IMG/VR virus record: IMGVR_UViG_3300006751_000008
Location: 2,363-66,362 of that record
Direction: 5' to 3' (one strand)
Source of the DNA: a virus
DNA: 64,000 nucleotides
The position numbers were made by a program, and so were the translations under genes. How positions within the stretch are numbered: the stretch's first letter is position 1; every line of letters begins with the position of its first letter. This document shows, piece by piece, positions 1 through 64,000 of the stretch. The notes beneath the pieces are model-generated. The model saw only the letters and a list, made by a program, of their open reading frames with translations. It did not search any database and had not been told where the DNA came from.

Positions 1-2
1 GT

Positions 3-2015
3 TTACAGGGGGAACGTCCCGATACATTCCTTATGAAAAAGTGGGTGTGGGGACTTGTAGGAAGCAAAGCACCCAATAGTTTAGAAGGGCGACAGAACTA
101 CATAGAGGGCATTGATCTTGTCACTAGGACGTTGGATATCTGCCACACTCCAGAGGATGTCCTTGCGGCTGTCCAAGACCTTGCGTTCCTTCGCTCTGGT
201 TACGAATACACCGACTCCGTTCAAGCAACGCACGGGTACACGCCTGGAATACGTTCGCAGACTCCTGCCGGAATAAGCAGGTATCGCAGCGAGTCCTATA
301 GTCACCACCAAGAAGAGCGTACCTATAAGACGGTCAGTAGTGAATACAGTACGCTGAAGACGGCTGCTGGAGAGATGAGCCGAAGCGATGTAAAGAGTAA
401 GCTAGATAGTTTAGGGGATCGTTTCTATCGTGCCGTAGTACAGAGAAAGCGTTCCAAGAAGGATCTAAAAGACTTCGAGCAGATACGGTTGTGGGGCATC
501 AGCGTAGTTGAAGCGGGCGTCCATGGCGGTCCTGGTGGGTTCATTGATACGACAACAGACCTTGACTGGGCTGACGCCAGAGCAGCTACAGGGTCAAACC
601 TTCCAGAAGAAGAGATGTGGCGAGATCTTGGTGTTCGAGAAGAGGCTAGTCAGAAGGCCAAAGAGAAAGCCAAAGAGAACAAAACAGAGAAGCTCGCAAA
701 CCGATGGAGCAGAGAGGTTCCAGACGATGTTATGCGTAGCGGTAACGTCAAGAAGGTAGAGAAAGCCGACGCCAAAAAGATGGCGGAAGACTTCAACCTG
801 ACAAATGTACAGTTCGGTAAATACATTAGCGACTCTGACGCAGAGCACCACTTGAAGAACTGTCATGGTGCTTTGTATGATTTGGCTGAGATGATGGACG
901 CCAAGGATACGGACATCTCCATGAAGGGTCGTTTGGCTATTGGTATCGGTGCTCGTGGGCGCGGACGCGCTGCCGCGCATTACGAACCTAGCCGGAAGAT
1001 TATCAACCTGACAAAGTTTGCAGGTGGCGGAAGTCTCGCCCATGAATGGGGCCACTTCATGGACAACATTCTAGCAGAAGGCATGAACCTCAAAGGCGTG
1101 GATGCAAAGACTGCACCTAATGTAAGCGACTCAATGGCCAAGTATTTCGATACAGAGGTCATGATAAACAAATTCATGGCGAACAAGCCCGTGTCTGAGG
1201 TGGAGCGTATGCGTCCTGTTCTTGAGGCATTCCGCGAGGTGTGGGCAGCGATGCGCTACGATAGTGTAGAGACACGCAATAGATATATGTATGGCGAGGG
1301 TTATGTAGACGTGGAGGTAGGCGTTGGAGAGACCAAGTTTGCTACTCACTCTGACGCTATGGGTGACTATTGGTCACGACCTCACGAGATGTTTGCACGC
1401 GCTTTCGAGAGCTATATCTCGGACAAGCTGGAGGCCAAGGATCGAAGCAACTCGTACCTAGTCGCAGGAGTAAATACGGCCTACGCGGTAGCGGGGAAGA
1501 TGGTCCAGCCCGATCCTGTGGCGATGGCAGCTTGGCGTACCCGAGAAAGAGAGCACAACGCGAAGCACAAAGCAGCACAAGCAGAGCATTTCAAAGAAGA
1601 GTTCACGAGAGCCGAAGAGGTACTACAAGCTGCTTGGGACGATTGGAATCAGGAATGCTCTATTCAAGCGCAGGCTATTCTCGCTACAGGGAAGCGGCGT
1701 TCAGAGAGTAAAGCAATGAGCGATGCTCGATACACGCCCGAGGCCCAGGCTAAGGGGAATGTTTGGCATACCCTCAACGCGCAGAAGAAAGCGATGCAGA
1801 AAGCAATGGATGAAGTAATGCCTCCTGTGCCTTTCCCGGAAGAGAGGCCCCAACCAGAAGCGGCGCAGCCTTATCCGATGGGAGAAGAGCGCAAGAAGAT
1901 AAATGCCTCGTTCGACAAGTTGGTTGCTGTGTTGAAAGCAGCGGATGCGCTGTCCAAGGCTCTTCTACGAATACAACGTCTACAGACGTTCTCAGACTTG
2001 ATCGGGGGTAAATAA
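3..2015 (+). CDS. Large polyvalent protein with LPD1 zincin-like metallopeptidase domain (5'-truncated by window)
   Basis: GRLAIGIGARGRG..AAHYEP..IINLTK..GGGSLAHEWGH (HExxH) and YWSRPHEMFARAFE motifs; the frame is open from position 3 upstream of the ATG at 33. Confidence 0.85.
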   Translation, partial: LQGERPDTFLMKKWVWGLVGSKAPNSLEGRQNYIEGIDLVTRTLDICHTPEDVLAAVQDLAFLRSGYEYTDSVQATHGYTPGIRSQTPAGISRYRSESYSHHQEERTYKTVSSEYSTLKTAAGEMSRSDVKSKLDSLGDRFYRAVVQRKRSKKDLKDFEQIRLWGISVVEAGVHGGPGGFIDTTTDLDWADARAATGSNLPEEEMWRDLGVREEASQKAKEKAKENKTEKLANRWSREVPDDVMRSGNVKKVEKADAKKMAEDFNLTNVQFGKYISDSDAEHHLKNCHGALYDLAEMMDAKDTDISMKGRLAIGIGARGRGRAAAHYEPSRKIINLTKFAGGGSLAHEWGHFMDNILAEGMNLKGVDAKTAPNVSDSMAKYFDTEVMINKFMANKPVSEVERMRPVLEAFREVWAAMRYDSVETRNRYMYGEGYVDVEVGVGETKFATHSDAMGDYWSRPHEMFARAFESYISDKLEAKDRSNSYLVAGVNTAYAVAGKMVQPDPVAMAAWRTREREHNAKHKAAQAEHFKEEFTRAEEVLQAAWDDWNQECSIQAQAILATGKRRSESKAMSDARYTPEAQAKGNVWHTLNAQKKAMQKAMDEVMPPVPFPEERPQPEAAQPYPMGEERKKINASFDKLVAVLKAADALSKALLRIQRLQTFSDLIGGK

Positions 2016-3658
2016 TGGCTTGGTATGATTTCATTCTTGGAAAGAAAACGGGCGCGTTAGAAGTTATCGAGAAGGGTAACTATAACGGAGCAAAGGCCTC
2101 GGAAGGGCCTGCTCCTCTTCCCAAGTCTTGGGAGATAGACGCGGGCGACTATGCTTTCTCTGAGATGCAAGCCGCTCTTGGGATTGATACGCAAGAGGGA
2201 GCAAACGGGCTCGATTTCAAGACACTCCGAACGATGTCTCGTATCCCTCTGATTAGCGCGATCATCAACACTCGAATCAATCAGGTCGCGGAGTTTTGCA
2301 TACCGCAACAGACGCCCTATTCTTTGGGATATCGTATTGTCTTACGTGATCAGAAGGACGACCCAAGCCCTGCCGATGTCAAACGCATTGAAGAAATGAC
2401 CCGTTGGGTTTCTACCTGTGGAGACACACGTCTTGGGTACGATAACCGCTTTGAGACTTTTATTCGTAAGGTTCTCCGTGACAGTCTTGTTTTTGATCAG
2501 GCTTGTTTCGAGGTGGTCAAGACGCGAGGGGGGAAGATTGCCGGGTTGCTTGCTGTGGATGCTAGTACCATTCGACGAGCTAAGTTGTCAGAAAAGGAAA
2601 TAAAGTCCGGTCGGTACGATCCTGCGAAGACCGGGTATGTGCAGGTACTAAGCCAGAAGAAGGTCGCTGAGTTCGATAGTGACGAGTTGGTTTTCGGTGT
2701 ACGGCGTCCACGGACGTGGATCAAAAGCAACGGCTACGGATATCCAGAGCTTGAAGAGCTTATCCGAGTTGTGACGAACCTGCTCAACGCAGAGAACTTC
2801 AACGCGAACAACTTTACTCACGGTATGCACGTCAGTGGTATCTTGGCTGTCAAGTCTAAGATGAACCCCCAGCTATTCCGTAGCTTCCGGCGTGAGTTCT
2901 ACGCGATGCTTTCGGGCGCAGCAAATGCACACAGAACACCTATCATCCAGCTAGACCCGGAAAACAAGGAAGAGCTACAGCAGGTGAACATGAGCCAATC
3001 CAACAAGGATATGGAGTTCACTTCGTGGTTGAGTTTCTTGTTACGTCAAGCATGTATGGTGTACGGAATGGACGCGGCAGAGCTTGGTTACCAGTACGGT
3101 AACGAAAATCAGACCAGTTCCATGAACTCAGGCGGTCCCGGAGACCAACTGACGTATTCGCGAGAGCGTGGTCTACGCCCGATGCTTCGGTCAGTCCAAT
3201 CGTGGATAAACAGCGGAGTCATCTGGAAGATTGATCCTGAACTCATGATCGAGTTCGTAGGTTTCGATTCGATGTCCGAGAGCCAGAAAGTAGACCTGGA
3301 TATAAAGGCTTGCCAGAACTTCCGAACGATCAACGAGACCCGCGCCATGTACGACTTGGAGCCGTTGGAGTCTGCTGTTGGTGATATGATCATGAACGCC
3401 AGCTACATGAATACAGCTTCCATGATGGACGCGCAGGAAGGTGGCGACGAAGAAGGTGCAGGCTTTGAAGGTGGCGAAGGTGGCGACGAAGAAGGTGCAG
3501 GCTTTGAAGGTGGCGACGATGAAGGCGCGGACTTTGGAGGCGACGACGACTTCGACGTAGACAAACTATTGTCTGGGATAGGCGGAGAGACCGAGAAGGT
3601 CCAGAAGAGCCTGAAACGCAAGCCGAAGATAACATCGGTCACTGTGGAGGTAGAATGA
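2015..3658 (+). CDS. Portal protein
   Basis: 547 aa; portal-like segments (VLRDSLVFDQACFE, NGYGYPELE, KDMEF, ERGLRPML, RTINETRA); position at start of head module. Confidence 0.93.
   Translation: MAWYDFILGKKTGALEVIEKGNYNGAKASEGPAPLPKSWEIDAGDYAFSEMQAALGIDTQEGANGLDFKTLRTMSRIPLISAIINTRINQVAEFCIPQQTPYSLGYRIVLRDQKDDPSPADVKRIEEMTRWVSTCGDTRLGYDNRFETFIRKVLRDSLVFDQACFEVVKTRGGKIAGLLAVDASTIRRAKLSEKEIKSGRYDPAKTGYVQVLSQKKVAEFDSDELVFGVRRPRTWIKSNGYGYPELEELIRVVTNLLNAENFNANNFTHGMHVSGILAVKSKMNPQLFRSFRREFYAMLSGAANAHRTPIIQLDPENKEELQQVNMSQSNKDMEFTSWLSFLLRQACMVYGMDAAELGYQYGNENQTSSMNSGGPGDQLTYSRERGLRPMLRSVQSWINSGVIWKIDPELMIEFVGFDSMSESQKVDLDIKACQNFRTINETRAMYDLEPLESAVGDMIMNASYMNTASMMDAQEGGDEEGAGFEGGEGGDEEGAGFEGGDDEGADFGGDDDFDVDKLLSGIGGETEKVQKSLKRKPKITSVTVEVE
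3437..3514 (+). repeat. Perfect 39-bp tandem repeat x2 (EGGDEEGAGFEGG) in acidic portal tail
   Basis: gaaggtggcgacgaagaaggtgcaggctttgaaggtggc at 3437-3475 and 3476-3514, followed by a degenerate partial copy. Confidence 0.9.
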
Positions 3659-6600
3659 TGAGTAACCTTTTCTCAGATATAGTGAAGGGCGGCAAAGAAG
3701 GCGGGACATACACAAGCCGCAAGCGTGTCCTGAAGAAAGACCCAAAGACAGGTCGGATGTCCTGGGGTTGGGGGGATTACAAGTACACAGAGAAGAAGAA
3801 GAAGAAGAAGCAAAGCACCGCAAGTGATGGCGAGAAGTCTACGAAGAAGAAGACGAAGACCGTATCTGAAGGAGCTTCGGTAGATGAAGGCAAGACCTCT
3901 TTAGAGCTTGTACGTGAAGCGATGAAGGCTGCGGGACTGCATGAGCATGTCATACGCGCAAAGGTAAAGCACGAAGGCCAAACATTGGCAGATGTCGCTG
4001 CGGAAGCCAAAGAAGCGCGAAAGAAGATAGAAGACGAAAAAGCAGACAGAAGAGCAAAGCGGGAAGAGGCGCAGAAGAAGAAGCGAGAAGAACGGGCGAA
4101 AGAGTCTGTAGTAGATGCAGTAGAGGAAGATACAGCGGTAGAGGCTCTAAAGGATCAGGAAGAGGTTGTAGAGACCGTAGATACAACCGTGGACCCCGTA
4201 GAGATGGCGCAGAGAGGACTGGTCCGGTTGGTTCGTAAGAACAAAGACGGGATCGAAGTGGCTAAGTGGGTGACGGGACAGACATACCAATTCCACAAAG
4301 AGAACAAAACGGAGTTTTGGGACACGACCGATGCTCCTGTTTCTGAAGCCGGAAGTAAGGCGCGTCGAGAGGCAGGAGAGAAGCTAAGAAAAGAACAGAC
4401 AGAAGAAGAGAGTAAGGTTCTCGCTGCCGAAGAGTTCGATATGGGTAACCTTGTTGAGCTAGAGGCTTTCAAGGTTTCGGAGAACAGACCTCCGAACTTC
4501 CTCGGACTTATTGCACAGGCGGGTGTAGAGGGAGATCCTCTCAGTCTTGAGCAGTACCGAAAAGGCCCGTTTACCAACTACCGAATAGACGCGACGGCTC
4601 TGCGTAATACAACCCTTCCTTCTGGAGAGTACAACATAAAAGACCTGACGCCTCTACAGCTACTCCTACACACAGGAATGCTGAACAGGCCCCCTGAAGG
4701 TCCACTAAATAACTTCCAGGAAGAGTTTTTCTTCACACTTGTAGGCAGGAAACAGAGGTACTCTCAGCTTTCTCCAGCGATGAAGAACATCTACGCGCCT
4801 ATTGCTAGGAACCTAGCCGGTTGGTGGACGAACCTCACAGATACCGAGAGACAGGCGTTTTGGGACACCTTTGTGGACGAGGATTGGCAGACTACTGTCG
4901 GTAAGGTCGCAGACAAACGGCACGAGAACGCTGATATGCCTCTTCCAGAGGGTATGAACAAGTTCAAGGAGAAGGGATATAACTTCCATGAATACCAACG
5001 AAAAGCTGTAAACTTTGGCGACACAGCCGGACGTGCGATTTGGGCTATGGAGATGGGACTAGGAAAGACTCTCGCCGCTATCGGGCTCTTCCACCAACTC
5101 CGCCAACGTGGGGAGGCAGACCGTATGTTTGTTACCGCACCTCTTTCGGCACATGGTTCGTGGGAGGAGCACTTTCGAGACTTTTCCGACTTGGGGGACG
5201 ACGCCGATAAAAAGACAGGCAGGTTGAAGAAGGGGAAAACAATCATCCTAACAGGAGCTTCCAAGAAGCAACGCCTAGCTGCTTACGAGGCTTGGGATAA
5301 AGGGGAGACCAAGGCCCTGGTTGTCTCTCCAGATACAGTCGCAAAAAGGTGGGTAGAGACTCCTGGGGGTCTAGCCCTCAATCCTGAAAAAGACCAGCAC
5401 GATATACCGGGTAGGTGGGAAGAAGAAGAAGGGAAGAAAAGACCGAAGAGTCCTGAGGCCCAAACCGTAGAAGCGGAACGGAAACAGGCCCTGAAGGATT
5501 ATCCCGATGGTACGTCTATCCGTATCACAGACTCCAGCGGCAAGCCGCGTCGGTACTTCAAGAAGCAGGGCGGGCAGTGGTACGCAGGGGACGCTTTCAA
5601 ATACAAAGAAAACTCCTACAGGACAGTAACAATACAGGAAACTGAAGCTACCTATGCTCTTATAGAAGGACACGAGACAGACACAGAACAAGGTGTCATG
5701 GACGAGATGGAGAATCAGGTTCTTGCTTATCTCCGGGACTACAAAAACTCTCGTAATACTCGTGGCTTGAAAGAGCCTTCCATGGAAGTCATTCCTCCCG
5801 ATTCTGATTATCAGATCATCAAGAACATGATGGAGAAGCACGGGGAGACTACTCTCCGAAACGCGGACGAGCTACACAAGTTCAAAGACCCGAAGAGTGC
5901 TCGTGGTTCTGGTTTCGTAGATGCCATATGCAGACCTCCCGGACGAGTGGTCGGTATGACAGGGACGCCCAAACCTAACGGGGCAGAAGACTTCTACCAT
6001 ATCGTAAATGCAATCGCTCCAGGCACACTTGGGGACACAGTAAACGATTTTGCTGACCGATACTGCTACACAGACGGCAAAGACAAGAAGATCCTCGGTT
6101 TCCGCCCGGAAGAGTTGGGCACTATGTACCGAGATTCTGGTTCTGCTTTCTTCGCACGAACTACGGCTGACCCGGATGTAGAGATCAATCTTCCAGAGCG
6201 TGTCGATCTATCTCCCCGTATCCCAATGGATGATGTGCAGGAGCAGATCTCCACACGCCTTGTCGAGTGGATGAAGATCCGAAACAAGATAGCTAAACTG
6301 AACGCCATGGCTCGGGGGAGCGGGGAGCGCGCAGAAGCGGCAGGAATGGAGGCAGAAGCCCTCCAAGATATGCTTGATAAAGCCCGTTCTGACGACAACG
6401 AAGATGCAATCGACAGGACAGCAGCGAGGGCTGCTCCATGGGATCACCAAGTGGCTATGATGAGGTGGCAACAGCTTGCTGTAGATCCTAGCCTCCTGGA
6501 TACACAAGAAGGGTATTCCCGAAGGTTTTCCGACGACTATCCTGGGTACTTGAGCCCGAAACTCGATAACGTGACAGACGCCTGTATGACGCACCTTACG

Positions 6601-7254
6601 CAGAACCCGGATAAAGGGGCTGTGATTTTCTGCGAATACAACGGTGGGGTACGAGGAGCAAAGCAGGCACTCATTCAGAAGGGCCTGAAAGAGTCCGATA
6701 TCGGTGTCTACACAGGAGCTACTTCGGCAACGAAAAGAAGACAGCTACAAGCGGACCTAAACGAAGGAAGAATCAAGGTTCTTGTTGGTAACACAGCAGC
6801 ACTTGAGACCGGGGCAAACCTTCAGAAAAGAGCGAACTGGGTGGGTATGCTAAACACTCCTTGGGATCCTGCGCGTCTTACGCAGTCCATTGCGCGTGTT
6901 ATGCGACAAGGACAGACAAGCAAGGTTATCGTCTACCGTCCTACTGGGTCGCACGTCGAAGAGCAGATCGAGAGGACAGTATCCAGGAAGATTCTGCAAG
7001 CGGCACAGGCCACAGGCAGGACAATGGAGGCGGACGACGCTATTGCGGGCTCTATGCGTAAACCAGGGAAAACCGGAACCTCTGCCGCCATTATCGCGGA
7101 GATTCTCGGAGTAGACCCTAGCGTATTCATGAAAGCCGACGAGAAGCCTCTCACTCTTGAAGAGATGGAAGAGAAGCAGCGTGAAGATGCCGATAGAGCA
7201 CGCGAACGAGCAGCTAAGAAAGCGGCCAAAGAAAACGCAGAAGGAGAAAAGTAA
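3655..7254 (+). CDS. SNF2/SWI2-family SF2 helicase, probably virion-associated (DarB-like position)
   Basis: Motif I MEMGLGKT, Walker B DELH, motif III MTGTP, motif V ETGANLQ, motif VI QSIARVMRQGQ; lies between portal and MuF genes. Confidence 0.9.
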   Translation: MMSNLFSDIVKGGKEGGTYTSRKRVLKKDPKTGRMSWGWGDYKYTEKKKKKKQSTASDGEKSTKKKTKTVSEGASVDEGKTSLELVREAMKAAGLHEHVIRAKVKHEGQTLADVAAEAKEARKKIEDEKADRRAKREEAQKKKREERAKESVVDAVEEDTAVEALKDQEEVVETVDTTVDPVEMAQRGLVRLVRKNKDGIEVAKWVTGQTYQFHKENKTEFWDTTDAPVSEAGSKARREAGEKLRKEQTEEESKVLAAEEFDMGNLVELEAFKVSENRPPNFLGLIAQAGVEGDPLSLEQYRKGPFTNYRIDATALRNTTLPSGEYNIKDLTPLQLLLHTGMLNRPPEGPLNNFQEEFFFTLVGRKQRYSQLSPAMKNIYAPIARNLAGWWTNLTDTERQAFWDTFVDEDWQTTVGKVADKRHENADMPLPEGMNKFKEKGYNFHEYQRKAVNFGDTAGRAIWAMEMGLGKTLAAIGLFHQLRQRGEADRMFVTAPLSAHGSWEEHFRDFSDLGDDADKKTGRLKKGKTIILTGASKKQRLAAYEAWDKGETKALVVSPDTVAKRWVETPGGLALNPEKDQHDIPGRWEEEEGKKRPKSPEAQTVEAERKQALKDYPDGTSIRITDSSGKPRRYFKKQGGQWYAGDAFKYKENSYRTVTIQETEATYALIEGHETDTEQGVMDEMENQVLAYLRDYKNSRNTRGLKEPSMEVIPPDSDYQIIKNMMEKHGETTLRNADELHKFKDPKSARGSGFVDAICRPPGRVVGMTGTPKPNGAEDFYHIVNAIAPGTLGDTVNDFADRYCYTDGKDKKILGFRPEELGTMYRDSGSAFFARTTADPDVEINLPERVDLSPRIPMDDVQEQISTRLVEWMKIRNKIAKLNAMARGSGERAEAAGMEAEALQDMLDKARSDDNEDAIDRTAARAAPWDHQVAMMRWQQLAVDPSLLDTQEGYSRRFSDDYPGYLSPKLDNVTDACMTHLTQNPDKGAVIFCEYNGGVRGAKQALIQKGLKESDIGVYTGATSATKRRQLQADLNEGRIKVLVGNTAALETGANLQKRANWVGMLNTPWDPARLTQSIARVMRQGQTSKVIVYRPTGSHVEEQIERTVSRKILQAAQATGRTMEADDAIAGSMRKPGKTGTSAAIIAEILGVDPSVFMKADEKPLTLEEMEEKQREDADRARERAAKKAAKENAEGEK

Positions 7255-8429
7255 TGGACGCCTGGACTGCACGAGAACGTATTTTAGCGTTGACGCCTGT
7301 AAACGGTGTGAAGCCTGTGGACATAGGGGCCGATACACGTATCCGGCTATGCCGGGAGCTTCGCGACTACCTCGACAAGGAGCCTGATGCTTTTATTCCG
7401 ACGTGGTTGTTGGAAGAGACAGAGCACAAGATGAACCGAAAGAAGAACCACGTTGTTCTTTCTGATGCTCAAATGGAGGCTGTCCAAGACCTAGATAAGG
7501 CTCTTCTGTACGAGGATATCATCGACTTGGTAAAGGACGCAGGCGGATGGGAAGCAGGTCCACGGGGAGGTACGCGAAGGAAACTACCTTCTGGAAAGTG
7601 GCAGTACAAACGTGGAAGTTCCGGTGGATCGGGTAAAGCAGAAAAGAAAGAAGATGGCGGTGAGGAACAGTCCTCCCACGGACAGCGATCCATGGAAGCT
7701 GTTGCGGAAGCCATGGATAAGCTACCGGACGGGTGGTCTGTCACTACAGAAGACGGAGTAAAGTTCACCAAGAAGGACGGCAAATGGTACCCCGAGGGTT
7801 CAGACGAGCCTATAGGAAGCGAGGAGTTCGTAGACAAGGAGACAGACAAGAACGGCGGGGACAAGGACAAAGCCAAGAAAGAGTTCAACGGAAGCAAGTT
7901 GAAACTAGCCCTGTGGGCATTCCTGGAAAACTTTATTCCGGGCAAGGACAAAGACTGGAAGATCCAGGTACAGGAGAGAGCAGGGCATACGGACGAGGAC
8001 GAGAAGAAGGACGAGAAGAAGGACAAGAAGGGTACAGAAGAAGCGGAGAAAGCGGAAGAAGACAAAGCTGATGACTCCAAGGAAGAAGACAAAGCCGACG
8101 CCAAGGACGAGGACTCTAAGGAAAAAGACTACTACCGTTACCCTCTTGGTCGTCCAACCAAGGGATCCAAGGACAAGGACAAGAAGAAGACTGAACGGTA
8201 TAAGCCGATGCGGGACAAGCTAGAGAGGCACCCCGACGCACCTAAAGGCTACGAGCCCGATCCGAAGAGTAGCAACAACGCCCATGTAGATAAGACAGGC
8301 AGAAAGTGGTATCCGCCTCCTCAGAAAAAGGAGACTGCCAAGAAGGAAAAGACGAAGAAAAGTCTTTCTTTTTCTGATGCTCTTCACGAGGCTTTTGTGC
8401 AGATGGAGGAGGCGAAGAAAAGACGATGA
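7254..8429 (+). CDS. Lys/Asp/Glu-rich putative internal head protein
   Basis: 391 aa, coupled by overlap to both neighbours in the head operon; low-complexity charged sequence. Confidence 0.6.
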   Translation: MDAWTARERILALTPVNGVKPVDIGADTRIRLCRELRDYLDKEPDAFIPTWLLEETEHKMNRKKNHVVLSDAQMEAVQDLDKALLYEDIIDLVKDAGGWEAGPRGGTRRKLPSGKWQYKRGSSGGSGKAEKKEDGGEEQSSHGQRSMEAVAEAMDKLPDGWSVTTEDGVKFTKKDGKWYPEGSDEPIGSEEFVDKETDKNGGDKDKAKKEFNGSKLKLALWAFLENFIPGKDKDWKIQVQERAGHTDEDEKKDEKKDKKGTEEAEKAEEDKADDSKEEDKADAKDEDSKEKDYYRYPLGRPTKGSKDKDKKKTERYKPMRDKLERHPDAPKGYEPDPKSSNNAHVDKTGRKWYPPPQKKETAKKEKTKKSLSFSDALHEAFVQMEEAKKRR

Positions 8430-8704
8430 AAGTACGCATAGAAGAAAGCAGAGAAGGCGAGTTTGCAGAGTCAACCGCGCCAGAACTTCGAGAGAAAGCG
8501 TCTATGGCGGTAGGTCAGGTTCTGACCGAGCTAGGATACTGTGGCGACCTTTTATCTAAGGCCCTGCCTCGTGGCGGAGAGATCCAAGTGCTAGAGGAAC
8601 TAACACAGATGACTGTACGCGCATACGAAAGCCGTATGGACCACCTTCGGAAAGCTATTGAGAGCAAGGTCAAAGAGGCCATAGAAGAAGGTATCGAAGA
8701 CTAA
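8426..8704 (+). CDS. Hypothetical head-module protein
   Basis: 92 aa; ATGA and TAATG overlaps with neighbours; GGAGG upstream. Confidence 0.7.
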   Translation: MKVRIEESREGEFAESTAPELREKASMAVGQVLTELGYCGDLLSKALPRGGEIQVLEELTQMTVRAYESRMDHLRKAIESKVKEAIEEGIED

Positions 8705-9807
8705 TGAAAAGGCGTGTCCTACAGGCTGCGATCAAAGAGATGATTCGGGCACACCACGAGGCGTTCGTCGTGGAGCTTTTCGGACATGACAGATTGGGTA
8801 TGTCTGCCGAAGAAGTACAGCGTATGTGGGACAAGGATCTGTTTCCAGACACTAATATGCTGACTGGTGTAAAGATCTCTATTCCAGGGTTCCCCGATGA
8901 AATAAACCCTTTCGAGTACACAGCACTCGTCGCAGCAGCCACGAATAAAGCCACACAAGAGCAAAGAGAAGCGATGCGTAGCTGGGGTATCAATGAGTGG
9001 AACAAAGAGCTAGGCAAGGAGCTTGCCATAAGAGAGGGGGAGGAAGCGGCATACGCAGAAGAGAGGGCACGAAATATACCTAGACCCGAGAGCCAAGCTG
9101 TCGGAACTATCGATATGTCTCGCCCGTCTTCCGCAAGCACAGAGCCTCCCACAACACGGTTGCCGATAGCTCCAGAAGTACAGGTTCCAGAATGGATGAG
9201 TTCTCAGGAGGAGTATTCCTATAAACAGGCTATCACCTTCGCGGGGGACTTCTGCCGAGGGCTTGGTAACAAGGTATCCGATAAAGCAGACGAATGGCTT
9301 GTAGAGTCGTGGGATGGCGAACAGATAGTAGACGAGGTGGACCCCGAAAAACGAGCAGCCATTCTCGCGATAATAAGAGAGAAAGTAGCCGACGCGATAA
9401 AGTACCACTGGGACAGCGGCCAACTGTCACGGGAGTTGGCGAATGCTACCGGGAACTGGTCTCATAACTGGGAGATGATCGCTAGAACAGAACTACAGGC
9501 TGTCTATAACGAGGGCATGGTTCTAGGAGCAATCGAGGACTACGGCAAGGACGCCCGAATAGCAAGACTCCCAGAGACAGACGCTTGCAGACACTGCGAA
9601 CGGTTGTTTTTGGATGGGGGAGGATTACGGATCTTCCCTGTACAGGAACTGATTGGTAACGGAACAAACGTAGGAAGACGCGCAGCATCTTGGGTTGCGA
9701 CAATCTTTCCGGTTCACCCAAACTGTCGTTGTGATACTATCGCTGTGCCTCCGGGATTCACAGTGACCCGAGATGGCAGACTTAGGAGAGATTCCGAGCA
9801 GTCATGA
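8704..9807 (+). CDS. Head morphogenesis protein (MuF / SPP1 gp7-like)
   Basis: IARTE, ACRHC and PVHPNCRC motifs. Confidence 0.9.
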   Translation: MKRRVLQAAIKEMIRAHHEAFVVELFGHDRLGMSAEEVQRMWDKDLFPDTNMLTGVKISIPGFPDEINPFEYTALVAAATNKATQEQREAMRSWGINEWNKELGKELAIREGEEAAYAEERARNIPRPESQAVGTIDMSRPSSASTEPPTTRLPIAPEVQVPEWMSSQEEYSYKQAITFAGDFCRGLGNKVSDKADEWLVESWDGEQIVDEVDPEKRAAILAIIREKVADAIKYHWDSGQLSRELANATGNWSHNWEMIARTELQAVYNEGMVLGAIEDYGKDARIARLPETDACRHCERLFLDGGGLRIFPVQELIGNGTNVGRRAASWVATIFPVHPNCRCDTIAVPPGFTVTRDGRLRRDSEQS

Positions 9808-10526
9808 AAACCTTCGACTCATTTAGCGTCTGGACGCCCTTTGTGGCCTTAGAGAAGTCCACAAGTAAGCCAGAGCCTATGACCGGGCGGATTGGCGGGA
9901 TTATATCCACTGAGTCCAAGGATTTCCAAGGTGAGACCATCACGCAAGATGGCGTTGATTGGTCCTACTTCATGAAACACGGCTGGTTCAACTACGAACA
10001 CCAGTCCGGTCCAGAGAATGTTCTAGGGCACCCCGAAAGAGTCACAACGCAAGGGGGACAAACCCGTGTCGAAGGAGTCCTTTATTTGGCAAAGTCCAAA
10101 GCAAAGGAAGTGTTCGAGACTGCTGTTGCTATGTCGAAGGCGGGCAATATGCGGACGTTGGGCTTTTCTGTCGAGGGACAGGTACTAGCCCGTGAGAAAA
10201 AAAGAATCTTAAAGGCGCGGGTTTTAAATGTTGCTGTGACAGCACATCCAGTCAACCCGGACGCCCGTTTAGAGGTGCTCTCCAAGGCGTTTGGTGCGTC
10301 TGTTGGGTACCAGACCCCTGCCGGAATGGGCGGCAATATCACGCCACTCATTCCGCAATCCCTTGAGTCGGTTCCAGCTATCGCTTCTTATGGAGTATAT
10401 GCTATGAACCGCAAGAAGTTGACAACACAAGACCTAGCCCTGCTTTTGCACACTACGTTTCCGAAGTTGGGTCATGGAAAGGCGTTGTCTATAGCTGTAG
10501 AGATAGCCCGAGTCGTTGGAAGATGA
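9804..10526 (+). CDS. Prohead protease
   Basis: ISTESKDFQGE, GWFNYEH, LGFSVEG and VAVTAHPVN motifs of SPO1/Twort-type prohead proteases. Confidence 0.9.
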   Translation: MKTFDSFSVWTPFVALEKSTSKPEPMTGRIGGIISTESKDFQGETITQDGVDWSYFMKHGWFNYEHQSGPENVLGHPERVTTQGGQTRVEGVLYLAKSKAKEVFETAVAMSKAGNMRTLGFSVEGQVLAREKKRILKARVLNVAVTAHPVNPDARLEVLSKAFGASVGYQTPAGMGGNITPLIPQSLESVPAIASYGVYAMNRKKLTTQDLALLLHTTFPKLGHGKALSIAVEIARVVGR

Positions 10527-10562
10527 AGGGCCTAACCCCAAAGTTACAGAGGAGATCTTCTG

Positions 10563-11225
10563 ATGAATCAAGAGCTTTATGACCAACTGGTCAATGAAGG
10601 TATCTCTGAGGCCAAAGCCGAGCAGATCGCCAAGTCACACTTTTCGGGCACTCCCGAAGAGGTTGATGCGGAACGATTGACCAAGGCTCTTGAAGGCCTT
10701 CGGGAAACCATGGAAACACCCGTAGACAACAACCCACAGGTTGACTTCTCAGCACCGCCCGTTGCGGACTCTGATGATGTCATCGGTGCTATCACGAAAG
10801 GCGCAGATGCAATCTTGTTCCAAAACCGTGAGCACATCGAGCAACGTGCTTCCGCACAGGGCACCATTCTTGACCGACAAGACGCGCTTCTCAAAGGCGT
10901 TCTTGCACTAGGTGAGTCTGTTGCACGTATCGAAGAGCGTTTGGATGGTAAAATCGCCAAGGGTCTTAGCAATGTCGCTAACCAACTGGCGCAGCCTGCT
11001 GCACATCGTTCAGTACAGTCGGAACTTATCCCCACACCGGGCGATGTTTCGCGTACCCAGGACATGAGTCGTGCAGAGGTTATCTCCAAGGCTCTACACG
11101 AAATGGGCGGTACACAAGACTGGAGCCGTCGCGCTAGTCTTGGACAGGCCGTTTCTCTTCTCGAAAGTGGCGAAAATGTCGCTACTGTCGTGTCTAACTA
11201 TAATATCACCACAACGGCCAGCTAA
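10563..11225 (+). CDS. Capsid scaffolding protein
   Basis: Helical acidic 220 aa between protease and capsid; several [LI]xK[ASG] putative cleavage sites; AGGAG RBS. Confidence 0.7.
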   Translation: MNQELYDQLVNEGISEAKAEQIAKSHFSGTPEEVDAERLTKALEGLRETMETPVDNNPQVDFSAPPVADSDDVIGAITKGADAILFQNREHIEQRASAQGTILDRQDALLKGVLALGESVARIEERLDGKIAKGLSNVANQLAQPAAHRSVQSELIPTPGDVSRTQDMSRAEVISKALHEMGGTQDWSRRASLGQAVSLLESGENVATVVSNYNITTTAS

Positions 11226-11239
11226 GGAGGCTCTAAGCC

Positions 11240-12685
11240 ATGATCGACATTCCTCAGATCAACAGTATGGTGCCGGTCAGTGACCTGATGCAACTAAATG
11301 ACGCTTTGCGAAAAGCGGCAAATGTTGGATATCAGACTCCTGCTGGCATGAGTTCGGGGAGCGTTTCTCCCCTTGTACCCCAATCCATCGAGGGAACGCT
11401 TGCAAGCGCGACCTATACGATGAAGGAACTGGTTCTCTGGCCAGCACTTGCCAAGCGCAATGTCGGACAGACGGTCCACGAGTTCACTCGTATCGAAGAT
11501 CACGGTCTTGATTTGGACCCGTTTATCGCTGAAGGCGGTGGCGGAATTACCAATAAAAGCGTGTATTCTCGGGAGTTTGTGAAAGTCAAGTACCTTGCCG
11601 AACGTCGGGAAGTCAGCGATGTCGCGGCGATGGTAAATCCCATCATCGGGCCATCCCCCAACGTGCTCGCAGAGGAGACCACACGCGGTACTCTCCGTCT
11701 TCTTCAGAAGCTGGAGCGTGCTTTGTTCTATGCTGACAGCAGCCTGAATGACCAACAGTTTGATGGTCTTTTCAAGCAGCTTCAGACAGGTACTCCAGGC
11801 AACTTCTTCGACTTGAAGGGTGAAGGCCTTACGGTTGACTTCCTACAAGAGAAGTTGGGCGAGACTTACGGTGCTCCGAACTTCGGGCGCGTAGACACCA
11901 TTTATGTGGAGCCTCGCGTACACCAAGACCTGATTCGTCAGACTGTTTCTTACGGTCGTCACGATCAGCTTCAGGTGTCGGATGCGTCTAGTCTTACTTT
12001 CGGAACTCGTAACCTGTCTATCATGGCTCCTTACGGTCCTGTTAGCATCAAGGCTGCTCCGTTCCTTCATAAGGCACACGCAGTACCTTCAGCGGGTTCT
12101 GGTACCTCTGATGCCCCGGCTGCTCCGACGTTGAACTCGGCGGCGCATAACGGCGGTAACTCAGATACTTCGGCTTGGGCTGCTTCGGATGTAGGCGACT
12201 ACATTTGGTCGGTTGTTGCAGTAAACGACAAGGGCTTCTCTGCCCCTGCTGCTTCTAACCAACTTGGTGTATCTGCTGGACAGAAGATTGAGTTCTCAAT
12301 CAATGACCATGCTGTTACAACAAAGGCCGATCCCGATCCAGCAAACGCTGTGAAGTATTACCGTATTTATCGTTCCGATAAGAACGGTGCTGCAAACACC
12401 GGAAAGTTGATCAAGGAGATTCCTGTCAACGCAGACGGTGCGACTTTTGCTGGAAATGCTGGAACGCTTGTCGCAGACTTGAATGGTGATGTTCAGAGCA
12501 CATCCAATGTGTTGGCTCTGTCTCACGATCCAGGTGTTTGCGAAGTGGTACGGCTCTTGGATTTCATGCGTCGTCCGCTCGCGGAAGTTGCTACAACCAA
12601 GCCTTTCCTCTTGATGTTATTTTTGAGCCCGATTTTGAAGGTAAGTTCCAAGACTTTCGGGATAAAGAACGTAGGCATCGGTTAG
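11240..12685 (+). CDS. Major capsid protein (SPO1/Twort-like, with beta-sandwich insertion)
   Basis: LRKA..GY propeptide boundary, LERALFYADS..QFDGL, Fn3-like insert (WSVVAVNDKGFSAP, YYRIYRS), C-terminal IKNVG; AAGGAGG RBS. Confidence 0.92.
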   Translation: MIDIPQINSMVPVSDLMQLNDALRKAANVGYQTPAGMSSGSVSPLVPQSIEGTLASATYTMKELVLWPALAKRNVGQTVHEFTRIEDHGLDLDPFIAEGGGGITNKSVYSREFVKVKYLAERREVSDVAAMVNPIIGPSPNVLAEETTRGTLRLLQKLERALFYADSSLNDQQFDGLFKQLQTGTPGNFFDLKGEGLTVDFLQEKLGETYGAPNFGRVDTIYVEPRVHQDLIRQTVSYGRHDQLQVSDASSLTFGTRNLSIMAPYGPVSIKAAPFLHKAHAVPSAGSGTSDAPAAPTLNSAAHNGGNSDTSAWAASDVGDYIWSVVAVNDKGFSAPAASNQLGVSAGQKIEFSINDHAVTTKADPDPANAVKYYRIYRSDKNGAANTGKLIKEIPVNADGATFAGNAGTLVADLNGDVQSTSNVLALSHDPGVCEVVRLLDFMRRPLAEVATTKPFLLMLFLSPILKVSSKTFGIKNVGIG

Positions 12686-12690
12686 CAGTC

Positions 12691-12743
12691 AGGCGTTTTT
12701 TGAGCGAGGCCGATTTCACCCCGGCCTCGCTCAAAGCCTTTCT
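12691..12743 (+). terminator. Rho-independent terminator after capsid gene
   Basis: Stem tttgagcgaggccg (12699-12712) / cggcctcgctcaaa (12722-12735), 9-nt loop, short T-rich tail. Confidence 0.75.
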
Positions 12744-12799
12744 AAAGTACCCAAAGTACCTATTAACTATGTGGTGATACAAACCTGGGAGAAGCGCAT

Positions 12800-13093
12800 A
12801 TGGCTTGGCACCACGATAACCTTAGAAACTGTTCATATTGCCTCGGCAATACGATGTTTGAAGTTGATGGAAAAGGACTCATGTCCCCTCAACCTTCTAA
12901 GGAAGACGTTGTGTCCCAGTGCCAGCAACATCCCCGGATTCTCTGGATTGAACCGGAGGCAAAGCCTGCGAAGAAAGTGCCTGCTGCCAAGGCGGTAGAG
13001 CCTGAGAAGAAGGCTGCGAAAAAACCTGCTGCAAAGAAAGCAGCTTCCAAGAAAACCCCGGCCAAGAAAGCCTCTTCTAAGAAGGCGAAATAA
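12800..13093 (+). CDS. Small protein with histone H1-like Lys/Ala/Pro C-terminal tail
   Basis: C-terminus KKAAKKPAAKKAASKKTPAKKASSKKAK; GGAG RBS. Confidence 0.75.
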   Translation: MAWHHDNLRNCSYCLGNTMFEVDGKGLMSPQPSKEDVVSQCQQHPRILWIEPEAKPAKKVPAAKAVEPEKKAAKKPAAKKAASKKTPAKKASSKKAK

Positions 13094-13104
13094 GGAGCAA
13101 AACC

Positions 13105-13569
13105 ATGGCTGATCCTTTCGGAACAAATATGACAAGCAGGGCAGCGTCTATCGCAGATGTGTCGGACCCAAACTTTGCAAGCACCAAACTAGCGCAACGT
13201 GTTCGCCAGCTACGCACAGACGTAGATGCTGTAAATGCGGACGCTGCTTCGACTACGGCTGTTCTTGCGGCTCTAGCGGCTGCTGACGGCGATATTGCCG
13301 TGAACAAGCAGAAGCTGACCAATGTCAATCAGATCATCGGACGTGCTGATGCCGATCTGATTATCAATACAGGGGCTTCTGCACGGTCTGTCAAGATTCA
13401 GGGTGACGGCGTAAATCTAGTCGTAGCCAATGAGGGCAAGTTGGGTTTCTTCAATGAAACTCCAGTTGCTCAACAAGGGGATTGCGGCGTTGGCGGCAAT
13501 GCCGCAGCAAACGCGGCTGCTATCGCTTTGGTCCGTACCTGTCTCCAAAACCTCGGTCTGATGGCGTAA
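13105..13569 (+). CDS. Putative head fibre/decoration protein
   Basis: Ala-rich; C-terminal KLGFFNETPVAQQ...LQNLGLMA trimer-like end; AAGGAG RBS. Confidence 0.55.
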   Translation: MADPFGTNMTSRAASIADVSDPNFASTKLAQRVRQLRTDVDAVNADAASTTAVLAALAAADGDIAVNKQKLTNVNQIIGRADADLIINTGASARSVKIQGDGVNLVVANEGKLGFFNETPVAQQGDCGVGGNAAANAAAIALVRTCLQNLGLMA

Positions 13570-13587
13570 TAACGTAGGGGGTAGTTC

Positions 13588-15048
13588 ATGGCGTCGATAT
13601 TCGACGAGCTAACCCCCGGCTGGCTGAAGGACCGCTTTCTTGTAGGCGTTGACCTCACACTAGATGATGGCACGGCTTACCCGGAAGCGGTCTTCACACA
13701 GGCCGTCGCTGGGGCTGTTCGATACATTGAGCACGAACTAGGTATCGTGCTCGACCCGGTGAAGGTCACGAGCGAGAAACACGACGCCTTTGAACTCAAT
13801 AGGTCGGGCTTCTGGCCGTTTCGCCTGGATATGCGTCCTGTGTGGACGGTTACGGGCTTTCGTATCAAATACGGTAGCTACGAACCTCTCTCCATACCTC
13901 TCTCTTGGATACACACGGTGTCTCCAATACATGGGCAGGTAAATCTTATTCCTTCGGAGGAATCGCTAGGAGGCTACCTGTACAGTTCCGGTATGCCGTT
14001 AATCCTCGGGGACGCTTTCCAACCCCTTATGTACGTTCCAGGCTACTTCGAGTTCGATTATACGGCAGGGTTTGCCACATTGAATGGCACAGCGACCTTT
14101 GCCGATGGGGTGGTAACAGCAACCGTTCCAGTTTCTCCGCAAGCACTCATGCCTAACTACGACGTTGAGTTGACTCTTGGGAGTCCTAATAACGGCGCAG
14201 CAGGACCAGTCGTAACCGAACGAACACGGGACAACTTCACGATCTCGCTAACGACTCCCCCCGAAGGCGGGAGCGCGTCCGTATCTTGGTCTTTGAGCGC
14301 AGTACCGGCGGACCTGAAGCAGGTTATCGGGCTGAAAGCTGCTGCTCTTCCTTTGGATATCGCGGGCGATCTCTTGGTTGGTGCGGGAATCGCTTCCACA
14401 AGTGTAGGCGCGGATGGGCTGCATATGTCCGTCAATACAACTTCTAGTGCAACCAACTGTCTACATGGTGATACCAAACTGCTTCTTTCTGATGGTACGA
14501 CAGACACGATAAAGAGCCTAACCGAACAGCACGGAAGAGACGGGACTGTCTCCGTGAAGTGTCTTGATGCGAACGGGGCAGAGACTACGGGCACAGCTAC
14601 CAACTTCCATGTGACAGGTAGCAGTGACAAGATGTACGACATCCTCTTGTCCAACAATATGCGGGTAGTGTGTACATACAACCATCCTTTCCGAATCGCT
14701 GCTTTCAATGCGAAAGACGGCACAGTCGTCCATAACTACTACAAGCACGCGGAAGAGCTTCAGGTAGGCGATGAACTCGCTACTGTTATGACTTCCAACG
14801 AAGGACTGCATCCCGACGATCCGCGTCGATATACGAACATCTATGTGAAGAAGATAGATCCCGCAATACCAGAAGACAGAGTGTACGATTGCACTGTAGC
14901 AACGCACCATAACTTTGCTCTGGATAGCGGTATTGTCGTTCACAACAGCGGATATGGTGCCCGCGTCTTGCAGTTTGAACGAGAACTAAAGGCACTGCTC
15001 CCAGCTTTGCGGGCTAAATACAAGTCTGTGAATATGGGAGTCATCTAA
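13588..15048 (+). CDS. Head-tail adaptor / head completion protein, intein-containing
   Basis: Position after capsid; IEHELGI, DYTAGF, PADLKQVIG, GAGIAS motifs; intein at aa 291-453. Confidence 0.8.
   Translation: MASIFDELTPGWLKDRFLVGVDLTLDDGTAYPEAVFTQAVAGAVRYIEHELGIVLDPVKVTSEKHDAFELNRSGFWPFRLDMRPVWTVTGFRIKYGSYEPLSIPLSWIHTVSPIHGQVNLIPSEESLGGYLYSSGMPLILGDAFQPLMYVPGYFEFDYTAGFATLNGTATFADGVVTATVPVSPQALMPNYDVELTLGSPNNGAAGPVVTERTRDNFTISLTTPPEGGSASVSWSLSAVPADLKQVIGLKAAALPLDIAGDLLVGAGIASTSVGADGLHMSVNTTSSATNCLHGDTKLLLSDGTTDTIKSLTEQHGRDGTVSVKCLDANGAETTGTATNFHVTGSSDKMYDILLSNNMRVVCTYNHPFRIAAFNAKDGTVVHNYYKHAEELQVGDELATVMTSNEGLHPDDPRRYTNIYVKKIDPAIPEDRVYDCTVATHHNFALDSGIVVHNSGYGARVLQFERELKALLPALRAKYKSVNMGVI
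14458..14946 (+). mobile_element. Mini-intein (Hint domain, 163 aa, no endonuclease)
   Basis: Block A CLHGDT, block B TYNHPF (TxxH), block F VYDCTV..HNF, block G VVHN followed by Ser(+1). Confidence 0.93.
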
Positions 15049-15899
15049 TGTCCCTTACCCTCACCTCTCGTGTACCGACAAAACTCAAACCGAGAGTGGA
15101 CTTCGATCCAGAGCAGTTTCGGAAGATGTTGTTCACTAAGGGGCTAAGGGTACGCTGGTCGATGGCTAGTGAGTGTCCGTGCAAACGAGAAGGAGAAAGC
15201 GACCTTGTGGCGACATCTCCATTGACAGATATCCTACGAGCTAACGCTTCTGCTAGGTCATCTACCGAAGAACCACGCCCGGACTGCGCTACCTGTAACG
15301 GAAACGGGTATTTCTACCATTCTACGCAAGACATATACGCCCTTGTGACGAGAGGCTTAGAAAACCCGCAGCAGTTTGCTGCCTACGGCGATTATGCCAA
15401 GGGTATGGCGTCCTTCACGTTTCTTCCAGAACACACACCTAGCGGGTTCGATAAGCTGGTCCTATTGGACAGCACCATCGTGTTTCGAGAGACCCGGCGT
15501 AAGACAGCCGATAGTACGCAGGCTATGCGGTATCCGATAGCAACAAAGAGCGTAGACCTTGCCTCAGGAAAGGCTAGTGTGGATGTACTTCACGTAGAGA
15601 AGGCTGTGATATCGGGAGATAGCCACACCACAAGTTCTTTGGTAAAAAACACAGACTACGCGGTGACGGCGGATGGAAAGATTGATTGGGCTCTTGGTGT
15701 AGCTGCTGGTACAGCACCTAGTACCGGAACTTTCTTCTCAGTTAGTTACTTCGCACACCCACATTTTGTGGTCGTAGACATTCCGCACTCATTTCGAGAT
15801 ACAATAGTGGCCACTAAGTTGCCTGCTCCGGTATTTTATCAGTTACCGACGCAAGCAACGGCACAACTGGACTTTTTGAACAGCCTGACTGGAGAATAG
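15048..15899 (+). CDS. Head closure / neck protein
   Basis: CPC...PDCATCNGNG Cys pattern seen in SPO1-like neck proteins; synteny. Confidence 0.7.
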   Translation: MSLTLTSRVPTKLKPRVDFDPEQFRKMLFTKGLRVRWSMASECPCKREGESDLVATSPLTDILRANASARSSTEEPRPDCATCNGNGYFYHSTQDIYALVTRGLENPQQFAAYGDYAKGMASFTFLPEHTPSGFDKLVLLDSTIVFRETRRKTADSTQAMRYPIATKSVDLASGKASVDVLHVEKAVISGDSHTTSSLVKNTDYAVTADGKIDWALGVAAGTAPSTGTFFSVSYFAHPHFVVVDIPHSFRDTIVATKLPAPVFYQLPTQATAQLDFLNSLTGE

Positions 15900-15900
15900 A

Positions 15901-16743
15901 TTGCCGGGACGGACGCCAACAGATTTGAGTTTAGAGGACTTTGGGCTAGATCCAAGACAGGCTCGGTCCAAGATGGCGACGATTGCAGACGTTATCTTGA
16001 GCGAGTGGACTGCGGAAGCTACCAAACGGACAAGTCTGTCTTCTGCATATATCAAGTCCTTGCAGAAACATTCTGACAGCAAGGTTGCTCGTGTTCTTCT
16101 TCCGGGCGGTGGTGCTCGTAGCGGGGAAGCTGCGAAGGCTGCGATGCTGGCTCGAATGGTCGAGTTCGGTATGGGTCCAGGCGGTATCGGTACAGAAGGT
16201 GCCTATGATGTCCGTAAGTTCCTTCTCGGAGGTGGCGGCAAGGGAAAGAAGCACACAGGAAAGAACGGCATCTATGTGAATGTACCGTTCAAGCACTCTG
16301 CTGAGTCTATTGAGGCAGGCGGTGGAGAGCAGATCAGGAAGATTGTCGAGAACAAGAGCTTCGGACACAGCATAAATGTCGCTCCGAATGTCACCCAGTG
16401 GGGTAGGCGGGACGACAAGGAAAAGTCCAGAGCCTCCTTGACAGGAAAAGAAACAGCACACGTCAATCGTATTGTAAAAGGCAACAAGCAAGCGAAGGAC
16501 GTAGTAGGAAAGACATACACGCGGTACGCGCACAAGACTAACCCTTTGCAGGGTCTTGTGAAGATGGGTACAACCCATAGTTCTGCATCGGGGAAAAAGA
16601 CCAAAACCTCTGGATATATGACTTTCAGACGTGCCAGTTGGGCTGGAGATCCTTGGATGCACCCCGGCATAAAAGCGCGACACATAGCAAATATCATTAG
16701 GAAGAACCTTCCTAAGATCTTGCGGGAGCAGGGTTTGCTATGA
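15901..16743 (+). CDS. Neck / tail completion protein
   Basis: Basic 280 aa with YMTFRR and WMHPG motifs; synteny; TTG start uncertain. Confidence 0.65.
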   Translation: MPGRTPTDLSLEDFGLDPRQARSKMATIADVILSEWTAEATKRTSLSSAYIKSLQKHSDSKVARVLLPGGGARSGEAAKAAMLARMVEFGMGPGGIGTEGAYDVRKFLLGGGGKGKKHTGKNGIYVNVPFKHSAESIEAGGGEQIRKIVENKSFGHSINVAPNVTQWGRRDDKEKSRASLTGKETAHVNRIVKGNKQAKDVVGKTYTRYAHKTNPLQGLVKMGTTHSSASGKKTKTSGYMTFRRASWAGDPWMHPGIKARHIANIIRKNLPKILREQGLL

Positions 16744-17528
16744 GTGGTATCTTTGACCTACATACGACGCTTGCTCTACAGAATGGGTGGGAATGGTACA
16801 GGACTAACCAAGCGGGCTTTAGAAGCCTGTTTATGGGCCTTAGGGACGATGTTCTGAACGACTGGCACTCTGAGCTAGTAGCAAAGCCTCCTGTGTTCAG
16901 GACGCACGCTGCTGCCGGTGTGGGTGATTTTCCCGCCGTTATCGTGCAGCTTATGAACGAATCCCGGCTAGAAGAGCCTCTTGGTGGGTTTAGTCGTTCC
17001 TCCACAGGGATACCTATTTTCACCTCTGTTATCGAGCAGCGTATCAAGATCTCTATGTTGTCGAACAACGCTGAGATTACTCGTGCGCTCCACGTAGTCA
17101 CCAGAGCAATAATGTTCGGGTCGCTTCATCGGTTTGTGGACCAAGGTTATATGGACCTCCAATACCTTGAAGCAGAAGAACTTGCCCCAGCAGAAGAACT
17201 TGTTGCCGAAGAGATGGGTATATTCCTTCGTCGGCAAGTGTGGAAGTCTACAGCGACGGTGGATTCTCCATCGTTTGAACAAATACCGCAAGAGAAGGCG
17301 TGGTTCGTTCAGGCAGAAGATATTGTAACGCAACCCACTACGGGAAGCGCATACGACGCGACTACGAAAACAGGGGACTGGCAACCCGCACCAATCGACC
17401 CCTCTTTGATCAATCCAGCAACAAACGAACCTTATCCGCCACAGAGAAAACCTGCGGACGAGGAGTATGGTAATCCTCCGTTTGACGGTGTTACCGGCGA
17501 TGCCGGTGGCGTAAAGCCCAAGACATGA
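16740..17528 (+). CDS. Tail terminator / completion protein
   Basis: Immediately upstream of sheath; FPAVIVQL...E.PLG pattern. Confidence 0.6.
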   Translation: MSGIFDLHTTLALQNGWEWYRTNQAGFRSLFMGLRDDVLNDWHSELVAKPPVFRTHAAAGVGDFPAVIVQLMNESRLEEPLGGFSRSSTGIPIFTSVIEQRIKISMLSNNAEITRALHVVTRAIMFGSLHRFVDQGYMDLQYLEAEELAPAEELVAEEMGIFLRRQVWKSTATVDSPSFEQIPQEKAWFVQAEDIVTQPTTGSAYDATTKTGDWQPAPIDPSLINPATNEPYPPQRKPADEEYGNPPFDGVTGDAGGVKPKT

Positions 17529-17558
17529 GGATGAGAACGAAAATGAAGGAGTTTTCTA

Positions 17559-20084
17559 ATGCCTAGTTCAGTAAACATCAACGGCCTCCGAATCTACCGC
17601 CCAGGTATTTATGCCATTATTGACGCTTCTTCCCTCGGAGGGAAAGGCATATCCACAGGCAATGTCGCCATTGTCGGTGATTTTCCAGAGCTAGAGCATG
17701 GTGGTATGGGCGGAGCAGCGACCGACGTGAAGTCCTTGACTTTTAGTTCCGCGCCTGCTGTCAACCAGTTCAATCCAACAAAGAAATGGCTTGACATCTC
17801 TAAAATCGCCTTCAGCCCGTCTTCGGACGGACGTGTTCCAGGAGGAGCGGCGACACTTACTTTTGTAAACCAGATGCCGAACTCTCAGGCAAAGTCTGCT
17901 GGATACGGTGGTTTTCAGTCTATTCATTCTACTGAGGCTTTGGAGCTACAGAGTCGTCTTTGGGGTAAGACAGGAAACCGCGTATTCGTCGAAATGAAAA
18001 CGAACGCGGATGACGCTAACCTCATTGACGCGACAATCAAGCTAGACGGCAAGTCGGAAGTCTTCTCTGCTCAAGGAAGTGGTCCTATTATGGACCTTTG
18101 GTATTCCGGCAGCGACCTTACGACTTCCTGGACTGAAGTAGGCCCGAAGCACCTCCATTGGTCCTGGACTAAGGCTCTTCCTCTTCCTTCAGCCTCTGAT
18201 GCCGACGTTGTGTGGGAGCCTACGCACGTAGTATCTTCTGGAGCACCCCTAGAGGTCATGTACATGGACGGTGCCTCAGGGGCACAAACTTCCGCTAAGA
18301 CGCTCAAGGTTGAAGGCCTGAACGCGGCAGGAATCGCTACTACAGAAGAGCTTTCGACAAACAGCGGCGCAAACACAAATCAAATCTATGCCTCCTCCGA
18401 TATCGGTGGGACTCCTTTGTATCAGACGGCAACAAGTTGGAGCCGTATTGATAAGGTCACGGTTGACGGGTCTGCGGCAGCGAATGGTACTTGGACTCTA
18501 TCCGGTACAGCCTTCGATATTGATATGACCGACTTCCTCACGCTTGGGGCAGTTGTCAGTTACATCAATAACAATAGTACCAAGGGGTTCAACGCGGAGT
18601 CGCAGCATGTACGGATCAACACGATTCCTGCTAAACCTTCGGCAGAATGGCCCTACGCGGGCGGACTAGATTCGTCGAATGGAAACACGCTAGGCGCGGG
18701 CAACAAGCTAACGGTTCGCGCAGATAACTGGGCTATCGTTTCTTCTTTGGATTCTTCTCAGTTTGTCAAATGCAAAGCCGCAACGCCTTCTACCACAAAG
18801 GCAGAGTGTATGTTCATCCTCAAGGACGTGGCGTCTTTGAACGGACAGAAGTTCACGTTGACGGACGGTACCAACACGCAAGAGTTCGAGTTCGATAACA
18901 CGAAAAACGGCGTAGCAAACGGCACTATCGGCGTACAGGGCGAAGACCTCGAAGAGGTGGCGGATTCTATAGTGGCATCGATCAACGACGCCTCTATTAC
19001 TCTGAACATTACGGCTACCTCTATGGGTGCAGCCGATGGCGAAGAGCGGATCCGACTGGTCATGGATGCAGGCGGAGAGGGCGGAAACCAGCTTATCAAG
19101 CTGGAAGAGGTATTCATTGTAGATTCTTTGTCTACCACCAACTTCTTTATTCCTCGCTTCTCAGGTGGTTCCACTCTCGGGTATCAACTTCCGCCTAAGC
19201 AGGCAGATGGCGGTGCTTCTTCCGATACATTCTTGTTCGGTGGTGGAGTAGGTTCCGTTACTAGCGCGTCAATCGATGAGGCGTATAAGGCAATCGAAGC
19301 GGCAGACATTCAGATTGTCGTTCCGATGCCCGGTAGTTATGCAGCCTCGGACTCCAATCTTGTGGACCACTACAAGAAGGCGGTCACGCACTGTGTAGAC
19401 AGCGCAATCGCTGGATACGAGCGGAATGTTTGGGCAGGTGCGTCTGAGGGTAATACACCCAAAGAACTCTTCGACACCTTCACCAAGAAGCTGAACAGTC
19501 GGCATCTTGCTATGGTTGGACAAGAGATTCAAATCACCAACAGCAAAGGTAACCTTGAGTGGTTTAGTCCTCAGTATCTCGCTCTAATGTGCGCGTGTAT
19601 GCAGGCGGGAAGCGTTGTAGCTACTCCTTTGACTTGGAAACGTCCGAGCGTTGTTGACGTTCGTCAAAAGTGGAATAGCTCACTTGACGCGGGGGAAGCG
19701 ATAGCACGCGGTCTCTGTGTGTTGAGTGAGGACACCCTTGGATGGAAGATCGAACGCAGCGTGACGACCCATATGGAGGACGATAACCCGATCTATTCGG
19801 AAGTGTCTTCCATGGAGAGCGTGAACACTAGCGTTCGGGCTCTACGGAACCAACTGTTGATTCAGATCGGTAACCCGATCTATTCCAACACTGCCCCCAA
19901 GATGGCCAGCAAGGTGGATTCTGTACTGGATAGACAGGTACAGGATGGTATTATCAAAGCGTACCAGAATGTTGTACTCGAAGATCTCGGAGATACTATC
20001 CGAATCACTTACGAAGTGGCAGCAGTTGAGCCCTTGAACTTTATCATCATTGTGGCCAACGTGACTCGAATAGCATCGACCTAG
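17559..20084 (+). CDS. Tail sheath protein (841 aa, with inserted domains)
   Basis: N-terminal RPGIY; C-terminal sheath core (ATPLTWK, IERSVTT, GIIKAY, VEPLNFI). Confidence 0.93.
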   Translation: MPSSVNINGLRIYRPGIYAIIDASSLGGKGISTGNVAIVGDFPELEHGGMGGAATDVKSLTFSSAPAVNQFNPTKKWLDISKIAFSPSSDGRVPGGAATLTFVNQMPNSQAKSAGYGGFQSIHSTEALELQSRLWGKTGNRVFVEMKTNADDANLIDATIKLDGKSEVFSAQGSGPIMDLWYSGSDLTTSWTEVGPKHLHWSWTKALPLPSASDADVVWEPTHVVSSGAPLEVMYMDGASGAQTSAKTLKVEGLNAAGIATTEELSTNSGANTNQIYASSDIGGTPLYQTATSWSRIDKVTVDGSAAANGTWTLSGTAFDIDMTDFLTLGAVVSYINNNSTKGFNAESQHVRINTIPAKPSAEWPYAGGLDSSNGNTLGAGNKLTVRADNWAIVSSLDSSQFVKCKAATPSTTKAECMFILKDVASLNGQKFTLTDGTNTQEFEFDNTKNGVANGTIGVQGEDLEEVADSIVASINDASITLNITATSMGAADGEERIRLVMDAGGEGGNQLIKLEEVFIVDSLSTTNFFIPRFSGGSTLGYQLPPKQADGGASSDTFLFGGGVGSVTSASIDEAYKAIEAADIQIVVPMPGSYAASDSNLVDHYKKAVTHCVDSAIAGYERNVWAGASEGNTPKELFDTFTKKLNSRHLAMVGQEIQITNSKGNLEWFSPQYLALMCACMQAGSVVATPLTWKRPSVVDVRQKWNSSLDAGEAIARGLCVLSEDTLGWKIERSVTTHMEDDNPIYSEVSSMESVNTSVRALRNQLLIQIGNPIYSNTAPKMASKVDSVLDRQVQDGIIKAYQNVVLEDLGDTIRITYEVAAVEPLNFIIIVANVTRIAST

Positions 20085-20099
20085 TAGGAGGAACCCTCG

Positions 20100-20525
20100 A
20101 TGGCAGAATACAGACCAATATCAGGAGCCCGCGCACGGCTCTACTTTAACTCTACGACACCAGCAGGGTGGGCTACTGGCGTCAATGCCTCAGAGAGCAT
20201 CCAGCTTCAACGTGTGGATGTTCTAGGGGACATCGACTCGCAAGAGATCGAGGCCGTAGGGCGTTCGGTAACCATGACGGCGGATTTCGTTCGTATCTTG
20301 GGGGAAAGCCTCCAAAAACTAGGGTTTTGGCCCTCTGGCGGAACGGCGGACATTATCAACTTCCCCGAGATGACAGCCGAGATTTACGACGAAGTGGGCG
20401 AGAATATCATCTATCGACTCGTAGGCGTGAAGTGTGAAACACGTAACTGGCGGTTTGATCGCTCCGGTTTGATGACAGTAAACGCTACCTTTCAAGCCCG
20501 AAAGATGCTAGATGAACAAGGCTAG
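20100..20525 (+). CDS. Tail tube protein
   Basis: 141 aa directly after sheath; ISGARA..GWATG..VDVLG..NATFQA; AGGAGG RBS. Confidence 0.88.
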   Translation: MAEYRPISGARARLYFNSTTPAGWATGVNASESIQLQRVDVLGDIDSQEIEAVGRSVTMTADFVRILGESLQKLGFWPSGGTADIINFPEMTAEIYDEVGENIIYRLVGVKCETRNWRFDRSGLMTVNATFQARKMLDEQG

Positions 20526-20545
20526 TATTTTTATGGGAGGTAGCA

Positions 20546-21025
20546 ATGGATACACTCACAGGGGTAGCGGAACAGCTACAACCTCCGGGTAATAAAGAAG
20601 ATAATCTTTCTAAGAGAGAAGAGTCCTTCACACTCGTTTACGATTCGCCAGACGGTCGGTGCGAAGATGTGATCCTATCTCGGATATTGGATTCGGACGA
20701 ACGGTTTGAGGTGGCTCGAATATCCAGCACACTGGCGCGTCCAGTTGTGTTTGATCAAATGCCAGCCTCGCAGCAAGCGCGTCTTTGGGCGATTGCTTGG
20801 TGCGCGAAACAACTTCGAGATGTTCCGAACTGGTTAGACAAGTGGATTCTGCTTGATGACTCTTTGCTTTTCCAGCTTTTCGAGGTGCTACAAGACCACG
20901 AACAGCGGTTTTTTCGTTCAGGCGGTGGAGCGGGTACGGCGGATGCGTCGGCTTCAAGGGTGGACATTAGTCCAGTCAACGCTACCATCGCCTCCTCGAA
21001 GCAAACACGAACCCGGCAGAAGTAA
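20546..21025 (+). CDS. Tail assembly chaperone (short, unshifted form)
   Basis: Between tube and tape measure; contains CGG TTT TTT CGT at 20906-20917. Confidence 0.75.
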   Translation: MDTLTGVAEQLQPPGNKEDNLSKREESFTLVYDSPDGRCEDVILSRILDSDERFEVARISSTLARPVVFDQMPASQQARLWAIAWCAKQLRDVPNWLDKWILLDDSLLFQLFEVLQDHEQRFFRSGGGAGTADASASRVDISPVNATIASSKQTRTRQK

Positions 21026-21245
21026 CTTATGTCCAGCAGATATACAGACATATTTCATGATGAAGATGACCGACGAAGAGTGGGCAGAGTTCGACGTACC
21101 GCTTATGCGAGACGGGGAGCCTGTAGAGACCGGAGATTCGTTGGTTGATGAATGGGAGAAGCAGCTTCAGGGCGACCTATCGGACGCGGACGAAGCACCT
21201 TGGTTTGAGCAAGTCAGAGAGGTATTAGGAGATGAGCCAACATAG
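20853..21245 (+). CDS. Tail assembly chaperone C-terminal extension (+1 frame, probably reached by frameshift)
   Basis: Open +1 frame overlapping the shift site and ending in the tape measure start; ETGDSLVDEWEKQL; no clear RBS of its own. Confidence 0.65.
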   Translation: MMTLCFSSFSRCYKTTNSGFFVQAVERVRRMRRLQGWTLVQSTLPSPPRSKHEPGRSNLCPADIQTYFMMKMTDEEWAEFDVPLMRDGEPVETGDSLVDEWEKQLQGDLSDADEAPWFEQVREVLGDEPT

Positions 21246-22830
21246 AACATCAGTAACCGTTACGGTTGATGACGCACAGGCTCAAAAGTCTCTTGATTCT
21301 TTACTTGACAAGCTGAAAAAAGCTAAGGAGTTGGCCGATGGTATCCGCCTGCCTGGAGGTGGTGGTAGCGGTATCGCTGGAGGCACTGGTAGCACAGCAA
21401 GCGGCTCCGGTGGCGGTGGCGGCTCCGGTGGCGGTGCTGGTGCTGGTGCCCGTGGAGGCCTTCATCCAGGAATAGGTCTCGCAGCACGCGGTGGTTTTGC
21501 TGCCGGGACCTATTCTGCGAACATGGTAGGACAAGCGGCTGGAATGCGTAATGATCCGGCTGCTGCTGTCAAGATGACGGCAAAGATCCTCGGAGATGGT
21601 CTAAACGCTATCGCGGATGGTGTTGCAGGTGTTGCGGAGGCTCTTCCTTCAGGCGGCGGCTATGATACTCCATGGGGTGCTGCTGCAAGCGCAGCGCAAG
21701 CGGCTCTAAAACTAACCGCAGCAACGGCTGCTGCGTTCGGCAAAGTGATTTCAGAAGGAGTACAGGCTCGATACGAGCAGCTTGGGAAGTTCAAGTCCAT
21801 AGAAGGACCGGGCGCGATGGCTTCCGCTACAGCGGGCTATGATAACCCTATGAGTGGGACGGGTTTCTCTGAAACAAGCGCAATGAAAGCAGGCCGGTCG
21901 TGGGGTTTTGGTGCTCAAGAGTCCCAAGGAATGCTTTCTTCTTACGGAAGAACAATCGGTGTCGCGGGCAGTGCTCGTGTCGCTCCTCTTCCTTTCCAGG
22001 CAGCACGTTCAGGTATCTCCACGGACCTAATGGCCCGGTACATTGGCCTTGGCGGTCAAGGTATGGGAGGCATCGGCGGCATTGGAGCACAGTCGCGAAA
22101 CGTACAGGGAACTATTGCGTTTGCTGAAAGCCAGGGCCTACGAGGGGATAAGACCTCGGAGATGATGGCGAGGATCGCAGCGGCTACTACACAGATGGCG
22201 GAACAGGGCGTTGGCTTAGATGGCGGCGCAGTAAACCGATTTATGTCCGGCGTTTCTGGGATAGGAAAGAAACAGGGCGTGGGCGGAACCAACTTGTTTG
22301 GAGGCATGCAGGCGGCTCGAACGGCTACAACCCTTTCCGGCATGGGTATGGGTGCTGTGAACAAGATGCGGCAACCCTTCGGAGACATGGGCAATCAGCT
22401 ATTGATGGCTCAAGCGTTTTCTGAATCGGACGATATGCTAGGCGCAGCGGCTCTTGTGGAGGATTGGTCCTCTGACCCGGAGAAAGTCCGTCAGAAGCTA
22501 CGGCAGGCAGGTGGTGGGGACGCAGCGTCCTTTGCGATGTTCGGCGGTGGGATGGGCGCACGGCAGGCCGGTGCCCTCGGTAAGAGGTCTAGGCGTATTC
22601 GCGGCGGAGTGGGCAGCAGTACAGGCACAGCGTCGAAAGCCAACTTTGAGTATTCCCGCGCTTTTGCAAAGCAAGAGACGGAGCTAATGAATCAAGCCGG
22701 TGGTATGGCTAACAACAAGAAGTTTATCGAAACTATGACTTCTATGAGCACAGCCATAATGAGCACGTCTAAGCACGCTGAAAACATGGTGGACCTTCTC
22801 GATAAAATCTTGAAAAAAGATGTCTTTTAG
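21232..22830 (+). CDS. Tape measure protein
   Basis: Ala/Gly-rich helical 532 aa after chaperones; N-terminal VTVTVDD..AQKSL. Confidence 0.8.
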   Translation: MSQHRTSVTVTVDDAQAQKSLDSLLDKLKKAKELADGIRLPGGGGSGIAGGTGSTASGSGGGGGSGGGAGAGARGGLHPGIGLAARGGFAAGTYSANMVGQAAGMRNDPAAAVKMTAKILGDGLNAIADGVAGVAEALPSGGGYDTPWGAAASAAQAALKLTAATAAAFGKVISEGVQARYEQLGKFKSIEGPGAMASATAGYDNPMSGTGFSETSAMKAGRSWGFGAQESQGMLSSYGRTIGVAGSARVAPLPFQAARSGISTDLMARYIGLGGQGMGGIGGIGAQSRNVQGTIAFAESQGLRGDKTSEMMARIAAATTQMAEQGVGLDGGAVNRFMSGVSGIGKKQGVGGTNLFGGMQAARTATTLSGMGMGAVNKMRQPFGDMGNQLLMAQAFSESDDMLGAAALVEDWSSDPEKVRQKLRQAGGGDAASFAMFGGGMGARQAGALGKRSRRIRGGVGSSTGTASKANFEYSRAFAKQETELMNQAGGMANNKKFIETMTSMSTAIMSTSKHAENMVDLLDKILKKDVF

Positions 22831-22842
22831 GGGGGGTGTACT

Positions 22843-25812
22843 ATGGGTGTAAAGGACGGAAAAGTTGAGCGTTTTCTCACGCCGGTAAAGATCCACGAAG
22901 ATCCTCGAAGCAAAATAATGTCTAATGCGTATGACGGGTACGCGAAAAAGGGTCTTCCTATCGTCGAGTTCCACGGATACGCCTCCGAAGGACAGGCCTC
23001 TAACTCTTACGGAATGGGTAACCTTGAGTGGGCGCGGGATGTCACACAGTTTGTTACGAAGGTGTCTTGGACTACCTCCACACAGGCCCCGTGGGAGAAC
23101 ATGCAGATTACCATGAAACTCCCGTTAGATGCGTGGCAGACGATCATACCGGGAAAGACCTTCAAGTACCCTAAGATGGCGGGAAAAGATGGGTCACACC
23201 CAATCGATTCGGGGGTAGTAAAGACTCGTGTAGAACAGGGCGGGCTAGACGTAGTAAACAAATACAGCCCGACTAAGCTCGGTGCAGACAAGGGCTGGAA
23301 GACACACCCGAGGCGCATACCAGAAACAGGGTTTTGGGTAGTTCTGCGCGGGCCTGTTGAACCTACAAACGGAATACAAGATTGGGGTAACGGCTTCCCA
23401 GCGTATGCTTGGGGATATGCCACCATGGTAAACGCCTCCATTCGTGCCGGGGATGACCCGAAACAGCCTCCGATGGCCTCTGTGGATATCACGGTGAACT
23501 CTTGGGTATGGCTGTGCCAGAACTCCCGTATGGTGATGGCTCCTGCGAAAGCGGCATATGTTAGATCCGGGTTCTCCTTTGGTATCAAAGAGTGGAAGGA
23601 CCATATGAGTACCTTCTTGAAATGGGCGTCCAAAGGAAACTATCCAGGTCAGACCTTCTCTCGAATGTGGGAGGGAAGTATCCCTCTCCATGTCCAGGGC
23701 AAGGCACCATTAGAGCGCGGGGACGGAATCTGCCAGATCTACCTACCGAACACCATCGCGAGTACCCAAGGCTTTGTTTATAGAGGCGATTTTGACCATA
23801 AGGCACTGAATAAGCTGTCTGGTGAAGACCAACTGAAAGCCGTAGAGAAAATAGGTAAGGCGGGGAAGGGGCCAAACGGGTATCACGAAGGATCTGGGTC
23901 GAACCTTAGTCATAAGTTCATGACGCACATGAAACCATATCGAATGGACGAATCTATTCCTGTTGTGTGGAATATGACAACTTGTGGCTACTTTGCTCCT
24001 AACAGACTTCCACAGATGCTACGTGTTCCAGGAAGAGCCCTGAACTCCTTCGGCAACTCTATGCCTCACAGTACGATATGGCAGTGGTTCTGTAGCACAT
24101 TCGCTGCGGACAATCGCGTAGTAGAGATCTTTCCCTCATTGGAAACACCTCTTCCACACAAGAATCCGGGCTATAGGTGGGTAAAAGAAGGCAACATGGC
24201 TATGGGGGCTTCAGTTCTCGCTAATAACGATGCTGTTAGGACTGTACACGGAACTCCCTCTGGTATGATCCGAGGAGACACAAAGGGTACAACGACCACC
24301 CTCGATCACAAAACAGCCAATGTCACCGAGGCTCACGGCAGCGATCCAGGACTAGGTTCTCTCAACCCCGAGTCGCCTCTGGACCCAACAACACAACAGC
24401 CTAAGTACACAAAAGCGCAGTGGAAGTCTATCGTACAGCTTGCCAGACGCAAAGCCAAGCTCATCCAGGACGGGACAAGGTACGGGCTCTACACAGAAGG
24501 GTCCAAAGAAGAGTGGAAAAAATACATCGAAGAGAACTTCGACGATAGCTTTGTCAAGTCGTGGATGGCAGAAAGCGCAGATTGGGATTGGTGGAACCAT
24601 GACGGGGAATGTCACGAAGACATAATCGCTCCTGGAAGGAACTACATGACCCCTTTCGCTAAAGGTCTTGGGGCACAGCCTGTAATCATGTACCGGATGC
24701 GTCCGAAGTTCTTCATTCCAAACACACAGTACGAGTGGACGAAGTACCTCAGGGACAGAGAGAAAACTAACACCAACATTCCAACAAAGACGTTGCTTAG
24801 TCTTGTGATCAGCGGAGTTACTCCAGCGGAGTACCTCTCTAGTATGATGGGCTACTATGCTGCTGATGCAGGGCTGCGTACTTGTAGCCCTTTGTCATAC
24901 ACGGAGTACGCAGCATCCGAGAACAAGAGTCGAGGAGCATTATATTCTTGGGCGAAGAGCGAGGTGATGTCTGTGAACCTTGTGTGGGACGAAAACACTC
25001 GCGTAAACGCGGTGTATATAAATACCCCGATCAATCCAGGCTCTCAGATGAAGATGTTTGGGCTCATGGGCAGGCCTGCGGTAGGGAACAGGGACGTAGG
25101 CATGCACGGCCTTCGTATGTACGAAGTCGATTGGCCTTATTACCCTATCCATGCCGGTCAGGTGGCAGCAAGGTCAGACGGCTTGGTGCTCAACATGCAA
25201 CTAACGTCGATGATCGACATCGCGTATCAGATGATCGGGTCCGATAGTCAGTCGTGGTTCCATGCAGGGGCCTCTGTCTTATGTGAGTACAGGCCTCTCG
25301 TAAAAGCAGGTCACTGGTGTGAAATAGCTCTTCCTAGTTCCGGTACCTTTGTAGGCGCAACTATTCCGCAATCGGCTTTGGCCGACACCTATGATCAACA
25401 CCTTCCAGATTCGTCGGGAGGGCCGAGATCGTTCTCGGCTGCACACGCATGGGACCGCGAGGCTTTCACAGGGTATATCACCTCTGTCACACACGAAGTT
25501 CAAGTCCACCCAGACGGTAAAGTAGTAGCCCGAACGTCGCTAAATCTACAGGATGTCACTTTGGGGGGTCGTGGGAACTTCCAGGTAGCCGTTCCTATAG
25601 ACCGTAAGTGGGGACTAGGGTCCAAAGAGTTTATTATAACGAAATCGGGCTCGGTTCTCTTTGGAGAGTTCGACGCAGAGAAGCATGTGTTCGTGAGTAC
25701 CGACGATCAAGGAAACAAAATCATAACGGACGTGGAAGGAAATCCTGTCGGCAAGGATGCCGTTCCTGGATCTACAGATCTAGGTGGGGAAGAGGTAAAG
25801 GTAGGCGACTGA
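22843..25812 (+). CDS. Baseplate hub protein (gp27/gpD-like) with large insertions
   Basis: 989 aa after tape measure; C-terminal HGLRMYEV and GYITSVTHEV...RTSLNL pattern. Confidence 0.65.
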   Translation: MGVKDGKVERFLTPVKIHEDPRSKIMSNAYDGYAKKGLPIVEFHGYASEGQASNSYGMGNLEWARDVTQFVTKVSWTTSTQAPWENMQITMKLPLDAWQTIIPGKTFKYPKMAGKDGSHPIDSGVVKTRVEQGGLDVVNKYSPTKLGADKGWKTHPRRIPETGFWVVLRGPVEPTNGIQDWGNGFPAYAWGYATMVNASIRAGDDPKQPPMASVDITVNSWVWLCQNSRMVMAPAKAAYVRSGFSFGIKEWKDHMSTFLKWASKGNYPGQTFSRMWEGSIPLHVQGKAPLERGDGICQIYLPNTIASTQGFVYRGDFDHKALNKLSGEDQLKAVEKIGKAGKGPNGYHEGSGSNLSHKFMTHMKPYRMDESIPVVWNMTTCGYFAPNRLPQMLRVPGRALNSFGNSMPHSTIWQWFCSTFAADNRVVEIFPSLETPLPHKNPGYRWVKEGNMAMGASVLANNDAVRTVHGTPSGMIRGDTKGTTTTLDHKTANVTEAHGSDPGLGSLNPESPLDPTTQQPKYTKAQWKSIVQLARRKAKLIQDGTRYGLYTEGSKEEWKKYIEENFDDSFVKSWMAESADWDWWNHDGECHEDIIAPGRNYMTPFAKGLGAQPVIMYRMRPKFFIPNTQYEWTKYLRDREKTNTNIPTKTLLSLVISGVTPAEYLSSMMGYYAADAGLRTCSPLSYTEYAASENKSRGALYSWAKSEVMSVNLVWDENTRVNAVYINTPINPGSQMKMFGLMGRPAVGNRDVGMHGLRMYEVDWPYYPIHAGQVAARSDGLVLNMQLTSMIDIAYQMIGSDSQSWFHAGASVLCEYRPLVKAGHWCEIALPSSGTFVGATIPQSALADTYDQHLPDSSGGPRSFSAAHAWDREAFTGYITSVTHEVQVHPDGKVVARTSLNLQDVTLGGRGNFQVAVPIDRKWGLGSKEFIITKSGSVLFGEFDAEKHVFVSTDDQGNKIITDVEGNPVGKDAVPGSTDLGGEEVKVGD

Positions 25813-26975
25813 TGTTCATTCGAGGCGGAGCACACATAGACCCGATCAGAGAGACCGTAAAGAACTTCTATGGTGCGAAGAAAGCGGGCGGACAGGTGCG
25901 AGTGATGAAGGTAATCACTACCCGTATGGACAAAGGCATTCCTGTAGCCGACATCATCGACGCAGACGGGAATATGTTCCTCCAGTGCAGAATGATGGGC
26001 ATAGGCGGAGGAGGAAAGGACGACTTTAGTTATACACCACCTTCTTCCGGTGACTGGAAGGGAGGCAAGGCAGGGCTGGACCATAGCGCGGCAGCGGAAG
26101 TCATTGTGGCCTATCCACAAGGACAAAGACCACATCCGTTTATTCTAGGTACGCTGTTCAACGCCAGAAATACCCGGCACCTCACTACCAAAAAGACAGG
26201 TAGTCGTCATTCTCCAGGAGGTTCTGGACCGAAGGGTGGGCAAAAGACGTGCAAGCCACTAACAGGCGGCGGTCCTATGCACAAGAAGCTGAACGGGAAG
26301 AAGTCAAACATGCTGTCGATGAAGCGAACAGATGGCGGGGGTGTTTCACGCATACTGGTCAACTACGAGGGCTTCATTGGGATAGATACACGCTTGAACC
26401 CCAAGGACGGATACATCAAGTTCGGATTAGGAAGAGAGGCTTGCATACGTGTATCTCACTCTTACCCAGGCGTAGGATCTGACCGTACTCCTGAAAAAGG
26501 CGGTAAGTACGGAAAAAAAGAAGTCTACGAGGACAACCAGTGGATCAAAGATATGTATCCGGTGAACGAGTATCTGTTGATGGCAGGTAAGTTCATGGCG
26601 CATTACCAGATGGTTGTTGAAGAACTAGATCGTTGTCGTGATTGGATCAAAGGTATTGCTTCTAGTCTGGCGTCAGCAGAAACAACGGCGCAAACGGCAA
26701 AAACCGCAGCGGAATCAGCAGCACCCGGTACCGGAAGTGTCGCCTACGGTGCTTCATGGGATACCTCGTTGCAGGGAGCACCTTGGACTGCTCACGGCGC
26801 GGGCAGCATGACGACAGGCGCACACGATGGCGGTGGTAGTCTTGAAGCCTACGACTACAACGTGAAGGCAAATAGCTGGAAAGGCGGAAAACTCGCTTAC
26901 AAGGCCGAAGAGTTCAAGTCAGCGGCCTTCGTTATTTCCAACAAGAACGTATGTGACCCACATGATCCAACGTAA
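25812..26975 (+). CDS. Baseplate central spike (gpV/gp5 OB-fold-like)
   Basis: EVIVAYPQG..PFILG motif; likely start ATG 25812 overlapping the hub stop codon. Confidence 0.6.
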   Translation: MFIRGGAHIDPIRETVKNFYGAKKAGGQVRVMKVITTRMDKGIPVADIIDADGNMFLQCRMMGIGGGGKDDFSYTPPSSGDWKGGKAGLDHSAAAEVIVAYPQGQRPHPFILGTLFNARNTRHLTTKKTGSRHSPGGSGPKGGQKTCKPLTGGGPMHKKLNGKKSNMLSMKRTDGGGVSRILVNYEGFIGIDTRLNPKDGYIKFGLGREACIRVSHSYPGVGSDRTPEKGGKYGKKEVYEDNQWIKDMYPVNEYLLMAGKFMAHYQMVVEELDRCRDWIKGIASSLASAETTAQTAKTAAESAAPGTGSVAYGASWDTSLQGAPWTAHGAGSMTTGAHDGGGSLEAYDYNVKANSWKGGKLAYKAEEFKSAAFVISNKNVCDPHDPT

Positions 26976-26987
26976 GGGAGCGAAGAG

Positions 26988-28754
26988 ATGGCAAAGATAA
27001 AAAGTACAGGCTTGATCGATCCGTCGAGTCATCGGACTAAGGAAAGTTCGTGGATGGATGGTCCCTCTTTGCCGGGGGTAGGAAGCGGAGGATGGGGTGG
27101 CTATTTCGCAGATATCTTCAGGATCAAGATCGACTATATCCTGGAACTCCATGTACACGGTAGAATCGAGGCCAGTGTTTGTCTGCCCATTACCCCAAGC
27201 ATGATATCGATAAAGAGACCTGCATCCACACTTGTTACGCACACATTCGGGACCACTCCTGTTCGAGAACACGCCTACAACAGACATCTCGAAATAGAGA
27301 TAAGAGGCGTGTCGGGACATGCTCACAGGCAGGGCAACACGGCGGACGGAAAAACAGAGTTTATGGACGGCTACCATATCGTTCAGGAGTTCGATGCTTT
27401 CCTAGATAAGTATCAATCGAAGGCTGTGGAGGAGAACGGGAAGGCTTGGTTGGGAACAGAGCAGTTCCGAAATCGTAGAAACGCCTGCTATCTTGTTTTC
27501 CGTGCTTTGAACGAGAAACTTCACGTCCTGGTTGAGCCTACGATGTGGGAAGTGACTAGAGATGCTAAGAAGACGCGAGTTGGTTGTGATTGGATGCTTT
27601 CTCTACAGGCATACAAGGCGTTTGGCGCGAAAGAACCTATGGGGCTCCTGGGACCGTTGGAGGACTATGTAAACTACGCAACAAGGATGATTGACGCCGG
27701 GAACAACATGATAGCCTTTGCCAACAACTTCATGGCTTCTACGAACCAAGCGATAGATGTTTTGAGAGGTCCGGGCCGTGCTTTGACTCGAATGTCTCAA
27801 CAAATACGCTATGTGATGGAGAGTGCGGGTTCGATTCACGCGAACGCCAGAGGTCTTCTCATGGACTACGCGGTAGCTGTTCAGGGCTTCTCTGCTGCTG
27901 TGAACGAAGCTAGGGATCTTGGGGATGCCGGACCTATGGCTGGTGAGGGTTCCGCTCTTTCGGATGCTTGGGATAGAATCTCTTGGGATGGGGAGAGATC
28001 GGCTATTCTTGCCCGTGATGCTATGGGTGCGATTGGTGCAGGGCCTATTCTGTTAGATGCTGCCGTTGAGTCGTATGAGGATGTTACTTCTACATGGAAA
28101 AGCGGTGAGAATACCACCTTGTATTCCTTTGTACCGGCAGAAAAGGGGTACGGTCCTGTTGCTAATCCGTTCATAATGGGCATAGCCATGGACCTATTCC
28201 TCATAGCGCAGGCTATCTATGGAAATAGCTCAGAATGGGAAACCATTGCTCATTTCAACGACATGCCGGACGCTTACACAAAGAGCGACGGTACGCTTCT
28301 TATGCCGGGGGATGTTATCTATCTACCGGATGTACCTCATGCCTCTCAGCCAATGGTCGCGGGGCCGTCTGGTAATCCTACAGATGTCTTCGGGGAGGAT
28401 CTCCTGCTCGAAGACGGCGATTTAGTGATCAAAGCAGGTAAACTAGACGTAAAGACAGTGCGCGGACCTGCTCTTCTTGAACAGGCTCTTAGAAACCGCT
28501 TGTCTACGCCTCAGGGCACGTCCAAATCGTTTCCAGGATACGGGGTACCTGTCGTGCCCGGAGATACGATACAACCCAGCATGTTGGGGTATCTCGGAAG
28601 TCATTTTCGTGGGCAGGTACTTAGAGATTTACGGTTCAAAGATGTTGTCGATGTAAGCATAGCGGATGAGGGCGATACATTGAGCGTTTTTGTGGAAGCG
28701 ATTCCTCATATGGCAAAACCCGTTTATACAGTAGTTCCTTTCAACTCGGAGTAG
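26988..28754 (+). CDS. Baseplate protein: tube-initiator-like + LysM/gpX-like + gp25-like fusion
   Basis: IAQAIYGNSSEWETIAHFN...PGDVIYLP (LysM-like); FGEDLLLEDGDL..LEQALRNRLSTPQG..PGYG (gp25/gpW-like). Confidence 0.7.
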   Translation: MAKIKSTGLIDPSSHRTKESSWMDGPSLPGVGSGGWGGYFADIFRIKIDYILELHVHGRIEASVCLPITPSMISIKRPASTLVTHTFGTTPVREHAYNRHLEIEIRGVSGHAHRQGNTADGKTEFMDGYHIVQEFDAFLDKYQSKAVEENGKAWLGTEQFRNRRNACYLVFRALNEKLHVLVEPTMWEVTRDAKKTRVGCDWMLSLQAYKAFGAKEPMGLLGPLEDYVNYATRMIDAGNNMIAFANNFMASTNQAIDVLRGPGRALTRMSQQIRYVMESAGSIHANARGLLMDYAVAVQGFSAAVNEARDLGDAGPMAGEGSALSDAWDRISWDGERSAILARDAMGAIGAGPILLDAAVESYEDVTSTWKSGENTTLYSFVPAEKGYGPVANPFIMGIAMDLFLIAQAIYGNSSEWETIAHFNDMPDAYTKSDGTLLMPGDVIYLPDVPHASQPMVAGPSGNPTDVFGEDLLLEDGDLVIKAGKLDVKTVRGPALLEQALRNRLSTPQGTSKSFPGYGVPVVPGDTIQPSMLGYLGSHFRGQVLRDLRFKDVVDVSIADEGDTLSVFVEAIPHMAKPVYTVVPFNSE

Positions 28755-28816
28755 TGTTTACTGTAGCCAATCCGCAACAAATCCGATAAGATTCGGGCCG
28801 CAGGGAGTAGATAGAA

Positions 28817-30280
28817 ATGGCATTCTCACCAAGAACTAGCACAGATGTACTCAAGACTTTAGCAGGTCGTGTGATCCAGCGTAGTTCTCTCTCTGATTTA
28901 GTGGAAGGATCTGTCCTTACACATATCTTGGCGTCGATTGCCGATGAGATAGTAAGCTACGAGCTACGGTTGTCTTCTCTACGTGACAGTTTTCACTTTA
29001 CAAATACCACAGGCAACTACCTAGATATTCGGTGCGCGGAACTTCCTCCTAGAGGCATAGCAAGGAACGCTGCGTCTGTTGCTTCCGGTAGTGTTATGCA
29101 GATTACCAGGGAAGATCTCGACGAGACAGGAGATAACCCCTACCCGGCAGATCTCGCGATTCCAGCAGGAACAGAGTTCGAGAATCCCGATACTGGTGTA
29201 GCCTACATTACCGTAGGAGATAACACCATTCCAGCAGGTGCGCCTAGTCTGGATGGTGTCTATATTGTGTCCGTAACACCGGGCACAGCAGCCAATGCCG
29301 GTCTCGGAGAGATTACCGAAAAGACTGTTGGTCCAGAAGAGATTATAGCGGTCACCAACACGCTGCCTTTGGCGAACGCAACCAACCTAGAGTCTGACGG
29401 ACACTTGCGGATGAGGGTAGCAAAATACCTCAGTTCGTTGGCGAGGTGTCAGCCAAAGGCTTTAGAATATGCCGCTTTGACTTTTCGATCTAGTTCCGGG
29501 CAGGTGGCTAAATGGGCCACTGTCTACGAAGATCCGATTCGTCCCGGTTATTCCGAGATCATTATCGACGACGGTTCCGCTCTTGTTGACCTACAACGCG
29601 ACGGTGGAAAGTCTACAGGTGTTGTATCCTCTACAGGCGTATTCGCCATGTACTTCGAGAGGCCTGCGACAAAGAACATAGATAAAGTGGTCATCGTAAC
29701 TCCTCCCGGACAGCCTGCCAAGGCTTCTCTCACCGAGGCGGGAAAAGATTATGTAAGCATTCCCGAACGCGGAGTCCTGTACCTCACAAAGCAAGGTCAG
29801 GAAAAACTGTCTCCTGGAGATACGTGGGTTATTGAGAACCAGAACGACGGAACTCCGTACCGTGTCTACACAGACCTTGTTGCTGAACTTCAGGGCTACC
29901 TGGAAGGTAGTGTGTCGGACCCAACAGGAAGGCCCGGTTTACGTGCTTCAGGTACACGAGTTCGTGTGAAGACACCTACGTTGGATAAGTTTGCTGTAGA
30001 TATCTGGTTCGCTCCTGTTACGGGCGTAGCGCACGAAGACCTGAAGGGCCTTGTGGTAACATCGGTTGTCCAGTTCTGCCAGCAGTTGGCTCCTGGACAG
30101 TCCTTGATCGTGGCGCAGCTTATCGACTACCTAATGAATGAAGGTAGGTTGCAGAACATACGGCTCTATAAACCAGGCACTTTTACTCCTTTAGAGGACG
30201 TGGAGGTCCAAAACTACTGGTTCGCCTTGCGGGCAACCAGTGGCGACATCAACATTGTTGCTTCACCTGAGGGAGACTAA
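28817..30280 (+). CDS. Baseplate wedge protein J-like
   Basis: DLVEGSV, TGNYLD, IPAGT, GTAAN, ESDGHLRMR motifs. Confidence 0.9.
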   Translation: MAFSPRTSTDVLKTLAGRVIQRSSLSDLVEGSVLTHILASIADEIVSYELRLSSLRDSFHFTNTTGNYLDIRCAELPPRGIARNAASVASGSVMQITREDLDETGDNPYPADLAIPAGTEFENPDTGVAYITVGDNTIPAGAPSLDGVYIVSVTPGTAANAGLGEITEKTVGPEEIIAVTNTLPLANATNLESDGHLRMRVAKYLSSLARCQPKALEYAALTFRSSSGQVAKWATVYEDPIRPGYSEIIIDDGSALVDLQRDGGKSTGVVSSTGVFAMYFERPATKNIDKVVIVTPPGQPAKASLTEAGKDYVSIPERGVLYLTKQGQEKLSPGDTWVIENQNDGTPYRVYTDLVAELQGYLEGSVSDPTGRPGLRASGTRVRVKTPTLDKFAVDIWFAPVTGVAHEDLKGLVVTSVVQFCQQLAPGQSLIVAQLIDYLMNEGRLQNIRLYKPGTFTPLEDVEVQNYWFALRATSGDINIVASPEGD

Positions 30281-30283
30281 GCG

Positions 30284-32530
30284 ATGCCTACAACTTACTG
30301 GTGGGACAACGTACTACAAGACGCTGTTCGTTTCGAGGCTCTTGAGCGTTTGGATCTTGTCGATGCGAACGCACTACAGAGACTCGTTCTCAAATATAAT
30401 GAAGAACTTCTTGGCGGTTTGATGGGCCATGGTGCCGGGTGTCTCACTCGACCATGGGTCACATACGAGTACCCCTCTTCCTTGAAAGGAGGAATGAACG
30501 GGCCGTACTACGTGAACATCGGACCTTTCCAGATGTACTACAGCTACGAAGGTCGCAGGTCTGATGGTACGCCTATTGTAACAACCCCTCCCGCTAACGC
30601 CGTATTTGAAAACGGTTACTGGTCTTCTGGCGGCGATCCTACGAAGACCAATTCTATGGACGACGACGGTAAGGAATATACTACCATCTTCAACGGCACG
30701 CACTACATGCCTGCAACACCGGATAACTCAGGACAGTATCGCGGAATGGTGTTGAGCCATGACCCAGAGGACGCGGTACAACAAGCGCACAGCCGGGTAG
30801 ACATCACAGCCGTCTTACAGAGCAACTACAATGATTTCAAAGATCCTGTATTCGGTAAGGCCTTCAAACACTTCTATATCTATGCACGCCCTGCCATTGT
30901 AGACTCGGAAGAAGACGCTAGACGAAAATGGTCGGTAACAGAGAACACAGAGGTTCCGACAACTATCAAGACCCGTAAGCGGACTAGGATACAGTTCACT
31001 GTAGCGCAGGACACGCCTTCTGTGCCTATCGACGGGGACGGATTCCCGACAGAACCTCCATGGGTCAAGGTTGCTACTTTCGGCACTGGTCAACTTGATA
31101 TGACCTTTACGGGTGGTACCTCCCTAGCTCCTATCGATCCAAGCGTGTACTGGATATCCGCCTTTGACACAGAGAACAACTTCGAGTGGACGGGGGAGTT
31201 CCAGAATGGACAAGTGCCTTTCGGGGCACCTCGGGACAATGCTGGAGCCAGTAACCTGCTGTTCTTTGGTGGTTTAGATGCCGGGTACATTCAATCGGGT
31301 GTGTTCGGAGAGAAGAAAGATCTAGGCATAATCCGGTTGACCCATTTGATTCGTAGGCAGATACGAGCAATCTGCTTCGGGAATAGTCCCGGCGTAGAGC
31401 CTTGGTACGGAACTCCGAGTATTAGTCTCGCTTACATAAAGAAATGGATGAACCTCGTCTGGTTCGATTTTGACGGGCAAGAGGGTTCAGAGAATGGACT
31501 AGGGCCTTCGGTTAACTTCGACGAAGACGCAGGGCTTCTACCTTCTGCTCTTTCTTGGGGCAGGTATCTTATGCCCTTCGATGACCAATGGACTACGGGA
31601 GACACCAATGCTTTCTATCCTGAAACGTACCTACATGCTTGCGGTACCGTATTTCTGCACGGTTATGACGCGGACGAGTTCGGTACTGGACAAGGAATCT
31701 ACAAAATAGGCTTCCGGGGTTTTGGGTTAGAGCATGTGGAAGGGTCTACGCTGTACACTTGGCACCAGGGTGGTGTTTGGTCCCCGTACTCCTTCATGTT
31801 TCGTCTAGCTACGAACAACCAGTACGAGCCGACTGAGGGTGTGAAATACGAGGGATATACGAACCACCACGAACATATCTTCGACGGACATTATCCTTTC
31901 GAGGTCATCGCGATTCACGCCACTCCTACGGGCAATCCGCACTATTGGCAGGGAGGAAATGCTCTTGGTTTCAAAGACCTTCTTCCTCCAAATGGAACAA
32001 TGAACGAAGAAAGTGCTGCTAACCCGAACGGGGAGATGGACGGAACAACCAAGGGTAGAGACTGGTATAAAGGAAGCGCGAAACACGGGGTACATGGTGA
32101 AATTGACGGGATTCCTGCCGTAGGAACTCCTCATGTTATCTTTCCCCTCTACAACTCCGATGGTTCTTATGACCACAGAGATTTCCAGATTAGGACCATT
32201 TCTCACGTTATTGGGCCTGCTCTTTCGTCGGAGTTCCTCGCAATGGGTGAACACCTTGCTTCCGACTATTTCGCGGCAGGTGATGATTTTGGCGAGACAC
32301 ACACCCCCAATGGTCCGGCGCACAGCCATCCTGGGGATACGAAGAAAGACGTGTGGTCAGCCCTAAAGACATTCTTCAAGGGGTTCGGAACACAGGGGCA
32401 GCCAACTGCGGCAGGTGCTTGGCCGCACGATACTGGAATGACTACAGGTAGGCAGAAGTACCCATTTCATATGTATCCGCTCTGTTCGGTAAGCGTTTGG
32501 TGTCGTCGCAAATCTAAGGCGAAAAACTAA
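30284..32530 (+). CDS. Baseplate / tail fibre-associated structural protein
   Basis: 748 aa after gpJ; G/P/aromatic-rich; coupled start. Confidence 0.55.
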   Translation: MPTTYWWDNVLQDAVRFEALERLDLVDANALQRLVLKYNEELLGGLMGHGAGCLTRPWVTYEYPSSLKGGMNGPYYVNIGPFQMYYSYEGRRSDGTPIVTTPPANAVFENGYWSSGGDPTKTNSMDDDGKEYTTIFNGTHYMPATPDNSGQYRGMVLSHDPEDAVQQAHSRVDITAVLQSNYNDFKDPVFGKAFKHFYIYARPAIVDSEEDARRKWSVTENTEVPTTIKTRKRTRIQFTVAQDTPSVPIDGDGFPTEPPWVKVATFGTGQLDMTFTGGTSLAPIDPSVYWISAFDTENNFEWTGEFQNGQVPFGAPRDNAGASNLLFFGGLDAGYIQSGVFGEKKDLGIIRLTHLIRRQIRAICFGNSPGVEPWYGTPSISLAYIKKWMNLVWFDFDGQEGSENGLGPSVNFDEDAGLLPSALSWGRYLMPFDDQWTTGDTNAFYPETYLHACGTVFLHGYDADEFGTGQGIYKIGFRGFGLEHVEGSTLYTWHQGGVWSPYSFMFRLATNNQYEPTEGVKYEGYTNHHEHIFDGHYPFEVIAIHATPTGNPHYWQGGNALGFKDLLPPNGTMNEESAANPNGEMDGTTKGRDWYKGSAKHGVHGEIDGIPAVGTPHVIFPLYNSDGSYDHRDFQIRTISHVIGPALSSEFLAMGEHLASDYFAAGDDFGETHTPNGPAHSHPGDTKKDVWSALKTFFKGFGTQGQPTAAGAWPHDTGMTTGRQKYPFHMYPLCSVSVWCRRKSKAKN

Positions 32531-32547
32531 TGAGGGGGTACTAGACC

Positions 32548-33732
32548 ATGGCAATCACGACTATTGCGTCAGCAAACGCAGATCCTCAAAATAACCCAGC
32601 AGACGACTTGATCCTGTCGCTGTCGAACGACGCTCCTATGGTAACGCCTCAGGACATTGCAACACAGCAGTTGTATGGGTTCGCTACAGACAGCGGGGAC
32701 GCGGGGGCTTCATGGGTTTACTCATGGAGTATCCTGTCTTCTCCTCCTTCGAGCACGGCGGCAATCATATCGGCTACAGCGCAGAACGTGCAGGTACAGA
32801 ACTTCAATGCTTGGGGAAACATACGCTTGTTTCTTGTCGCCACGAACTCAAACACAGGACACTCTTCAGAAGCAGATCCTCTGAAAGCTCCATCGAGTTC
32901 CTTCGTAACGATACGGATGCGTTCACCTAAACACGGCATCCAGAAAATGGCAGGAGGAGAAAGAAACTGGATGGGTGCTGCCTGGGAATGGGCGGACGCC
33001 ATTGAGAACATGCAGGCAGGCGTAGGCGACCACACAATAAACTTTCACTCAGATGTAAACAACGCTACAGGCGCGGACTTGGATGTTCTATCTCAGGGCG
33101 GGTATGCGATAGACCCGGACGGGTCTAACCCGATGAACCCGCAAGGATTCTCGCCTCTCCACAGACATATGGGTAGTGACGTAGATCCGGCCACAACGAG
33201 TTCCCTCGGTACCGTTGTACTGGCAGATACTCCGCTTGACGCAGCCAACCCGTTAGCATTGAGCCGGGAGTACATTACCTACACGGCCTCCGTAGATGTA
33301 ATTTCGGGAGTAAAGGGATTATCTCCCTACGCCACAATACCTATGTCTGCCTTCCTTGGCGGTACTGTAAGTCCTATGATCGCTATCTGGGCGTGTCCGT
33401 GGGGGGGTATCGAGTATTACAAGTGGAGCGTGTTTATCTTGGATGGTGGCGGGACTTCAACACAGCCTTTCGAGTTTACGTTGCACTGGTGCTCTTCTCT
33501 TGCGGACGTTCTTGCCTCTAACTGGACGCAGGTACAAACAGCGACAGGGACAGACGTAAAAATGCAGTTCAACCAAGCAGGCAACAATCACGCTCCAATC
33601 GGTGGAGAGACAATCGAACTACCTCCGTGGGAGACAACAAAACGCGGATACATAGGCCTGGGAATGGCAAGGGAGCCTGCCGGGGTAGAGGTTGCTGCGG
33701 GCATTAGGGCCACTCTCATCTTGAAGAAGTAG
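32548..33732 (+). CDS. Tail fibre-associated protein (PKD-like N-terminus)
   Basis: YSWSILSSPPSSTA PKD-like motif; ATTSSLGTVVL fibre-repeat-like motif. Confidence 0.55.
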   Translation: MAITTIASANADPQNNPADDLILSLSNDAPMVTPQDIATQQLYGFATDSGDAGASWVYSWSILSSPPSSTAAIISATAQNVQVQNFNAWGNIRLFLVATNSNTGHSSEADPLKAPSSSFVTIRMRSPKHGIQKMAGGERNWMGAAWEWADAIENMQAGVGDHTINFHSDVNNATGADLDVLSQGGYAIDPDGSNPMNPQGFSPLHRHMGSDVDPATTSSLGTVVLADTPLDAANPLALSREYITYTASVDVISGVKGLSPYATIPMSAFLGGTVSPMIAIWACPWGGIEYYKWSVFILDGGGTSTQPFEFTLHWCSSLADVLASNWTQVQTATGTDVKMQFNQAGNNHAPIGGETIELPPWETTKRGYIGLGMAREPAGVEVAAGIRATLILKK

Positions 33733-33740
33733 GGGAAGAT

Positions 33741-35741
33741 ATGGGAAACAAGATAAACAACAGTCCTCCGTCGTACCGAGAAGGTTCAAGACCCTCCAAC
33801 GTCAACTCTGGTACGCCTTACAGCGATGTACTTCTTCACGAAGACATCGTAGATGTAAAGGGCACAGGGGCAGCGGATGGTGCGGTAAAGTTGAACTACG
33901 TCGGTACGTTCTATAAGAACACCGGGGATATACACGCTTCGGGTTATACGAACCCTAGCCGGTTAGTTCTCCATGGTTCCTATCCTATGACCAAAACCAT
34001 TGTCGTAGATGCGGTAAACGCCGCTGTAGGCTCTGGGAACACCTTTACTCTTACTATTGGGTGGCACGGTAGCAGTAACACCGATGTTCTTACTGTTACG
34101 GCGGGCGCGAATGCAAACGCTACAGCGGAAGCCATAAGGACAGCGATTGAAGCCGATGCCGTATGGCATGCCTACATTCATTGTTGGGTAGCTCCTGCTT
34201 CCTTATCTACTGTCCACTTTATTATTCGAGAAGATCGCTTTCGGAATATGACTATCGCGTCGAATGACGTGAAAGTCGTTTCTAATCTATCGGGCTACTA
34301 CGAGACTGGGGGTGTTCAGCTTCTCGGAAACTACCTGTTTGATACAGAGTTCCAGTTTAGCCAACCTCCGCAAGGTCGGCAGGATGTCGTTATTCAAGGG
34401 GCTGCGTTTCGTCCTCCTCAATGGAGGGGTTACGGGGTCACATATGCAAATAGAGACACACGTAGACACTGGCCTGAAATAATAAGCGACGGGGTACCGC
34501 GCCTGAAAGTCCTTTGTCTGGATCACGATATGATCGACACAGAGTCAGCAGGTGTGAAGTACAAAGCACAAACAGTACAGGAATGGGTTGCTGCTAAAGG
34601 TACCTCTTTCGGAGAAGACTTCGACAACACGAAAGTACAGTTTATCCGGGATATCTGGATGCAGTCGAAAACCCCATGGACTAACGGGGCCTCTAACATA
34701 AGCTGGCACATTTCTGTTGGCAGAAAAGGGTCTAACCCGACAGCAGGCGGTACATACGCGCAACACAGCGCACATTACGACTTGATGGAGCCTGCTTGTG
34801 TGGGTGCTATCGACAGTGGCGGTAACCAACTTGTTGCAGCGAAACAGATACACGGTTCCGATGCAGACGGACAATTTGGGGACTTCCTCCATCCATTCGT
34901 CGGTGGTACCGCTTTGACTCAATCCACCAACTCCGGCCCTTCGGCTTCCGGGTCGCAGGTCTTCCAGGGTGTTGTTAGTGGGTCTTTTGCGGCAACAAAT
35001 ACCTATGCTACGTGGGGAGTGGCTCTTGCTACAGCCTCCGGGACACCATGTCCCGGTATTATGGTGCCAAGAACTAGCCGGTTGGTTGGTTTCACAGTGA
35101 AGTATATGGGCGCGGATGAGTTTGCCGCTGCTTCTGGAAGCAACAGTATCTCTTTCGAGGTCGGGTATATCCCGCTTGCGTCGGCTCCTACTACGGCCAA
35201 CTTCACCTCTATAGATTATTTCGGTGCTGCTCCGTACAGCACCAACCAAGGAATCAAGGCAACCTTCTCAAACACACACGACAACACTTACCCACAAGTG
35301 TCGCTAGATTATACGAGCGAACTCAGTGCGGGAGGTGTCGGTATGATGGGACGGCCTCCGATTGTTCAAGGCGGTACGCTACTGGCTGTTCGATCTACAA
35401 AAGTAGGTTCTCCACAAGACAAGTCGGGGAACACGGACGCAGACTTTGTTGTGTCGCTTATTCTTGAGCCTGTGTGCGCGAAGGGCTCTTCTCTCAGAGA
35501 AGGGGCAACACCGTGGCTGAACCTTACCGATGGCGGTACAGGTCTCGCCTACCATAACGCAGAGATGGAAATCACTTTTGAGGGATATGATGCCGCTACT
35601 GGTCGGGTTGGGTCACCTCCCGATATCAATACCGTGACGGCTGGAGAGACCTGGATCTACGTCTTGTATGACGAACTCACTCCTGCGACGGCTTACTCTA
35701 CAGCTTTCCTTACAGCGGACGCAGACACCGGGGGTAGATAA
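33741..35741 (+). CDS. Virion structural / receptor-binding-like protein
   Basis: 666 aa, G/S/T/A-rich beta protein in the tail fibre region. Confidence 0.55.
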   Translation: MGNKINNSPPSYREGSRPSNVNSGTPYSDVLLHEDIVDVKGTGAADGAVKLNYVGTFYKNTGDIHASGYTNPSRLVLHGSYPMTKTIVVDAVNAAVGSGNTFTLTIGWHGSSNTDVLTVTAGANANATAEAIRTAIEADAVWHAYIHCWVAPASLSTVHFIIREDRFRNMTIASNDVKVVSNLSGYYETGGVQLLGNYLFDTEFQFSQPPQGRQDVVIQGAAFRPPQWRGYGVTYANRDTRRHWPEIISDGVPRLKVLCLDHDMIDTESAGVKYKAQTVQEWVAAKGTSFGEDFDNTKVQFIRDIWMQSKTPWTNGASNISWHISVGRKGSNPTAGGTYAQHSAHYDLMEPACVGAIDSGGNQLVAAKQIHGSDADGQFGDFLHPFVGGTALTQSTNSGPSASGSQVFQGVVSGSFAATNTYATWGVALATASGTPCPGIMVPRTSRLVGFTVKYMGADEFAAASGSNSISFEVGYIPLASAPTTANFTSIDYFGAAPYSTNQGIKATFSNTHDNTYPQVSLDYTSELSAGGVGMMGRPPIVQGGTLLAVRSTKVGSPQDKSGNTDADFVVSLILEPVCAKGSSLREGATPWLNLTDGGTGLAYHNAEMEITFEGYDAATGRVGSPPDINTVTAGETWIYVLYDELTPATAYSTAFLTADADTGGR

Positions 35742-38700
35742 TGGCTGTTGCTGTCTTCTTCTCTGAACGGTCCTATCTAGGCGACTCTAAGTCGGAAACG
35801 CTTCTTTCAGTAGAGAGAAGACGCAGCGACTACGGTTACAAGGAGGACGATGTTGTCTCTCTTGTTTATACTGCGCCTGCTAATAGAGGAACTGTCGTAG
35901 AAGGTGACAAGAGGGTTGTTTATCCAAGCCAGACCTCCCGTGCAACAGATAGCCGTCGAAGTTCCGAACTGCTTCACGCTCCTACCATCCGGGGAGATAT
36001 CTTCCAAAGCGAGAGGCTTGAACGGGCAGCAGATGGCCGTGCCTTCCCTCACGAAGTGGTATCAGACAGGACGTTTGTCTCTGGGACCATGCACCTCTGT
36101 CCTAGTGGAAGGGCTACCGTCCATGTAACTGGACGTGTGCGTCCTTCGATGCACGGAGAGCGTTACTCGGAAAGAGCGGTACATCCGAGAGTGTCTGGTT
36201 CTACTGGTGAGAAAGTCCGTCTCACAAACCTCACAGCAACGGTAAGCGGGTCAAACAGGGTAGTCTTCGGCGTAGAGTGGACAAAAGGTACTGCTGTGTT
36301 CTCAAGCGGCGGTTGGTGCGTTTCTCCTACGTCATTCAGAGGACAAAACAACCTTGTCTACGGGGAAACTAGAGGTGGCGGAAATCCTACCTCGTTTCCC
36401 TTGGCTCTAGCTATGTTCTTTGAGGCTGACGAGGAAGATAAATACGATCTGGGATACTACGAGAGGCCTTTGCACAACACGTTGTATAAAGGTGTCCGGG
36501 GCAATGTCACAAGACGTTCTTGGGGGGCTCTACATCATGTATGGCCTGCCGATAGTGAAACATTCGAGATACGCGGCAGCAGAGATGCCGTTTCTCTGTC
36601 TCTAAGGAGCGTTCCTGTACCAAGTCCTACAACCTGTGTTCTCACACTAAGGGGTATGGAATCCCTTGCTGGAGATACAACGGCAGACACGCTTTATCTA
36701 CATAGCGCGGACGGTTCTGCTACGCCATTTAGCACAGACGCCTCTGTGTCATATAGTGCAGGAAGGGCTTCCATTATAGGAACATCGGTAGCAGCGGCAG
36801 CGGCTACGGCTAAAATCATACTGCCAGCAGGGTCTACGAATACGAGGCTTGGAAAAGAGAAGGCAGCAGCTACCATTACGCTTAGAAAAGAGGCTACAGC
36901 GGCTCTTCTAGCGACAAAAACAATAACAGTCACGGACTCTTCTGGTACGTCGCAGAAGCTGACATTCAACAACACTACGACATCGAACGCTTCTGGTACT
37001 ATCGGCATTCAAGGAGAGACACTAGCGCAGATGGCTAAGTCAGTCGTCGATTCGATCAACGCTCTTGGGAGTCTTGCGATAACGGCATCCCCTGCTACTC
37101 CGTCTGCGGACTCGAATGGTGACTATGTGGTCACACTTCTACAGGATGCGACAGGTGCGGAAGGAAATACACCTATCCAACACTCCTTTTATCAACAGCG
37201 TGCGGATACCTACCTTATCTCTGTTTCCTCCTCTTTCTCTGGTGGTGCTGTGAAGACTTTCTCTCTTGTCGATGGCAACAGCGAGAACCAGATATTCACG
37301 TTCGACAACACTACGACATCGAATGCTTCTGGTACTATCGGCATTCAAGGAGAGACACTGGCGCAGATGGCTAAGTCAGTCGTTGATTCGATCAACGCCT
37401 TGAGTAGTCTCGCAATAACGGCCTCTCCTGCTACTCCGTCTGCGGACTCGAATGGTGACTATGTGGTCACACTTACGCAGAACGCTGCGGGGCTTTCTGG
37501 AAATACTGTCATAACGAACAACTATTTCAACCGTGATATCGTCCAGTATTCGAGCGCATTTTCTGGAGGAACAGGGTCTTCTGGAAGTCTAATGACAGAG
37601 GCTCTGTACAAGACGCTGGAGTCGGCTATCTTTGCGGGCAGATTGAAAGGTACTCTATCGTCTTATACGGCGGGCCAAGACTCCTTTACTTTGACTCAAG
37701 ATTCTCCGGGTACGCTGGGCAACGGAAAACCTTACGGGGCTTCTGTGACAAACGGGCACATTCGGTACACTCAGGTGGCTGGTGTGGATTCAAATGGGCA
37801 GGCTTCCATTACTCTTTCTTCGGCTGACCGGGTGGGGCACACAAGCATCGTTCCTGGATTACGGCCTGCCACAGCTACGTTCACTTTCTCGGACAAACCA
37901 AACGAGACTTCTACCATCTCTATCGTGGATTCTGACGGTACTGTCATAGTCTTTGAGGTAGACAACGAAAATAACGGTGCTGCTGGTAGCAATGTAGCTC
38001 TAAACGGCATTTCTGCGGCTGGAGGCGGCGCAACGGGGACTGCTGCGGACCTAACCGCCAAGATCAACGCACAAAGTGCTTTGGACATCGTAGCAACTAA
38101 TCCTGCTGCCGGTCAGGTGGTGTTGACACAAGGCACTGCCGGTCAGGCAGGGAACACAACGATCACAACGAACAACGCTACCCATTGGGACAGTGTGTGT
38201 AGCGTCAATGTGCCTACTCGCTTTAGCGAAGGAACGAACCTTTCGGACGGGCAGACCATAGTCGTCGATTCTACTGATGGAGGTAGGCGGACCTTTCGCG
38301 GCATGTACACAGGAACTAACGGTAACAGGAACACCGATGGTTCTATTCAGTTTGTCGTTGTTAGTTCCAGCTATGTGACAACGAAGGACAACCTACAGGC
38401 TGCGATTGTCTCTGCTAACGGGCACAGTGGACGTATTACCGCTTCTTCTGTTCCTGGTGTGACTGCTTACGCGACCTTCACTTTCTCCGACAAGCCGAAC
38501 GAGACTTCTACCATCACCCTCGTAGATTCTGACGGTACTACCGTCGTCTTTGAGGTGGACAACGAGAACAACGGCGTAACAGGAAGCAATGTGGCTCTGA
38601 ATGGCATTGCGGCGGCTGGAGGCGGTGCAACGGGGACTGCTGCGGACCTAACCGCCAAGATCAACGCACAAAGTGCCCTCGATATCGTCGCTAAAAACCC

Positions 38701-39076
38701 TTCTCCGGGCAAGGTGGTGCTGCTTCAGGGCACAGACGGCACAGACGGGAACACAACGATCACAACGAACAACGCTACCCATTGGAACAGTGTGTGTAGT
38801 GTCGATGTGCCTAGTGCGTTTCGGAACGGTATGGACAGCCTAAAACCCGGCACCATAGCCCTTCGTCAAGTGGTGGGCGGTGCTGGAAGCAACAAAGGTA
38901 TTACGGAAGGCTTATCTGGTACTACATTCACCTCCTTTAGCGGTGGAAAGGGTGGCGGGCTTGTTCCGGGAGACCATACTTATTACGCGGTAGCGTTCGC
39001 AGATGGACGTGTGTGCAGCAATGAGTTGCAAGTCACCTTCACTGTTGCAGATGCAACATGGACACGGGGGGATTAG
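35741..39076 (+). CDS. Large tail-associated protein with six copies of a ~110-aa domain
   Basis: 1111 aa; repeated ATITL..D.DG..F..A..IN..LTQ..G..GN..FSGG units. Confidence 0.75.
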   Translation: MAVAVFFSERSYLGDSKSETLLSVERRRSDYGYKEDDVVSLVYTAPANRGTVVEGDKRVVYPSQTSRATDSRRSSELLHAPTIRGDIFQSERLERAADGRAFPHEVVSDRTFVSGTMHLCPSGRATVHVTGRVRPSMHGERYSERAVHPRVSGSTGEKVRLTNLTATVSGSNRVVFGVEWTKGTAVFSSGGWCVSPTSFRGQNNLVYGETRGGGNPTSFPLALAMFFEADEEDKYDLGYYERPLHNTLYKGVRGNVTRRSWGALHHVWPADSETFEIRGSRDAVSLSLRSVPVPSPTTCVLTLRGMESLAGDTTADTLYLHSADGSATPFSTDASVSYSAGRASIIGTSVAAAAATAKIILPAGSTNTRLGKEKAAATITLRKEATAALLATKTITVTDSSGTSQKLTFNNTTTSNASGTIGIQGETLAQMAKSVVDSINALGSLAITASPATPSADSNGDYVVTLLQDATGAEGNTPIQHSFYQQRADTYLISVSSSFSGGAVKTFSLVDGNSENQIFTFDNTTTSNASGTIGIQGETLAQMAKSVVDSINALSSLAITASPATPSADSNGDYVVTLTQNAAGLSGNTVITNNYFNRDIVQYSSAFSGGTGSSGSLMTEALYKTLESAIFAGRLKGTLSSYTAGQDSFTLTQDSPGTLGNGKPYGASVTNGHIRYTQVAGVDSNGQASITLSSADRVGHTSIVPGLRPATATFTFSDKPNETSTISIVDSDGTVIVFEVDNENNGAAGSNVALNGISAAGGGATGTAADLTAKINAQSALDIVATNPAAGQVVLTQGTAGQAGNTTITTNNATHWDSVCSVNVPTRFSEGTNLSDGQTIVVDSTDGGRRTFRGMYTGTNGNRNTDGSIQFVVVSSSYVTTKDNLQAAIVSANGHSGRITASSVPGVTAYATFTFSDKPNETSTITLVDSDGTTVVFEVDNENNGVTGSNVALNGIAAAGGGATGTAADLTAKINAQSALDIVAKNPSPGKVVLLQGTDGTDGNTTITTNNATHWNSVCSVDVPSAFRNGMDSLKPGTIALRQVVGGAGSNKGITEGLSGTTFTSFSGGKGGGLVPGDHTYYAVAFADGRVCSNELQVTFTVADATWTRGD
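36965..37474 (+). repeat. Intragenic direct repeat A (174 bp x2: 36965-37138, 37301-37474)
   Basis: Near-identical copies; differences mostly synonymous. Confidence 0.9.
37874..38813 (+). repeat. Intragenic direct repeat B (~343 bp x2: 37874-38216, 38471-38813)
   Basis: Both encode ATFTFSDKPNETSTI...NATHW.SVCSV.VP. Confidence 0.9.
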
Positions 39077-39079
39077 TTT

Positions 39080-39868
39080 ATGTGGGGATTTGGCTCACCT
39101 CATGCATTTGGTCTACCAGACACTCCTACCACTACGGGAACTCCTGGAGCACAGGGAGTTTTTCCTGTAGATACCCCCGATTACGATTGGGGTTTCGGTG
39201 ACCCTCTGCCGAACAACTTTAGTTCTAGTCCGTCCGAAGAATGGGGTTTTGGGGAACCAGATCCTCCCAAGTTTACCGCCTTTATGGCCAGTGGGTCAGT
39301 CGTTGCCGACGATGGGGGTGAGATTGTTCGTCTGGTTGGAGAGTGGCCTATCGTGGGTCCGTACCGTGTTCAGCTTGTACACGCCACTACTGCTGAAGTC
39401 TTTCCTGATACAGGCAAGGCTTGGGGAACAACTGCTGTCATTCGGACAGACTCGTTTATGCGGGTAAAGACACGGACACAGCCTTATTTCAACTACACCA
39501 ACTATTCTCAGAAAAAGGATGGAGATACTACTCTCCTTGTTCCTGGTAAATACCTCTCTATGACGCTTCCGCAAGTCCCTCCGGGAATATATGATGTGCG
39601 GATTCGATGGGGCCAAGACGCTCTAGCGGACGCTGAGTTTGCAGAAGATCCTTTAGTCCCGTCCGAGTTAGCTAAGTTCGGACAGCATTGGGCTGCTGCG
39701 ATGGTCGAAGAGGTCGTTATCCCTAAAGCACTCCATGTTGTTTACAGGAACAGGGATCTGGCCACTTGGCATGTAAGAAGTTCCTTCCCTCCTGTTTTCG
39801 ACCCTGGACCACGTACCATCCGGCTAGAGAATCCTTTTGGTACATTAGAGGACGACTACGATGGCTAG
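39080..39868 (+). CDS. Structural protein, IPT/TIG-like
   Basis: DDGGEIVRLVG...LPQVPPGIYDVRI pattern; N-terminal WGFG repeats. Confidence 0.5.
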   Translation: MWGFGSPHAFGLPDTPTTTGTPGAQGVFPVDTPDYDWGFGDPLPNNFSSSPSEEWGFGEPDPPKFTAFMASGSVVADDGGEIVRLVGEWPIVGPYRVQLVHATTAEVFPDTGKAWGTTAVIRTDSFMRVKTRTQPYFNYTNYSQKKDGDTTLLVPGKYLSMTLPQVPPGIYDVRIRWGQDALADAEFAEDPLVPSELAKFGQHWAAAMVEEVVIPKALHVVYRNRDLATWHVRSSFPPVFDPGPRTIRLENPFGTLEDDYDG

Positions 39869-40631
39869 TGTGACAGGCGTTACAGTAATAGATCAAAGAA
39901 CCCTTCGGGTTGGCTTCAGTGCGGCGATCACGTTGTCTAAGTTCACTCCGTGGAAATGTCGCCTTCGTCCAACCTCTGCGGGTGGTATCGACTGTATTGT
40001 GAACAACGTGAGGGGTGTCGGTACTTCCGGTACGGGCAACTTCACGCAGTTTGATCTAAACTGTGAACCTGGACTGACACCAAACGTCGATTACTCTCTT
40101 CACATAGGTATAGGGGGGCTCGAAGATGTTGCGGGTGCTAATACGATTAGCACTCCGGTTGTCGCTATTCCACTGGCTAACGTACCAACCTCAAAGGAAT
40201 GGGACCATCCGCCGTTGCGGACTCTTACTAGGGCTTTCGGACAGGGGCTCGCTGAGATAGGCGGCATTCCGACCACTATACTTGTACGTGACTGGAACCC
40301 AGGAGATCCTGTTTTATACGTCGAAAGTACCCTGGCCTTTGATAAAGGCCCTTTGTTCGATGTATCGCGGAAACTAATCGAATACTACCACACAGGCGCG
40401 GCTCCAGCGCAGAAGGCTACATGGCCACCGAAGACCGGCGTTTCTGCCGTAATGGTGGGCTCTCGTCGCTTCTTCTATACGTGGATAGACCCGAGTTTCT
40501 GTGCGTTCCAGAGCATTCGTCCAGAGCCTTCGCAAGGATCTGCCCAATCTCTGGCTGCTGGTACTGTCGTATATCAGGACTATTTCTGGTCAAGTCGGCC
40601 TTTCAATCTGAACTACCCGATGTTTTGGTAG
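39861..40631 (+). CDS. Structural protein (Ig-like N-terminus)
   Basis: VTGVTVIDQRTLRVGFS...LTPNVDYSL; overlapped start. Confidence 0.5.
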   Translation: MASVTGVTVIDQRTLRVGFSAAITLSKFTPWKCRLRPTSAGGIDCIVNNVRGVGTSGTGNFTQFDLNCEPGLTPNVDYSLHIGIGGLEDVAGANTISTPVVAIPLANVPTSKEWDHPPLRTLTRAFGQGLAEIGGIPTTILVRDWNPGDPVLYVESTLAFDKGPLFDVSRKLIEYYHTGAAPAQKATWPPKTGVSAVMVGSRRFFYTWIDPSFCAFQSIRPEPSQGSAQSLAAGTVVYQDYFWSSRPFNLNYPMFW

Positions 40632-40644
40632 GTGGAGGTACCCT

Positions 40645-41844
40645 GTGCTGGAAGAACTATCTGCCTTTGAGCAAACGCTAAGAGACACCGACGCTACTCG
40701 TGCTGCTGGTCCTCATTTTGACCGTCTAAGCTCGCGACACGGTGCGCGTAGACCTCGCAACTGGGACACAGAAGCATGGAGAGGTGTTCTTCATGCAGCA
40801 CAGTGGTCGCCACGGGGTACGCACGGAACGACACACGATATTCTTGAGAATATGTTTCGTCCTTGGAGCAGTACCTGTCGTGTGACACTCGTCAGTTCTG
40901 AAGGCGAAGGAAAATCTCAGATACAGTTTCATTCTCACATTGGTAAGGCTGGTATGGGCGACTTCGTTACAGATGTAACAACTACTCCCGACTCTACGTC
41001 TTTTCCGGGGGATACGTTTACTTGTAAGCATCTACAGCGTCTCGTTCGTATTTGGTACATATCCAAAGAAGACATCAAAGACGCCTCTTCTAGTAACCCT
41101 TTGCAGCAATCTCTTTCGCCTCTTGGACAAAGTGTTCCATACACTCAAGACGTTGCTGGAAATAAGACGTATGACCCACTCCACACTGTGGACATGCTAC
41201 CTTGGAGAACAGGGCTATTCTATACGGTAGGTCCGGCGTTTGGTGTCGATGGTCTTACAAGCTCTACAACAGTAGACCTGTGTCCTGTGGATACGAGTTA
41301 CTGGGAAGGGGCTAACTGGACAAACAAACAGAAGGTGTATCAACCGGACTCTGCTGGGGTCGTTGACGGGTTCAACATAGCCTTCGCACAGTTCTTGTCC
41401 TTTCGTTACAGAGAACCTAGTCCCGGACCTTTGTCTTTACCCGGCAAGGAGGCGGGTCAGACAATATACACCACACAATGCGGCGATGCCTGCGAAATAC
41501 AGATAGATACAGACGTGGAAGCGTTCAACGTGCCTAACGCCTACCTAATGGATCCAGGCGGCAAGGACAAGGCGGAATATCTTCCGCACCCTCCTCCGTA
41601 TGGTCCTCACATTATGGACCCTCTGAACATAGACAACGAGAATCCTTCCCCTCCTCCAAATGGAGATCCTTTCGGAACAGGCCCTCACCCTTTGTATTTT
41701 GAACCGGAAGCTGGTGCTGCCTCGGAGACCCTTACTGCCCTCATTGACCCATATCTAGCGGCAGGCGTGCGTTCCCCTGTCAGGTTGGTGATATGGTGCG
41801 ACGACGAAGCTATCGAAGGTGTCGGGAGTTACGAAGGAAAATGA
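40645..41844 (+). CDS. Baseplate wedge protein, gpI-like
   Basis: AAGPHFDRLSSRHGARRP..DTEAWR...PRGT pattern of gpI-like wedge subunits; GGAGG RBS. Confidence 0.55.
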   Translation: MLEELSAFEQTLRDTDATRAAGPHFDRLSSRHGARRPRNWDTEAWRGVLHAAQWSPRGTHGTTHDILENMFRPWSSTCRVTLVSSEGEGKSQIQFHSHIGKAGMGDFVTDVTTTPDSTSFPGDTFTCKHLQRLVRIWYISKEDIKDASSSNPLQQSLSPLGQSVPYTQDVAGNKTYDPLHTVDMLPWRTGLFYTVGPAFGVDGLTSSTTVDLCPVDTSYWEGANWTNKQKVYQPDSAGVVDGFNIAFAQFLSFRYREPSPGPLSLPGKEAGQTIYTTQCGDACEIQIDTDVEAFNVPNAYLMDPGGKDKAEYLPHPPPYGPHIMDPLNIDNENPSPPPNGDPFGTGPHPLYFEPEAGAASETLTALIDPYLAAGVRSPVRLVIWCDDEAIEGVGSYEGK

Positions 41845-42698
41845 CAAGAGAAGAAACAGCAGAACTACAGCGGTCTTTGTTGGCTTTGGGCTATTCGCTA
41901 CCTCGCTACGGGGCTGACGGGTGTATGGGCGGTGAGACAATCAGCGCAATCCAGGAATGGGCGGGATGTGCTGGTATTATCCTTTCCGGCTTAGACACAG
42001 GGGACATTCCTCCTGAGGTAATCACGGCTATTCTGGCAGAGCATTCAGAGCTAGTAGAGAACAACCCTCTTAGCCCTTCCGCTTTAGTTCACGACGTTCG
42101 CGAAGACAGTTTCAAGGGTAATGAACACGGGAGAAACCCGATAGAGCGTATAGACACTATCTGTCTTCATCAAATGGCCGTAAAGGACAGCGACTCCATA
42201 GGCTGGGAGAGGTGGCGTAAGCTGGCTATCCATTGGGTTGTAACGTGTGGCGACAACGCTGCTGCCTACCTTCTGCACGATATGGACGTAAAGGTCTGGC
42301 ACGGGCACGGATGGAACAGCCGATCTGTCGGCTTTGAGTTTGAAGGCTACTTCTCGGGAATAGGTACGGAAGAACGCTATTTCTGGAAGCCTAAGAGCCG
42401 TCCTAACCGAAAACCTATGGTTCCTACCAACAAACAGCTACAAGCAGGCTGTGACGCCGTAAAGGCTACGGTAGAGATGATTGAACGAATGGGCGGTTCT
42501 ATCAAGTACATAGGAGCGCACAGACAAAGTTACGGAATGAAGTCTTCAGATCCTGGAGAACTTATCTGGAAAGGTGTAGCTCTTCCTATGATGGAAGAGC
42601 TAGGTCTTGAACAGGCTCCTACTTTGGGACACAAGAAGTATCCAGGAAAGCCCATTCCTGAGGCCTGGGACGCCCGTAACACGGGAGTCAAATACTAA
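41841..42698 (+). CDS. Endolysin: PG-binding domain + N-acetylmuramoyl-L-alanine amidase
   Basis: LQRSLLALGY..GADG.MG.ET (PG-binding); ICLHQ, WHGHGWNSRSVGFE, AHRQS..SDPG (amidase_2); start at ATG 41841. Confidence 0.9.
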   Translation: MTREETAELQRSLLALGYSLPRYGADGCMGGETISAIQEWAGCAGIILSGLDTGDIPPEVITAILAEHSELVENNPLSPSALVHDVREDSFKGNEHGRNPIERIDTICLHQMAVKDSDSIGWERWRKLAIHWVVTCGDNAAAYLLHDMDVKVWHGHGWNSRSVGFEFEGYFSGIGTEERYFWKPKSRPNRKPMVPTNKQLQAGCDAVKATVEMIERMGGSIKYIGAHRQSYGMKSSDPGELIWKGVALPMMEELGLEQAPTLGHKKYPGKPIPEAWDARNTGVKY

Positions 42699-42714
42699 TG
42701 CAGGGCTGGAGGCA

Positions 42715-43056
42715 ATGACTGACTCTCTTATATCCCAGCTTTTCGACTTCGGGGCATTGGGTATCTTTGCTGGATTCCTAATATGGCAGCACCTTGGGAT
42801 GCAGAGAAGGATGGATAGACTAATGGTCGAGTTCCAGTCTGAGGTTAGGCGTTTCCAGACAGAGCTAAAAACTATCGAGGAGAACTTCGATAAACGGGTA
42901 GAGAGTATCAGAGGAAAGTACGAGGTGGTTTTATCCAACTACCGAAAAGAACATAACGAAGAAAGAGAGAGACTTGTGGCTAAGGTTTCGGAACTACAGC
43001 AGGCGGCTATTGCTCGTGAACGCGAGTCTCTTTTGAACTTCAAAGCGAGAGACTAG
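42715..43056 (+). CDS. Putative holin / lysis membrane protein (1 TM + coiled coil)
   Basis: FGALGIFAGFLIW TM segment; GGAGG RBS before ATG 42715. Confidence 0.6.
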   Translation: MTDSLISQLFDFGALGIFAGFLIWQHLGMQRRMDRLMVEFQSEVRRFQTELKTIEENFDKRVESIRGKYEVVLSNYRKEHNEERERLVAKVSELQQAAIARERESLLNFKARD

Positions 43057-43068
43057 GAGTGCCGCTAC

Positions 43069-43365
43069 ATGGAACCCACGATAATGCAGGTGCTAGGCCA
43101 GACAGCCGGTACGTTAGTGACGATCTTTACGGCGGTTTGGTGGTTGTCCACACGGCTAGAAAGAATGCGTCTTCAGCTAGAAAACCATTCCAAGCTAATG
43201 GAACAACGGTTTACCGTCTTAGAGAAGGAAATGGGGGACTTCCGACGGGCTCTTGATGATGCCCGCGAAGGCCGAACAGAGATATGGAAGGAGGTCAACA
43301 GCCTCCGTGAACGACTTGCAGGGGCAGAAGCCCGCGCACAAAGAAGAGGAGACCTCAAGAAATGA
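43069..43365 (+). CDS. Lysis-cassette membrane protein (1 TM + coiled coil)
   Basis: GTLVTIFTAVWWL then heptad-like helix. Confidence 0.55.
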   Translation: MEPTIMQVLGQTAGTLVTIFTAVWWLSTRLERMRLQLENHSKLMEQRFTVLEKEMGDFRRALDDAREGRTEIWKEVNSLRERLAGAEARAQRRGDLKK

Positions 43366-43823
43366 GTACAGTAATCAGCAAGAGTATTTCAAACAACACC
43401 CCAGAAGCGGACCTACCGACTATCGAACAGACGATTGTCGTGCAGCCTACTAAAGAAGTTCCGGGAGAGGTTGTCGCAGACCTTTCGCAGCCACTACCTA
43501 CATGGAACACCATCTTGCTGCTCGTTGCAGTAACAGCGGTGGCAACATGGGCGTTGGTTCAGATCGCTAAATCGCTCTTTCAAGGATGGATGGATTCCAA
43601 GAAGGGAGAAGATGGAAAGAAGCCCTGGTGGTGGGCAGGTGGTCTTCGGGTACTTGCTCTCGTGGCTGGAGCGGGGATTGGTACAGTTCTGTACGGGGCA
43701 CTTGGGGGGACCGGCGACGGTTGGCCTTGGGGTACTGTTATTGGAGCAGGTGCGGGTTCTTTGGCTTCTATTGTCGTCATGGTAGTGAAAAAACGAATCA
43801 GAGCACTCGGGGAGTCCAAATGA
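43362..43823 (+). CDS. Putative holin (3 TM)
   Basis: Three hydrophobic segments and basic C-terminus (VKKRIR). Confidence 0.65.
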   Translation: MSTVISKSISNNTPEADLPTIEQTIVVQPTKEVPGEVVADLSQPLPTWNTILLLVAVTAVATWALVQIAKSLFQGWMDSKKGEDGKKPWWWAGGLRVLALVAGAGIGTVLYGALGGTGDGWPWGTVIGAGAGSLASIVVMVVKKRIRALGESK

Positions 43824-44176
43824 CGTGGCTTGCTGTAAAGGCAACAGCAACAAAGGCATGGTCTTGGTTACGTGCCGTTCCTTCTTGGGTTTACGCAATG
43901 CTTGGCTGGTTCGTTGCATATCTCTTCTGGAACCTCTCTAGGGCTTGGAAAAACAGAGCCGAAGTGCAGGCCAAGCAAGGCGGTGCGCGTGCCAAGCTAA
44001 TCGAGGATGTGGTCAAGATAGAGGCTACTCGTAGATCGCGCATAACGAAAGCAGAAGAGACACACGCGGCCAAGCAGGAAGTAATCAAGAAGAAAGAGGA
44101 AGCTATAGACGCCTCCTCAGACGATCTCTCTTCGTTGGCCGATGTGATCAACGAATCATTCAAAAAGGAGGACTAG
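43820..44176 (+). CDS. Putative i-spanin (Rz-like)
   Basis: N-terminal TM followed by coiled coil; ATGA overlap at 43820. Confidence 0.55.
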   Translation: MTWLAVKATATKAWSWLRAVPSWVYAMLGWFVAYLFWNLSRAWKNRAEVQAKQGGARAKLIEDVVKIEATRRSRITKAEETHAAKQEVIKKKEEAIDASSDDLSSLADVINESFKKED

Positions 44177-44177
44177 C

Positions 44178-44222
44178 ATGTCGGCATTCTGGAAAGCGTT
44201 GCTACTCGGACTATCGCGATGA
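44178..44222 (+). CDS. 14-aa micro-ORF MSAFWKALLLGLSR
   Basis: AAGGAGG upstream; its TGA overlaps the ATG of the next gene. Confidence 0.4.
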   Translation: MSAFWKALLLGLSR

Positions 44223-44641
44223 GGAGTCTGGTCGCCACACTCGTGCTTCTTGTGTTCCTACCTACTGCTGTGCTTGCGGAGACCCCTCCCGAATGCACCA
44301 AAGCGGTTCCTTTGCGCTTTGATCAAAAAGTATCCTGCCTTCAAGGGGTTCTTTTCCCACCTCAGTGGGCCGTTCAGTGTGTAAAGTGCAGAGATGTGGC
44401 TCTACCAAGCTGTCAAAACGAGATGTCGCTTCTGAGGGAGAAGTGCGAGATCGACGTGTCTGCTCTATCCGGTAGGCTAAACGCTCTACAGGTATTCAGT
44501 GACAAACAATCGGAGTTGCTCAAAGACTCTCTTCGCAGCGCACCTAGTTGGTACGAGAGTCCTTATTTCTGGGGTGTTGTCGGTTTTGTTGCCGGTACAG
44601 GTTTGACCATTGCTGTCATTTATGCGGTAGATACACGGTAG
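44219..44641 (+). CDS. Spanin-like protein (signal peptide, Cys-rich, C-terminal TM)
   Basis: Hydrophobic N-terminus ending AVLA; six Cys; C-terminal FWGVVGFVAGTGLTIAVIYAV. Confidence 0.5.
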   Translation: MRSLVATLVLLVFLPTAVLAETPPECTKAVPLRFDQKVSCLQGVLFPPQWAVQCVKCRDVALPSCQNEMSLLREKCEIDVSALSGRLNALQVFSDKQSELLKDSLRSAPSWYESPYFWGVVGFVAGTGLTIAVIYAVDTR

Positions 44642-44659
44642 TTTACAGGGGAGGGGTAC

Positions 44660-44956
44660 ATGCACTGTCCACAATGCGGCGGCGATGCGCGGGTGTTAGA
44701 TAGTCGTTCAGCAGACAACGACAATCCGCGATATCAATGGCTTCTTGAAAGAGGGCACAAAGTATATGGCTGGTGGTCCCCTCATGACTTCCGGCTTCGT
44801 AAACGCCGCTGTGGGGCATCTGACTGCTCTCACTGCTTCATTACCATCGAGGTAGGTCTCCAAGACCTTGACGGGGCCTTTACGGACGTTAGAGAGACTA
44901 CTGTGAAGGTTCTGTTTGGTAGTGTTTCTACCGTTCACGGGGCCATACACAAATAA
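44660..44956 (+). CDS. NrdR/Ogr-like zinc-ribbon regulator
   Basis: MHCPQCG...VLDSR...RKRRC...C..CFITIE; no ATP-cone. Confidence 0.75.
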   Translation: MHCPQCGGDARVLDSRSADNDNPRYQWLLERGHKVYGWWSPHDFRLRKRRCGASDCSHCFITIEVGLQDLDGAFTDVRETTVKVLFGSVSTVHGAIHK

Positions 44957-45040
44957 AAGCCCTCTTCCACAGACCCAATGAACGCTCGAAAAAAACTGTG
45001 AAAGAGGGCAACCACAAAGCAGGTTCGTGTCTTTGCGGTT
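44951..45040 (-). terminator. Tandem hairpins / terminator at convergent junction
   Basis: Stems 44959-44972/44996-45009 and 45010-45019/45031-45040; mismatches are G-U on the minus strand; followed by TTTTATTT on minus. Confidence 0.7.
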
Positions 45041-45042
45041 AT

Positions 45043-45597
45043 CTATTCTTCGGGGATTAGCCAGACAAAAAGCGTGTTTTTCAGTCGTTTGTCTGCGCCC
45101 TTCCTCCAGTAAACCCAACAGTAGTCGGCGGAGTCTACCTTTCCTGAGTCAAGGAATGATGGTCGTCGGCTTAGAACGGCGATAGCGGCGGGAGGATTCT
45201 TCCTCCAAAACTCGTATCTCTTGATGCTTGCGAGAAAGCCAAGACGTAACAGCACTACCGCACTCTTTGCCTCCGTGACGGCTTTCTCTACCCACTTCTC
45301 TGCGTCCCCGTAGGGGGGATTCATAAGGACGTGCTCTCCCTTGAAGTCTTGTCGGAGACCATCCGCCTCTTCTATGTTATACCCGGCTTTGACTCCTGCT
45401 TTCACAAGGTTTGGCTGGATCTCGTATCCTCGTCCAGCAGGTCCAGGGAACGCGGCAATAAGGGCTCCATCTCCCGCACATGGGTCTAGTGTCGGTCTAG
45501 GCAGGGTTAGTGCCTTGTAGAGGCTATCTACACACCACTTCGGTGTTCTGTAGAAGTCCTTCTTGCTTCTCTTTGCTCCTCGGTGCGTGCTGCTCAT
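45043..45597 (-). CDS. DNA amino-methyltransferase (probably N6-adenine)
   Basis: DFYRTP, LDPCAGDG (SAM-binding) and NPPY catalytic motif. Confidence 0.88.
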   Translation of the reverse strand: MSSTHRGAKRSKKDFYRTPKWCVDSLYKALTLPRPTLDPCAGDGALIAAFPGPAGRGYEIQPNLVKAGVKAGYNIEEADGLRQDFKGEHVLMNPPYGDAEKWVEKAVTEAKSAVVLLRLGFLASIKRYEFWRKNPPAAIAVLSRRPSFLDSGKVDSADYCWVYWRKGADKRLKNTLFVWLIPEE

Positions 45598-45611
45598 GTC
45601 TGGTCTCTCCT

Positions 45612-45676
45612 AAAATAAAAGTAAAGTGGTGAACTGATAACCTCCTGAAGATATAGACAGAGGTTACCAGTTCACC
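45612..45676 (-). terminator. Terminator-like hairpin just upstream of the MTase RBS
   Basis: 17-bp stem 45628-45644/45660-45676 (one G-U on minus) followed by ACTTTACTTTTATTTT. Confidence 0.65.
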
Positions 45677-45762
45677 TTGCCAAGATTCCGCTTGGCGCGT
45701 CCGGTTCGATCCACTTGGGTAATCTTTACGGGGAATACCTGGAACAACCGGAAATGTGATTG

Positions 45763-46188
45763 CTATTCGTCCTGCTCTACGTCTGCCAGAATACCCATAT
45801 TGTCCTGTATTGCGGCATTCAAGCCCATGATCAAACAGAAAGCGTCGGACGGGCTACCGTCCTCTGTGACTACTTGAAAACTAAGATGTCTCGACCAACC
45901 ATGTCCAAAGTGCTCCATGTGTTGGACTGCCCAAGGGCTCGTTGGTTTCTCCTCTCCTGGATCTGCCGATGGTCCAAACTTATCCTCGAACACTTTCTCT
46001 ATGTGTGCTGCATTGGCGAGTGCTTGAGCCTCGCTGTCTCTGGTGCAGATCACGGGACCGAGGGACCAAGACTTGAACAGTGGTAGTTTCCCCGAATACG
46101 AGAAGTTAGGAGGTGCCAAAAGGGCTTCCGCCTTCAACAGGTCCAGTTCCTCCACGTCTACAAGTTCCATGTATTCTTCTGCTGTCAT
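45763..46188 (-). CDS. Hypothetical early protein
   Basis: 141 aa; AGGA RBS; TRDS...HFGHGW. Confidence 0.7.
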   Translation of the reverse strand: MTAEEYMELVDVEELDLLKAEALLAPPNFSYSGKLPLFKSWSLGPVICTRDSEAQALANAAHIEKVFEDKFGPSADPGEEKPTSPWAVQHMEHFGHGWSRHLSFQVVTEDGSPSDAFCLIMGLNAAIQDNMGILADVEQDE

Positions 46189-46202
46189 AACTTCTTCCTA
46201 TG

Positions 46203-46499
46203 CTACTTGGTGACCTTCCGTCTGGCGGCGGCGGCTAGTTGGGGTTTCTTCTTCCAGTTCTGGCCTCGTCGGCTCTTTCTGTGTCTACGCGATACCTTCT
46301 TGTCATCACGAACCTGTCCGATGCGTCGGATAGTAGCCTTCAGATCGAAAGCTGGAAACGCTCGCTCAAGTTCAAAGAAGTCGTCTACGGTCAAAGCGAC
46401 GGCTCCTCTTCGGAGTTCCACAAGTTGTCTTTCCGTGACTCCCATGACGGAAGCGACATTCTCGCTGCCGTATTCTATGGTTAGGTCGTGCAGATCCAT
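46203..46499 (-). CDS. HTH DNA-binding protein
   Basis: ENVASVMGVTERQLVELRRG...LTVDD HTH pattern; AGGAG RBS. Confidence 0.7.
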   Translation of the reverse strand: MDLHDLTIEYGSENVASVMGVTERQLVELRRGAVALTVDDFFELERAFPAFDLKATIRRIGQVRDDKKVSRRHRKSRRGQNWKKKPQLAAAARRKVTK

Positions 46500-46536
46500 T
46501 CTCTTCTCCTATACCTTTGTCCGACATGCTGGAGAT

Positions 46537-46577
46537 TCTGTAGGCGAAAACCTACAGATGTTCTGTAGGGTTGTCAA
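46537..46577 (-). promoter_or_regulatory. Sigma70-type promoter with overlapping palindromic operator
   Basis: TTGACA (46577-46572), 17 bp, TAGGTT (46554-46549); CCTACAGA-N3-TCTGTAGG palindrome plus a third half-site. Confidence 0.7.
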
Positions 46578-46762
46578 TATGTTGTTTCTTCGGGCTCTAT
46601 GGGCTCGTCTACGTCGGACTGGCTGTATCCCGTTAGTATCTCCGGGCGAAAGCCTGACAGTCTCTCTTTCCGGCACTTAGGGCAGACACGCGCCAAGGGT
46701 ATCCCTTGGGCGTCGTTCTCCCACCAACTGTTTTCTCCAGAGCCACAAGAACATGGTCTCAT
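46574..46762 (-). CDS. Small zinc-finger protein
   Basis: MRPCSCGSG...DAQGIPLARVCPKC; ATGA overlap with upstream gene. Confidence 0.7.
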   Translation of the reverse strand: MRPCSCGSGENSWWENDAQGIPLARVCPKCRKERLSGFRPEILTGYSQSDVDEPIEPEETTY

Positions 46763-46953
46763 TTTGACCCCCTGCGAACAGAGGCCTTGGGCCACTCCGA
46801 CAAATCGCTGGTATCCGCCCATTGCCGAATGGTTCCTCCATCTCGGGCGTCGTACCACTTGAGCAACGCTCGATCTCCGGTAGCGTTGAACTGAACAAGC
46901 CTAACCAGTTTGCTGTAAAACAGCACCGTAGTGTTGATCTTGAGGCGGTTCAT
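46759..46953 (-). CDS. Hypothetical 64-aa early protein
   Basis: GGAGG RBS; TAATG coupling. Confidence 0.7.
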   Translation of the reverse strand: MNRLKINTTVLFYSKLVRLVQFNATGDRALLKWYDARDGGTIRQWADTSDLSEWPKASVRRGSK

Positions 46954-47126
46954 TAGTTGACCTCCAGTTCAGCTTTACAACGGGTGCAAATGATAGCGGT
47001 CCAACCATTTAGAGCGACCGTGTGAACCTGCCCGCACTGCGGACAGGTCACGGAAGCAATGGTCACACCGGCTACCTCTCGGTGTTCGGTAATCTTTGCT
47101 TTGAGGCGGTTCATTAGTTGACCTCC
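46940..47126 (-). repeat. Identical 26-bp gene-junction repeat x2 (46940-46965, 47101-47126)
   Basis: GGAGGTCAACTAATGAACCGCCTCAA on the minus strand. Confidence 0.92.
46953..47114 (-). CDS. 53-aa zinc-ribbon protein (not in ORF track)
   Basis: MNRLKAKITEHREVAGVTIASVTCPQCGQVHTVALNGWTAIICTRCKAELEVN; GGAGG RBS. Confidence 0.75.
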   Translation of the reverse strand: MNRLKAKITEHREVAGVTIASVTCPQCGQVHTVALNGWTAIICTRCKAELEVN

Positions 47127-47413
47127 CGTGCTGCGATCTCTCGTTCTTCTTGAACTCTCCCGATGATCGCGTTGACTTGCTCTAGGAGGCGTTCTCGGTT
47201 GCCTTTGATTCCCAGCATGTTGCGGGCCATGGTAGTAGCGGCGGGCAGGTGGCGGCTAAACTTGATGCCGTGTGCCTGTAGCTCAAGGGCCTGCTTCAGG
47301 CTGATAAGTTGCATCATGCCGATAGCCTCTCCGGTAAGTACCGTACACCCTGTGGTACTAACGTGGATGCCTGCTTCTACTTTCGCGCCGTCTAGGTTCT
47401 TCAGATTGTTCAT
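47114..47413 (-). CDS. Hypothetical early protein
   Basis: ~99 aa from ATG 47413 with AAGGA RBS, downstream of a promoter. Confidence 0.7.
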   Translation of the reverse strand: MNNLKNLDGAKVEAGIHVSTTGCTVLTGEAIGMMQLISLKQALELQAHGIKFSRHLPAATTMARNMLGIKGNRERLLEQVNAIIGRVQEEREIAAREVN

Positions 47414-47456
47414 GTCGTTGTCCTTGTTCAAGTTGTTGTCGTTGTCTACATTCAGA

Positions 47457-47485
47457 AAGGTAGTCGATTACAGTTTACCTGTCAA
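47457..47485 (-). promoter_or_regulatory. Sigma70-type early promoter, copy 1
   Basis: TTGACA, 17 bp, TACCTT; 34/37 identical to the copy at 49008-49044. Confidence 0.75.
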
Positions 47486-48073
47486 CCTCCTTTTTAGAGG
47501 GGCCAGTTGTCCGGTGTCCATTGCCTTCTTTAACCACATAGTGGCGAGCATCGTAGCGTGCTCGTCTGGTAGGTAAGCGGCTCCGGGCATAACACGGTCC
47601 ACATAGGGCTTGTCTCCCCAGAGAAAGGACGGCGGGTTAGGCATATCCCAAGACAAGCCAGAACACTCTAGCGTCTGCTTAGGAAGATACTGTACCGTCA
47701 TATCTACCACCTCCCCCGTCAAAGGGTTCGCGCTCCAACAGTGCATTTCTGGCATGACGTACTCAAAGCCCGATTCCGTCTCTGCCTCTCCAAGAACACC
47801 CTCGGTCGCTCGTATAACGTCCGGGTGGGTGCTGTCCCACTCATAACCGAAGTGGGTGTTCTCTACGTCCTCCAGTCCGTGCATCGGGCGGCGTTGCCAG
47901 AAGGCTGATCCGGCTTGCGGTACCAATCGGATGCCTCGCATGTGTGCAGCAGCGCACACAAACACCATCCAGTAGAGGCAGGCGGCATGTTCGGGGCCTC
48001 CTGGCTGCATGTACTTGGAAAACATCTTCTTAGCGTCACGAATGATCTTTCTCTTTGTTGTTCGGTCTCTCAT
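47468..48073 (-). CDS. Hypothetical protein, possible transglutaminase/papain-like Cys-His-Asp fold
   Basis: AACLYW...QAGS...MHCW...VVDMT; AGGAG RBS. Confidence 0.55.
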   Translation of the reverse strand: MRDRTTKRKIIRDAKKMFSKYMQPGGPEHAACLYWMVFVCAAAHMRGIRLVPQAGSAFWQRRPMHGLEDVENTHFGYEWDSTHPDVIRATEGVLGEAETESGFEYVMPEMHCWSANPLTGEVVDMTVQYLPKQTLECSGLSWDMPNPPSFLWGDKPYVDRVMPGAAYLPDEHATMLATMWLKKAMDTGQLAPLKRRLTGKL

Positions 48074-48083
48074 TACATTTCTC

Positions 48084-49007
48084 CTATTTGTTGCTCATGG
48101 CCTTGAGACAGCGCGTACACGTCACAAGCCCAGCATTAGTGGTGCTGTGGGCTACCTCGTAGGGGAACTTCATCCAGTTGCAGCCGATGCGCTTGCGTTT
48201 TGGCGTCTCGTAGACCATGTGGACGCACTTCTTCTTGCCGTGAGGGATTCCCCAAGAAGGGTTTTCCTTGTGGTGCGCGATAGCGGCCACAACGGCCTTC
48301 CGTTGGGTCTTGAGGTTAGCGATTGATGTCGTGATGCTCTTGACGACTTCAAGACGCCGCGCCTCGTAAGAAGGGAGGGTTACGTGCGGCTCGTATATGT
48401 AGCGGTCGGGGAGAGGTTCGCAGGTGACTTGCGGCGGATTGGTGTCGTCTGCATCGACATTAACGGCTCGGACAAGCGTGCCCTCAAAACCGCGAGGAAT
48501 GTCCGTATTGAAGTCGATGCAGGACTGTAGGCGTCCATATTTGCCGAACGTGCGTTGGATGCGCTCGGTAGAGACGCCTTGAGCAGAGAGGAACTCCTCT
48601 ATTATTTCCTGGCGAATACGCTCCCACCTGTTACGGGACAGTTGCAGGGTATGGGTCCAGGCGTACACGTCGGCTCCTTTCTCGTGTGCTACAAGCTCCT
48701 CCTCTAGCCGGACCAAGGTCTCGTCCATACGTGCGATGATAATGAGGCCAGACAGGTCGGTCTCCTCAAGCGGGCGGGTACCCCAGCCCCAGCACTCCCC
48801 CCACTGCCAACCGTTGCCGTAGGAGCCTGCTCGTCGTCCGGTCTCTTTCCATCCGTGGCGTACAAGAGATCCGTCTTTGCGGACGTTGAAAGTCTTGAGG
48901 CAGCAGGCACAGGTTCCACGTCGGGTCGGGTCGAGGGCCTTGCGGGTGTAGGTAGCAGTCATTTCGGAAGTCATCGTTGCCGTCCTTGTTGGTGTCGCGT
49001 TGTCCAT
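48084..49007 (-). CDS. Early protein with N- and C-terminal Zn-binding motifs
   Basis: GTCACC...HG...ECWG and H...C...VTCTRC; alternative start ATG 48974 with AAGGA. Confidence 0.7.
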   Translation of the reverse strand: MDNATPTRTATMTSEMTATYTRKALDPTRRGTCACCLKTFNVRKDGSLVRHGWKETGRRAGSYGNGWQWGECWGWGTRPLEETDLSGLIIIARMDETLVRLEEELVAHEKGADVYAWTHTLQLSRNRWERIRQEIIEEFLSAQGVSTERIQRTFGKYGRLQSCIDFNTDIPRGFEGTLVRAVNVDADDTNPPQVTCEPLPDRYIYEPHVTLPSYEARRLEVVKSITTSIANLKTQRKAVVAAIAHHKENPSWGIPHGKKKCVHMVYETPKRKRIGCNWMKFPYEVAHSTTNAGLVTCTRCLKAMSNK

Positions 49008-49014
49008 ATTCAGG

Positions 49015-49055
49015 AAGGTATTCGATTACAGATTACCTGTCAACAATAAAAAACA
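49015..49055 (-). promoter_or_regulatory. Sigma70-type early promoter, copy 2, with AT-rich upstream element
   Basis: TTGACA (49043-49038), 17 bp, TACCTT (49020-49015); T-tract upstream. Confidence 0.78.
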
Positions 49056-49136
49056 CCTCAAAAACTTGATAAACCCTAAAACCGTGCCATTCTCCTATGT
49101 AACAACCTCGCCATGTAGCGAATAAGGAGATTACCA

Positions 49137-49331
49137 ATGACCTCAGAAAAACGACAAAATACTGCTGTAAACAATCCATCTCGTAGAGAATGCGTGCTCT
49201 CTTACGTCGGAAAAGCGGCCTTTATGACTCACTGGTTTGCAGCCTACGCGGCTAAGTTCGGGCCTTCCGCTACTCTTGGCGATGTCCGTCTGTGGCTCCG
49301 GGAGAAGCGGGGACCGGCTCGTCTTCGTTAG
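49137..49331 (+). CDS. Hypothetical 64-aa protein (divergent)
   Basis: AAGGAG 7 nt before ATG; lies in an otherwise empty gap. Confidence 0.5.
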   Translation: MTSEKRQNTAVNNPSRRECVLSYVGKAAFMTHWFAAYAAKFGPSATLGDVRLWLREKRGPARLR

Positions 49332-49653
49332 TAGGGTCGGGCGTGGGGTCGATGTTGTCCGGTAGGTTCAATGTCATTCCCCACTGTCCCCACCTTCTTA
49401 CCTCCGACAACCTCAGTTGTGCAGGCTGTCCCATGTGTTCCGTCAAGTAGACTAAAGTCTCCTCGAATGTGTCGAAGACTGGTATCTGTTGGTTGTCGGT
49501 TGCTTCTACCAGTCTTTCTGGTATCTCGTCGCACTCGAACACAGCGCATACGTTGGAAGCATGTTCCGTGACAAACTTCATCGTAAGAACGGGCGGGTTT
49601 GTCCGGGTCATAGAGTTGCGGCAATACAGTACGACTAACACTGGATCTTTCAT
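49270..49653 (-). CDS. Hypothetical protein
   Basis: Likely start ATG 49653 overlapping the upstream TGA. Confidence 0.6.
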   Translation of the reverse strand: MKDPVLVVLYCRNSMTRTNPPVLTMKFVTEHASNVCAVFECDEIPERLVEATDNQQIPVFDTFEETLVYLTEHMGQPAQLRLSEVRRWGQWGMTLNLPDNIDPTPDPTNEDEPVPASPGATDGHRQE

Positions 49654-50060
49654 TGGACCCCTGTCGGTGAGTTGCACCATCCAAGCATTAGGGTCTCTGT
49701 CGATACAAGTGTGGCCTCTGCTCTGTCTAGGTGGGCTATCAAGTTGTCGTGGTGTTCGGCTCTTTGTGTTGCACTCGCTCCATTCAGTAACACCAGAAGA
49801 CGGATAGCCCCTCCCATACACAGAGAAGCGTCCATAGAAAGCGTATCAACCATCGTCACCAGTTGTTCTGTCGAGTCCATGTCCGTTGTTCGGCTCAAGA
49901 CTGTGTTCATTCCAGCCATCGTTGTGCAATGGATGTCTCGTAGGGCTGCTGCTAGATAGCAAGCTGCGTCTGCTGCGTGAACCGGCGATTCCTCAGTCTC
50001 TTCTTTCATCCGGTTGGCTGCTTGTTTCGCTTTCCTTACCGCTTCCTTTAGTTCTTGCAT
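49650..50060 (-). CDS. Hypothetical helical protein
   Basis: 136 aa; GAGGAG RBS. Confidence 0.65.
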   Translation of the reverse strand: MQELKEAVRKAKQAANRMKEETEESPVHAADAACYLAAALRDIHCTTMAGMNTVLSRTTDMDSTEQLVTMVDTLSMDASLCMGGAIRLLVLLNGASATQRAEHHDNLIAHLDRAEATLVSTETLMLGWCNSPTGVQ

Positions 50061-50187
50061 CTAGCTCCTCTTTGGCTCCTCTTAGTTCGGATATCAACCA
50101 ATCCAGGTACCCTTCGCTCTTAGCGTCCGGTTTGCCCTTGGCTTCCTGTAGTTCCGCTATCGCCTTGTCGATGTCTTCAGGCCTCAC
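49993..50187 (-). CDS. Hypothetical 64-aa protein
   Basis: GTG start overlapping the polymerase end; overlaps next gene by 68 nt. Confidence 0.45.
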   Translation of the reverse strand: MRPEDIDKAIAELQEAKGKPDAKSEGYLDWLISELRGAKEELDARTKGSGKESETSSQPDERRD

Positions 50188-52039
50188 TGCTTGGTTCCCA
50201 CAACACGAGTTTCCCGTCTACATAAACAGGTTCGGCCTCTTTGTACCACCTATTCATAAGGTGGGCCTCTGCTTGAACGGGGATGTTGGGGAGATACCGT
50301 TTCATCTGTTCCACCATCACGGTAGAGAGTCTCTCTGCTGCTTCTGCTGCTTTGTCTGCTTTGGCCTCAAGGATGATCTCGTCGTGGACAAAGATAACAG
50401 GCCTAGTCCCGTACAGGGCAGAGTCTGGGTCTGTGTAGCTTTCCCGTACCACCTCAACTAAAGCGGCCTTCGCTCCGTCCGCTGTCAGTCCTTGGAAGTA
50501 GGTGTTGCATGCGCTCGTGAAGTGTACGTTACCCCTCAGACGGTTAGAGACCCACTGTTTGACGGTGTAGCTTCCTCCGTTCTGGTTACACCTCTCCCCG
50601 ATGTCTCGAAAGTATCTGCTCATTTCTGGGTATCTGTTCAACCATAAGGTTTTCAAGTCCTTGGCTTCTGCAATGGTTAGCCCTACACCATAGGTGTCCT
50701 TAGCAAAGCTACAGAAAGACTCTGGACCAAGACCTCCCGGAAAACCAAACGAACATGCCTTAGCAAGCTGCCTCGCCTCCTTCAGTTCCTTGTCTCCTGC
50801 CTTGTAGCGTGTCACAGCCTGTTCGTAGTCGATGCCAAGGATTGCGGAAGCCATTTCTAGGTGAAGTTCTCTGCCTGCCTGAAGAGCCTCCGCCATGGCA
50901 GAAGCTCCGTACATAAAGAGAAGAACTTGGGCCAAAGAGCAAAGCTCTGCAATGTGGTAGTCCGCACAGACATATACGTGCCCCTCTCTTGGTACGAAGG
51001 CCTCTCGAACTCCCCCGTAGCGCGGCTGATTCTGCACGTTCGGCTTGCTTGCGCTCGTCCTGCCGCTGTCTACAAGGCTATACCGTGCGTTGATCGGTCT
51101 GTCTGTTCCTGATCTCAGGATAGGTATGTAGGTAGACAGTAGTTTCTGTTCAGCACTAATCGCTGCGAGTAGCTGAAGATCTGGGTTGTTGCTACCTTCC
51201 AGGACAGCAGTAGAAGTCCCCACGGACCCTTTCGCTGTCTTTGGTGGGTTGCCACCATACGCCAGTGTGATAAGCTCCCTGACCCTCTTCAAGTCCTTTG
51301 TACCGTTTGCACGGTATATCCCGGCTCTCTGTAGTTTCACAAGTGTGTTGCTTACACGTTGTCGTAGAGACACCTCCAAAGAGTCCACCGCCTTAGAGTC
51401 CGTGCGTATCCCCCACGCGCTTATAAGGTGTAGCGCATAGTCCGCGATACATTGGGCGTCGATGTCTGGCAAGTCGGCACAGCCTCCAAACATGCTGTCT
51501 CCCATTAGGCTCTTGTAGACTCTCCACGTATATACAGCATCTAAAAGTGCGTAGTTGTAGGCTGCTTCCGGGTACTCGTGTACGCTCAATCCATCAAGTT
51601 CGTGGTATCGAAGTCTCCACACGTCTTCTCCGTGCTTGCCCTCCACCGTTTCTTTCAGGTGCTCTTCTACCAAGTGCGCGAGGCTGTACTTCGGCCTCTT
51701 CCCTGTGTGATCTCCTTTAGTCCATCCTAGCGCGATGTTTCGGAGTATCTGGATGATTCGGGTGCATCGGATACGGCCTGCTCGATACTCGTTCCAGACA
51801 AGAGAATGGTCTACGCCTGCGTTGACAAAGACAGCGATGTCGAAAGCCACGTTGTGGCCTACTATCGTTACGTCCGGGTCTTCTAGTAGCTTTGTGAAGT
51901 GCTCCACTGCCGCACCTCCTGCTACGAGTACACGGCTACCGCCTACTACCCCTTCGGCAAAGCTGGCGCATACGAGTTTAGGTGCCAAGCGTCCGGGCTC
52001 GATTAGATAGGTCTCTGTGTCGAATGCTACGATTCGCAT
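50177..52039 (-). CDS. polA: DNA polymerase family A (3'-5' exonuclease + polymerase)
   Basis: ExoI DTET, ExoII GHNVAFD, ExoIII YALLD; SGRTS..PNVQN; motif A ADYHIAEL; motif B RQLAKACSFGFPGG; motif C VHDE; AAGGAG RBS at ATG 52039. Confidence 0.95.
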   Translation of the reverse strand: MRIVAFDTETYLIEPGRLAPKLVCASFAEGVVGGSRVLVAGGAAVEHFTKLLEDPDVTIVGHNVAFDIAVFVNAGVDHSLVWNEYRAGRIRCTRIIQILRNIALGWTKGDHTGKRPKYSLAHLVEEHLKETVEGKHGEDVWRLRYHELDGLSVHEYPEAAYNYALLDAVYTWRVYKSLMGDSMFGGCADLPDIDAQCIADYALHLISAWGIRTDSKAVDSLEVSLRQRVSNTLVKLQRAGIYRANGTKDLKRVRELITLAYGGNPPKTAKGSVGTSTAVLEGSNNPDLQLLAAISAEQKLLSTYIPILRSGTDRPINARYSLVDSGRTSASKPNVQNQPRYGGVREAFVPREGHVYVCADYHIAELCSLAQVLLFMYGASAMAEALQAGRELHLEMASAILGIDYEQAVTRYKAGDKELKEARQLAKACSFGFPGGLGPESFCSFAKDTYGVGLTIAEAKDLKTLWLNRYPEMSRYFRDIGERCNQNGGSYTVKQWVSNRLRGNVHFTSACNTYFQGLTADGAKAALVEVVRESYTDPDSALYGTRPVIFVHDEIILEAKADKAAEAAERLSTVMVEQMKRYLPNIPVQAEAHLMNRWYKEAEPVYVDGKLVLWEPSSEA

Positions 52040-52144
52040 GTCTGTTCTCCTTGTCCTTGTTCTTGTCGAAAGGTGTGGGCCTCTCACCCACTCGGGCGTT
52101 GTTCGTCGCGTGTGTTCGACGGCTACGCCTAGCCGTCAACAATC

Positions 52145-52579
52145 TCAGTCGTCTGCGACCGCGCTCCAGTCTACCTTGGTGAAGTCCTTACCGGCTTTGG
52201 TCTTCACTGTGTAGGCGTCCGCGATCACCACTACCCCGTTGGCTGGTTGGTTGGCACCAACCAGTTCCTCCATGACCTCCTGAGTAATGTCTCCGCCTGT
52301 GGCTCCCGGCGTAAGGGACTGCGCGAATGCGCTAATGTTTCCCAAGGCGGAAGCCTGCTGCATGTCAACAAGCCAGTCCACACGGCTACCCGGCGTGAAC
52401 TCGGTGTTGTCGGTGTTGGTCTCGTGGACCTTGAACTCTGCGGCGAAGTAGCTGCGGCCTGCCTGTTTGGTTGAAGTAAAGGCCTTTAGTTGTGTGACCT
52501 CTAGTTTCCAACGTCCAGGAACGATGTACCGTCCGCCTTTGTAAGATTCTGCGTCTTTAATACCTGCGAAAATGCTCAT
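52145..52579 (-). CDS. Putative single-stranded DNA-binding protein
   Basis: OB-like beta protein in the replication module with acidic end; GRYIVPGRWKLEV. Confidence 0.55.
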   Translation of the reverse strand: MSIFAGIKDAESYKGGRYIVPGRWKLEVTQLKAFTSTKQAGRSYFAAEFKVHETNTDNTEFTPGSRVDWLVDMQQASALGNISAFAQSLTPGATGGDITQEVMEELVGANQPANGVVVIADAYTVKTKAGKDFTKVDWSAVADD

Positions 52580-52902
52580 TATTTCAGTCTCCTTGTTCTT
52601 GAGCTAGTTCTTGTTACAGAGAGTAGGGCGTAGCCAAGGATGTCCTGCCAAGGGCTTTCGTCCATAGCATCTACCTTCCCCTCTGCGTTAGCGATTCGGA
52701 CCAGTTTATCCAGTACCCGAATCATTGCAAGTGCATCCTGATAGGCCCCATTAGGAATCCCATCAGGATACAAGATGGAGACAATCTCACCTACCTTGGT
52801 GAAACTGTCTCCGTACACATTGCGTTTCTCCGTCACTAGAAGCGCAATCTGTTCGGCGGCTTCTAGCAGTTCGCTATCAGCCTTTGTTCGTGGTTCGTTC
52901 AT
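52579..52902 (-). CDS. All-alpha NTP pyrophosphatase-like (MazG / Nmad1-like) protein
   Basis: EKRNVYGDSF...DKLVRI...ESPWQDILGYALL. Confidence 0.7.
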   Translation of the reverse strand: MNEPRTKADSELLEAAEQIALLVTEKRNVYGDSFTKVGEIVSILYPDGIPNGAYQDALAMIRVLDKLVRIANAEGKVDAMDESPWQDILGYALLSVTRTSSRTRRLK

Positions 52903-52903
52903 A

Positions 52904-54700
52904 TTAGACTTCTCTCGTTGCATAAAGCAGTTTCTGTCTGTTGCCGCTGGTTCCCTGGATGTATCGTGCATCCCTGTCGGCTTTGTTCATTGCATCGATG
53001 AAGGATTCTGTGTGTACGAAGACGCTACAATGTACTTCGTCCGCCTTCTGGCCTAGTCGATGCAATCGACCAAGTAGCTGCTCCCAAGTCTTACCACTCG
53101 ATGGTGGGGAGATCACCAGTTGGTTAGACCATGCTTGCAGGTTCTTCCCTACCCCGTGCGCGTTGATACTCATACCGCAAGTCTCTGCGACTCTGGGCAT
53201 TTCTGCCCCTGCTCCATAGACCGGCATATACTTAGACAAAGCCGATCCAACGGCCTTCGTGTCATACCACAAGATAACGGGCTCTGTCTGCTTCTCTGCC
53301 CACTCTACGGCCTCTTTGATCAAATAGTCGTCCAACCATATCGCTAGTGTGGGCGGTGCCTTCTTGTGCTTCTGGGAGACCCAATCGGCGTAGGCACTGT
53401 GTATGCCGAAACGAGGCTGACCGCTTTCGTACTCTCGTTTGATTCGGTTGAAGACTAATAGCGGGCTGTCGTACCCTTCAACGGCGTTGTTGTTCAGTTC
53501 GGCTCTAATGTATCGGTGCCACCTTCGTCTAGCCTGTAGCCACACTGTGTCCGGCTCTCCTGACCAATCCCATATGTAGTAGAACCCTTGGCTTATATGC
53601 CTTGCTACTCTCCACATAGCTGCATCGTCCTCTATCGGCTCGCCTGCTGGGTCTTCGTCCCTTTCAGATAGGACAGAAAGGGCGTTGTCCACTATTTCCG
53701 GTAGTCTCGGCTGTAGCGTGTACAGGTTCAAAGAACACTGCACAGAAGTGTCCCCCGTAGCTACTACGCCTTCCGCGTTCAGTAGTCTGTCTCGGAAGGC
53801 GTCCCGGATGATCTGGCGACGTTCTCTATAGGTGTAGCTTCCGGGCTCTGGCCGTACTCCATCGGTCACCTTCTCGTAGTAGTTCCAAAGCGGGTATGTA
53901 AGCCTCCAATGGTTTTGGTCCGGTCTACCATCTACGTCGATACACTCGCACCATGCCTCTAGGTGGTACCTGTCTCGTGGAAGCGGGGCCTTCTCTCTCA
54001 AGGCTAGGTCTGCCAAGTGTGAAAAGTCCTTGAGGCTCTTAGATGTCATGGTTCCGCTTAGGGCCACGAACCGCACCTCTGGGTTCTCTTGGAAGAATCG
54101 AATGATGCGCTTCGTTCGTGCTGCCTCTTTGCGTTTTATCCTGTGGGCCTCGTCTGCGACAATCAGGACACGCGAAGGGTCTAGGTCTTTGATCAAACGA
54201 GGTAGAAGGTCTGTGTTCTTCGGCTGCGATAGCTGTGCATAGGAATAGATTCGGAGTTCTGGTAGTCGCCAGTGCTTTGCCATTACGGCATGCTGCTGCC
54301 AAAGCTGACCCACGGTAGACGCGGGTGCGAGAATGATGGTCAGTTGCGTGTTCATTACCGTACCGGCTAAGAGTGCCACCAACGTCTTCCCGTGACCTAC
54401 TCCAATAGGTGCCAACAATCCCCGGCAGTCTCTAAGCTCTTGGAGTGCTTGAGACTGTATCTGTCTGAGTCGCATAGTCCCGGAAGGGGTTCGTAGCTCT
54501 TGAGTGAGGTCTGTACCCCACTCAAGAGTACGACGAGGAAGGGAGATCGCCCGGAGAGTCTCTGTTCTGTCAGAGCCCTTCTTTTTGGGGGTAGCCTTTA
54601 GACGGGCTAGGAAAGACTCCCCGCTCTCCGGGCGATCTCCGACAACGGCGTTAGCCTGTTGCCGGTCTCTATGCTTTCGCAGCTTGTCTAGTAAGTCCAC
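52904..54700 (-). CDS. SF2 (SNF2-like) DNA helicase
   Basis: GVGHGKT, DEAH, LSGT, EQLLGRLHRLGQ; likely GTG start at 54700. Confidence 0.9.
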   Translation of the reverse strand: MDLLDKLRKHRDRQQANAVVGDRPESGESFLARLKATPKKKGSDRTETLRAISLPRRTLEWGTDLTQELRTPSGTMRLRQIQSQALQELRDCRGLLAPIGVGHGKTLVALLAGTVMNTQLTIILAPASTVGQLWQQHAVMAKHWRLPELRIYSYAQLSQPKNTDLLPRLIKDLDPSRVLIVADEAHRIKRKEAARTKRIIRFFQENPEVRFVALSGTMTSKSLKDFSHLADLALREKAPLPRDRYHLEAWCECIDVDGRPDQNHWRLTYPLWNYYEKVTDGVRPEPGSYTYRERRQIIRDAFRDRLLNAEGVVATGDTSVQCSLNLYTLQPRLPEIVDNALSVLSERDEDPAGEPIEDDAAMWRVARHISQGFYYIWDWSGEPDTVWLQARRRWHRYIRAELNNNAVEGYDSPLLVFNRIKREYESGQPRFGIHSAYADWVSQKHKKAPPTLAIWLDDYLIKEAVEWAEKQTEPVILWYDTKAVGSALSKYMPVYGAGAEMPRVAETCGMSINAHGVGKNLQAWSNQLVISPPSSGKTWEQLLGRLHRLGQKADEVHCSVFVHTESFIDAMNKADRDARYIQGTSGNRQKLLYATREV

Positions 54701-54720
54701 AAGTTCCCCCAAAGGTTGCG

Positions 54721-63711: not shown

Positions 63712-64000
63712 ACAGGTGTTTGACGGGTTTGGCGACCCCTATGCAGACAACATAGATCAGCCAATAGTGAAGGAGGAGAGCGTGGTAGATAGACACATGA
63801 CGGCTTGGCGAGTTCCAAAGGGCGAACCTCGTCTGAGAGCTAGAAGGCGGGCTAGAGAAAATGAGAAAGCGCAGAAAGCGGCTTATCCTTGCGGTGATAG
63901 TGGTATTGGCGATTCTGGTCCTTCAGATGGTCGTAACGCAGAGGCTTGCGAGTTACTGAAGGCCCTACTAATGGAGAGAGGGCTGTCCAAGGAAGAAGCA
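63704..64000 (+). CDS. Hypothetical protein, 3'-truncated by window end
   Basis: ATG 63704 overlapping the previous stop; frame MREQVFDG...ELLKALLMERGLSKEEA open to the end. Confidence 0.5.
   Translation, partial: MREQVFDGFGDPYADNIDQPIVKEESVVDRHMTAWRVPKGEPRLRARRRARENEKAQKAAYPCGDSGIGDSGPSDGRNAEACELLKALLMERGLSKEEA

Follow-up and report, generated by a model that had tools for sequence, protein, structure and literature searches.

In phage T4 a number of mutually unrelated head passengers (IPI-III and Alt) carry a short N-terminal leader, the CTS, which ends in the cleavage motif of the prohead protease and is removed by gp21. The T4 motif is L/I-x-E with the cut after Glu, and the giant-phage prohead protease motif is small-x-Glu, unlike the motif considered here. 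In giant phages (SPN3US gp245, phiKZ gp175 substrates) a short motif directs the prohead protease to many proteins inside the head; for these ejection proteins the parts of the literature consulted describe neither a hairpin cassette nor a polyvalent architecture.

In phage P1 a reporter is loaded into the capsid when it carries just the first 30 residues of DarB, the DarB gene adjoins prt and pro, and the capsid protein is cut after Glu120, according to the accessible part of the source, in which the authors report no consensus for the Dar N-termini (PMC9024508). Phage-type polyvalent proteins have been predicted to be capsid-packaged and proteolytically processed, and autoprocessing by their metallopeptidase domain (MPTase), before or after packaging, has been proposed (Iyer et al. 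2017, PMC5512222, available sections).

The DNA analyzed here, termed the window, is a 64,000 nucleotide stretch of virus record IMGVR_UViG_3300006751_000008. All nine head-module genes are on the + strand, and candidate cargo open reading frames alternate with the portal, MuF, protease and capsid genes (the slash in peptides below marks a predicted cut).

3..2015, + strand: polyvalent protein, C-terminal 670 aa (zincin-like HEWGH domain and LPD1), open at the 5′ end
1041..1055, + strand: zincin-like metallopeptidase motif HEWGH (HExxH), inside the CLCA_X match
2015..3658, + strand: portal
3655..7254, + strand: SNF2-family ATPase, 1199 aa, candidate cargo
7254..8429, + strand: 391-aa charged protein, candidate cargo, no family match
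8426..8704, + strand: 92-aa conserved protein, invariably directly 5′ of MuF
8704..9807, + strand: MuF / SPP1 gp7-like minor head protein, lysine motif absent
9804..10526, + strand: prohead protease, gp21/assemblin fold as modelled
10563..11225, + strand: scaffold-like protein
11240..12685, + strand: capsid open reading frame (propeptide and predicted mature part)

The 5′ end of the polyvalent open reading frame is lost beyond both the window and the contig. Residues 416–458 of its homologue in relative L003 (1977 aa) align with genome nucleotides 1–129, thus about 415 amino acids are missing. The preliminary description named this protein an LPD1 peptidase. LPD1 is present (Pfam, E = 2e-20), but the peptidase part is a separate zincin-like HEWGH domain that precedes it; HEWGH lies inside an NCBIfam CLCA_X match at aa 1007–1125 (E = 7.7e-30, below the cut-off). 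The SNF2 open reading frame belongs to phrog_62 (8.6e-60) and displays SNF2-rel_dom and Helicase_C domains. The “DarB-like” phrog_10089 matches it in the helicase C-terminal part only (aa 1003–1090, E = 1.1e-15), and no methylase domain was detected in it by Pfam and PHROGs scans. Portal, protease and capsid are assigned to phrog_12 (1.4e-43), phrog_1028 (E = 1.1e-44) and phrog_752 (1.8e-55). Matches of MuF are weak, i.e. Pfam Phage_Mu_F at E = 0.0067 (17.6 bits, cut-off 29.6), TIGR01641 at E = 2e-4 (21.7, cut-off 39.65) and phrog_115 at E = 6.1e-6. The 391-aa, 92-aa and scaffold-like proteins have no family in Pfam, PHROGs or NCBIfam. PHROGs and Pfam scans of the window open reading frames show no relatives of Hdf, DarA, DdrA, DdrB or Ulx, although distant ones could escape such scans. 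No cultured relative is found by megablast, and the nearest capsid and protease matches have less than 40% identity. A terminase was not found in the window scans because the contig is incomplete.

The polyvalent-class domains zincin-like MPTase, LPD1 and SWI2/SNF2 are thus all present in a head-gene context, as in the available account of Iyer et al. 2017, but here they are split over three open reading frames with the portal gene between. As in P1, a large SNF2-containing protein of anti-restriction type is encoded beside portal and protease genes. The Herelleviridae (SPO1, Twort-like and A511-like phages) share the capsid and protease families. However, the head modules of the two compared, PSU6 and LMLPA3, have no cargo open reading frames between portal and protease, the interval that in the window clade is occupied by MuF, the 92-aa protein and polyvalent open reading frames with tags.

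The candidate cargo proteins had been described as sharing an “LxK” motif with the head proteins and a terminal “FSD” tag with one another. All of the peptides quoted are present in the window proteins, and both tags are real and conserved; they are two halves of one element rather than two motifs. The element is a short helix ending D-h-h-K-[GA], and where it opens a module it precedes a small basic beta-hairpin, G-x-K-Y-x-x-R ... Y-x-Y, or a GPRGG variant of this.

1929..2012, + strand: polyvalent C-terminal tail, VLKA and LSKA ahead of the tag TFSDLIGGK, stop codon included
3655..3792, + strand: SNF2 N-terminal cassette MMSNLFSDIVK/GGKEGGTYTSRKRV...WGWGDYKYTE, composed of a helix, the lysine site and a basic hairpin
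7488..7610, + strand: cassette within the 391-aa protein, DLDK/ALLYEDIIDLVKDAGGWEAGPRGGTRRK...KWQYK, GPRGG hairpin variant
8364..8390, + strand: LSFSDALHE, degenerate C-terminal tag in the 391-aa protein, starting 21 aa from its end

LxK sites near cargo termini are found, as had been stated, at the LPD1 end and the SNF2 start, but in the 391-aa protein DLDKAL occupies aa 79–84, away from either terminus and immediately ahead of an internal hairpin cassette. Module-opening copies with a hairpin in the window are those at the SNF2 start and at aa 79–119 of the 391-aa protein. An AF2 model of the SNF2 cassette, of low confidence (pLDDT 59), displays a helix at 7–10 and strands at 24–28 and 35–39. 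The window C-terminal tails, FSDLIGGK and FSDALHE, have no Lys at the expected place. Polyvalent proteins of relatives end similarly, e.g. GFFEALLGGKQ, SFFTDLIKGKG and TFSDLIKGRRS. In L003, ELEKG...IDLVKDAGGW is at the position of the internal cassette of the 391-aa protein and MSYSDVLKG is at that of its degenerate tag. The SNF2 start, ...FSDIVK/GG, ends in a motif like that of the capsid of the same genome, ...NDALRK/AA, a likeness seen at the sequence level.

The head proteins display the following sites.

2015–2077, + strand: portal N-terminal 21 aa, MAWYDFILGKK...VIEK/G, tag-like, site kept in 10 of 13 sequences
3599–3610, + strand: portal VQKS near the C-terminus
8549–8563, + strand: LLSKA of the 92-aa protein, in a variable linker before RGGE
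8642–8656, + strand: HLRKA, second site of the 92-aa protein, not conserved
10275..10370, + strand: protease linker VLSK/AFGASVGYQTPAG...PLIPQSLES, in which a capsid N-arm copy comes after a lysine site, site kept in 13 of 18
11240..11314, + strand: capsid propeptide MIDIPQINSMVPVSDLMQLNDALRK, as far as the predicted cut K25/A26, site kept in 8 of 8
11315..12685, + strand: major capsid protein of SPO1 / Twort type, predicted mature part

From aa 21 onward the window capsid aligns with SPO1 gp6.1 (9vel, E = 4.7e-22) and with the major capsid protein of a Staphylococcus phage. The Staphylococcus precursor chain of 463 aa (5lii) and a chain of 439 aa (9row) differ by 24 N-terminal residues, which places the mature start after ...EDVVK. 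The window sequence ...NDALRK/AANVGYQ aligns with this mature N-terminus of Staphylococcus Twort-like capsids, VVK/S. The capsid of Listeria LMLPA3 (Pecentumvirus) reads ...EDALK-SFTTGYG at the same place, and the capsid of Listeria phage A511 is reportedly cut at Lys-Ser, which agrees with this. The lysine motif of the window thus sits exactly where related capsids are trimmed, and by alignment a cut is predicted here. The cut context [ED]-[DA]-h-h-K/S is shared with the Herelleviridae.

Residues H66 and S122 of the protease are invariant across 13 relatives. The AF2 model (pLDDT 72) has a good core at aa 1–150 and falls below 50 over aa 151–203. Its best Foldseek match is T4 gp21 (5jbl, E = 1.5e-4, probability 1.0, with a TM score of only 0.36–0.50), followed by herpesvirus assemblins; as modelled, the protease has the gp21/assemblin fold. 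In the low-confidence linker C-terminal to the catalytic core, VLSK/AFGASVGYQTPAG...PLIPQS mirrors capsid LRK/AANVGYQTPAG...PLVPQS. This capsid N-arm copy is found in the proteases of the window, its relatives and the Staphylococcus and Listeria Herelleviridae. Among the sites listed in the preliminary description, the protease motifs at aa 108–113 and 133–138 fall within secondary structure of the modelled core, one helix and one strand, and are probably structural and unlikely to be cut.

Conservation was assessed in alignments of relatives of the portal, 92-aa, MuF, protease, scaffold and capsid proteins. Eight h-x-K-[ASG] sites are kept in at least 70% of sequences, while the other 19 residues at P1 give 0–3 each. 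In the scaffold-like protein, lysine sites at aa 39, 77, 109 and 174 are kept in 9, 13, 11 and 13 of 13 sequences, and there is an HR/S at aa 148. Portal homologues have h-x-K-[GAS] within the first 32 aa in 19 of 24 and within the last 40 aa in 16 of 24. No site of the 92-aa protein reaches the 70% column conservation; its linker has h-x-K-[ASG] in 12 of 14 relatives, the alignment being read by eye.

The nine head-module proteins hold 29 [LIVM]xK[ASG] motifs against 16.7 ± 3.9 in shuffles, none of 200 shuffles reaching 29, and the other 46 open reading frames hold 31 against 37.3 expected. Per residue the odds ratio of head module to rest is 2.9 (Fisher p = 7e-5); per lysine the values are 7.7% and 4.5% (p = 0.036). 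The helix-type control LxE[ASG] is likewise raised in the head module (36 vs 22.7). The claim that the motif is commoner in the head module holds for the structural proteins, from which the excess stems (18 motifs per 99 Lys), but not for the three cargo proteins (11 per 276 Lys, 4.0% vs 4.5% in the rest of the genome).

The window served to define the pattern F[STN][DE][ILVA][ILV], which was run on 128,136 residues of other loci. It gives 16 matches, 2 in the first 15 residues and 6 in the last 25 (expected 0.69 and 1.15), and two of the six C-terminal matches are a single sequence on two contigs. In 148,316 residues, matches to the composite pattern [FYW][STFN].{0,5}[DE][LIVA][LIVFW]K[GAS] start at 33 places, where shuffles give 1.6 and never more than 6. 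Every one of the 33 is within 20 aa of the N-terminus, within 12 aa of the C-terminus, or directly before a hairpin. Protease N-termini make up 12 of the 33.

The element opens, closes or divides the cargo open reading frames of relatives, and it marks module boundaries within giant open reading frames as well (L007 aa 341; L039 aa 177 and 979; L043 aa 1070 and 1352). In L007 one open reading frame ends ...GFSDIVKAFKP and the next starts MAEQPGGKYIKR, the boundary being exactly at the element. The counterpart of the 391-aa protein in L007, L009 and L026 is the N-terminal part of open reading frames of 1464–1762 aa. MuF-cargo fusions through the element are found in two relatives, with 826 aa in L039 and 3021 aa in L053. 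The gene content between portal and MuF varies among relatives, and L008 has unrelated open reading frames there with signal-peptide-like starts.

A profile of 18 instances matches 374 clusters (E ≤ 1e-3) among 1.84 billion; a Pfam scan shows no model for the element. The best 150 of these 374 clusters contain 282 instances, 85 N-terminal and 197 internal, with up to five per protein, and 277 of the 282 are preceded by h-x-K-[GAS]. The most conserved columns are hairpin residues Y19, Y42, Y44 and G33, and the spacing from Lys to hairpin ranges from 1 to about 8 residues. The scanned cassette proteins are bona fide polyvalent proteins: 19 of 28 bear families that occur within polyvalent proteins or next to them (ddrB-ParB, LPD1, ART-PolyVal, Zeta_toxin, RelA_SpoT, InPase, methylase, SNF2/Sno, Topoisom_I) and nine bear none. 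Junction sites (n = 229) and structural sites (n = 67) are both acidic at P5/P4, have Leu at P3 in 71% and 58%, and show A53/G40/S7 and A57/G33/S10 at P1′. These profiles agree beyond what the selection imposed. The FSD tag is conserved, with similar tags in relatives, but the wider set lacks the element's C-terminal copy (strict pattern 1 of 137, loose pattern 17 of 137 against a 6.3% background); this copy is limited to the close clade and is not general.

The reading favored here, with a probability of about 0.6, is that the polyvalent, SNF2 and 391-aa proteins are modules of a phage-type polyvalent set, i.e. tagged capsid cargo cut by the gp21-fold protease. The modules would be encoded as separate open reading frames inside the head operon, each boundary having a short amphipathic helix ([FYW][ST]..D-h-h), Lys, and then Gly, Ala or Ser, with the basic hairpin next where a module starts. 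Since helix and lysine site copy the end of the capsid propeptide, it is proposed that the protease recognizes them and cuts after Lys inside the procapsid. The capsid propeptide, the scaffold and the protease's own C-terminal anchor would be cut likewise, and the portal ends probably so. By analogy with T4, the element is most likely an “address and cut here” leader, which may serve, or may once have served, as an address into the assembling core, and the processed fragments would exit with the DNA upon infection. We infer that the cargo is probably loaded, cut and injected because its tag ends in the capsid's own lysine site; a role for the hairpin is likewise presumed.

The likeness to T4 includes a leader common to several unrelated proteins predicted, from the genes, to ride in the head, a gp21-fold protease, and a scaffold, capsid and protease that appear to follow one cut rule. 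However, the predicted cut is after Lys before a small residue, h-x-K/[GAS], and not after Glu. Also unlike T4, the leader recurs inside giant multi-enzyme open reading frames and, within the close clade, at C-termini too; beyond the predicted cut comes a basic hairpin that is conserved, and the portal N-terminus has a similar leader. One consensus across proteins and phages sets it apart from the Dar N-termini as reported in the available text (PMC9024508); that of DarB, SVSEILKY, is only weakly like the element. Several points count against the favored reading. The LxE[ASG] enrichment, the ordinary motif frequency of the cargo proteins, the clade-limited C-terminal copy, the window tails without Lys, the low-confidence cassette model and the lost polyvalent N-terminus do so; the motif is short, the N-terminal “tag” of the protease is a core beta-strand in the model, and it is hard to see the point of a mere cut site that lies 1–5 residues from where the protein ends anyway.

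The last point suits a different reading, in which the cassette is an uncut folded linker or functional mini-domain, e.g. a helix-capped hairpin that binds DNA or a partner. The Lys and small residue would then be structural, the likeness to the capsid site convergent, and the proteins packaged or not. The conserved hairpin columns, the fixed architecture across the 282 instances and the lack of a site excess in the cargo proteins agree with this. It is nevertheless unlikely, since the P5–P1′ preferences match those of capsid, scaffold, protease and portal sites, the open reading frame boundary of L007 is exactly at the element, and the variable spacing between Lys and hairpin suits a linker better than a fold. 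It is improbable that the three proteins are late cytoplasmic enzymes (replication, recombination or counter-defence) outside the virion, with tags that serve another purpose or are remnants of ancestral fusions. SP-10-like Bacillus phages do have SNF2 helicases near head modules without known packaging, and the variable portal-MuF interval, with the unrelated open reading frames of L008, would fit; but the leader matches the capsid propeptide end, the portal shares the tag, MuF is fused to cargo through the element in L039 and L053, and P1 DarB, as far as the source consulted describes it, is a precedent.

A quite improbable reading assigns the cutting to the embedded zincin-like metallopeptidase, i.e. 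polyvalent autoprocessing without the prohead serine protease. The HEWGH domain is present and such autoprocessing is the proposal in the available text of Iyer et al. 2017 (PMC5512222). However, the K/small rule also applies to the Herelleviridae capsid, with no such gene in the two head-module stretches fetched, and the site profile is common to the scaffold and the protease's own linker. LPD1 is in only 7 of 28 cassette proteins, and none has a Pfam peptidase family, though a model may be lacking. Chance recurrence of a motif with low information content, in helical proteins rich in lysine, is largely refuted and very improbable as the source of the shared peptides: about 17 matches are expected from composition alone and the LxE[ASG] control is enriched too, but the position-specific conservation, the strictly terminal or junctional placement and the site at 277 of 282 instances stand against it.

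The observation of shared peptides in the preliminary description is therefore confirmed, and its tag-and-cleave interpretation is partly supported. The available text of Iyer et al. 2017 (PMC5512222) holds no mention of a boundary element of helix, lysine site and hairpin, and the processing enzyme it proposes is the MPTase, where the prohead protease is proposed for the window. If this is true, the prohead protease, not the MPTase, would process these polyvalent proteins, and would do so at a boundary element that Pfam does not model.

Nine co-directional open reading frames, mostly overlapping, fill window positions 3-12685 on the + strand and form the head module. Family scans bore out the names given to them in the preliminary description, with one correction. 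The protein called an LPD1 peptidase does display the Pfam LPD1 domain, however the peptidase part is a separate zincin-like HEWGH domain located ahead of LPD1 (NCBIfam CLCA_X match, E 7.7e-30, below the whole-protein cut-off). The polyvalent protein, the SNF2 ATPase and the 391-aa protein are the candidate cargo proteins. In what follows, the element is a short helix with a lysine site, D-h-h-K-[GA], and the cassette is this element together with a basic beta-hairpin where it opens a module.

Head-module genes in order (window 3-12685, +) and the elements they carry; a slash marks a predicted cut after Lys
Polyvalent protein, 5'-truncated: two lysine sites and a tag at the C-terminus
Portal: tag-like N-terminus, MAWYDFILGKK...VIEK/G
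SNF2 ATPase, 1199 aa: full cassette at the N-terminus
Charged protein, 391 aa: DLDK/A eight residues ahead of an internal cassette (aa 79-119), degenerate tag at the C-terminus
92-aa protein
MuF-like protein
Prohead protease
Scaffold-like protein
Major capsid protein

A single 66,362-bp contig makes up the assembly, and the window begins at its nt 2363. Contig nt 1-129 align to residues 416-458 of a 1977-aa homologue in a related locus (L003), so the contig opens inside the polyvalent open reading frame. No large terminase was detected among the open reading frames of the genome in family scans, and a 75,794-bp contig on record encodes an identical SNF2 protein. The genome is thus not complete, and the start of the polyvalent protein lies outside the contig; the L003 homologue opens with the cassette, and the window protein is expected to do the same. 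A circular junction joining the last open reading frame (63698-64000, 3' open) to the polyvalent one was rejected because the contig starts inside the latter; the frame that the two share is a coincidence. Megablast of window 1-12700 against cultured phages gave no match, nor did a PDB sequence search with the protease, and Pfam at E <= 10 returned nothing for the protease, scaffold, 92-aa and 391-aa proteins. Identity of the capsid and protease to their Herelleviridae counterparts (in SPO1, Twort-like and Listeria phages) is 24-38%.

Three other loci of the window are described here. A second SNF2/DEAD-type helicase (52907-54886, -) belongs to the replication module, where its neighbours are DNA polymerase A, a PD-(D/E)XK nuclease and a D5-like primase-helicase, thus the head-module SNF2 protein is not the sole helicase of that kind in this phage. 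Directly 3' of the capsid gene is a 97-aa open reading frame (12800-13093, +) with a Lys/Ala/Pro-rich, histone-H1-like tail. Small open reading frames resembling it come after the capsid gene in four relatives (L022, L037, L041, L043), and the product may be a DNA-binding head-internal or decoration protein. The 486-aa virion protein at 13588-15048 (+), assigned to phrog_772 ('tail fiber'), includes a Hint/intein domain (Pfam Intein_splicing, aa 300-453, E 1.2e-10). The homologues from L022, L032 and L033, at 315-321 aa, have no such insert.

The candidate cargo proteins had been proposed to share a terminal FSD tag. These peptides are indeed kept at the protein level in relatives, at both the starts and the ends of open reading frames. 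Large non-structural open reading frames near the portal gene open with MEWLSDLIKGREGGKYKSRK..., MFSFYKVILDLIKARTHKYVRRVP... or MRVFSTLWDLVKAKRGE..GSKYIMRIP..., and some of these open reading frames end with ...GFSDIVKAFKP, ...SFFTDLIKGKG or ...TFSDLIKGRRS. The codons of the window copies differ at synonymous and non-synonymous positions (TTCTCAGACTTGATC, TTCTCAGATATAGTG, TTTTCTGATGCTCTT), and a recent DNA duplication was rejected as their source on this ground. In D-h-h-K-[GA] the acidic position is filled by the D of FSD, thus the FSD tag and the LxK motif, which had been described separately, form a single element. At the start of a module this element is followed by a small basic/aromatic hairpin, G-x-K-Y-x-x-R-x-P ... 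G ... [YW]-x-Y-x-Y, or by the variant W-x-x-GPRGG-x-RRK in the 391-aa protein and its relatives. It is also found between domains within giant open reading frames of relatives, and in L039 and L053 it forms the junction between MuF and further modules.

In 128,136 residues of other loci the FSD pattern derived from the window is matched 16 times, and eight of these matches are terminal. A composite pattern gave 33 match starts, compared with 1.6 in shuffles; all 33 are N-terminal, C-terminal or immediately ahead of a hairpin, and 12 are protease N-termini. One relative (L007, 2907-4994) has two same-frame open reading frames separated by one stop codon and two codons, the first ending ...GFSDIVKAFKP and the second opening MAEQPGGKYIKR. 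The stop thus splits the cassette between the lysine site and the hairpin, which may reflect fission, a sequencing error or read-through. The structural model of the cassette is of low confidence (pLDDT 59), and an uncontrolled prediction of a complex between the scaffold-like protein (alignment A3) and the cassette of SNF2 (alignment A2) scored 0.00 against a mark of 0.32, a score that speaks neither for nor against docking of the two.

The lysine motif [LIVM]xK[ASG] had been said to recur in head-module proteins. It is enriched there overall, as the nine proteins contain 29 motifs compared with 16.7 +/- 3.9 in shuffles (0/200 reach 29), while 46 other open reading frames of at least 90 aa contain 31 where 37.3 are expected (Fisher's test, p 7e-5 per residue and p 0.036 per lysine). 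The enrichment does not extend to the three candidate cargo proteins, which are at background with 11 motifs per 276 Lys; the excess sits in the structural proteins (18 per 99 Lys). The head module likewise has an excess of a helix-type control motif, LxE[ASG] (36 compared with 22.7). Because of this control and the confinement of the excess to structural proteins, frequency alone is weak evidence.

Conservation across relatives is a stronger test. Relatives were collected with the portal (19 viral loci), the capsid (one locus) and the MuF alignment (23 metagenome loci), and families were aligned after sequences more than 90% identical were dropped (portal 13, 92-aa protein 13, MuF 21, protease 18, scaffold 13, capsid 8). 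A site was counted as conserved when 70% or more of the aligned sequences keep h-x-K-[ASG] to within +/-2 columns, and eight such places were found. When each of the 19 other residues replaces Lys, which makes up 5.1% of these proteins, the number is 0-3.

Conserved h-x-K-[ASG] sites
Capsid LRKA: 8/8
Scaffold aa 77, 109 and 174: 13/13, 11/13 and 13/13
Portal aa 16-19: 10/13
Protease aa 16-19, 110-113 and 135-138: 17/18, 17/18 and 16/18

The AF2 model of the protease places aa 6-16 in a strand, aa 110-113 in a core helix and aa 135-138 in a core strand, and the three protease sites are on this model more likely structural than cut. At protease aa 159-162, Lys or Arg is kept in 13/18. The first lysine site of the 92-aa protein is present in 12/14 relatives by reading of the alignment, yet it is not among the places returned by the column test, and the second is not conserved. 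Portal homologues display h-x-K-[GAS] within the first 32 residues in 19/24 and within the last 40 in 16/24. The MuF N-terminus has it in only 2/19.

The capsid provides the anchor for a cut at this motif. The window capsid aligns from residue 21 with SPO1 gp6.1 (9vel) and with a Staphylococcus phage capsid protein. For the latter, a precursor-length chain of 463 residues (5lii_P) and a chain of 439 residues (9row) align with an offset of exactly 24, thus the deposited mature chain starts at residue 25. The N-terminal sequences are ...QFQEDVVK-SFQTGYGITPD... in the Twort-like Staphylococcus phage PSU6 and ...SVQEDALK-SFTTGYGITPD... in a Listeria Pecentumvirus (LMLPA3), and the window capsid has ...LNDALRK-AANVGYQTPAG... 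at the aligned place. The capsid of Listeria phage A511 is reportedly cleaved at a Lys-Ser bond, and the aligned site agrees with this. The capsid cut site is not treated in PMC3601020 or PMC5618024.

Beyond its catalytic core the protease carries a copy of this lysine site together with the ~25 capsid residues that come after it, in the window as well as in the PSU6 and LMLPA3 lineages.

Capsid N-arm copies in the protease
Window 10275-10370: VLSK-AFGASVGYQTPAG...PLIPQS; the copied capsid N-arm is at 11315-11395
PSU6: SFMK-SFLTGHSTSPDTQVDAGALRKE
LMLPA3: TFMK-SWTTGHGTTPDMQVNAGALRRE

We know of no description of such a copy. T4 gp21 is the best structural match of the protease model, with herpesvirus assemblins coming next; residues H66 and S122 are invariant, and aa 151-203, which include LSK/A, have pLDDT below 50. 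Plausibly, the protease anchors in the procapsid through the N-arm copy and then would release itself by cutting under the same rule.

A profile of 18 cassette instances (44 positions), searched among 1.84 billion, returned 374 cluster representatives at E <= 1e-3, of which 31 are at E <= 1e-10. The best 150 of the 374 hold 282 cassette instances, 85 N-terminal and 197 internal, with one copy in 62 proteins, two in 53, three in 27, four in seven and five in one; h-x-K-[GAS] precedes 277 of these 282. Among 28 cassette proteins scanned with Pfam, 19 display families that occur in or beside polyvalent proteins (ddrB-ParB, LPD1, ART-PolyVal, Zeta_toxin, RelA_SpoT, InPase, DNA methylase, PAPS reductase, SNF2/Sno and Topoisom_I) and nine display none. 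No Pfam family covers the cassette itself in the 28, and six isolated cassettes at E <= 10 gave nothing except one chance match. Loci retrieved with one representative (L051, L052, L053) have tagged open reading frames beside the same portal/capsid lineage. A locus scan with P0013 found nothing, tblastn of the cassette-rich P0008 against phages gave one uncultured record and no cultured model, and a word-indexed homologue search with SNF2 residues 1-60 returned solely the SNF2 protein itself. In L049 and L050 several cargo-like open reading frames open with a different leader variant, RFLhK[AS]xQLGLFG; the peptide after its lysine site resembles the bacterial sliding-clamp-binding motif, QLxLF.

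The 229 junction sites and the 67 structural sites are alike. At P5/P4 both are acidic, at P3 both favour Leu, and at P1' the order is Ala > Gly > Ser in both; none of these preferences is imposed by site selection.

The best reading of these sequence comparisons, with a probability of about 0.6, is that an SPO1-type head uses a T4-like 'address and cut here' system. Capsid, scaffold, polyvalent cargo and the prohead protease itself, and probably also the ends of the portal, would all be cut by that protease at h-x-K/[GAS], and the leader of the candidate cargo would imitate the way in which the capsid propeptide ends. The predicted cuts include K25/A26 in the capsid, K161/A162 in the protease, K11/G12 in SNF2 and K82/A83 in the 391-aa protein. 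Packaging and processing of polyvalent proteins had been predicted before (PMC5512222), and P1 DarB has a proven N-terminal capsid signal (PMC9024508). The DarB N-terminus (phage P1 locus L047, 17057-17236, -) has SVSEILKY inside its 30-residue signal. This is weakly like the tag [ST]-[DE]-h-h-K and the likeness may be due to chance. The boundary element, the hairpin and a link to a prohead-protease rule were not found in Pfam, in the literature at the level of abstracts, or in the available portions of PMC5512222 and PMC9024508.

A bolder and rather doubtful proposal is that the helix, lysine site and hairpin form a portable address label for SPO1-type heads which is sufficient for loading, is cut by the protease and leaves two functional ends. 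Any protein bearing the cassette would then be loaded into the procapsid, and every cut fragment would end with ...[FS]D-h-h-K and begin with the basic hairpin. The hairpin could, for example, tether the fragment to packaged DNA, and the C-terminal peptide could be an exit or portal-docking signal. This proposal would account for the seemingly 'useless' C-terminal tag on the last cargo open reading frame before the portal or 92-aa gene. For the 'address and cut here' reading these C-terminal copies are a misfit. They are limited to the close clade, on that final open reading frame. In the wider set the strict pattern is found in 1/137 and the loose one in 17/137 compared with a 6.3% background, and a general C-terminal tag for the wider family was rejected on these numbers. 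A cut a few residues from a natural C-terminus has no obvious use, and the C-terminal tags of the window itself are without Lys at the expected position. A copy with no evident use in cutting points to a separate role for the helix, e.g. in docking, or to a common C-terminal end for cargo.

To the 'address and cut here' reading, the window contributes an experimentally defined capsid-cut anchor, the N-arm copy in the protease, tag-like portal ends and clade-specific C-terminal copies. If the cassette marks cargo that is loaded, cut and injected, it would give a sequence rule for listing the proteins delivered by a large group of uncultured phages, would link polyvalent-protein processing with the prohead protease, and would offer a compact tag with which to load foreign proteins into SPO1-type capsids. 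Should the cassette be a portable label as well, the injected proteins of uncultured phages would be readable straight from sequence.
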